19,134 nucleotides of DNA. It comes from Candidatus Bipolaricaulia bacterium. GTDB taxonomy: Bacteria > Bipolaricaulota > Bipolaricaulia > JBHIAT01. The stretch spans positions 1 through 19,134 of the forward strand of contig JBHIAT010000060.1 of NCBI GenBank assembly GCA_046758705.1, in the 5' to 3' direction. This document shows positions 1 to 19,134 of this stretch, piece by piece. The position numbers and the translations under genes were made by a program. The first letter of the stretch is position 1; the number at the start of each line of letters is the position of its first letter. Below the pieces are notes generated by a model, which saw only the letters and a program-made list of their open reading frames with translations, had not been told where the DNA came from and did no database searches.

Positions 1-26
1 ATCTAATTTTGAAAGGAGAAGACAAC

Positions 27-941
27 ATGGCAATAAGAAGCGGTGTGGCAGTAGCAAGTGAGGTGACACCGATTGAACTGCCCCAAACCCAGCCCAACTT
101 TGTAGAGACGCCGGCTGTAGCGAATGTCATCGGGAGAGCGATGCGGTATTTTCAAGCCGGCCTGCCGGTCCATTTCAGCGGTCCAACAGGCACCGGCAAA
201 ACCACCCTGGCCCTGCATCTCGCCGGTCAGCTCGGACGACCGGTCATACTGATCCATGGAGATGAAGAGTTCAGTACCTCAGACCTCGTGGGTGGAGAGT
301 ACGGTTTTAAAAGATCAACGGGGGTCGATAATTATATTAAATCCGTTCTCAAGACGCAAGAGAGTTTAAAGGTAAGCTGGGTGGATAAAGGGCTCACCAC
401 AGCATGCAGGCACGGGTATACCTTCCTTTATGATGAGTTCACCCGGGCCCGTCCGGAAGCAAACAACATATTGCTTTCGGTTCTGGAGGAGAGGATTCTC
501 GACTTACCCATCGCCCGAGAAACGGACGGCCATATGCAGGTTTCTCCCAACTTCAGAGCCATCTTCACCAGCAATCCCGAGGAATATGCCGGCGTTCATC
601 CAGCCCAAGACGCCCTACGAGATAGGATGATGACCATAAAATTACGGGGTTACGATCGGGAGACGGAGGTCGCTATTACCCAGGTCAAAGGGGGTATTCC
701 TCGCAGCGAAGCTGAGAAGATCGTGAAGATCGTTCGCGGATTCAGAGAGGCAAACAACGTATCCACCGCAACGGTGCGGGAAAGCGTGATGATTGCCAAG
801 GCGTTAAGTGTAGATGGCTCGCAAGCGAGAGCCGATAGCGAGAGCTTTGTACAGGCGTGTATAGATGTTTTGGGGGCGAAGACCGAGGATAGTGGTGAAT
901 TTGAACAGACGGTCACCGATTTAATTTTGGAGCATTGTTAG
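27..941 (+). CDS. gvpN: gas vesicle protein GvpN (MoxR-type AAA+ ATPase)
   Basis: Walker A GPTGTGKT, Walker B region YDEFTRARPEANNILLSVLEE, FRAIFTSNPEEYAGVH...QDALRDR typical of GvpN. ATG at 27 preceded by AAAGGAG. Confidence 0.95.
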   Translation: MAIRSGVAVASEVTPIELPQTQPNFVETPAVANVIGRAMRYFQAGLPVHFSGPTGTGKTTLALHLAGQLGRPVILIHGDEEFSTSDLVGGEYGFKRSTGVDNYIKSVLKTQESLKVSWVDKGLTTACRHGYTFLYDEFTRARPEANNILLSVLEERILDLPIARETDGHMQVSPNFRAIFTSNPEEYAGVHPAQDALRDRMMTIKLRGYDRETEVAITQVKGGIPRSEAEKIVKIVRGFREANNVSTATVRESVMIAKALSVDGSQARADSESFVQACIDVLGAKTEDSGEFEQTVTDLILEHC

Positions 942-957
942 CTCAGGAGGGTTGAAA

Positions 958-1197
958 ATGCTCGGCGTAGAAAGGCAGGTTTTAGCGTTAATCAAGGGGT
1001 TAGGATGGGCTGATAGGGAAGCCATAGCCCAAAAGATGGGGGTTTCCCCCAACTATCTGGATAAGATACTCAATGGCTTGATCAGAGATCGTTATCTATA
1101 TAAAACAGAGCGAGGGCAGTACAGGCTGAGATCTAAAGCCAAACGAGCGCTGGCCCCCTATCGAGGGGCGGTCATTGCCAGCACCGGCCCCCTATAG
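958..1197 (+). CDS. small winged helix-turn-helix protein (Rrf2/MarR-like fold)
   Basis: EAIAQKMGVSPNYLDKILNGL...GQYRL resembles a wHTH. AGGAGG at 945-950 lies 7 nt before ATG 958. Tightly packed in the operon. Confidence 0.75.
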   Translation: MLGVERQVLALIKGLGWADREAIAQKMGVSPNYLDKILNGLIRDRYLYKTERGQYRLRSKAKRALAPYRGAVIASTGPL

Positions 1198-1210
1198 AGG
1201 GTGATACGAA

Positions 1211-2272
1211 ATGTCCACAGATAGAAAGTTCATCTACGGGGTAATAAACACGGAACGGGAGAAAAGATTTGATTTCACCGGGATCGGGGGCGGGGAAGTT
1301 TATAACATATGCCACCGAGATATCTCCGCGCTGGTCAGCGATGCCCCCGGCCTGGCGTTCGATTCTATACCTAAAGAGGAGATCCTCCGCCACCTGGTCA
1401 TCTACCAGTATGTGGCTGAGCAGGTGATGAGGGATGGGGATTGCACCGTCATCCCGGTGAAGTTTGGCACGATGGCCGAGGGACAGGCGGAGGTCAAGAA
1501 AATCCTATCCAAGGGCTATCCCCGATTTAAACACTCACTTGATGAGCTGGACGGGAAGATCGAGTTCGATATCGTCGCTCTATGGAACGACATGGATTCT
1601 GTCTTCCAGGAGATCAGGGAGGAACAGGAGATCCAGGAGGTCATCGCCGGGATCACCGGGAAACCTCCCCGGGAAGCTCACCAAGACAAGGTCAAGGTGG
1701 GCGAGCTCGTCCAGGAGAAACTGGTTCAAAAGCGGAAAAAGCTTTCAGATGAAATAACAGGCTCCCTGAAACAGGCGGCTTGTGATCTCCGAGAGCATGA
1801 GCTTCTGGAAGGTGAAGCGATGATCATGAACGTCTCTTTCCTGGTCGATAAGAAAGATGTGGAGGGATTCAACCGGAAGCTCTACGAGCTGGACGAGCGA
1901 TATGAGGGACAGTTGACCTTCAGGCAGGTGGGGCCCCTTCCCCCGTATAGCTTTAATATGATGGAGGTCCAAGAGATCGGTTTCGAGCAATTCAATCATG
2001 CCTGCCGGCGTTTGGAGTTAAGGGGAGACCAGGTCACCGCTCTCGAGATCGAGCAGGCCTATCAAAGGTTATCCCGAAAGTACCATCCCGATCAGCGGGG
2101 TGGCGACCCGGAGAGGTTCGAACAGATCACCGAGGCCTACCAGCTGCTGATCGATTATTGTGAGAACACCCCGAAGGAAGACGGGAGATACCCCTTTATC
2201 GAGGAAAATCGCAAAGATTTCATCATCAAGGTGGTAGCACCTCAGCCGCTCAAAAGCGTTGTCGCGGCTTAA
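1211..2272 (+). CDS. GvpL/GvpF-family gas vesicle protein with C-terminal DnaJ (J) domain
   Basis: N-terminal FIYGVI, TVIPVKFGT and GPLPPYSF GvpL/F motifs, followed by EIEQAYQRLSRKYHPDQRGGDPERFEQITEAYQLL (J-domain, HPD at 2084-2092). Confidence 0.9.
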   Translation: MSTDRKFIYGVINTEREKRFDFTGIGGGEVYNICHRDISALVSDAPGLAFDSIPKEEILRHLVIYQYVAEQVMRDGDCTVIPVKFGTMAEGQAEVKKILSKGYPRFKHSLDELDGKIEFDIVALWNDMDSVFQEIREEQEIQEVIAGITGKPPREAHQDKVKVGELVQEKLVQKRKKLSDEITGSLKQAACDLREHELLEGEAMIMNVSFLVDKKDVEGFNRKLYELDERYEGQLTFRQVGPLPPYSFNMMEVQEIGFEQFNHACRRLELRGDQVTALEIEQAYQRLSRKYHPDQRGGDPERFEQITEAYQLLIDYCENTPKEDGRYPFIEENRKDFIIKVVAPQPLKSVVAA

Positions 2273-2293
2273 AGAGGGAGATCATCGCGAAAG

Positions 2294-3052
2294 ATGGACA
2301 AAGGAAAGTACATTTACTGCATCATAGGAACCGATAAGGAGAAAGAATTTGACGTCGAAGCGATCGGAGATCCGGCTCATCGGGTCTATACGGTCGGTTA
2401 CCGAGATATCGCGGCCGTCGTCTCCGATTCACCCGTGGAGGAATATGAGATTACCCGAGAGAACACCCTGGCGCACCAACGGGTCATGGAGGGGGTAATG
2501 AGGGAACATACCGTCCTGCCGGTGAGGTTCAACACGATCGCCGAGAGCAACCAGAAAAACGGTCCCGAAGCGCGGATTAACCAGGAGGTCCTGAAGCGGA
2601 GATCTAAGGAGTTCAAGGATCTGCTCGCAGAATTAAATGGGAAAGAGGCGCTCGGCGTAAAGGCGTTATGGACCGATATGGACCTGGTCTACGCCGAGAT
2701 CGCCACGAACAACAGGACGATCAGGAGATTGCGGGGGAAGCGGGTAAGCCGCGACACGGGGATTGAGATCGGCCATCAGGTCAGGGCCGCATTGGAGGAG
2801 AAAAAAGAGAGGGAGGAGCGGGCGATACTGAACGTTCTCAAGGAAGTTTCGCATGATTTCTGTATCAATGAGGGATATGGTGACAGGATGGTGACCAATG
2901 CCTCCTTCCTGGTGGAGACGGACCGCAGGGAGGCGTTCGATGATCGGCTGGATCAACTGATGACCAAGCGTGATGGGAGGATGGTGTTCAAGTATGTGGG
3001 CCCCATGCCGCCCAGCGATTTTGTGGAGATTGTGGTGAACTGGGAGGCGTGA
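2294..3052 (+). CDS. gvpF: gas vesicle protein GvpF (GvpL/GvpF family)
   Basis: GKYIYCII, AHQRVMEGVM, TVLPVRFNTI and YVGPMPPSDFV motifs. Directly upstream of gvpG, as in known gvpFG pairs. Confidence 0.88.
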   Translation: MDKGKYIYCIIGTDKEKEFDVEAIGDPAHRVYTVGYRDIAAVVSDSPVEEYEITRENTLAHQRVMEGVMREHTVLPVRFNTIAESNQKNGPEARINQEVLKRRSKEFKDLLAELNGKEALGVKALWTDMDLVYAEIATNNRTIRRLRGKRVSRDTGIEIGHQVRAALEEKKEREERAILNVLKEVSHDFCINEGYGDRMVTNASFLVETDRREAFDDRLDQLMTKRDGRMVFKYVGPMPPSDFVEIVVNWEA

Positions 3053-3058
3053 TCGACG

Positions 3059-3301
3059 ATGGCGTTCCTGGTGGATGATATCCTACTGGCTCCGGTCAAG
3101 TTCCCTGCATGGATGGCGAAAAAACTTATGGACCAGGCGGAGGAGGAGATGACCGATGAATCGAAGGTGCGAGAGTTGCTTTTAGAGCTCCAAATGAAGC
3201 TTGAGCTGGGAGATATCGGTGAAGAAGAGTATGAGAAGCAAGAGACAGAGATCATGGAATGGTTAAATTTCATCAGAGCGCGTAAGAAAGAAAACGGGTA
3301 A
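3059..3301 (+). CDS. gvpG: gas vesicle protein GvpG
   Basis: FLVDDILLAPVK...AEEEMTD...LLELQMKLELGDIGEEEYEKQE pattern of GvpG. Confidence 0.92.
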   Translation: MAFLVDDILLAPVKFPAWMAKKLMDQAEEEMTDESKVRELLLELQMKLELGDIGEEEYEKQETEIMEWLNFIRARKKENG

Positions 3302-3316
3302 GGAGGTGAGTTCAAT

Positions 3317-3595
3317 ATGGCCACACCGGCGGAGTTAGTCAGAACGGCCCGGGAACAACTGAGTGAGCTGACCGGATTGGAGCTTGCCAGTACGTTGGGT
3401 GTCACCAGAAAAGAGGAAGGTTGGCAGATATCCTTGGAGTTGGTGGAGAAGCATTCCATCCCCGAGCAGATGGATATCCTGGCAAGATACGAAGCTACGC
3501 TAGATGACGACGGCAACCTGCTGGACTTCAAGCGCAGGGGCCTCCGCAAGCGCGTCGATACCGAGTGGATTACCGAGGAGGAGCTGGCGGAATAA
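3317..3595 (+). CDS. gvpO: gas vesicle protein GvpO/GvpR
   Basis: GWQISLELVEKHSIPEQMDILARYEATLDDDGNLLDFKR matches the GvpO pattern. Strong RBS AAGGAGGT. Confidence 0.9.
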   Translation: MATPAELVRTAREQLSELTGLELASTLGVTRKEEGWQISLELVEKHSIPEQMDILARYEATLDDDGNLLDFKRRGLRKRVDTEWITEEELAE

Positions 3596-3671
3596 CCGTA
3601 AGAATGGAGATCAACGATTGATTTTTTCCTCAGTGACTCAAGAGCATGAAACGAAGGCAACCCAGGACGGG

Positions 3672-5699
3672 ATGCCGAGCTTTCTGAATAACGAGGATTT
3701 GCGACTGATCATCTTTGGTGGCAAGGGGGGCACGGGGAAGACGACCTCGGCAGCGGCCACAGCCGTCTATCTGGCCCAACGCCACCCGGCGAAGAACATC
3801 GTGGTGATCTCTACCGACCCGGCACACTCGCTGGGAGATAGTCTGAGCTGTTCGGTCAGGGGGGAAAGGACATCTATAACGAGAAATCTCTCGGCTTTGG
3901 AGTTAGATCCGGCAAAGTCCCTTGAGACGTTCAAGGCAGACCATAAACGCCGGATTGAGGAGCTCGTTCAGCGATCCGGTTTCTATGGCCAGGTGGATAT
4001 CAAGGAGTTCCTCTCTTTTTCCCTGCCGGGGATGGAAGAGATAATGATCTTTATGGAGATGGCCAAGTTGTTCAAATCCACCTGGCAGAAAAGACCTGGA
4101 GAGGATCGTTCCGTTTACCGCCCCAGGTGTGATGTGATGATACTTGACACGGCTCCCACCGGTCACACCCTTCGGCTACTCTCTCTGCCTCAGAGGATGG
4201 AGGAGTGGATTGAGGTCCTTGATGAATCGCTCAACAAATACCGCACCCACCCCAGGCTGTACGCGACCAGTGAACCGAGACGGGGAGGAGATTGGGTTGA
4301 CCGGTTCGTGGAACAGCTACACAGGGACATGGAGTGGGTCGGCTCGCTGCTTACCAACGCTGAAACCACTGAATTCGTTCCGGTGATCATTCCGGAACGG
4401 ATGGCCATCGCTGAGACGGAAGACCTCCTCCTCACCTTAGAAGAACGGGGGATCGCCGTCAGGAATATCATCATCAATAGGACTCGGGAAGATCGGGAAT
4501 GTGTGTTCTGTTCATCTCAACGGGGGAAACAGAAGATGGCTATCGCGGAGATCGAGGAGAAATTTTCCAGTTATCGGCTCATCGAAGTGCCCCTCTTCCC
4601 CTACGAAATTCGTGGCGATCAACGCCTGGCCGAATATGCTGAACGGTTGGCCGGAGAGACCCATCAGGATCGGCAACTAGAACCCAGTCGACCCCAACCT
4701 TCGGCATCTTTTCCAGTGAAGCTGCCCGAGCTGCTAACCCAGGATCTGAAATTTATCCTATTTGGCGGCAAAGGTGGAGTGGGCAAAACCTCCGTATCCG
4801 CTGCCACAGCTTTGCATGTGGCGAGGTGCTATCCCCAAAAAAAGGTGCTCGTCTACTCCATCGATCCTGCTCATTCATTGGCCGACAGCTTCGACTATCC
4901 GATCGGGGACCGGATCACCCAGGTGCCGGGGATTGACAATCTCTATGCCTTGGAGACGGATGCTGAAAGATTGTTTGAGAACTTCATGGGTGAATACCGA
5001 GCCCTTATCAAGGACGCCTTCGATATCTGGACCCAGGACGATAGGACCCGACGAAGGTTGGCATTACAGTTTGATCGGAACGTGATGAGCGCATTTTCCA
5101 AATCCGTGCCTCCGGGGTTCAATGAGCTCCTCGGGTTAGAGCAAATTATGGAATTCGTGGGGAAGAACGCCTATGACCTCTATGTTCTGGATACCGCACC
5201 CACCGGACACCTGCTTGAGCTCCTACAATTTCCTCAACTGATTAGAGATTGGGTGAAATACGCTTACCGAGGACTGCTGAAGTGGCAGCTGGAACTGCCC
5301 GTGACTGAGCTTCAGGAGTTGGGCAACAGGATCTTGCGGTCAACCACAGCGGTGAGAAAGATGCGAGACGCCCTCACCGACTCTGAAACGAGTGAATTTG
5401 TGGCGGTGACCATCCCTGAAGCAATGGGGATTGCTGAAACCGATCGGCTGACCTCGGCCATTCGAAAACTTGAAATCCCCTGGAGGCATGTCATTATGAA
5501 TCAGATCGTACCGCCCATGAACTGTGGCTTCTGCGCTTCCAAACGGGATGAACAGCTCAAGTATATTCAACAGGTGAAGACTGAAGATCGATATCGCGAT
5601 TGCCTGATCACCGAGATACCGTTGTTCCCTCATGAGATTAACGGGATGGATGATCTAACCGAGCTTACCAAGCTGATGTATGGGGAGGTAGAAAGCTGA
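3672..5699 (+). CDS. tandem two-domain ArsA/Get3(TRC40)-family ATPase
   Basis: Two deviant Walker A motifs (GGKGGTGKTT, GGKGGVGKTS), STDPAHSL/SIDPAHSL, two DTAPTGH, and one CxxC in each half (CVFC, CGFC). Start is 3672 (ATG) or 3618 (TTG). Confidence 0.92.
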   Translation: MPSFLNNEDLRLIIFGGKGGTGKTTSAAATAVYLAQRHPAKNIVVISTDPAHSLGDSLSCSVRGERTSITRNLSALELDPAKSLETFKADHKRRIEELVQRSGFYGQVDIKEFLSFSLPGMEEIMIFMEMAKLFKSTWQKRPGEDRSVYRPRCDVMILDTAPTGHTLRLLSLPQRMEEWIEVLDESLNKYRTHPRLYATSEPRRGGDWVDRFVEQLHRDMEWVGSLLTNAETTEFVPVIIPERMAIAETEDLLLTLEERGIAVRNIIINRTREDRECVFCSSQRGKQKMAIAEIEEKFSSYRLIEVPLFPYEIRGDQRLAEYAERLAGETHQDRQLEPSRPQPSASFPVKLPELLTQDLKFILFGGKGGVGKTSVSAATALHVARCYPQKKVLVYSIDPAHSLADSFDYPIGDRITQVPGIDNLYALETDAERLFENFMGEYRALIKDAFDIWTQDDRTRRRLALQFDRNVMSAFSKSVPPGFNELLGLEQIMEFVGKNAYDLYVLDTAPTGHLLELLQFPQLIRDWVKYAYRGLLKWQLELPVTELQELGNRILRSTTAVRKMRDALTDSETSEFVAVTIPEAMGIAETDRLTSAIRKLEIPWRHVIMNQIVPPMNCGFCASKRDEQLKYIQQVKTEDRYRDCLITEIPLFPHEINGMDDLTELTKLMYGEVES

Positions 5700-5778
5700 T
5701 GATCACAAAAGCGGGGAAACGGATCGCCCGTCCTGCGAGTGGAATGCCTCCCCCCGTCAGTGAGGAGCGTGATGAGCG

Positions 5779-6126
5779 ATGACCATAGAGGCCACGAAGG
5801 AGCGGACCGACGGGGGTCTGGCAGAGATGATTGACCGGATCTTGGACAAAGGGTTGGTGATCAACGCGGATATCACCGTATCGGTCGCCGGCGTAGAGCT
5901 TTTGGGGATCAAGATCAACGCCGCATTGGCTTCATTTGAAACCGCGGCCAAGTACGGCCTGGAGTTCCCCTCGGGGACCAACACCGAGACCGCAGCCTGG
6001 AAGGAAGCGATGCAACCCAAGGAAGCCTGCCCAAACTGCGACAAAAACGTAGCCGAAGCAGCGCTCCTGGATGGCGGCTGTCCGTGGTGCGGGTGGACCA
6101 GTGCCTGGGCCAAGATAAAAACATAG
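5779..6126 (+). CDS. gvpJ: gas vesicle protein GvpJ (GvpA/J/M family) with C-terminal CxxC...CxxC tail
   Basis: GLAEMIDRILDKGLVINADITVSVAGVELLGI...ASFETAAKYGLEFPSGT closely resembles archaeal-type GvpJ. Precedes gvpK. Confidence 0.85.
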   Translation: MTIEATKERTDGGLAEMIDRILDKGLVINADITVSVAGVELLGIKINAALASFETAAKYGLEFPSGTNTETAAWKEAMQPKEACPNCDKNVAEAALLDGGCPWCGWTSAWAKIKT

Positions 6127-6142
6127 AGGATAAGGAGGAAGG

Positions 6143-6499
6143 GTGCCCATCAACATCGATGAGCGCAGTTTAAAACACGGCGTTTTGGGGCTGGTCATCG
6201 CCCTGGTAGAGATCATCCAGGATGCGCTTAACCACCAGGCGCTCAGACGGATGGAAAGCGGCAGCCTCACCGAAGCGGAGGTCGAAAGATTGGGAAAGGC
6301 ACTCATGGAGCTGGATACCGCGATTGAGGAACTGAAACAGGAGCAGGGAATCGTCGAAGCGGTGCAATCGGTACGGGATGGCCTGGATCATCTTGCCTAT
6401 GACACCATCAATCAGTTAGTGAACCCAGAGAAGTGGGCAGAGATCAGAAGGAAGGCAGAAGAGCGTCAACATGCAAGAACAAGCAGAGGACAGTTCTAA
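6143..6499 (+). CDS. gvpK: gas vesicle protein GvpK
   Basis: LVIALVEII...QALRRMESGSLTEAEVERLGKAL GvpK signature. GTG start after AAGGAGG. Confidence 0.93.
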   Translation: MPINIDERSLKHGVLGLVIALVEIIQDALNHQALRRMESGSLTEAEVERLGKALMELDTAIEELKQEQGIVEAVQSVRDGLDHLAYDTINQLVNPEKWAEIRRKAEERQHARTSRGQF

Positions 6500-7256
6500 C
6501 GCCCAATATCTTTACTGTATCGCCAACAGCCCGGCACAGGTTACCCTGGGTGAGATAGGCATAGAGGGGAACGAGGTCTATACGATCGCCTATAAGGATC
6601 TGTGTGTGGTCGTTCATGATTGTGCCCCGCAGCCCTATGAATCCGAGGACGAGCAGATGGTTAAAGAGTGGGTGGTCGCTCATGTGAACGTTGTGGAGGC
6701 TGCTTGGGAGCGGTTCGGCACCGTGATCCCGTTCCGCTTCGATACCATCATCGATGGCGCTCAGGAGAACGTAACCAGCTGGCTAAAGGAGACATATGAA
6801 GATTTGAAGCACAGGATAATCCAATTCGAAGGGTTGGCAGAATACGGAGTTCAGATCTTTTGGGATCCTGAGATTATCATCGAAAGGGTGTCTGGTACAG
6901 ATACGACCATCAAGGAGTTGAACCAGAAGATAGCCGCCATGTCCGAGGGGACCGCCTATCTGCACCAGCAGAAGCTGGTGAAGCTGTTAAAGGAGAAGGT
7001 GGAGGAGGAAGCGGATCGATGTTTCAGGGACTGCTACAACCGGATTAGGGTGTGCATTGAGGACATACAGGTGGGGAGGGTGAAACAGGAGAAGGAGAGG
7101 GAGCAGGAACAGGGCAAACAGATGCTGGCCAATCTGGCCTGTCTGGCCGAAAAGCCCCCGCGGAGGTTGGGGGAGGAATTGGGGAAGATCGCGCGGATGG
7201 ACGGATTTTCCGTCCGGTTCACCGGACCCTGGCCGCCGTATAGTTTTGCCGATTAA
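6471..7256 (+). CDS. gvpL: gas vesicle protein GvpL (GvpL/GvpF family)
   Basis: YLYCIA, TVIPFRFDTII, EYGVQIFWD and FTGPWPPYSF motifs. Positioned between gvpK and gvpM. Confidence 0.87.
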   Translation: MQEQAEDSSNAQYLYCIANSPAQVTLGEIGIEGNEVYTIAYKDLCVVVHDCAPQPYESEDEQMVKEWVVAHVNVVEAAWERFGTVIPFRFDTIIDGAQENVTSWLKETYEDLKHRIIQFEGLAEYGVQIFWDPEIIIERVSGTDTTIKELNQKIAAMSEGTAYLHQQKLVKLLKEKVEEEADRCFRDCYNRIRVCIEDIQVGRVKQEKEREQEQGKQMLANLACLAEKPPRRLGEELGKIARMDGFSVRFTGPWPPYSFAD

Positions 7257-7260
7257 AAAA

Positions 7261-7524
7261 ATGGATCGATTGAAGATGGAACCGACCCGAGATAAACAGG
7301 TCACGATAGCCGACCTGCTCGATAGGGTTTTGGATAACGGGGTCGTGATCAGAGCCGATATCGTCATCTCCGTCGCCGGCATTCCCCTGATCGGAGTCAA
7401 TCTACAGGCCGCGCTGGCCGGGATGGAGACGATGCTGGAATGGGGGATGTTAGAAAGCTTTGATAAAGAGCTCCGAGAGCGGGAAGGTCAGCATCGGGAC
7501 GAGCTGTCCCTGGCCCAGGTATGA
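7261..7524 (+). CDS. gvpM: gas vesicle protein GvpM-like (GvpA/J/M family)
   Basis: MEPTRD...DLLDRVLDNGVVIRADIVISVAGIPLIGVNLQAALAGMETMLEWG resembles archaeal GvpM. Alternative start at ATG 7276. Confidence 0.8.
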   Translation: MDRLKMEPTRDKQVTIADLLDRVLDNGVVIRADIVISVAGIPLIGVNLQAALAGMETMLEWGMLESFDKELREREGQHRDELSLAQV

Positions 7525-7553
7525 ACCGATGGTAGTAGAAGGAGGGTTGGGAG

Positions 7554-9281
7554 ATGTCTAAAGCAGTGGGCATTGATCTGGGGACCACCAACTCGGTAGC
7601 GGCTGTCATAGAGAACGGTCGGCCCATCGTGATACCCAACGCGGAAGGTGGGCGACTCACTCCATCGGTGGTTGCGTTTCAACGGGACGGAGCCCGATTG
7701 GCCGGACAGTTAGCAAAAAGACAGGCCGCAGCGAACCCAGAGCATACCATCTTTTCGATCAAGCGGCAGATGGGGGACGGCTGGAAGATGAGAGTTGATG
7801 GGGTCGCCTATACCCCCGAGAAGATCTCCAGTCTGATCTTGGGAAAGATCAAAGCCGATGTAGAAAGCTATTTGGGCGAGCGGGTGGAGCAGGCCGTGAT
7901 TACCGTGCCGGCTTACTTCAACGACCACCAGCGTCGGGCGACCCAAGCTGCGGCCAGAATCGCCGGGCTGGAGGTGCTCAGAATCATCAACGAGCCCACC
8001 GCCGCCGCGTTGTCGTATGGATTGCATCGGCAAAGGGTTCATAAGATCCTGGTTTGGGACCTGGGGGGCGGCACGTTTGACGTCTCCATCTTAGCATTGA
8101 GTGAAGGGTTTTTTAGAGTGGTGGCCGTCAATGGGAATACCCGACTGGGGGGAGATGACTGGGATCAGCGGATCACGCAGTATTTGGTCGATAAGCTCGC
8201 CCATGAGCACGGGATTGAGCTGCGGGAGGACAAGATAGCTTATCAAAGGCTGAAACAGGCCGCAGAGACGGCCAAGATTGAGCTATCCAGCCAATCGGTC
8301 ACCGATGTGAGGTTGCCGTTTATCAGCGACACCGACACTCACCCCCTGAATATCACCTTAACCCGGGAGCAAGTTGAGGCGTTAACGGAAGACCTCCTGG
8401 AGAAGATGGTCGCTCCCACCCGACAAGCGCTTGCCGATGCCGAACTGAAATCTGAAGATATCGATCGCGTCGTTTTAGTCGGCGGAGCCACCCGGATCCC
8501 CGCCGTCCAAGCGTTGGCCAAAGAACTTTTGGGACAAGAACCCTATAAGGAGATTGACCCCGATCAGGTCGTAGCCGTAGGCGCAGCGATTCAGGCGGGT
8601 ATTCTGACCGGCGAAGTCAAAGATGTGATCCTGGTCGATGTGACCCCATTATCTTTGGGCATTGAGACCCGAGGTGGAATCTTCGCGAAAATCATCGGCA
8701 GGAATACGACCATTCCCGTCTCCCGAGGACAGATATTTACCAACGCCTACGATGATCAGGCTGAAATAGATGTCCATGTCCTGCAAGGGGAGAGGGAGTT
8801 AGCTGAGTATAATATGAGTTTAGGCAAATTTCAGCTGGATATTCCTCCATTAGAACGGGGAAAAGCAAGAATTGAGGTGAACTTTAACATCGACGTCGAC
8901 GGCATTATCCATGTGACCGCCCGTGATCTCCATACCGATCATGAGAAAAGGGTCATCATCGATTCTCCTTCTGGATTATCAGAGGAGGAGATCGAGGCGA
9001 TGGTGAAGGAAGCCCGCCAACACGCCCAACAGGATGAACATAAGCGAAGGGAGATAGAGGTAAAGATTCGTGCGGATAACGCAATCCATGTAGCAGAAGG
9101 GATAATCGAGGAGGTAACGGACGAATCCCAACGGAAGGAACTGCAACAGGCCATATTAAGAACAAAAGATGCCCTTTCCGGTGAAGATAGCGACATGATC
9201 AACCTAAGAACTGAGGAGTTGGGTGAGCTCATTGAGAATTGGGAACGCCAATGCCAACAGACCTCCCTTACTAGAGGATGA
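7554..9281 (+). CDS. dnaK: Hsp70/DnaK-family chaperone, gas-vesicle-cluster paralog
   Basis: GIDLGTTNS, AVITVPAYFND, DLGGGTFDVS, VVLVGGATRIP and linker DVILVDVTPLSLGIET. 575 aa with a short C-terminus. No grpE, dnaJ or hrcA adjacent. Confidence 0.93.
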   Translation: MSKAVGIDLGTTNSVAAVIENGRPIVIPNAEGGRLTPSVVAFQRDGARLAGQLAKRQAAANPEHTIFSIKRQMGDGWKMRVDGVAYTPEKISSLILGKIKADVESYLGERVEQAVITVPAYFNDHQRRATQAAARIAGLEVLRIINEPTAAALSYGLHRQRVHKILVWDLGGGTFDVSILALSEGFFRVVAVNGNTRLGGDDWDQRITQYLVDKLAHEHGIELREDKIAYQRLKQAAETAKIELSSQSVTDVRLPFISDTDTHPLNITLTREQVEALTEDLLEKMVAPTRQALADAELKSEDIDRVVLVGGATRIPAVQALAKELLGQEPYKEIDPDQVVAVGAAIQAGILTGEVKDVILVDVTPLSLGIETRGGIFAKIIGRNTTIPVSRGQIFTNAYDDQAEIDVHVLQGERELAEYNMSLGKFQLDIPPLERGKARIEVNFNIDVDGIIHVTARDLHTDHEKRVIIDSPSGLSEEEIEAMVKEARQHAQQDEHKRREIEVKIRADNAIHVAEGIIEEVTDESQRKELQQAILRTKDALSGEDSDMINLRTEELGELIENWERQCQQTSLTRG

Positions 9282-10167
9282 ACCGGTCATCTTATCCGGT
9301 CAGGGGGTCTGCAAAGATAATGGTTCACGATCGGGCTGGAGACCTGGGCATCTTTATCTGACCCAGAAAAGATTGCTCCTGTTTCAACCGGCAGGGATGA
9401 TATTTGAAACCCTGCTAGATAACGTTACGGATATCTCAGTGGGGAAAAAACAGTTTGTCCTGACGAAGAAGCCAGCCATTTGCATATCCTATAAGCATCC
9501 GAGAAGTGAAACAAGCTCAAAGATCTGGATCATCGCAGACGACCTTAACACCTGGAAGAGAGAGATATATGGAAGAACGCTGTTAACGATTGATGAGCAG
9601 GCGGTCGATCGAATCGTTCAACAGTTGGATCAAGACAGCCAGGAGATACTCTGGTATTGTTGGAGAAACGGACACGCGACGATCGATGAATTATCCGAAG
9701 TGATGAAAGCCCTGGCTCACATGGATCTCCTCCATAAGATCAAGAAGGTGATCAACCCGACCGCGGAGCGGACGATCGGAAGTCCGATATTGACATTTGA
9801 ACGATCCAGAGTTGATCCGGTGACCGGGGAGAAGATCTTATTCGGTTGGTGGCTTATGGGCAAAAAGTGTCTGGAGGGAAGGGAGCCGATCCTGGATATC
9901 TTCGACGAGGAAGATCATCTCACGGTGATCCTGGAGCTACTGGATGTCCAGGTCCAGGAAGAGGAGATCCTGGTGAGAGCGGGAGATGATGAGCTGACCG
10001 TATCGGCTAGAGGGTACCATAAGAAATTTTCTCTGCCGGCAGAGGTCCACAGTGAGGTATTCACCCAAAGGTGCAACAATAACATGTTACAGATCAAACT
10101 GAACAAGACAAATGGGTCGGGACGGGACAGCGTTCACCGTTTCAGCGGACGTAGATCCCTTCCCTGA
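9223..10167 (+). CDS. multi-domain protein: GRAM/PH-like N-terminus, wHTH-like middle, Hsp20/alpha-crystallin C-terminus
   Basis: WRPGHLYLTQKRLLLF (GRAM/PH-like), SQEILWYCWRNGHATIDELSEVM (HTH-like) and EPILDIFDEEDHLTVILEL...FSLP...NNNMLQIKLNK (ACD). Start is uncertain and overlaps the dnaK 3' end. Confidence 0.72.
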   Translation: MSSLRIGNANANRPPLLEDEPVILSGQGVCKDNGSRSGWRPGHLYLTQKRLLLFQPAGMIFETLLDNVTDISVGKKQFVLTKKPAICISYKHPRSETSSKIWIIADDLNTWKREIYGRTLLTIDEQAVDRIVQQLDQDSQEILWYCWRNGHATIDELSEVMKALAHMDLLHKIKKVINPTAERTIGSPILTFERSRVDPVTGEKILFGWWLMGKKCLEGREPILDIFDEEDHLTVILELLDVQVQEEEILVRAGDDELTVSARGYHKKFSLPAEVHSEVFTQRCNNNMLQIKLNKTNGSGRDSVHRFSGRRSLP

Positions 10168-10256
10168 GTCACGAAGTGGATGTTCTGGGTGAACGCCTGT
10201 CCTTCATCCAGACAGGGATGGAGGCTAAACTTTTGAGGCTGGCAAAGGAAGAGTAA
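10114..10256 (+). repeat. ~130-bp repeated element, copy 1 (upstream of an Hsp20/GvpH-like gene)
   Basis: 10125-10256 aligns with 15301-15433 with 19 substitutions and one 1-nt indel. Confidence 0.9.
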
Positions 10257-10259
10257 GCA

Positions 10260-10796
10260 ATGGGAGGTGAAGAGATGACCGGTAAACGGGAAGGAGAAGA
10301 GAAGAAAGCACCTGAGTTCGATATCGGCATTGACCTGGGGGGGCTGTTCGGGGGAATCTTCAAAGGGATCAATGATCTGGCCGACTTGGCCGCAGAGCTG
10401 GCCGAAAAAGGGGAGGTGGTCCGAGAGGGAGCGTTCGACTTCGAGGATCGTAAAGGGAGGTTCGGCTTCGCCATGAAGACCGGGGTCGCGGACGACACGG
10501 AATTTAGAGTCCGCACATCCGAAAGGAAAAAAACCGGTAAGCGCGAGGAGATCCGCGAACCCCTCATCGACATGTTTGAGGAGGAGGACGAGACGGTGAT
10601 CTACGTCGAACTCCCCGGGGTCGAGCAGCAGGATATCAAGACCGAACTGAAACAAGGTCGCTTGCACATAGAAGCTGAGCACAGAGGGATTAAATACAAA
10701 AAGGAGATAGAGCTGTCTGAGCGTGCCAAAGGCGAGCCAAGCTACGAATACAAGAACGGCATCTTGAAGGTCCGGTTCGCTCAGTCAGAGAGATGA
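10260..10796 (+). CDS. Hsp20/alpha-crystallin family protein, GvpH-like
   Basis: LGGLFGGIF N-terminus and REPLIDMFEEEDETVIYVELPGVE...YKNGILKVRF alpha-crystallin domain. Confidence 0.85.
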   Translation: MGGEEMTGKREGEEKKAPEFDIGIDLGGLFGGIFKGINDLADLAAELAEKGEVVREGAFDFEDRKGRFGFAMKTGVADDTEFRVRTSERKKTGKREEIREPLIDMFEEEDETVIYVELPGVEQQDIKTELKQGRLHIEAEHRGIKYKKEIELSERAKGEPSYEYKNGILKVRFAQSER

Positions 10797-10820
10797 AACC
10801 GCGAATACTGGCGGTGAGGA

Positions 10821-10877
10821 ATGCTCTATCGGGTGGATAAGAGATTGCCTGGGGATATCAAGGTCATTTATCTTTCA
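10821..10877 (+). pseudogene. remnant of the 3' end of the 17153-17692 hypothetical gene
   Basis: 51/57 nt identical to 17636-17692. Translates MLYRVDKRLPGDIKVIYL versus VLHRVDKRLPGDIKVTHL. Confidence 0.85.
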
Positions 10878-11282
10878 AGCCTCCGTGGTCCGTTTCAAAA
10901 GCGCTATGGAAAAGATTCCGTTCTTCGAGGTGATCTTCGGCCGACCTGTCACCGCGCATGGAAGCTCAACACATTGTCTGAGGCGCAACGGGACACTAAG
11001 CCGGACCATATTCCTGTCTACATCGACTTTCAAAGCTGATTTTTCGATATACATCGGAAATACTGCCAATATTTTTATGGTATTTCGCTCTTCAAACACA
11101 TTGATCAGCGATTCTCTCCTGTTTACCTGAATCTGATCGCGTTTCCCATTGCTCTTTACCCACTGCTTTGGCCACCCGTTGGCTGTGGTGATCGGGTGAC
11201 TTCTTCTGGCGTTACGAGGCCGAGTCCTGACTGCCTTAGACCTTCCCGTTACTCCTCCTAAAGTACGAATCCTGATAATCAT
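10875..11282 (-). CDS. divergent, basic Hsp20/alpha-crystallin (GvpH-like) protein
   Basis: RESLINVFEERNTIKILAVFP...VELPCAVTGRPKITSKNGIFSIAL parallels the other ACD paralogs. ATG 11282 follows GAGGAGGGG on the - strand. Confidence 0.75.
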   Translation of the reverse strand: MIIRIRTLGGVTGRSKAVRTRPRNARRSHPITTANGWPKQWVKSNGKRDQIQVNRRESLINVFEERNTIKILAVFPMYIEKSALKVDVDRNMVRLSVPLRLRQCVELPCAVTGRPKITSKNGIFSIALLKRTTEA

Positions 11283-11305
11283 CGCGACCCCTCCTCGGGC
11301 ATCCA

Positions 11306-11371
11306 AGACATCCCGAATGTCCTACAGAGATATCCTAAATGACCAATCAGAATGGCTCAAATGTCCTACTA
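11306..11371. promoter_or_regulatory. three phased 22-bp units, candidate operator array
   Basis: AATGTCCTAC at 11316, AATGACCAAT at 11338 and AATGTCCTAC at 11360. Unit 1 contains the palindrome GACAT-N5-ATGTC. Confidence 0.55.
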
Positions 11372-11487
11372 AGGTTATTTTACCCAGGATTCATCGTCAA
11401 GGGGTATGAGAAGGGAACTTTGTCCCATTGTTGCCTTGAGCTTATATCTCACCAGATTAACCATCCCCTAAGGGCATGAACCGGATT

Positions 11488-11597
11488 GGGTCGAAACAAC
11501 AGTCACCTTTTCAACGAACGTAGATCCCTTCCTGGGTTAACGCATGTCCTTCATCCCGGGAGAGATGGAGACTAAAATCCTGAGGGTGGCAATAGAG
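11488..11597 (+). repeat. ~130-bp repeated element, copy 2 (internal ~22-bp deletion)
   Basis: TCACCTTTTCAACGAACGTAGATCCCTTCC...TGTCCTTCATCC...GATGGAGACTAAAATCCTGAGGGTGGCAA matches copies 1 and 3. Confidence 0.85.
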
Positions 11598-11639
11598 ACC
11601 GAGTTGCCCAGCTACTCGGGATCCTCCTTCTTAGAGGCT

Positions 11640-11807
11640 GACCGGCTGCATCCCGATCATAACCCCGAGAATCTGGAGGCCGAGGCCCACATGGCCGCGC
11701 TGACCCGGGCCTATCGGCTCCTCACCGCCTACGCCGAAAGCCAGGCGCTGACAAACGCCGACGTGCATTGTGACTTCAGCCAGGAGGTGCCAGTCCAAGC
11801 CAAATGA
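11640..11807 (+). pseudogene. J-domain C-terminal fragment, probable remnant of a second GvpL/F-J fusion
   Basis: RLHPDHNPENLEAEAHMAALTRAYRLL = HPD loop plus helix III only. The N-terminus of ORF 11544-11807 derives from the repeat element. Confidence 0.7.
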
Positions 11808-12676
11808 TGCAGGCTATCATGTACCAGAACCAGAACGACCGCGAACACGCTTACTACGTCTACGCCGTCGCCCAATCCCAGGACAGCCGGGAGCCTGGCC
11901 CCTTGCCGGCCGAGGGCATCGTCCCGCAGGTTTCGGTCTCTACTCTGACCTACCGGGACCTGCTCGCCGTCGTTAGCCCCGTTCCCTTGGCGGAGTTCGG
12001 CCCGCTGGCTCTAGAGGATCACCTACAGGATGCGGACTGGGCCCAAGCCCGGGTACTGGCCCACCAGCAGGTCCTGGCGGCGCTCCTCGATGGCTACACC
12101 CTGGTTCCCTTCAAGTTCTGCACTCTCTACCACAGCTGGGTGCGGGTACGGGAGATGCTGGCCTGGCACTATGAGGCTCTGAACCAGGCCTTGCAGCGCC
12201 TGAAAGGAGCTACCGAGTGGGGCGTCAAGCTCTACTGCGACCGGCGGGCGCTGATGGAATGGGTGCGGAAGGACAGCGGGGTACTCCAATCGCAGCGGGA
12301 GGCGATCGCTCAGGCATCAGCGGGAGTCGGCTATTTTCTGCGCAAGAAGTTAGAGCAGGAAGCAGAGGAAGAGGTTGAGCGGGTGATGGATGTCTGCGTA
12401 AACGAGAGCCACTGGCATTTGGCCGACTGTGCCCGGGAAGCGGTCACCAATCCAGTCCAGCCTCCGACGGTGCACGGACACAAGGCCGAGATGGTCCTCA
12501 ACAGCGCCTATCTGGTGGACGAGATCGACCTGGAGGCGTTTCGGAGGACCCTGGCGATCCTGGAGAGGAGCTATGCCCCCCAGTTCCGGTACGAACTAAC
12601 GGGCCCCTGGCCCCCTTACAACTTCGCCACCCTAGAGCTAGAGGAGGTTACCGATGAGTCCAGCCCGGTGGAATGA
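11804..12676 (+). CDS. gvpL: GvpL/GvpF-family gas vesicle protein (second-cluster fragment)
   Basis: YYVYAVA, AHQQVL, LVPFKFCTLY, EWGVKLY, MVLNSAYLVD and TGPWPPYNF motifs. Confidence 0.9.
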   Translation: MMQAIMYQNQNDREHAYYVYAVAQSQDSREPGPLPAEGIVPQVSVSTLTYRDLLAVVSPVPLAEFGPLALEDHLQDADWAQARVLAHQQVLAALLDGYTLVPFKFCTLYHSWVRVREMLAWHYEALNQALQRLKGATEWGVKLYCDRRALMEWVRKDSGVLQSQREAIAQASAGVGYFLRKKLEQEAEEEVERVMDVCVNESHWHLADCAREAVTNPVQPPTVHGHKAEMVLNSAYLVDEIDLEAFRRTLAILERSYAPQFRYELTGPWPPYNFATLELEEVTDESSPVE

Positions 12677-12881
12677 GAATGGACGCGATGTCGCCCTGGT
12701 GGAGCTCCTGGACCGCGCCCTGGACAAAGGGGTGATCCTCTGGGGAGACATCATCCTGTCCGTGGCCGACGTGGACCTGATTTACGTGGGTCTGAAGGTG
12801 CTGTTGAGCTCGGTGGAGACGGCTGAGCGGATGCGGAGCGCAGTGGCTCAACCGACACTAGAGCTGGAGCGTAAACCATGA
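12654..12881 (+). CDS. GvpA/J/S-family small gas vesicle protein (GvpS-like)
   Basis: VALVELLDRALDKGVILWGDIILSVADVDLIYVGLKVLLSSVETA resembles bacterial GvpS/GvpJ. Confidence 0.85.
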   Translation: MSPARWNENGRDVALVELLDRALDKGVILWGDIILSVADVDLIYVGLKVLLSSVETAERMRSAVAQPTLELERKP

Positions 12882-13058
12882 TGTATCTATATGCCATCAC
12901 CGACCGACCCGAGGCACCCGTGCCTGCCGGGCCCAGCCTGGAGGAAGCTTCCCCCCTCAGCCTCTCCTACCGGGGCATCGCTGCCGTGGTCAGTCCCCTC
13001 ATCATGGCCGAAGTGCCGCTGACGGCGGTTAACCTGTGGCGTCATGAGGCGGTTGTGA
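12878..13058 (+). pseudogene. truncated GvpL/GvpF-family gene (N-terminal ~60 codons)
   Basis: MYLYAITD...GIAAVVSP...NLWRHEAVV is a GvpL/F N-terminus. Homology stops abruptly and the ORF runs on into AT-richer sequence to 13237. Confidence 0.8.
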
Positions 13059-13230
13059 GGGTGCCAGGCAGATCGGTGCGAAAATATATGATTTGGTCAA
13101 CTGTCCAATTCAATGTTCTCTTTTCCTATCTCCCTAATGTCTCAAAAGGAGAAAAATCAGACACTACAGTAAAAACAGCAGTCCCTTTGATCCTTCTGAA
13201 ATCCCCTAGGAGCGGGAATCAAGTTTGCCA

Positions 13231-13262
13231 AAACTAGACAATATGTATGAATTGTCTAGTTT
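13231..13262. repeat. perfect 12-bp inverted repeat
   Basis: AAACTAGACAAT-atgtatga-ATTGTCTAGTTT. Confidence 0.9.
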
Positions 13263-13411
13263 CCAGGGTTTGTTGAATAATTGACTCTGGCAGTTGGTCA
13301 GGTGCAGCGAGTGGTTAGCCCGCCTTCTGCTCTATCTGCATAGGGTGTGAGCAACAGCAACACCCTCTGAGATTCAACCCCCGTTGCGACAACCTCAAAA
13401 CTGTCTGATCC

Positions 13412-13448
13412 TTTTTGGCTTATACCTGGTGTGGGTGTAAGCCAAAAA
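13412..13448. repeat. 15-bp inverted repeat (one G-T pair)
   Basis: TTTTTGGCTTATACC-tggtgtg-GGTGTAAGCCAAAAA. Confidence 0.9.
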
Positions 13449-13590
13449 AGTCACGGGGATGGCCCGACAAGCCCGTCAGGACCCCGATCCGGTCTATGTC
13501 CAGGGTGCCCGAAACCGTTGAAGGGCAATAGAAAGCCGCTCAGAACACGCTACATCCTGCATGGGCAGGGTGATTTGTAAAGGGGGAATA

Positions 13591-14073
13591 CTAAAAAGCC
13601 AACGTGAAGAAGCCACCAGGCCCGTTATAGATCAACACACAATGCGAGAGCACGTCACGGCCTACCAACACAACGATATCTTGACCCCCAGTACTTTGCC
13701 CTTTGAGATCCACACCCACTACGGAACTGAACTCGGTTTCCAAGGCCACCCCCGGGAAGCGGAATTTTGCAGGATAGAGATTGTGTTGACCTAGCCCGCG
13801 AGCGCTTCCTATGGTGGTTACGCCGATGGGACTAACCCCTAGGCTCTCGATAGCTTGCACATCGACGCAACTCCTCGACGCTCCCGTGTCAATGAGTGCC
13901 AAGCCGGACACTGGTGCAGGAATTGGTTGGTCTTGTTCAGTCAGGTATTGGGCAAGTACTGAGGGAACAGAAACCTCGACGTTTAGGAGGGGACCTATTT
14001 GCCTCAGGACCTTGGGATCAACCTTGACAGGCCCTTGTTGAGGCAATTGAAAGAATCGGCTATAAACGGGCAT
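13591..14073 (-). CDS. retropepsin-like (clan AA) aspartyl protease
   Basis: Catalytic ALIDTGASRSCV and C-terminal VLVGRDVLSHCVLIYNG motif. Confidence 0.88.
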   Translation of the reverse strand: MPVYSRFFQLPQQGPVKVDPKVLRQIGPLLNVEVSVPSVLAQYLTEQDQPIPAPVSGLALIDTGASRSCVDVQAIESLGVSPIGVTTIGSARGLGQHNLYPAKFRFPGVALETEFSSVVGVDLKGQSTGGQDIVVLVGRDVLSHCVLIYNGPGGFFTLAF

Positions 14074-14314
14074 TGATCAACCCCAGCGTTAATGTAGGGA
14101 TGTAATCAACCTCTTCCGTTTCATCCTTGACAACCAGCTTGATAAGAAAGGGTTGGTTCCCAAGCTCCCTGATCCCCGCTTCATAGGCTTCAGACTCCGT
14201 GGTAAAGGCCCCTTTCAGGGAGTCATCCTTGATCAAAACAAATTGATTCTCGTAATGCTCTACCAACTCTTCCTTATGAGCATTGTAATATTCAAGTTCC
14301 TTTTCCAAGGCCAT
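14060..14314 (-). CDS. DUF5678-like small protein
   Basis: ELEYYNAHKEELVEHYENQFVLIKDDSLKGAFTTESEAYEAG...PFLIKLV pattern. Overlaps the protease start by 14 nt. RBS GAGGGAG. Confidence 0.78.
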   Translation of the reverse strand: MALEKELEYYNAHKEELVEHYENQFVLIKDDSLKGAFTTESEAYEAGIRELGNQPFLIKLVVKDETEEVDYIPTLTLGLINARL

Positions 14315-14339
14315 TCCATTCTCTCCCTCTGTTCGTCTT

Positions 14340-14368
14340 AATGTAACATATTGATATAAAGATGTCAA
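14340..14368 (-). promoter_or_regulatory. sigma70-type promoter for the DUF5678/protease pair
   Basis: On the - strand: TTGACA (14368-14363), 17 nt, TGn-TACATT (14345-14340), about 26 nt upstream of the ATG. Confidence 0.75.
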
Positions 14369-14503
14369 TTGCAAAGACCCTCTGTCTACTATGGGTAGGG
14401 TGATCCGTCAATTTCCCCGTCTGAACCAGCGCCTGTTCGCCCTCCTCAAGTGATGCACAGCTTGCGCTTGAGGCCATAGGGGAGATTGCAAGCCGCGTTC
14501 GCG

Positions 14504-15166
14504 TTAGAAGCGGATCATCACTCCCCCCTTGGCTGTCATGCCCGGTTCCATATCCCCCGGGAACGGTAGATGGCCCAAGGGCACCCTAAAGCCGATTCCA
14601 CCAAATAAGGTGAAGATGCGGAAGTTCAGATGGAGACCCGCTGAACCGACCAATGAGAGTGTGTATGGGGTTCGCTCAAACATATCCCAGGTCCCTCCCC
14701 TGATGAGATCCTCACTCGTGCCTTCTCCCATGGCAATTACAACTCCGACTCCAGCACCGCCGTAGAACCGCACGTTCCCCCGACCGATATAGTACAGTAA
14801 CAATCCGTCGATGGGGATCATCGTGAGTGCATTGATCGTGTCTCTTCCCTCTATCTCACCCGTGTCAGGATTCACCCACTCCGACACAAACGTCTCCCCG
14901 TTCAGCACATCCGCGTACCCGACAGTCAATCGCAGATGTACGGTAGGGCGGAGCGACGTCTGGACCAGCAGGCCGGGAAGGATCTCTTCCACCCGTTTAT
15001 CTTTTTCTGGACCACCACCCCAAAAGATGAAGCTGAACATGCCCGCCTCGCCACCGATATACGATTCGGCCAATCCTCTTTCCTGAGCCTGGGCTACATC
15101 GTTAAGCCCAACCAGAACTCCCAATAAGACTAAAACACCTGCCACTATCACTATCCCTTTCTTCAT
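14504..15166 (-). CDS. putative outer-membrane beta-barrel protein
   Basis: Signal peptide MKKGIVIV...AQA, alternating amphipathic strands (FYGGAGVGV, GLHLNF, LFGGIGFRV) and a C-terminal Phe (GGVMIRF). RBS GAGGTG before ATG 15166. Confidence 0.72.
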   Translation of the reverse strand: MKKGIVIVAGVLVLLGVLVGLNDVAQAQERGLAESYIGGEAGMFSFIFWGGGPEKDKRVEEILPGLLVQTSLRPTVHLRLTVGYADVLNGETFVSEWVNPDTGEIEGRDTINALTMIPIDGLLLYYIGRGNVRFYGGAGVGVVIAMGEGTSEDLIRGGTWDMFERTPYTLSLVGSAGLHLNFRIFTLFGGIGFRVPLGHLPFPGDMEPGMTAKGGVMIRF

Positions 15167-15296
15167 CAAACTCACCTCTTCAAGAATGTTCAGTCAGTTA
15201 TATCGGATCACAGTCGCCAAAGGAGATCAAGCGCCTTTGTCTACTCCGGAGAGGTATTTTGTCCTCCAGCGTGTTCTCAGCGCCCTGTTCCGGTTT

Positions 15297-15433
15297 GTCG
15301 GGACAACGCTCACCTTTTCAGCGAACGTAGGTCCCGTCTCTCAGTCACGAAGTGGATGTTCTAGGTGAACACATGTCCTTCTATCCAGAGAGGAATGGAG
15401 ACTAGACTCTTGAGGATGGCAAAGGAGGGGTAA
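15297..15433 (+). repeat. ~130-bp repeated element, copy 3 (upstream of an Hsp20/GvpH-like gene)
   Basis: Full-length match to copy 1 at 10125-10256. Confidence 0.9.
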
Positions 15434-15442
15434 GGAGTCAAT

Positions 15443-16030
15443 ATGCCTAAAAGGGCTGGGAAAGAACCCAAGTCTGAGATTGCCGAGGAATTCTTTAAGG
15501 AGCTGGGATTAGGGGGTTTGATCGACAGGTTAAAGAGATCCGAAGTCTTCAGGAAGCGGATGGAGGAAGTCAATCGCCAGATCGAGGAGAACCTGGAGCG
15601 AGGGGTTGAGGGTGGGCAGGTCCGCCCACGGGTCAGATACGGCTTTTCGATGAGAACGCTGACGAGCCGCCCTTCCCAGGGTCTAAAGGAACGCTGGACG
15701 CCGAGAGGCAGGCAGGGGAGGGAGAAGCAACCGCAGGAACCCGAGCCGTTTGTCGAAACCTTCGATGAGGGCGGTTTTATTGACGTGATCGCCACCTTCC
15801 CCGGAGTCGAGGAGGAGCAACAGCTTAAGGTGGAAGTGAAGGAGAACGTGTTGCTGTTATCCGCCGGTTCTTATCGTGAGGAGATCGAGCTGCCGGGTCC
15901 GGTGAGGGGTAAGCCCCAGGTGCGGTTCAAAAACGGGGTGTTCGGCATCAAGCTGGAAAAGCAGGGTCAAGATAACGGTCGAGATCGACGAAAAGAACTA
16001 GAAACGGGGCCTGGGCCTGGCGAGACTTAA
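15443..16030 (+). CDS. Hsp20/alpha-crystallin family protein, GvpH-like
   Basis: LGLGGLID...YGFSMRTL...EPFVETFDEGGFIDVIATFPGVE...IELPGPV...FKNGVFGIKLEK. RBS AAGGAG. Confidence 0.85.
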   Translation: MPKRAGKEPKSEIAEEFFKELGLGGLIDRLKRSEVFRKRMEEVNRQIEENLERGVEGGQVRPRVRYGFSMRTLTSRPSQGLKERWTPRGRQGREKQPQEPEPFVETFDEGGFIDVIATFPGVEEEQQLKVEVKENVLLLSAGSYREEIELPGPVRGKPQVRFKNGVFGIKLEKQGQDNGRDRRKELETGPGPGET

Positions 16031-16164
16031 TAGACCGTTGACCGGATAAGACAGGATATAAGTCCTGGATTAATGGGACTACTGGAATTTAAGTATAAGT
16101 CACCGCTCACAAAGGCCAACAACGGGCTTCTCAGAACATGCTGAGAAACTGGAGGAGGGGACGG

Positions 16165-16383
16165 ATGCACGCTGAGGTCTGGTTGTTGTGGGAAACCCCG
16201 ATGGGGACGAAGCAGGATGTGCGGATCGGTACGGTCGAGGGCTGTAGAAAGATTGACCTGCTCGGAAAAGCCCGGGAGCTGGTCCGCAAGTCGGAGGCGT
16301 CCCAGGAGGAATACCCGGACGCGGTGAAGTTGATCGAACTGAGAGGCGATGGCATAGGTGACCCGAGAACGTTTTTCCCATGA
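16165..16383 (+). CDS. hypothetical protein (72 aa)
   Basis: Strong RBS GGAGGAGG before ATG 16165 and protein-like composition. No recognised motif. Confidence 0.55.
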   Translation: MHAEVWLLWETPMGTKQDVRIGTVEGCRKIDLLGKARELVRKSEASQEEYPDAVKLIELRGDGIGDPRTFFP

Positions 16384-16401
16384 GGAGATGGTTAATCCCT
16401 C

Positions 16402-16437
16402 GCTACGTTCACTGAAAAGGTGAGCGTTGACCCGACC
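16402..16437 (-). repeat. partial inverted copy 4 of the repeated element (5' ~36 bp)
   Basis: Reverse complement GGGTCGGGTCAACGCTCACCTTTTCAGTGAACGTAG matches the start of copies 1-3. Confidence 0.85.
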
Positions 16438-16559
16438 CGCCTGCCTGTCCGTTCCTCGCTGGCACTTTGACACCTCCCGAGCAGATGGAGTGGAGATCTG
16501 CGGGGGACCTCTGTCCTGTTATTCCTGAGGGATGACGGTTAAGCTGAAGCTGAAAGGAA

Positions 16560-17093
16560 GTGAGATCCATGTTGATGTTGAGCATCGCAACCAGAGGCAG
16601 GGCAATCATCGCTGTGTTCACGGTCTTGGGGCTCGTATCGCTCGCCCTGTACGCCGTCCCGTTCGGGGGATACGCCGGCGAAGAAGCTGAGGTCGAACAC
16701 CTGTACTTCAACAACTTCGCCGAACTGCCCTCCGTGTTTCAGTATATGTGGGACAGGGTGCAGAATGAGGGATGGACATGGCTCGTCTACTTCCATCGTG
16801 AACTCAACGGGTATACGGCCGGGGAGGAGTCCTATGAATTCGATCACGCCGTTCACTACGCGGTCTCTTACACGTTCTTCTCACCACAACCCTACGGAGT
16901 CTCGGTCGTCTACATTATCGACGTCACCGGTCGGGTATTGCTCGCCTTATTAGGGGAGAACTATAACCCATCGGACCCTACGGAGTACGATCTCACCTAT
17001 TGGGATCATGAGCGCAAACAGTTGTTGAAAATCCACGTAGGGAGCTACGATCACCCGGATCCACTGTTCACCTCCCGCACAACGCCTTCCTGA
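16560..17093 (+). CDS. hypothetical exported or membrane-anchored protein
   Basis: N-terminal hydrophobic segment AIIAVFTVLGLVSLALYAVPF followed by a Tyr-rich soluble domain. Start is 16560 or 16569. Confidence 0.65.
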   Translation: MRSMLMLSIATRGRAIIAVFTVLGLVSLALYAVPFGGYAGEEAEVEHLYFNNFAELPSVFQYMWDRVQNEGWTWLVYFHRELNGYTAGEESYEFDHAVHYAVSYTFFSPQPYGVSVVYIIDVTGRVLLALLGENYNPSDPTEYDLTYWDHERKQLLKIHVGSYDHPDPLFTSRTTPS

Positions 17094-17152
17094 TCGCTCT
17101 CTATTGAACAACTATACGCATCATGGGAAAATAGGACATGAGGTAGATTTGC

Positions 17153-17692
17153 ATGCGCCAGTTGATCTACGTCCCGATACTGCACACCCCGGAGGATATG
17201 GGCTCGTTAGCCGAGAGACTCAGGGAGGAATACATCGCCCGGATCGGGGAATCTGAATGGCGTCAACATCTTGAGGAGATTGACAACCTCTGGGCTCGGA
17301 TCAGGGAGAAGATCCTCGCGTTCCCGTTGGACTGGAAAACGGTCAAGGTTTATCAGGATGGATTGCCCCAATGCGGCAGGGAGCTCGAGATCACCGCAGA
17401 GTTGGCGAACACAGGGAGCAAAAACTACCAATTGGTTCTGGATCTGGTGGCAAAGGGGGCCAGGCTCATAGGGACTGAAGATCCGAACCTCCTGGTTGAG
17501 GAGTACAGTCATCTTAAGGGGAAACGGACGCAGCCCAAACACAGCCTGGATCTGCTCGTTCAGCGGGATGAATACATGGCAAACCGGATCGCTGAGACGT
17601 TGAATGAAGGTGAGACGGGTATCCTGTTCTTAGGGGTGCTCCATCGGGTGGATAAGAGATTGCCTGGAGATATCAAGGTCACTCATCTTTAA
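17153..17692 (+). CDS. hypothetical protein, TraB/TIKI/ChaN-like motif pattern
   Basis: LIYVPILH...VYQDGLP...RDEYMANRIAETL...GILFLGVLH. RBS GAGGT. The fold assignment is inference. Confidence 0.7.
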   Translation: MRQLIYVPILHTPEDMGSLAERLREEYIARIGESEWRQHLEEIDNLWARIREKILAFPLDWKTVKVYQDGLPQCGRELEITAELANTGSKNYQLVLDLVAKGARLIGTEDPNLLVEEYSHLKGKRTQPKHSLDLLVQRDEYMANRIAETLNEGETGILFLGVLHRVDKRLPGDIKVTHL

Positions 17693-17702
17693 CCCGTTAT
17701 AT

Positions 17703-19133
17703 TCAGATACTCGATCCTTTGTGCCACAGCACCTCTTCCAGCGAGGTGATGCCACTGATGACCTTATGCAAACCATCTTCGATGAGGGTGGTCATCCCAC
17801 TGTTGATCGCTTCCCGAGCGATCTCCTCATCAGAAGCCCCCTGCACGATCATATCCCGGGTCCATTCGTCGATGACGAACAGCTCGAAGATGCCGGTCCT
17901 TCCCCGGTATCCCCGGTTGCTGCACCGAGGACAGCCGACCGGACGATAGATCGTTCCGACCGGCTCGACCGCCCCGCGAAGGTGCGCTTCGAGGATCTTC
18001 CGTTCCCATTCCTCCGGTTGAACCGGCTGTTTGCAATTGCTACAGAGCTTACGGACAAGCCGCTGGGCGATCACCCCGTTCAGCGCAGCGGCCAGCAGGT
18101 AGAGCTCCACACCCATGTTGAGCAGTCGCGATACCGCCCCGAGGGCCGAATGGGTGTGAAGCGTCGAGAAGACGAGGTGGCCGGTGAGCGCGGCGCGCAT
18201 GGCCATCTGGACCGTCTGCTCGTCACGGATCTCCCCGACCATGATCACGTCTGGATCCTGCCTGAACAGGTATCGAAGTGCATGGGCGAAATCGATTTTC
18301 TTCCCCGAGTTGACTCGAGCTTGATTGACATTCTCAATCCGGTATTCCGGAGGATCCTCGATGGTGGTGATGTTGATCTTGGGGGAGCTGATCGCCTTGA
18401 GGCTGGCGGTCAGCGTGGTCGTCTTTCCGCTCCCGCTGGGTCCGGTGGCCAGGATGAGACCGGAGGGATCGTGAATCAGCTGCTGGTACTGATGGAGCGT
18501 CTCCCCTTGCAACCCGAGTTCCTCAATCGAGAAGGTGATCATGGGGTTCAGCACGCGCAAGACGATCTTCTCACCGTAGATGAACGGGAAGATCGACACG
18601 CGAAGCTCGCGCTCCTCCAGCGCGATACTGCCGTCCTGGGGAGTCTCCTTCTCAGGGATGTCGAGATCGGCCATGACCCGAACCCGGCCAACCAGTTCTT
18701 TGTGAATATCCATGGGGAATCGCGCCACTCCTTGCAGGACCCCGTCGATGCGATAACGTACCTGAAGCTGATCGGCGAGCGGTTCGATGTGGATGTCGCT
18801 GGCCTCTCGTCGCAGCGCTTCGTTGATGATCGCCTCCACGATCTGGCTGACCGGCATATCGTCGGTCACCTGGGTGAGCGGGGGAATCCTCTCCTTCCGC
18901 ACCCCGGGACGCCTGAGCCACATTCGGCCGTAAGTGGTCTCGATCTTCCGTTTGATCTCGGAGGGGGTGGAGACACGCGGCTTGATCTTCATACCCGTCT
19001 GGGACCGCAGATCATCGATGATCGTGACGTCATTGGGGTCGCCGATCGCCACCATCAGCTGGTTGCCAATCTTCTGGATCGGCATCACGATCTTGCGGCG
19101 GGCAAAATCCTTATCGACCAACGCCAGCGCTTC
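17703..19133 (-). CDS. type II/IV secretion assembly ATPase (GspE/PilB family), 5' end outside window
   Basis: ASDIHIEP, RYRIDGVL, Walker A GPSGSGKT, TIEDPPEY, RQDPDVIMVGEIRD, STLHT and tetracysteine CSNC/CPRC. The frame is open to the window edge. Confidence 0.95.
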   Translation of the reverse strand, partial: EALALVDKDFARRKIVMPIQKIGNQLMVAIGDPNDVTIIDDLRSQTGMKIKPRVSTPSEIKRKIETTYGRMWLRRPGVRKERIPPLTQVTDDMPVSQIVEAIINEALRREASDIHIEPLADQLQVRYRIDGVLQGVARFPMDIHKELVGRVRVMADLDIPEKETPQDGSIALEERELRVSIFPFIYGEKIVLRVLNPMITFSIEELGLQGETLHQYQQLIHDPSGLILATGPSGSGKTTTLTASLKAISSPKINITTIEDPPEYRIENVNQARVNSGKKIDFAHALRYLFRQDPDVIMVGEIRDEQTVQMAMRAALTGHLVFSTLHTHSALGAVSRLLNMGVELYLLAAALNGVIAQRLVRKLCSNCKQPVQPEEWERKILEAHLRGAVEPVGTIYRPVGCPRCSNRGYRGRTGIFELFVIDEWTRDMIVQGASDEEIAREAINSGMTTLIEDGLHKVISGITSLEEVLWHKGSSI

Positions 19134-19134
19134 G

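Follow-up and report, generated by a model that had tools for sequence, protein, structure and literature searches.

Gas vesicles are organelles of buoyancy. Why should a gas vesicle cluster carry, amid its gvp genes, an Hsp70, a J-domain protein, small heat-shock proteins and a Get3-like ATPase? The question is raised by a stretch of 19,134 nucleotides from a Candidatus Bipolaricaulia bacterium, which we call the window. Behind it stands a problem that the passages concerned of a recent review describe as open: how GvpA, extremely hydrophobic as it is, stays soluble and enters the growing shell (PMC10903477). As far as the pertinent sections of the literature go, GvpA is bound primarily by GvpF, itself a proposed chaperone (PMC11445434, PMC9501494, PMC10903477) that binds monomeric GvpA early, possibly co-translationally (PMC9501494, PMC10903477), while GvpL binds GvpJ and GvpM, and aggregation of GvpM is prevented by GvpH (PMC9501494). 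Work in E. coli, where GvpA2 aggregation is proteotoxic according to the sections on this topic, touches the same solubility problem (PMC12848028).

The window opens on a run of 14 co-directional genes, all on the + strand between bases 9 and 10796, as established from ORF listing, Pfam and NCBIfam (Table 1). Intergenic gaps do not exceed 92 nt, three gene pairs overlap, and all 14 reading frames are intact in the ORF listing and translations. The core accessory set gvpN, F, G, J, K, L and M, plus gvpO, is complete by Pfam and NCBIfam matches for each gene, GvpN and GvpL exceeding equivalog cut-offs. The original prediction had placed at 27-10796 one tight co-directional run interleaving gvp and chaperone genes; gene content and packing (ORFs, Pfam, NCBIfam) bear it out, except for the end, since gvp-related genes reach about 17.7 kb. 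Scans of the cluster for promoter and terminator consensus did no better than chance, so that the case for an operon is made by gene packing alone. Judging from its sequence matches, the small helix-turn-helix protein is a possible regulator; tblastn finds relatives of it in 8 of the 80 best gvp loci, out of 456 confirmed related loci, and it is to these best 80 that our counts of related loci refer.

Table 1. Coordinates of the features recognised in the window, with the matches that identify them.
Feature	Position	Strand	Evidence
gvpN (AAA+ ATPase)	9-941	+	TIGR02640 327.8 bits, cut-off 266.8; PF07728
Small helix-turn-helix protein	952-1197	+	Rrf2/HTH matches, sub-threshold only
FLJ (GvpF-like domain + J-domain)	1211-2272	+	PF06386 181 bits; PF00226 39.7 bits, cut-off 27.8
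gvpF	2294-3052	+	PF06386 193.8 bits
gvpG	3059-3301	+	PF05120 68.4 bits
gvpO	3317-3595	+	PF05800 71.9 bits
Tandem (pseudo-dimeric) Get3/ArsA-like ATPase	3672-5699	+	PF02374 454.6 bits, two stretches
GvpJ-like GvpA-family protein, CxxC...CxxC tail at C-terminus	5779-6126	+	PF00741 61.3 bits; NF046090 GvpJ 99.3 bits, below cut-off
gvpK	6143-6499	+	PF05121 74.1 bits
gvpL	6471-7256	+	NF045778 215.7 bits, cut-off 200
GvpM-like GvpA-family protein	7246-7524	+	PF00741 60.1 bits; NF046091 93.3 bits, below cut-off
gvp-linked Hsp70, 575 aa	7554-9281	+	PF00012 677.8 bits; NF001413 759.3 bits, cut-off 648
314-aa protein: PH/GRAM-like domain, helical (wHTH-like) middle, C-terminal alpha-crystallin domain	9223-10167	+	AF2 model, pLDDT 76; Foldseek
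Hsp20/GvpH-like small heat-shock protein	10260-10796	+	PF00011 24.4 bits, cut-off 20.8
Diverged alpha-crystallin-domain protein	10875-11306	-	28% identity to window Hsp20, E 2e-9, BLASTP only; no Pfam match
C-terminal remnant of second GvpF/L-J gene, HPD kept, GvpF part lost	11544-11807	+	50% identity to residues 284-333 of FLJ homolog P0042, E 2e-13
Fourth GvpF/L paralog, in decayed second cluster	11804-12676	+	PF06386 206.7 bits
Small GvpA-family protein, J/M/S kind, not canonical GvpA	12654-12881	+	PF00741 51.4 bits; 31% identity to GvpA of L011
Truncated GvpF/L, first ~60 residues match only	12878-13237	+	PF06386 23.2 bits, residues 2-61; 68% identity over 59 aa to L044
Further Hsp20-like paralog	15443-16030	+	29% identity to window Hsp20, E 3e-13, BLASTP only
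TraB/GumN-like protein	17153-17692	+	39% identity (E 1e-35) to the gene following FLJ in L011

Gas vesicle and chaperone features meet within a single protein, FLJ, made of a GvpF-like domain (residues 7-248) and a J-domain (about 262-320, with HPD at 292-294). It belongs with class C/type III J-proteins: HPD is present, there is no G/F or zinc-finger region, and the GvpF domain alone lies upstream of the J-domain. The family profile matches GvpF structures 6L5D and 4QSG (E 1e-34) as well as J-domains, including 5NRO_B (E 5e-14). PF00226 and PF06386 occur together in 58 of 66 FLJ homologs; HPD is unchanged in all 35 aligned homologs and kept at 79 of the 80 best loci. As a J-domain protein, FLJ is predicted to activate ATP hydrolysis by an Hsp70 partner. 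A fusion search found no Hsp70 fused to GvpF/L.

Is the Hsp70 simply the DnaK of the cell? Its ATPase, linker and substrate-binding motifs are intact, its acidic C-terminal tail is absent, and residues 1-507 align with Geobacillus DnaK 2V7Y, motifs conserved. A separate grpE-dnaK-dnaJ operon sits on another contig of the same genome (C59), the DnaK of which is 51% identical to the gvp Hsp70, while neither grpE nor a full-length dnaJ was found in the window. In a tree of 59 rows, a 100/100 split separates 13 gvp-linked Hsp70s, that of the window included, from each of the 10 second Hsp70s that these genomes encode; members of this clade are short-tailed. Together, the C59 operon and the separate clade confirm that we deal with a paralog, as had been supposed, and not with housekeeping DnaK. 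Identity with HscA is ruled out: TIGR01991 gives 564.6 bits, below its cut-off of 708.55, and DnaK models score higher.

In the same tree, five gvp-linked Hsp70s of Anaerolineales nest within Chloroflexota DnaKs, and a single origin is rejected by an AU test (p 3.4e-5, the tested group having been named after tree inspection). Hsp70 was recruited a second time, independently, in Anaerolineales, making two recruitments in all. Subgroups of the FLJ tree parallel those of the Hsp70 tree: fusion and Hsp70 are inherited together. The gvp clade and housekeeping DnaK differ at just two positions when the 85% level is applied, and no specialised substrate pocket is evident from clade-specific positions. 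In a reverse survey that started from Hsp70 and covered 80 metagenome loci, grpE and/or dnaJ adjoin the Hsp70 in 59; the three gvp-flanked Hsp70s have no adjoining full-length grpE or dnaJ, one of them (L097) showing a weak 42-bit DnaJ-like match within its gvp cluster.

The predicted conservation of the linkage in other genomes is borne out across many phyla. By their titles, the 80 related records all come from metagenomes or single cells; the arrangement is common to many uncultured bacteria, and the cluster of the window is genuine, and typical of a gvp cluster class as yet uncharacterised. Hsp70 lies within 18 of the 80 best loci. It is inside 14 of the 19 loci that have the GvpL and GvpM set of the window, and in two more it stands on the same contig, immediately outside the locus (16/19). 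The other cluster type has no private Hsp70 in any of its 14 loci, and only 9 of the 18 loci flanked by at least 8 kb on both sides have one, so that it is dispensable for the class. Because many relatives have the J-fusion without a private Hsp70, it is the J-domain, not this Hsp70, that makes the constant element.

The ORF of the Get3/ArsA-like ATPase opens at 3504; the likely start is the ATG at 3672, preceded by AGGA. Both halves display a GKGGxGKT P-loop (deviant Walker A), a DTAPTGH switch II and a CxxC aligned to that of archaeal Get3. The protein passes the subfamily model TIGR00345 (431.5 bits, cut-off 135); its PDB matches are 5ZME (206 bits), archaeal Get3 3ZQ6 and 3UG6 (about 165) and E. 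coli ArsA (98). The label 'Get3-like' was thus well chosen, the top solved relatives being Get3-type rather than E. coli ArsA, and both CxxC motifs being kept. The arsenical pump ArsA proper is ruled out (TIGR04291, 192.1 bits for a cut-off of 650), and no ars genes (arsB/acr3 linkage) were found in the window.

Alpha-crystallin domains complete the set. Foldseek matches the 314-residue protein to the Hsp20.1 alpha-crystallin domain 4RZK (TM 0.78 on target) and to the PH-like 6B3Y; its family comes after Hsp70 in three related loci (L011, L023, L067). The Hsp20 that follows matches an annotated gvpH of a Methylosinus plasmid (31% identity, E 2e-4). Further downstream, the Hsp20-like paralog has tblastn matches in 40 of the 80 best loci, and the TraB/GumN-like protein, which also recurs in gvp clusters, has matches in 32.

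The original prediction took this accessory set as unknown. Part of it was published in 2010: inside gvpN/L/F/G/J/K/M clusters, two-domain ArsA homologs and Hsp20 have been described for Chlorobi, Bacteroidetes, Geobacter, cyanobacteria and Acidobacteria (Castillo and Saier 2010, PMC2963123), and alpha-crystallin-domain proteins are annotated as GvpH. The gas vesicle and chaperone passages of that paper propose only that ArsA 'energises' a step, and name no Hsp70, J-domain or Cdc48-type gene; the ArsA homolog and Hsp20 are shared with the window, where Hsp70 and J-domain come in addition. The terms Hsp70, DnaK and J-domain have 0 occurrences each in 2022 and 2024 reviews of model gvp clusters, and we found no publication on the Hsp70/J part of gvp clusters.

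What might these parts do together? We think it probable that the cluster belongs to a widespread, uncharacterised class with a built-in Hsp70 system dedicated to one client. The GvpF-like domain of FLJ would bind a hydrophobic shell protein of the GvpA family, and its C-terminal J-domain would trigger ATP hydrolysis in the cluster's own Hsp70 or, in relatives without a private one, act on housekeeping DnaK. Hsp70 would clamp the client and hold it soluble until handover to the growing vesicle, the alpha-crystallin proteins serving perhaps as ATP-independent holders and the tandem Get3-like ATPase as a putative shield for hydrophobic helices; the nucleotide exchange factor would presumably be the single GrpE of the genome. 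The client and every binding step are our inference, as are the exchange factor and whether the line serves assembly or recycling. The predicted chaperone line dedicated to the vesicle stands as regards the paralogous Hsp70 and the conserved linkage; that holdases feed an Hsp70, and that the line serves assembly or else disassembly, must be kept in the conditional. Going further is a tentative matter, where we would sooner doubt than affirm: gas vesicles of many anaerobic uncultured lineages might be built with an obligatory client-dedicated Hsp70 cycle, in which a private Hsp70, evolved twice independently, would receive the amyloid-like shell protein from a GvpF-J adaptor, with Get3-like and alpha-crystallin holders upstream and, in relatives, a Cdc48 unfoldase too.

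A J-domain tethered to a structural-protein binder suits uncoating as well as delivery, and the same machinery could extract, unfold and recycle the shell protein of vesicles that have collapsed or are in surplus, after the model of clathrin uncoating by auxilin and Hsc70. A Cdc48-type unfoldase lies directly upstream of the J-fusion in 46 of the 80 best loci, and in 34 of the 51 having at least 2.5 kb upstream, which would fit such a role; however, no Cdc48-like gene was found in the window, the copy of the genome being on another contig, and the early binding of monomeric GvpA reported for GvpF speaks against it. The sequence favours neither direction, and we consider recycling unlikely. Most improbable, in our opinion, is a general stress island fallen by chance among gvp genes and devoid of any gvp-specific role: Hsp70, small heat-shock proteins and AAA+ proteins are indeed common stress genes, and the gvp Hsp70 has few clade-specific residues, but a covalent link joins the J-domain to a GvpF domain, the chaperone genes are interleaved with gvp genes and not merely adjacent, the linkage recurs across many phyla with its two recruitments, and a housekeeping operon is present elsewhere.

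Whether this particular copy still works is a question of its own. A PF00741 search found no gvpA in the window nor in the 93.9%-complete assembly, whose three PF00741 proteins all fall within the window and are all of the J/M kind, so that vesicles may not be made by this copy. Past 10796, the cluster goes on into rearranged sequence where a second cluster has decayed, 6.8 kb being flanked on both sides by a 59-nt repeat; the fourth GvpF/L there matches a Chloroflexi locus best (L081, 352 bits), with a GC content of 0.63 against about 0.53 elsewhere. The missing gvpA, the truncated second FLJ, the truncated GvpF and the repeat would all suit a decaying remnant that has stopped building vesicles, irrespective of what its class does in other genomes. 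Yet the frames of the 14-gene run are intact, and the contig opens about 8 nt before the gvpN start codon, whereas relatives carry gvpA about 2 kb upstream of gvpN: its absence may thus be an assembly edge. Contigs from two runs reach out 328 and 627 nt beyond the window start, so that the missing piece may just not have been assembled. Decay of this copy appears to us quite unlikely.

To return to the client-dedicated Hsp70 system, a J-domain hard-wired to a GvpA binder, often with its own Hsp70, offers a concrete mechanism for the GvpA solubility problem, and the class supplies a parts list: J-fusion, Hsp70, Get3-like ATPase, alpha-crystallin-domain proteins and Cdc48. Should the obligatory cycle considered above prove real, we would have here the first Hsp70/J pair dedicated to a protein organelle that assembles itself, and its transfer to heterologous hosts could ease the proteotoxicity that limits engineered gas vesicles.

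Among known systems, the accessory proteins GvpF and GvpL and the GvpH of Halobacterium stand close, and the N-terminal 250 residues of FLJ match GvpF structures (4QSG, 6L5D). In contrast to FLJ, the characterised GvpF and GvpL proteins have no J-domain. Get3 is an ATPase that targets tail-anchored proteins, and it is from its biology that a holdase role is drawn here, so that the window ATPase may, by analogy, be a holdase. Its two halves share the P-loop, DTAPTGH and CxxC with Get3/TRC40 (tandem Chlamydomonas ArsA1 5ZME; archaeal 3ZQ6, 3UG6). Unlike these, it is encoded in a gvp cluster, with no tail-anchored client or membrane receptor in evidence. HscB is a specialised J-protein that binds one client and works with a dedicated Hsp70, HscA, both encoded in the operon of the client, IscU, in Fe-S biogenesis. 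Here too we would have a client-binding J-protein and a dedicated Hsp70 paralog in the operon of the client, with housekeeping DnaK encoded separately. In FLJ, by contrast, the J-domain is carried by a GvpF fold and would serve a hydrophobic shell protein as client; the likeness is one of logic only, and at that level the gvp-linked Hsp70s make a new case of Hsp70 specialisation, comparable with HscA/HscB.

The window cluster is real and typical of an uncharacterised class of gvp clusters, of which the constant feature is FLJ, a GvpF/L-like protein with a C-terminal J-domain; a private Hsp70 is the mark of one cluster type, that of the window. Between 9 and 10796 stand 14 co-directional genes, separated by gaps of at most 92 nt and with three overlapping pairs. 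Because this is what the open reading frame listing, Pfam and NCBIfam show, the original prediction, which had described a gvp operon with built-in Hsp70, J-domain, small heat-shock and Get3-like genes, was correct as to gene make-up. It placed the end at 10796, where the 14-gene run does end, but gvp-related genes continue beyond (see table). Consensus scans found promoter-like and terminator-like sites no commoner in the window than in shuffled sequence, and Rfam gave no match there at E up to 0.1.

Coordinates of features in the window and in related loci
Feature	Position	Strand	Remark
gvpN, small HTH gene, FLJ, gvpF, gvpG, gvpO, two-domain ArsA/Get3-like ATPase	within 9-10796		first half of the run, in order
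GvpJ-like, gvpK, gvpL, GvpM-like, Hsp70, 314-aa protein, Hsp20	within 9-10796		second half of the run, in order
FLJ	1211-2272	+	
GvpJ-like protein	5779-6126		zinc-ribbon-like CxxC...CxxC tail at its end; GvpJ matches of relatives have the same length
Hsp70	7554-9281	+	575 aa
314-aa protein	9223-10167		terminal ACD (alpha-crystallin domain)
Hsp20	10260-10796		
Diverged ACD gene	past 10796	minus	
C-terminal remnant of a second FLJ	past 10796		
Fourth GvpF/L, small GvpA-family gene, truncated GvpF	past 10796		stretch of GC 0.63; most like Chloroflexi loci
Further Hsp20 paralog	past 10796		
TraB/GumN-like gene	past 10796		homolog of the gene after FLJ in L011; in 32/80 loci (best 80 of 456)
59-nt direct repeat	10817-10875 / 17632-17690		90% identical
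~130-nt element	10114-10245, 11483-11592, 15290-15434		inverted partial copy 16403-16436; also C55 12083-12170 and 20105-20212
PilB-type T2SSE ATPase with MshEN domain	17703-19133	minus	contig end
Cdc48-like AAA+ gene	C55:14156-17863 (= L200:2257-5964)	minus	another contig of the same genome
GvpM fused to GRAM/PH-like regions	L011 16138-17277		Desulfobacteraceae relative; regions similar to the N-terminus of the 314-aa protein in the window
23S-rRNA-IVP / bAvd-like genes	L011 824-1180, 12584-12949, 14274-14639		interspersed in the gvp cluster

Among 5.8 billion clustered proteins, the J-fusion has 66 relatives; 58 of them carry both PF00226 and PF06386, and H292, P293 and D294 do not vary across 35 aligned relatives. 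Positions 1-249 of the family profile match the crystal structures of GvpF 6L5D (E 1e-34) and 4QSG (E 7e-32), and positions 264-321 match J-domains, including that of DnaJ in complex with DnaK (5NRO). A scan covering 185,579 species, each represented by one genome, gave 456 stretches confirmed by tblastn. The best 80 of these, all metagenome or single-cell assemblies going by their titles, were used; they are labelled Thermodesulfobacteriota, Chloroflexota, Nitrospirota, Planctomycetota, Actinomycetota, Acidobacteria, Aerophobetes, Omnitrophota, NC10, Verrucomicrobiota and others. In 79 of them HPD follows a GPLPP motif, the exception (L076) being a broken frame. An apparent fusion of Hsp70 with GvpF/L-J, a frame of 1002 aa in L069, proved to be an artefact of a 100-N gap, its sister locus L070 having stop codons between the two genes; a weak-evidence search for longer fused forms found no Hsp70 fusion, and one protein of 668 aa in which both Pfam domains recur. 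Within the window's phylum (184 genomes), where the survey mostly hit J-domains of DnaJ, GvpF/L-type matches occur in 13 other genomes among the matches listed, while a match spanning the J-domain too (positions 1-341) belongs to this genome only, again among the matches listed, 17 standing outside that list. Six genomes of one family of the phylum (G106, G108, G109, G115, G117, G119) show a single in-frame TGA in each GvpF/L match; possible causes are read-through where the gene ends, recoding and an alternative genetic code.

What accompanies FLJ was annotated in the best 80 of the 456 loci by tblastn with the window proteins, many of these loci being short contigs. Linkage of Hsp70, J-domain, ArsA-like and ACD genes is kept in other genomes: an Hsp70 lies within 18 of the 80 loci, an ACD gene in 44 and an ArsA-like gene in 30, two-domain in 18 of those. 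A Cdc48-type AAA+ gene, which in L011 encodes CDC48_N and two AAA domains recognized by Pfam, ends less than 600 nt upstream of FLJ in 46/80, and in 34 of the 51 with at least 2.5 kb upstream. Among the 18 loci with 8 kb or more on each side, Hsp70 is found in 9, Cdc48 in 12, ACD in 17 and ArsA in 11. The loci can be sorted into what we name type A, with GvpL and GvpM like those of the window (19 loci), and type B, with a different GvpF/GvpA-like pair (14 loci). Hsp70 is inside 14 of the 19 type A loci. In L025, and probably in L061, a whole-genome search covering the genomes of 50 loci placed it on the contig of the locus itself, shortly beyond the locus end, which brings the count to 16/19; in L027 it lies 17 kb downstream of FLJ. 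It is because type B has it in 0/14 that we take the private Hsp70 as a mark of type and the J-fusion as the constant feature. A survey in the opposite direction, scanning metagenomes with the Hsp70 as seed, is no census of the Hsp70 clade, the best 80 loci being mostly housekeeping DnaKs at 49-58% identity. It shows a dichotomy: in 3 of these 80, the top-ranked included, Hsp70 is flanked by gvp genes and has no full-length grpE or dnaJ beside it (one of the three, L097, has a weak 42-bit DnaJ-like match within the gvp cluster), whereas grpE and/or dnaJ adjoin Hsp70 in 59, and 18 are too short to judge.

The gvp Hsp70 is a paralog, not the housekeeping copy. Contig C59 of the same genome (3.70 Mb in 319 contigs, completeness 93.9%) encodes another full Hsp70, beside grpE and a full-length dnaJ, and the two Hsp70s are 51% identical. 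The gvp copy can be aligned end to end with Geobacillus DnaK 2V7Y, with conserved motifs of ATPase, linker and substrate domain, and is devoid of the acidic C-terminal tail; the median length of the main gvp-linked clade is about 583 aa, against about 628 aa in others, and only V192 and I505 set the clade apart at the 85% level. Of five searched genomes with a gvp-linked Hsp70, four encode in addition a canonical DnaK that scores higher; the remaining one is an incomplete single-cell genome.

How did this Hsp70 come to reside among gvp genes? The comparison with housekeeping DnaK used 59 rows, made up of gvp-linked copies, the second Hsp70s of their genomes and database relatives. The careful tree splits them 31 versus 28 with support 100/100 (ultrafast bootstrap / SH-aLRT), which separates the window Hsp70 from all 10 second Hsp70s of the same genomes, these lying with Firmicutes DnaKs on the 28-row side. 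With the window, the 31-row side holds 12 other gvp-linked copies, labelled Desulfobacterota, Dehalococcoidia, Nitrospirota, Edwardsbacteria, Aerophobota and Actinomycetota, and also the Verrucomicrobiota Hsp70 of L025, treated as unlabelled. Five Anaerolineales gvp-linked copies, encoded directly upstream of FLJ, group apart from these, in a clade of their own (100/100) that lies within Chloroflexota DnaKs. A single origin would place all 18 gvp-linked copies in one clade, and since the AU test rejects this (p 3.4e-5, for a group named after the first tree was seen), the trees point to two independent recruitments of Hsp70 into gvp clusters. The subgroups of an FLJ tree of 35 loci largely mirror those of the Hsp70 tree (L036 with L047 and L053; L029 with L021 and L026; L017 with L007) and cut across phylum labels, a pattern that would fit transfer of whole clusters, or errors of binning. 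The same choice arises for L036 and L047, a Nitrospirota and an Edwardsbacteria metagenome-assembled genome: their clusters are nearly identical, with branch lengths of 0.02-0.03 in both trees, which points to recent transfer or, again, to a binning error.

The window copy of the cluster may or may not be functional. A canonical gvpA was not found anywhere in the assembly, at 93.9% completeness; in relatives it is located about 2 kb upstream of gvpN, the gene at which the window contig begins, and contigs from two public runs reach 328 and 627 nt beyond this start. No Cdc48-like gene is present in the window. The genome's copy, on contig C55, encodes a protein that shares 54-61% identity with its gvp-linked counterpart in L011 and whose first AAA domain contains an intein bearing a LAGLIDADG domain. 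Beyond the Hsp20 gene, the region from 10.8 to 17.7 kb looks rearranged, because the last 59 nt of the TraB/GumN-like gene are repeated right after Hsp20. This repeat pair, which brackets 6.8 kb of mostly unassigned open reading frames, looks like an insertion scar within the gvp cluster. The joins are no artefact of a single assembly, since public-run contigs bridge 8106-11939, 9060-12152, 12007-14475 and 12754-16759, all from three runs of one study that may include the source sample. A roughly 130-nt element, without Rfam match, precedes two Hsp20 paralogs and also covers the beginning of the J-remnant frame, and its only two other copies in the genome flank the C55 stretch with the Cdc48-like gene; the element may be a small mobile one, or else a regulatory region that is shared. 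Run depth is about threefold higher over the T2SSE gene, and this part is therefore common to other organisms or copies.

As to what such clusters do, GvpF is the main binder of GvpA and a putative chaperone (PMC9501494, PMC11445434, PMC10903477), and aggregation of GvpA2 is proteotoxic in Escherichia coli (PMC12848028). We consider a client-dedicated Hsp70 cycle, targeted by the GvpF-J adaptor, as the most likely mechanism, with somewhat better than even confidence; it may serve assembly or recycling. We found no description of Hsp70, DnaK or J-domain in gvp clusters in the full-text literature, a corpus to which most subscription journals are external, and these terms have zero occurrences in the reviews PMC9501494 and PMC10903477.

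The model of the 314-aa protein (AF2, pLDDT 76, from an alignment of nine sequences) has PH-like, helical middle and ACD domains, for which Foldseek retrieves the ACD of S. solfataricus Hsp20.1 and PH-like domains, and its gene follows Hsp70 in several relatives. The Hsp20 has a weak match in a Methylosinus plasmid gene annotated as gvpH. That gvp clusters can contain Hsp20 and two-domain ArsA homologs was already known (Castillo and Saier, 2010; PMC2963123). The ATPase scores above the Get3/TRC40/ArsA subfamily model of NCBIfam and far below the ArsA equivalog, and among solved structures it best matches the tandem ArsA1 of Chlamydomonas (5ZME, 206 bits) and archaeal Get3 at about 165 bits (3ZQ6, 3UG6), so that the label 'Get3-like' holds. 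E. coli ArsA reaches 98 bits. The ATPase shares with Get3 the CxxC motif, which in both of its halves aligns to that of the archaeal protein.

Follow-up and report, generated by a model that had tools for sequence, protein, structure and literature searches.

A GvpF/L–J-domain fusion protein in a gas-vesicle gene cluster and its one-sided association with a cluster-encoded Hsp70

The locus and its fusion gene

The window, by which we mean the whole 19,134-nucleotide stretch of DNA analysed here, opens inside a gvpN-like gene and continues with further gas-vesicle (gvp) genes, among them one that encodes a GvpF/L protein fused to a J-domain (P0001). Behind the second gvpF/L gene, the operon holds gvpG, gvpO, a tandem ArsA-type ATPase, a GvpA/J-like protein with a zinc ribbon, gvpK, a third gvpF/L and a GvpA-like gene; an Hsp70 gene (P0004) and the genes of two small heat-shock (sHsp)-like proteins follow. 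By its gene content this is a gas-vesicle cluster, and vesicle production is putative; 2 kb downstream, a decayed gvp fragment follows. A canonical short gvpA was not found in the assembly, in which this contig begins inside gvpN; in relatives, gvpA lies upstream of the gvpN-like gene. The succession of fusion gene and second gvpF/L also occurs in related loci, one of which (L005) carries a Cdc48-type unfoldase gene directly upstream of the fusion gene. The sHsp-like gene after Hsp70 is kept in L005, L017, L018, L061, L076, L080 and L101 (166–209 bits), and the atlas neighbours of its product in the window (9223-10167) are HSP20-family clusters. No RNA holder is listed for the stretch.

Table 1. 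Features of the window, with positions counted from its first nucleotide.
Feature	Positions	Strand	Basis and remarks
gvpN-like AAA+ ATPase	3-941	+	Cut by contig start; AAA_5, E 4.7e-21
gvpF/L-J fusion gene (P0001, 353 aa)	1211-2272	+	Frame without stop; Pfam GvpL_GvpF and DnaJ
GvpL/GvpF domain (aa 7-248)	1229-1954	+	PF06386, E 4e-53, 181.4 bits against a threshold of 23.6
J-domain helices I-III (aa 258-319)	1982-2167	+	AF2 model; PF00226; solved J-domains by sequence and fold
HPD codons (H292 P293 D294)	2084-2092	+	Read directly in the sequence
Conserved C-terminal tail (aa 320-353)	2168-2269	+	Amphipathic hydrophobic strand (FIIKVV) at the helix IV position
Second GvpF/L gene, directly 3' of the fusion gene	2294-3052	+	PF06386, E 6e-57
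Rest of the gvp operon	3059-7524	+	Pfam matches
Cluster Hsp70 (P0004, 575 aa)	7554-9281	+	PF00012, 677.8 bits
sHsp-like protein (314 aa) after Hsp70	9223-10167	+	Weak HSP20/ArsA_HSP20 C-terminus (weak Pfam match)
Direct repeat, copy 1	10114-10245	+	3' end of the sHsp-like gene and spacer; ~80% identical to copy 2
Small heat-shock protein (Hsp20)	10260-10796	+	PF00011, 24.4 bits, cut-off 20.8
Direct repeat, copy 2	11483-11592	+	Source of the P0002 start codon
Chloroflexi-type gvp module, both ends truncated, 1.6 kb	11532-13057	+	GC profile, GC about 0.62
Chimeric ORF (P0002, 87 aa)	11544-11807	+	First ~16 codons duplicated spacer; rest J-domain relic

The original prediction described P0001 as a complete GvpL/F domain followed by an intact, HPD-containing J-domain. 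This architecture is confirmed by Pfam, where both domains exceed their cut-offs, by the structural model and by conservation. The span first assigned to the J-domain, 1991-2161, corresponds to residues 261-317 and thus to helices I-III. The Pfam DnaJ match covers residues 275-315 and profile positions 12-55 of 63, with an E-value of 5.3e-10 and a score of 39.7 bits (cut-off 27.8), or 42.5 bits in a whole-genome scan; the homologues in L005 and L075 score higher, at 59.7 and 45.1 bits. The only other Pfam domain in P0001 at E <= 0.1 was a sub-threshold DUF4907 (16 bits against 25). In direct sequence comparison, P0001 matches solved J-domains, including that of E. coli DnaJ (5nro_B; E about 7e-7).

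The AF2 model of P0001 has a pLDDT of 90.7 and a pTM of 0.82. Foldseek matched its GvpF part to 6l5d_B (E 1.4e-15) and 4qsg (E 6.4e-14), with TM values of 0.77-0.86 on the targets (0.86 for 6l5d_B), so that it has the two-domain fold of these GvpF structures. The J-domain is recognised with probability 1.00 as similar to those of Tid1, DNAJA1, Sis1 and T. thermophilus DnaJ. Its helices span residues 258-267 (helix I), 277-291 and 300-319, with HPD between helices II and III, and the helix II-III hairpin superposes on 2dn9, 2lo1, 2m6y, 4rwu and 6d6x with an rmsd of 1.3-2.5 Å over 50-59 residues. Beyond residue 319 the model has no helix, only strands at 326-328 and 335-342, with block-mean pLDDT of 58-78. 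Compared with most of the family, helix II of P0001 is less basic: E281 occupies a position that is K/R in 32 of 39 homologues, and Q285 one that is K/R in 21 of 39. With neither a G/F-rich region nor a CxxCxGxG zinc-finger domain, P0001 classes by sequence as a class C (type III) J-domain protein.

A second HPD at 11640-11790, just before a gvpL gene, had been taken as a recurrence of this architecture. The motif is present in the sequence, but it belongs to a 5'-truncated relic rather than to a recurring working architecture. What follows the duplicated spacer in P0002 derives from another fusion gene and comprises the end of helix II, HPD, helix III and some of the tail. It stands at the head of a GC-rich module colinear with L075, L038 and L077, in the order gvpFJ relic, gvpF/L (11804-12676), gvpA-like gene (12654-12881) and the first ~60 codons of a gvpF (from 12878). 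Among the matches listed for P0003, the named homologues come mostly from Chloroflexota/Chloroflexi MAGs, and one from Hyphomicrobium. Both junctions of the module are spanned by Logan contigs that come from three runs within a single study (probably of the source samples), so the join is not due to the MAG assembler alone; on this support, which is not fully independent, we rejected the module as an assembly chimera.

Could P0002 nevertheless work as a stand-alone mini J-protein for the GvpL encoded downstream? It has an ATG, an HPD with a helix III-like stretch, and a stop that overlaps the start of the next gene. Its DnaJ match stays below threshold, however (18.9 bits against 27.8, E 0.0017), helix I is missing and what remains of helix II (SSFLEADRL) is acidic. 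Its tblastn matches to fusion proteins are confined to their C-terminal parts (last ~85 residues), and no GvpF remnant was found upstream; moreover, the first codons of P0002 derive from the duplicated spacer, and the host module is cut at its other end too. We regard such a function as very improbable. As its sequence reads, P0002 is what decay has left of the 3' end of another fusion gene, one of Chloroflexi type and from a different clade.

Spread of the fusion family and its Hsp70 neighbours

Related loci were gathered by an alignment-based scan, a single-protein query alone having returned no relatives. HPD is invariant in all 39 aligned homologues, whose identity is only 28-55%, and it lies 45-46 residues past an invariant GPLPP motif in 79 of 80 related loci from many phyla; the 80th, L070, gave no single reading frame. 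This invariance and this fixed spacing place the J-domain of P0001 far above chance, and HPD, the Hsp70-activating motif, appears to be under purifying selection. A hydrophobic window (5 residues, at least 3 of them hydrophobic) occurs at least 28 residues past HPD in 39/39 homologues, a count made without a shuffled control. Both domains, GvpL_GvpF and DnaJ, are present in 58 of 66 database homologues of P0001. A search with the J-domain and tail (104 aa) returned 1116 matches at E <= 0.001, just 2 of them at 1e-10 or better, and ordinary J-proteins are mixed in with those of the fusion type; this query is too short to size the fusion family.

The GvpF-J fusion is an old family, of which we found no description in the literature. 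As for a link to Hsp70 in work on GvpF/GvpL, the accessible portion of PMC11445434 contains neither 'Hsp' nor 'DnaK', and that of PMC7688916 does not contain 'chaperone'. The genome studied here is the sole fusion carrier among 184 genomes of its phylum, and its bin has 4.69% contamination; it is possible that the contig was acquired by transfer, or that it was mis-binned.

The Hsp70 announced at 7554-9281 is real (Table 1). P0004 is full-length, with the interdomain linker DVILVDVTP at residue 356; it lacks the acidic C-terminal tail of housekeeping copies and is 51% identical to the DnaK of its own genome (contig C59). The assembly has a grpE-dnaK-dnaJ operon on another contig plus a second Hsp70 inside the gvp operon; its J-domains above the cut-off number just two, those of DnaJ and P0001. 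In a quick tree (SH-aLRT, no bootstrap, Anaerolineales housekeeping DnaKs left out), all 12 housekeeping DnaKs form one group (SH-aLRT 100), and 18 of 22 cluster Hsp70s, including P0004, fall outside it.

P0001 had been paired with this Hsp70, and the co-occurrence of J-fusions and cluster Hsp70s had been named as a check. In our sample an Hsp70 lies among the gvp genes of 11 out of 32 fusion genomes, against 1 of the 56 that have J-less GvpF only (p = 3.6e-5 in a Fisher test of the pooled, non-independent genomes). The positive fusion genomes are 7/14 in the Desulfobacterota-phylum sample, 3/17 in the Chloroflexota sample and 1/1 for the present genome; J-less genomes gave 1/18, 0/25 and 0/13. 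The sole J-less exception (G281) has the same cluster type on a contig that begins inside gvpK, so that the expected site of the fusion gene lies off the contig. We scored as negative two genomes whose Hsp70 is on the fusion contig but 16-27 kb away and without surrounding gvp genes (G836 and G711, the latter with Hsp70 on the strand opposite to the fusion gene). G415, G343, G786 and G676, where further Hsp70 pieces lie on separate contigs or at the ends of contigs, were also counted as negative, which makes 11/32 a lower bound.

The two genes can also be immediate neighbours: the Hsp70 gene immediately precedes the fusion gene in the Anaerolineales loci L054, L064 and L076, likewise in L063 across a masked run, and lies directly downstream of it in G473. 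What looks like a 1002-aa Hsp70-GvpF-J triple fusion in L063 proved to be an artefact of the masked N run between two genes, and attests adjacency only.

The association is thus real but one-sided. Cluster Hsp70s are nearly confined to fusion clusters; the fusion, for its part, often occurs without one and does not depend on it. Of the fusion genomes sampled, some two thirds show no Hsp70 on a gvp contig, and 5 of 16 fully flanked fusion loci come from assemblies that yielded a single DnaK-size Hsp70. Housekeeping DnaK must be a partner of P0001-type proteins in many lineages, and the fusion family does not require pairing with P0004 specifically. Since the fusion is common without a cluster Hsp70 and the reverse almost never occurs, the data suggest that the J-fusion came first, working with DnaK, and that the private Hsp70 was recruited later.

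Client delivery and competing explanations

We propose, with a probability of roughly 0.6, that P0001 is a working class C J-protein whose GvpF/L part serves as a client module and which delivers GvpA-type proteins to Hsp70 in the manner of HscB-HscA. In the accessible parts of two papers, GvpF is the only partner of GvpA, binding its N-terminal half and possibly keeping it soluble (PMC7688916), or the main interactor of GvpA2 and its putative chaperone (PMC11445434). GvpF is reported to be displaced by GvpG, and between them the papers put GvpA-family binding on record for haloarchaeal and Bacillus GvpF (PMC7688916, PMC11445434).

Following this published binding, the GvpF part of P0001 would hold a hydrophobic GvpA-family protein or sit in an early assembly complex. 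The conserved J-domain would dock via HPD on ATP-bound Hsp70 and trigger hydrolysis, upon which Hsp70 would clamp the adjacent client. The Hsp70 partner would here be the cluster paralogue, and housekeeping DnaK in lineages that have none; the two sHsp-like proteins encoded after Hsp70 may act as holdases feeding the same cycle. The net effect would be that shell subunits are kept soluble and passed on for insertion. We infer all of these binding and catalytic steps, starting from the architecture, conservation, fold, context and Hsp70 link found here. A complex prediction for the GvpF domain (aa 1-257) with the GvpA/J-like protein (5779-6126), made without controls, had a score of 0.02 and a mark of 0.32, and speaks neither for nor against binding.

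The original prediction saw in P0001 an auxilin-like adaptor. A GvpF-tethered J-domain is indeed a reasonable route for Hsp70, but the analogy to uncoating gained no specific support. As a remodelling factor, P0001 would bind the assembled shell or a nascent-vesicle scaffold through GvpF, and Hsp70 would strip or rearrange it, or clear collapsed shells. This follows the same domain logic as client delivery, and the sHsp-like genes beside Hsp70, like the Cdc48-type unfoldase of L005, would suit a disassembly or quality-control module. We nonetheless hold it to be improbable: Pfam and Foldseek gave no homology to the lattice-binding parts of auxilin (PTEN-like or clathrin-binding), and we know of no enzymatic disassembly of gas vesicles. 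The published contacts of GvpF, as far as the accessible text of the papers goes, are with unassembled GvpA, and GvpG displaces GvpF, so a client-delivery J-protein fits better than uncoating (PMC7688916, PMC11445434).

That the fusion is so common without any cluster Hsp70 would also be expected if its J-domain served housekeeping DnaK only. P0004 would then serve another purpose, such as work with the sHsp-like proteins, and shared inheritance of the cluster type alone would account for the link; the cluster Hsp70 usually lies 5-17 kb from the fusion gene, beside gvpF3/gvpA2 and the sHsp-like gene. Against this account, to which we give a small chance, stand the loci in which Hsp70 immediately adjoins the fusion gene (L054, L064, L076 and G473), as well as the present assembly, which has no J-protein other than DnaJ to serve P0004. 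More doubtful by far is a J-domain that has become a structural relic without Hsp70 activity, such as a packing or dimerisation element of a GvpF paralogue. The partial Pfam match, the absence of a predicted helix IV and the less basic helix II of P0001 would agree with it; yet pseudo-J-domains typically lose HPD, and here the motif persists in every aligned homologue and at all but one of the related loci despite the low overall identity.

Client delivery by a GvpF-tethered J-domain bears on how the extremely hydrophobic GvpA stays soluble and enters the growing vesicle. In the accessible text of PMC11445434, the role of GvpF as a GvpA chaperone is proposed from interaction data alone. A J-domain hard-wired to a GvpF paralogue offers that idea a concrete, testable mechanism and names the ATPase that would drive it, with an HPD->QPD allele as a clean genetic probe. 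The fusion suggests that many uncultured bacteria use Hsp70 for the very sticky shell proteins of gas vesicles. More tentatively, vesicle assembly in many uncultured phyla may be ATP-driven and Hsp70-dependent, a hand-off chain with parts of its own: the GvpF-J adaptor, a gvp-linked Hsp70 lineage separate from DnaK, sHsp-like holdases and often a tandem ArsA/Get3-like ATPase. Such a chain would resemble Hsp70 feeding the GET pathway for tail-anchored proteins, with a hydrophobic shell protein as client. If it exists, such clusters would need its factors in order to work in foreign hosts, and their performance there might rise when these are supplied. Acoustic reporters are being engineered from gas-vesicle clusters. 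Heterologous expression of such clusters reportedly causes proteotoxic stress, according to the accessible part of PMC12848028, and a dedicated J/Hsp70 module would be an obvious helper to try.

Comparison with known systems

The N-terminal 250 residues of P0001 make it a full member of the GvpF/GvpL family (PF06386; 4QSG from Microcystis, 6L5D from Anabaena, and the haloarchaeal proteins). Its gene likewise sits in a gvp operon, followed by gvpF/L, gvpG and gvpO and surrounded by gvpN, gvpK and GvpA-family genes. P0001 differs from these proteins by a C-terminal extension of ~100 residues, the J-domain and conserved tail, and its cluster differs from those of J-less gvp genomes by the Hsp70 among its genes, found in only 1/56 of the latter.

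With canonical DnaJ (class A, contig C59), P0001 shares the J-domain with HPD, but not the G/F region, the zinc-finger or the C-terminal client-binding domains. Its J-domain stands at the C-terminus, and in the model a strand-forming tail is predicted in the place of helix IV. Auxilin and GAK, which act with Hsc70 on clathrin coats, are likewise class C proteins with a C-terminal J-domain; they localise Hsp70 to one assembly, as P0001 is predicted to do.

HscB-HscA is the dedicated J-protein/Hsp70 pair of the isc operon. The J-domain of HscB is N-terminal, whereas that of P0001 is C-terminal; the two proteins have no sequence relation outside it, and Pfam did not find the C-terminal client-binding helical domain of HscB in P0001, which makes the analogy one of mechanism only. 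The client of P0001 would be a structural shell protein, and a dedicated Hsp70 accompanies the fusion in only about a third of its genomes. What would unite the two systems is a J-domain joined to a predicted client module, with the genes of the client and of a specialised Hsp70 paralogue in the same operon; P0004 is indeed encoded in the operon of P0001, on the same strand, and is distinct from the C59 DnaK. By this analogy, P0001 would be expected to work as HscB does, presenting its client to Hsp70 and triggering hydrolysis through HPD.

The GvpF-J fusion protein

The uninterrupted + strand frame at 1211-2272 encodes a protein of 353 residues, P0001, whose only name in public records is 'GvpL/GvpF family gas vesicle protein'. 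With Pfam, residues 7-248 form a full GvpL_GvpF domain (E 4e-53, 181 bits) and residues 275-315 a DnaJ domain (E 5.3e-10; 39.7 bits, the curated cut-off being 27.8) that covers profile positions 12-55 of 63; the HPD is encoded by nt 2084-2092. The original prediction of an intact HPD-containing J-domain behind a complete GvpL/F domain is thus borne out, and the span assigned to this J-domain, 1991-2161, corresponds to residues 261-317, containing helices I-III. The G/F region, zinc finger and DnaJ C-terminal domain are absent from the Pfam annotation, and by architecture P0001 classes as a class-C J-domain protein. Its helix II has fewer basic residues than is typical of the family: E281 occupies a site that is K/R in 32 of 39 homologues, and Q285 one that is K/R in 21 of them; R286, R289 and K290 are retained. 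A full-text literature search returned no paper joining gas vesicles and J-domains.

The AlphaFold2 model of P0001, built on a 39-row alignment, has a pLDDT of 90.7 and a pTM of 0.82. Helices I (258-267), II (277-291) and III (300-319) of the J-domain are all modelled, with the HPD in the II-III loop; in the place of helix IV stand two strands (326-328 and 335-342, block-mean pLDDT 58-78). Foldseek aligned the model to GvpF crystal structures (6l5d_B, E 1.4e-15; 4qsg, E 6.4e-14), and its C-terminal part to the J-domains of Tid1, DNAJA1, Sis1 and T. thermophilus DnaJ, with probability 1.00 and rmsd of 1.3-2.5 Å. The J part also matches solved J-domains by sequence, including that of E. coli DnaJ in 5nro_B. 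Judged without a shuffled control, an amphipathic hydrophobic strand is conserved in the tail of the family, in many members with basic residues behind it; speculatively, the tail could pack against the GvpF sheet or be an Hsp70-binding segment.

Both Pfam domains occur in 58 of 66 database homologues of P0001. H292, P293 and D294 are invariant in the 39 aligned homologues, which are 28-55% identical to P0001, as is the GPLPP motif closing the GvpF domain. A search with this alignment, taking one genome per GTDB species, gave 456 relatives, of which the best 80 loci were kept. These come from Desulfobacterota, Chloroflexota, Planctomycetota, Nitrospirota, Omnitrophota, Acidobacteriota, Actinomycetota, Aerophobetes, NC10 and others. 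In 79 of the 80 the HPD lies 45-46 residues past GPLPP in a single open frame, the exception (L070) having no single reading frame. Such fixed spacing across many groups, with an invariant HPD, argues that the fusion is old and that its Hsp70-activating motif is under purifying selection.

Association with a cluster Hsp70

Hsp70 is present in 18 of the best 80 loci, many of which are short. Where at least 9.8 kb flanks the locus on each side (16 loci), nine have an Hsp70 no more than 10 kb away. Two more carry it on the same contig, 11.3 kb from the fusion gene (L019) or 28 kb off, adjoining another gvpF (L007); the last five belong to assemblies in which only one DnaK-size Hsp70 was found. 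In L021, whose upstream flank is shorter, Hsp70 lies 16.8 kb downstream.

Less biased samples consisted of two phyla, evenly sampled at 401 genomes each, and all 184 genomes of the bacterium's own phylum, their gvp contigs being searched for Hsp70. An Hsp70 stands among the gvp genes in 7/14 fusion genomes and 1/18 genomes with J-less GvpF in Desulfobacterota, in 3/17 and 0/25 in Chloroflexota (one unpublished genome excluded), and in 1/1 and 0/13 in the own phylum, where the fusion occurs in the window's genome alone. Pooled, this makes 11/32 against 1/56 (Fisher test, p = 3.6e-5, a significance overstated by the non-independence of related genomes). Six fusion genomes whose Hsp70 copies were ambiguous or could not be placed were scored negative, and since bins are fragmented, genomes without a gvp-contig Hsp70 are soft negatives. 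The lone J-less positive, G281, has a contig that starts in gvpK and continues with gvpF, GvpA-like, Hsp70, sHsp-like and ArsA genes, an order similar to that of the window, so that the expected site of a fusion gene falls outside it. The association is asymmetric: almost no cluster Hsp70 is found without the fusion, whereas the fusion is often present with no Hsp70 in the cluster. The anticipated co-occurrence of the two thus holds in one direction only. The genes can be direct neighbours: the fusion gene has Hsp70 immediately upstream in three Anaerolineales loci (L054, L064, L076), upstream across a masked run in a fourth (L063), and immediately downstream in genome G473.

The window's own genome has a grpE-dnaK-dnaJ operon on another contig, and only two J-domains over the cut-off, in DnaJ and in the fusion protein. 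The cluster Hsp70, P0004, is 51% identical to this DnaK and ends without the acidic tail that the housekeeping copies have at their C-terminus. In a quick maximum-likelihood tree of 34 sequences (22 from clusters and 12 housekeeping, several of them sharing a genome), every housekeeping DnaK groups with four Anaerolineales cluster copies (SH-aLRT 100); the other 18 cluster Hsp70s, the window's included, fall outside. Most cluster Hsp70s are hence not recent copies of the host DnaK, and the Anaerolineales ones may be a separate recruitment. In several relatives, too, the sHsp-like gene comes after the cluster Hsp70 gene (166-209 bits), and the Atlas neighbours of its product are HSP20-family clusters; the protein is a possible co-factor of that Hsp70.

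Features of the window (+, forward strand; -, reverse strand)
Feature	Position	Strand	Remarks
gvpN	1-941		contig begins inside gene
Tandem ArsA/Get3-type ATPase	3504-5699	+	731 aa; ArsA_ATPase E 2e-136; inside gvp operon
GvpA/J-like protein	5779-6126	+	C-terminal zinc ribbon CPxC...CPWCGW
Cluster Hsp70 (P0004)	7554-9281	+	full-length; 677.8 bits (Pfam)
sHsp-like protein	9223-10167	+	314 aa; weak HSP20/ArsA_HSP20-like C-terminus, weak PH/GLUE-like N-terminus
Direct repeat	10114-10245 and 11483-11592		~80% identity, 22-nt indel
ORF with second HPD	11544-11807		87 aa; DnaJ 18.9 bits, under Pfam cut-off
gvpF/L	11804-12676		after 87-aa ORF
GvpA-like	12654-12881		
gvpF, partial	from 12878		first ~60 codons
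Type II/IV secretion ATPase	17703-19121	-	T2SSE E 1.7e-122, MshEN domain; far contig end

The second HPD and the gvp gene context

When all fusion homologues were compared with the window by tblastn, the second HPD was matched at 11532-11786 only and by their last ~85 residues only (41% identity over 85 aa for the homologue P0044, 74% over 42 aa for P0065), with no GvpF remnant upstream. The next three genes are colinear with their counterparts in the Chloroflexi locus L075 (65%, 70% and 51% identity), where a complete fusion gene stands in front of them; L038 and L077 have the same order. GC content is ~0.62 in this module and 0.49-0.57 in most other parts of the contig, of which only the last 1.5 kb is otherwise elevated (0.58-0.60). 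Named homologues of P0003, a protein from the module, are mostly from Chloroflexota/Chloroflexi MAGs among the matches listed, with one Hyphomicrobium. The 87-aa ORF takes its ATG and initial ~16 codons from a direct repeat of ~130 nt that duplicates the 3' end of the sHsp-like gene with its spacer. Between the two copies lie the Hsp20 gene and ~700 nt poor in genes, and the 5' boundary of the module is marked by this repeat. Both junctions are bridged by Logan contigs (three runs, one study). C-terminal-only matches, colinearity, GC and the repeat-derived start together argue that the fragment is the relic of a second, foreign-type gvp module, cut at both ends. It does reflect the recurring architecture originally proposed, as a relic and not as a working copy.

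The window is one entire contig of its source bin (3.7 Mb, 93.9% complete, 4.69% contamination), and this contig has every gvp gene found in the assembly, in the order gvpN (cut by the contig start), small wHTH, gvpF-J, gvpF/L, gvpG, gvpO, tandem ArsA-type ATPase, GvpA/J-like with zinc ribbon, gvpK, gvpF/L, GvpA-like, Hsp70, sHsp-like and Hsp20. A canonical short gvpA was not found anywhere in the assembly; in relatives it lies upstream of gvpN, and the major shell gene was probably left unassembled. The tandem ATPase has tblastn matches of at least 400 bits in 18 of the best 80 of 456 loci, and an appealing possibility is that it might serve as a Get3-like targeting factor for a hydrophobic shell protein. 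The zinc-ribbon protein has 25 homologues from different phyla, 66-75% identical, with all four Cys invariant. ORFs at 13.2-17.7 kb gave no confident Pfam family.

In L005, the gene directly before the fusion encodes a Cdc48-type double AAA+ ATPase (7513-9681; CDC48_N, CDC48_2, two AAA); the window has just an 81-aa wHTH gene at this site and no Cdc48-type AAA+ gene. In L063, a 129-aa ORF (4008-4397) past the next gvpF/L, ~1 kb downstream from the fusion, carries many CxxCxGxG-like repeats, judged by eye to be a DnaJ-type zinc-finger motif. Within the own phylum, six small genomes (1.2-2.0 Mb) of family f4 (G072, G074, G075, G080, G083, G085) have GvpF matches with one or two in-frame TGA, which could reflect adjacent genes, frameshifts or TGA recoding.

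A proposed role in GvpA handling

J-domains trigger ATP hydrolysis by Hsp70 through their HPD, and class-C J-proteins confer local specificity on Hsp70. Combined with published GvpF-GvpA binding, this leads us to propose that the GvpF module would present a GvpA-family client, which the J-domain would load onto Hsp70: P0004 in this genome, presumably DnaK wherever a cluster copy is missing. In this scheme the sHsp-like proteins would be holdases. An auxilin-like adaptor was first suggested; uncoating in the auxilin manner is a less likely reading and finds no specific support. For client loading, two studies describe the GvpF side: haloarchaeal GvpF is the sole partner of GvpA, binds its N-terminal half and may maintain its solubility (PMC7688916), and GvpA2 of the Bacillus cluster has GvpF as primary partner and proposed chaperone, which GvpG then displaces (PMC11445434).

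Follow-up and report, generated by a model that had tools for sequence, protein, structure and literature searches.

A two-module non-coding cassette ahead of gas-vesicle and type IV pilus genes of a Candidatus Bipolaricaulia bacterium, possibly a portable 5' control element

A non-coding cassette of about 130 bases recurs in a gas-vesicle gene cluster of a Candidatus Bipolaricaulia bacterium. Is it a control element of the genes behind it, or a remnant of rearrangement? In the window, i.e. the whole stretch of 19,134 nucleotides that was analysed, three co-oriented copies lie on the forward strand at 10114-10257 (c1), 11488-11597 (c2) and 15297-15434 (c3), and the 5' half alone recurs inverted at 16402-16437 (c4). 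A direct-repeat search returned the first three at 10114-10245, 11483-11592 and 15290-15422, and a repeat search for inverted pairs matched 15297-15330 with 16403-16436 (34 nt, 94% complementary (32/34), 1072 nt apart). In a BLAST search of the assembly with copy 1, copy 3 was 85% identical over query positions 19-153 (E 1e-37), and copy 2 appeared as two pieces (82% of 61 nt; 90% of 30 nt) flanking a 22-nt deletion. The full copies obtained E values of 5.6e-24 to 1.7e-37 in a profile search (nhmmer --max), and c4 obtained 3.3e-5 with a palindrome-only nhmmer profile, all well below what chance would give. These three kinds of search confirm all four positions, and BLAST the deletion in copy 2, that a first-pass annotation of this DNA had reported.

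That annotation also stated that the element occurs four times, which is correct for the window; the genome total is higher. A search of the whole 3.70-Mb assembly (93.9% complete, with a contamination estimate of 4.69%; the bin may mix strains) yielded only two additional copies, both on contig C55: c5 at 20095-20219, ahead of pilT, and c6 at 12083-12176, ahead of an internally deleted pilB-like gene. All remaining genome matches to the cassette profiles (nhmmer --max) had E >= 0.2. The cassette consists of two modules, namely P, a 36-nt imperfect palindrome, and L, a leader of about 95 nt with a CU-rich/GGAG inverted repeat. The genome holds five L-bearing copies (c1, c2, c3, c5 and c6) and one solo P (c4); c6 is L alone, and the same GTAG is the break point in both half elements, the similarity of c4 ending directly after it. 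Pairwise identities are 67-86% and star-like. Outside this genome, exact-pattern scans of two public collections and searches of 60 relatives, of 79 related metagenome loci and of plasmid and phage collections gave nothing similar. Within the collections searched, the cassette is thus found only in the genome analysed here, and conservation cannot serve as evidence of selection.

All five L copies point towards the next gene. The similarity ends 3 nt (c1), 9 nt (c3), 0 nt (c5) and 81 nt (c6) before the next gene start, the first two distances, to the ATGs at 10260 and 15443, being those of the first-pass annotation; c2 ends inside an ORF. At least five transcription units are headed in this way: two GvpH/Hsp20-like genes and a J-domain-fragment/GvpL/GvpJ unit in the gas-vesicle cluster, and pilT and the pilB-like gene, which encode type IV pilus ATPases. 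Three of the four P-L copies (c2, c3 and c5) are situated between divergent genes, the usual site of promoter and operator regions.

A 314-aa gene with a C-terminal Hsp20-like domain (9223-10167, forward strand) closes the series of conserved genes in the main gas-vesicle operon; its final 17 codons and its stop codon are made up by the 5' part of c1. Behind c1 lies the Hsp20/GvpH-like gene sHsp1 (10260-10796, forward), with an alternative start at ATG 10275 preceded by GGGAGGTG. Another Hsp20-like gene (10875-11282, reverse; 31% identical to sHsp3, E 4e-17) is divergent from c2 and has no L in front of it. The palindrome of c2 is degraded, and c2 runs into an 87-aa ORF (11544-11807, forward) that starts inside it and encodes a truncated J-domain, in which the HPD motif and helix III remain and a normal helix I/II is missing. 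Genes for GvpL/F (11804-12676), GvpA/J (12654-12881) and a truncated GvpF (12878-13237) follow, and GC content is 0.61-0.64 at 11800-12999 versus 0.46-0.56 on either side. Copy c3 (P at 15300-15335, 12-mer at 15344-15355, hairpin at about 15377-15401) lies between a divergent exported-protein gene (14504-15166, reverse) and the Hsp20/GvpH-like gene sHsp3 (15443-16030, forward), which has its own Shine-Dalgarno (SD) stretch AAGGAG 6 nt before the ATG. The inverted c4 (reverse strand) lies 19 nt past the stop of a small ORF (16165-16383) and about 130 nt before a gene at 16560/16569-17093. The proteins sHsp1 and sHsp3 share only 29% of 111 aligned residues, whereas their cassettes share 85% nucleotide identity; hence the Hsp20-like genes are indeed far more diverged than the element, as had been noted.

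In c1, P occupies 10124-10159 (no strand assigned), with the core CGTTCAC-N7-GCGGACG at 10131-10151 followed by GTAG. Across copies, 68% of 69 cells pair, compared with 26-36% when the partner columns are slid, and pairing is weakest in c2, which bears out the described palindrome CGYTCAC-N7-GYGRACG. The central 7 nt are conserved, while the arms are poorly symmetric. Among the five sequences, two P pairs changed on both sides (reached by 91/500 shuffles), and the covariation score was reached by 38/500 shuffles. In a profile search P was absent from the genome outside its five known copies; hence no wider regulon backs a role as operator.

The pilus genes allow close paralogs to be compared. 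Starting 2-3 nt before the ATG, the pilT paralogs on contigs C11 and C55 are 93% identical; the sequence upstream of the C11 gene is unrelated and carries a GGGGTATAAT box. Similarly, six other pilB-paralog starts showed no significant similarity to the cassette and lack L. Copy c5 reaches all the way from a divergent riboswitch promoter to the pilT ATG, so that the C55 pilT has no other place for expression signals. The c-di-GMP-I riboswitch (RF01051 / RF03167) has 27 matches in the genome. One precedes the contig C112 paralog of the window gene 16554-17096, and two in tandem lie 58 nt from c5. Since paralogs of the same families carry these riboswitch leaders, swapping of upstream control modules is common in this genome.

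We consider the best explanation, at a probability of roughly 45%, to be a modular 5' control cassette, specific to this lineage, that has been inserted before several genes. What can be observed directly is the set of copies, their modularity and orientation, and the differing upstream regions of close paralogs; from these we infer binding, a transcription start and any regulatory effect. P would be the operator of a dimeric DNA-binding regulator, and L would contribute both the promoter-proximal stretch and the beginning of the transcript. The genes downstream of the cassette would be switched together, linking buoyancy chaperones to pilus motors; the headed gas-vesicle chaperone and pilus-motor genes probably share such on/off control. 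The portable regulatory leader suggested by the first-pass annotation gains support, in that the cassette also heads pilT and the pilB-like gene, all L copies are co-oriented, and the pilT and pilB paralogs differ upstream. Should the cassette prove to work as such a module, gas-vesicle buoyancy and type IV pilus motility would be on one switch in an uncultured vent bacterium, bacteria could rewire paralogs by swaps of whole upstream modules (cassette, c-di-GMP riboswitches, plain promoters) and not by point changes, and a small, defined DNA/RNA part would be at hand for testing a new regulator or RNA sensor.

We give control by transcription a slight preference over control by RNA folding. 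The 12-mer GTCACGAAGTGG of L (10168-10179, forward, in c1) is identical in all four copies that keep the stretch (c1, c3, c5 and c6) and is removed from c2 by the 22-nt deletion. The inverted repeat of L (10201-10224, forward, in c1) consists of CCTTCATCC, the loop AGACAG and GGATGGAGG; 92% of 50 cells pair, compared with 30-56% when slid. It was said to be kept as a hairpin in copies 1-3, and as an inverted repeat, with its T-G position, it is retained in all five L copies. As a hairpin it is the minimum-energy fold only in c1 and, more weakly, in the pilT copy. Predicted energies of the c1 hairpin region are -17.8, -11.0 and -5.5 kcal/mol at 37, 55 and 70 C; other copies favour other folds. 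Whole-element folding gave z-scores of -0.49 to +0.64, i.e. like shuffles. In the hairpin one pair changed on both sides, as in 223/500 shuffles (only five sequences, 67-86% identical). Rfam covariance-model searches returned 0 matches for the whole window at E <= 1 and just two eukaryotic lncRNA noise matches for the 211-nt element region at E <= 10, with the ROSE models unmatched. The first-pass annotation had compared the hairpin, with its buried GGAG(G), to the SD sequestration of RNA thermometers. The buried stretch is not the ribosome-binding site of the Hsp20-like genes: GGAGG of c1 (10220-10224) lies 35 nt upstream of ATG 10260 and GGAGA of c3 lies 41 nt upstream of ATG 15443, and the genes' own SDs, GGGAGGTG and AAGGAG, are downstream of the hairpin. 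Together with the Rfam, folding and covariation results, this leaves SD sequestration at these genes unsupported.

A broader alternative, which we regard as unlikely, is that L acts in the 5'-UTR as a structured RNA, either a thermosensor or a ligand switch, and controls translation; the CU-rich box CCUUCAUCC would then be an anti-SD that pairs with the nearby GGAUGGAGG or with downstream purine-rich SD-like stretches, and P would be a 5'-terminal or intercistronic stem-loop. Besides the retained inverted repeat, this is favoured by the loop, whose sequence and length (6-8 nt) vary most, a variation that suits a hairpin loop more than a promoter spacer or protein site, and by one stem pair that goes from U-A to U-G or C-G. 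GGAG(G/A) stands 8-9 nt before UUG (CUG in c2) in all five copies, and in c5 this UUG shares the reading frame of pilT; judged by the homologous C11 paralog, however, pilT starts not there but at an ATG 17 nt after GGAGG. In c2, c3 and c6 the predicted fold joins the CU box to downstream purine-rich stretches, as in a two-state switch, and riboswitch leaders are heavily used on related genes of the genome. On the other side stand the missing Rfam family, folds that vary among copies at shuffle-like energies, covariation within the range of shuffles for hairpin and P alike, the position of the sHsp1 and sHsp3 SDs and ATGs outside the hairpin, and the fact that 4 of about 6 stem changes break a pair, each in a separate copy. 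ROSE and fourU are RNA thermometers before small heat-shock genes, and ROSE is an Rfam family. The cassette resembles them as a conserved leader of about 100 nt, in several copies per genome, before sHsp genes, with a hairpin that pairs a CU-rich strand with a GGAG stretch through a U-G pair; in contrast to them, it matches no Rfam family, leaves the sHsp SD and start codon out of the hairpin, also heads pilT and the pilB-like gene, and has a fold without thermodynamic or covariation support. It likewise resembles the c-di-GMP-I riboswitches of this genome, conserved leaders of about 100 nt dispersed before paralogous genes of related function, but it matches no Rfam model, has far fewer copies and lacks a supported fold. 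That L is a new class of cis-regulatory RNA, sensing a ligand or temperature, which puts pilus retraction/extension ATPases and gas-vesicle chaperones under one further signal, in an organism with dozens of c-di-GMP riboswitches already, and forms with P a paralog-rewiring cassette, is more doubtful still.

The copies could also be neutral or selfish debris of illegitimate recombination, segmental duplication and gene conversion in a repeat-rich, rearranging region, retained merely for being harmless, which is improbable on balance, though slightly less so than a structured leader. The genome is rich in paralogous pieces of 80-93% identity, 15.9% of its positions having an intragenomic match, c2 is fused to the truncated J-domain ORF at the GC step, exactly at a rearrangement junction, and c4 and c6 are half elements. 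Moreover, a stray 54-nt piece (10822-10875, forward), 26 nt after sHsp1, is a 92.6% copy of the 3' end of a TraB-like gene (17637-17690), a second sign of local cut-and-paste beside the cassette copies. Star-like identities are as expected after a single burst, stem substitutions are mostly pair-breaking, and homologues that would show selection are missing from the other collections searched. In that case the copies would mark the instability of the neighbourhood and advise caution in annotating such bins. Against debris, each of the five L copies runs in the direction of the next gene and abuts its start (p ~0.03 for orientation alone), the headed genes come from two functionally linked systems, the cassette is better kept than the genes behind it, and pilT has no alternative site for expression signals. 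Terminal inverted repeats and target-site duplications were not found at the ends of c1, c3 and c5, and the 3' boundary varies by copy; with 5.5 copies in non-random orientation, this speaks against the proposed MITE-like repeat. That the element may seed rearrangements, as was further suggested, is compatible with several copies lying at junctions. Correia (Neisseria), BOX/RUP (pneumococcus) and ERIC (enterobacteria) are promoter-carrying intergenic repeats with tens to hundreds of copies in both orientations, those of Correia and RUP with terminal inverted repeats. The cassette is similarly a short, modular, non-coding repeat that adjoins genes and may carry expression signals, BOX also having separable modules, but differs in its few copies, the orientation of every L towards the next gene, and the lack of terminal repeats and target duplications. 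A REP/RAYT-type hairpin repeat does not fit, as P has five copies in all and the palindrome profile had no match (E <= 10) on the contigs that carry the genome's six matches to Y1_Tnp, the Y1 transposases. Far less probable is that P serves in site-specific or hairpin-directed recombination, where exchange at P/GTAG would shuffle leaders between genes and c3 and c4 would flank an invertible 1072-nt segment with L, sHsp3 and the small ORF. In favour of this, the P sequences of c3 and c4 agree more closely (32/34 nt, 94%) than those of any other pair (66-84%), as recombination between them would lead one to expect, the half elements share the GTAG break, and a 15-27-nt motif beside P of c2 recurs inverted beside c4 with a score above 1000 shuffles. 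In fim/hin-type switches, too, inverted repeats flank an invertible segment, and here a 34-nt repeat flanks 1.07 kb with a gene and its leader; unlike in those switches, the repeat belongs to a larger cassette with directly oriented copies at other sites, and no recombinase gene is nearby. A scan of 27 + 13 proteins of the window found no recombinase family, neither the window nor the surroundings of c5 and c6 hold a recombinase or transposase gene, P resembles nothing near the Y1 transposases, and its arms are only 68% symmetric despite the conserved centre.

For the control cassette, which we prefer, the promoter itself can be placed only tentatively. Directly after the c1 hairpin lies TAAACT (10226-10231), which has the form TARAMT in all five L copies, and the similarity common to these copies ends about 7-10 nt past this hexamer. 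If the hexamer is a -10 box, this end can be read as the transcript start. A simple sigma-70 scan of the forward strand of c1 and c3 found nothing, and no GGGTAYAAT-type box, which precedes the riboswitches of this genome, occurs there within 2 mismatches. Weak -10-like boxes lie 11-37 nt upstream of c5, c6 and c3 and would make the whole element a transcribed leader instead of a promoter, which would favour a structured RNA. TARAMT is a weak -10 match, and its spacing to a putative -35 is 17, 18 and 19 nt in c1, c3 and c5, respectively, which is awkward for a promoter and a fixed operator alike. Copy c2 is decayed and lies on a broken gene set, and not every copy need be functional.

The ~130-nt non-coding element occurs four times in the window, at 10114-10257 (copy 1), 11488-11597 (copy 2), 15297-15434 (copy 3) and, inverted, at 16402-16437 (copy 4). 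The first-pass annotation located every one of these copies correctly, and its observation is confirmed and extended here. The copy total did not stand, since BLAST and a profile search of the assembly revealed two further copies, both on contig C55. Copy 5 (C55:20095-20219) runs straight into the start of pilT, a gene identified through matches to solved PilT chains, and copy 6 (C55:12083-12176) lies without the palindrome 81 nt before a pilB-like gene. In BLAST against the whole assembly, copies 1 and 3 were 85% identical over ~136 nt (E 1e-37), and copy 2 aligned on either side of a 22-nt deletion. A repeat search paired copy 4, in inverted orientation, with the 5' end of copy 3 (34 nt, 94%). 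Profile searches of the whole assembly recovered the full copies at E 5.6e-24 to 1.7e-37 and copy 4 at E 3.3e-5, with no additional copy below E 0.2. As had been claimed, the Hsp20-like genes headed by copies 1 and 3 are far more diverged than the element, with 29% protein identity versus 85% nucleotide identity. The assembly comprises 319 contigs and 3.70 Mb, at a completeness of 93.9% and a contamination of 4.69%. The window contig, C60, and C55 share one bin, which does not prove that they belong to the same strain; the copies within each contig (1 to 4 and 5 to 6) hold either way.

The element is built of two modules, an imperfect palindrome of ~36 nt ending in GTAG (P) and a leader of ~95 nt (L). 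Copy 4 consists of P alone and its similarity ends right after GTAG, while copy 6 consists of L alone and its similarity begins at the corresponding (A/G)TAG; hence the division into two modules. Both symmetries described in the first-pass annotation were borne out: 68% of cells pair in the palindrome versus 26-36% in slid controls, and 92% pair in the CU-rich/GGAG inverted repeat of L (the hairpin) versus 30-56%. All five L copies face the next gene, and divergent genes flank three of the four P-L copies. Our leading interpretation, at a probability of about 0.45, is that the element is a modular control cassette, specific to this lineage, that has been copied to positions upstream of gas-vesicle chaperone and pilus ATPase genes. 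It would probably act via a putative protein-bound palindrome together with promoter-proximal sequences.

Pfam and NCBIfam identified a gas-vesicle cluster in the window. It starts with GvpN (3-941), a small HTH protein of 81 aa (952-1197) and a GvpL-J-domain fusion (1211-2272), followed by GvpF, GvpG, GvpO and an ArsA-type ATPase, by GvpA/J, GvpK, GvpF/L and a second GvpA/J, and by Hsp70 (7554-9281) and a 314-aa protein with an Hsp20-like end (9223-10167). Copy 1 and the Hsp20/GvpH-like gene sHsp1 (10260-10796) come directly after the 314-aa gene. A further Hsp20/GvpH-like gene on the minus strand (10875-11282) matched the product of sHsp3, the gene behind copy 3, in BLASTP (31%, E 4e-17); it had no Pfam match at the thresholds used, and its NCBIfam Hsp20 match was sub-threshold. 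Upstream of this gene, a GGGTAAAAT box is located at 11377-11385 (minus strand). Behind copy 2 lie a J-domain fragment, GvpL/F, GvpA/J and a GvpF that breaks off near 13060, and an unrelated block spans 13060-15175. A retropepsin-like gene on the minus strand (13591-14073) and an ORF of 104 aa follow this second, partial gas-vesicle set (11544-13237). Then come copy 3, sHsp3 (15443-16030), a small ORF and copy 4, and to their right two genes of no assigned function and a convergent pilB truncated by the contig end, its first 76 codons missing.

Outside this genome no copies were found. The BLASTN comparison proposed earlier added the two copies on C55, and it returned none from 60 genomes of the same class, which span 9 families and 30 genera. 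Exact IUPAC scans, which demand a match at 19-22 positions and let diverged copies escape, gave no hit for the L-block pattern in metagenome and species-representative contigs or for the P-block pattern in species-representative contigs. Plasmid and phage collections yielded no element either. At 79 metagenome loci (399,217 nt) with relatives of the 314-aa gene (37-54% identity), different genes follow the relative, as judged from the N-terminal 50 residues of the ORF behind it, and no element was detected; the best nhmmer hit (E 0.024) was on the wrong strand and in the wrong place. Even the nearest relative of the 314-aa protein shares just 54% identity, which implies that the lineage is poorly sampled and that absence elsewhere therefore says little.

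Several features of the window point to rearrangement. The ORF fused to copy 2 retains no more of a J-domain than the HPD motif and helix III, and the gvp genes behind it, the last of them a truncated gvpF, have a GC content of 0.61-0.64 versus 0.46-0.56 around them. A 54-nt repeat (92.6%) links 10822-10875, just after sHsp1, with 17637-17690, the 3' end of a TraB/PrgY-like gene adjoining the pilB stop. Furthermore, a motif of 15-27 nt beside P of copy 2 recurs inverted beside copy 4, with a score exceeding 1000 shuffles. This motif (GATTAACCATCYCCT...) lies at 11455-11481 and, reverse-complemented, at 16371-16397; it resembles a translation start on the strand reading SD-ATG-GTT-AAT, and a simple inversion does not account for how it is placed relative to P. 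The element-encoded tail of the 314-aa protein was uninformative as proof of insertion, as homologue tails range from 2 to ~22 residues. The closest pair of P copies (3 and 4) is inverted, with 1072 nt between, and no recombinase was found near the element copies. Six matches to a Y1 (IS200/IS605-type) transposase, one with an internal TGA and one a short fragment, lie on contigs C27, C207, C257, C204, C43 and C5, and a profile search found no P-like sequence on these contigs. We consider it doubtful that the element is neutral or selfish recombination debris, and highly improbable that it is a recombination site.

That L is an RNA switch is also unlikely. In its favour, the hairpin loop varies most, both in sequence and in length (6-8 nt), GGAG(G/A) lies 8-9 nt ahead of UUG/CUG in all copies, and weak -10-like boxes are located just upstream of copies 5, 6 and 3, as judged by eye and by a short-motif search. 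However, no Rfam family matched the window or the element at permissive thresholds, which rejects a known RNA family, and covariation was not above shuffles; both checks had been proposed in the first-pass annotation. Folding energies of whole elements equalled those of shuffles (z -0.49 to +0.64, five copies), and the copies prefer differing folds: locally, the hairpin is favoured only in copy 1 and, more weakly, copy 5, whereas in copies 2, 3 and 6 the CU-rich box pairs preferentially with purine-rich stretches further downstream. Of approximately six changes in the stem, four disrupt pairing. The suggested analogy with RNA thermometers that sequester the ribosome-binding sequence (SD) fails for the sHsp genes, because the hairpin GGAG lies 35-41 nt before their start codons and they have SDs of their own. 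A role at the DNA level is supported by the 68% symmetry and nearly invariant centre of P, by the location of most copies in divergent promoter regions, and by the similarity common to the five L copies, which stops 7-10 nt past the conserved TARAMT hexamer.

A consensus scan detected no standard promoter inside the element, and no GGGTAYAAT-like box within 2 mismatches occurs on the plus strand of copies 1 or 3. ARAGORN found no tRNA or tmRNA. On visual comparison the hairpin is similar to the CsrA binding motif, but a CsrA/RsmA target was rejected as the genome has no CsrA match; the same search gave matches in 3 of 14 control genomes (E. coli, B. subtilis, T. maritima). Operator and promoter consensuses of CIRCE, HAIR, CtsR, LexA, CRP/FNR, sigma-54, ECF and SigB type, compared by eye only, gave no convincing fit. 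A coding fragment or leader peptide was rejected for want of any trace of coding constraint. In copies 1 and 3 an ATG within the hairpin starts a frame of 12 codons, whose stop lies 3 and 9 nt ahead of the respective sHsp ATG; in copies 2 and 5 it is present as an in-frame fusion. Copy 6 has ATA in its place plus a 1-nt indel, and copy 3 has a 1-nt indel just upstream. Copies 1 and 3 differ in this frame by 2 synonymous and 4 non-synonymous changes (by eye from the alignment).

In a BLAST self-comparison of the assembly, 15.9% of positions had one or more intragenomic matches and 2.3% five or more, and many pilB, pilT, CheY-like and CRP-like copies share 80-93% identity. This self-similarity reflects either unusual paralogy or a strain mix in the bin. 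The 5' ends of pilT on C11 and C55 are 93% identical starting 2-3 nt before the ATG, upstream of which C55 has P-L and C11 an unrelated sequence with a GGGGTATAAT box. In other pilB paralogs, homology to the C55 gene begins no further than 17-25 nt ahead of the start codon, and the regions upstream differ, three of them with a GGGGTATAAT or GGGGTATACT box. The solo P lies upstream of the window gene at 16554-17096, whereas a c-di-GMP-I riboswitch precedes an 85% paralog of this gene on C112. This riboswitch has 27 matches in the assembly; each exceeds the Rfam cut-off, and the GGC variant model fits them best. Several form tandems, among them a pair at C55:19849-20037 (minus strand) in divergent orientation 58 nt from P of copy 5. 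These upstream differences and riboswitch leaders indicate that in this organism paralogs within these families differ by whole upstream modules, of which P-L is one.

None of the pilB/pilT paralog upstream regions was significantly similar to the element in 35 local alignments with 300 shuffles each (lowest p ~0.04). A relationship of L to these regions, suggested by eye from the common words ACGTAG, GAAGTGG and GGGT, was rejected accordingly. The solved PilT chains could not separate three candidate starts of pilT, for which paralog homology favours the ATG at 20217. The arrangement of paralog and riboswitch on C112 is found at C112:3102-3896, and the window gene at 16554-17096 encodes a 174-aa protein with a hydrophobic-looking N-terminal stretch. 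Two 92% identical copies of a CheY-like receiver gene (154 aa, minus strand) lie upstream of copy 6 (C55:11388-11868) and of copy 5 (C55:18592-19072). A CRP/FNR-type protein is encoded at C55:13428-14069, beside the pilB-like gene. The pilB-like gene behind copy 6 (C55:12257-13405) is an 89-92% nucleotide copy of the window pilB (17701-19134). An in-frame internal deletion of 510 nt has removed its Walker A region and kept the MshEN domain and C-terminal part. The product could be an ATPase-dead decoy, or the gene a pseudogene.
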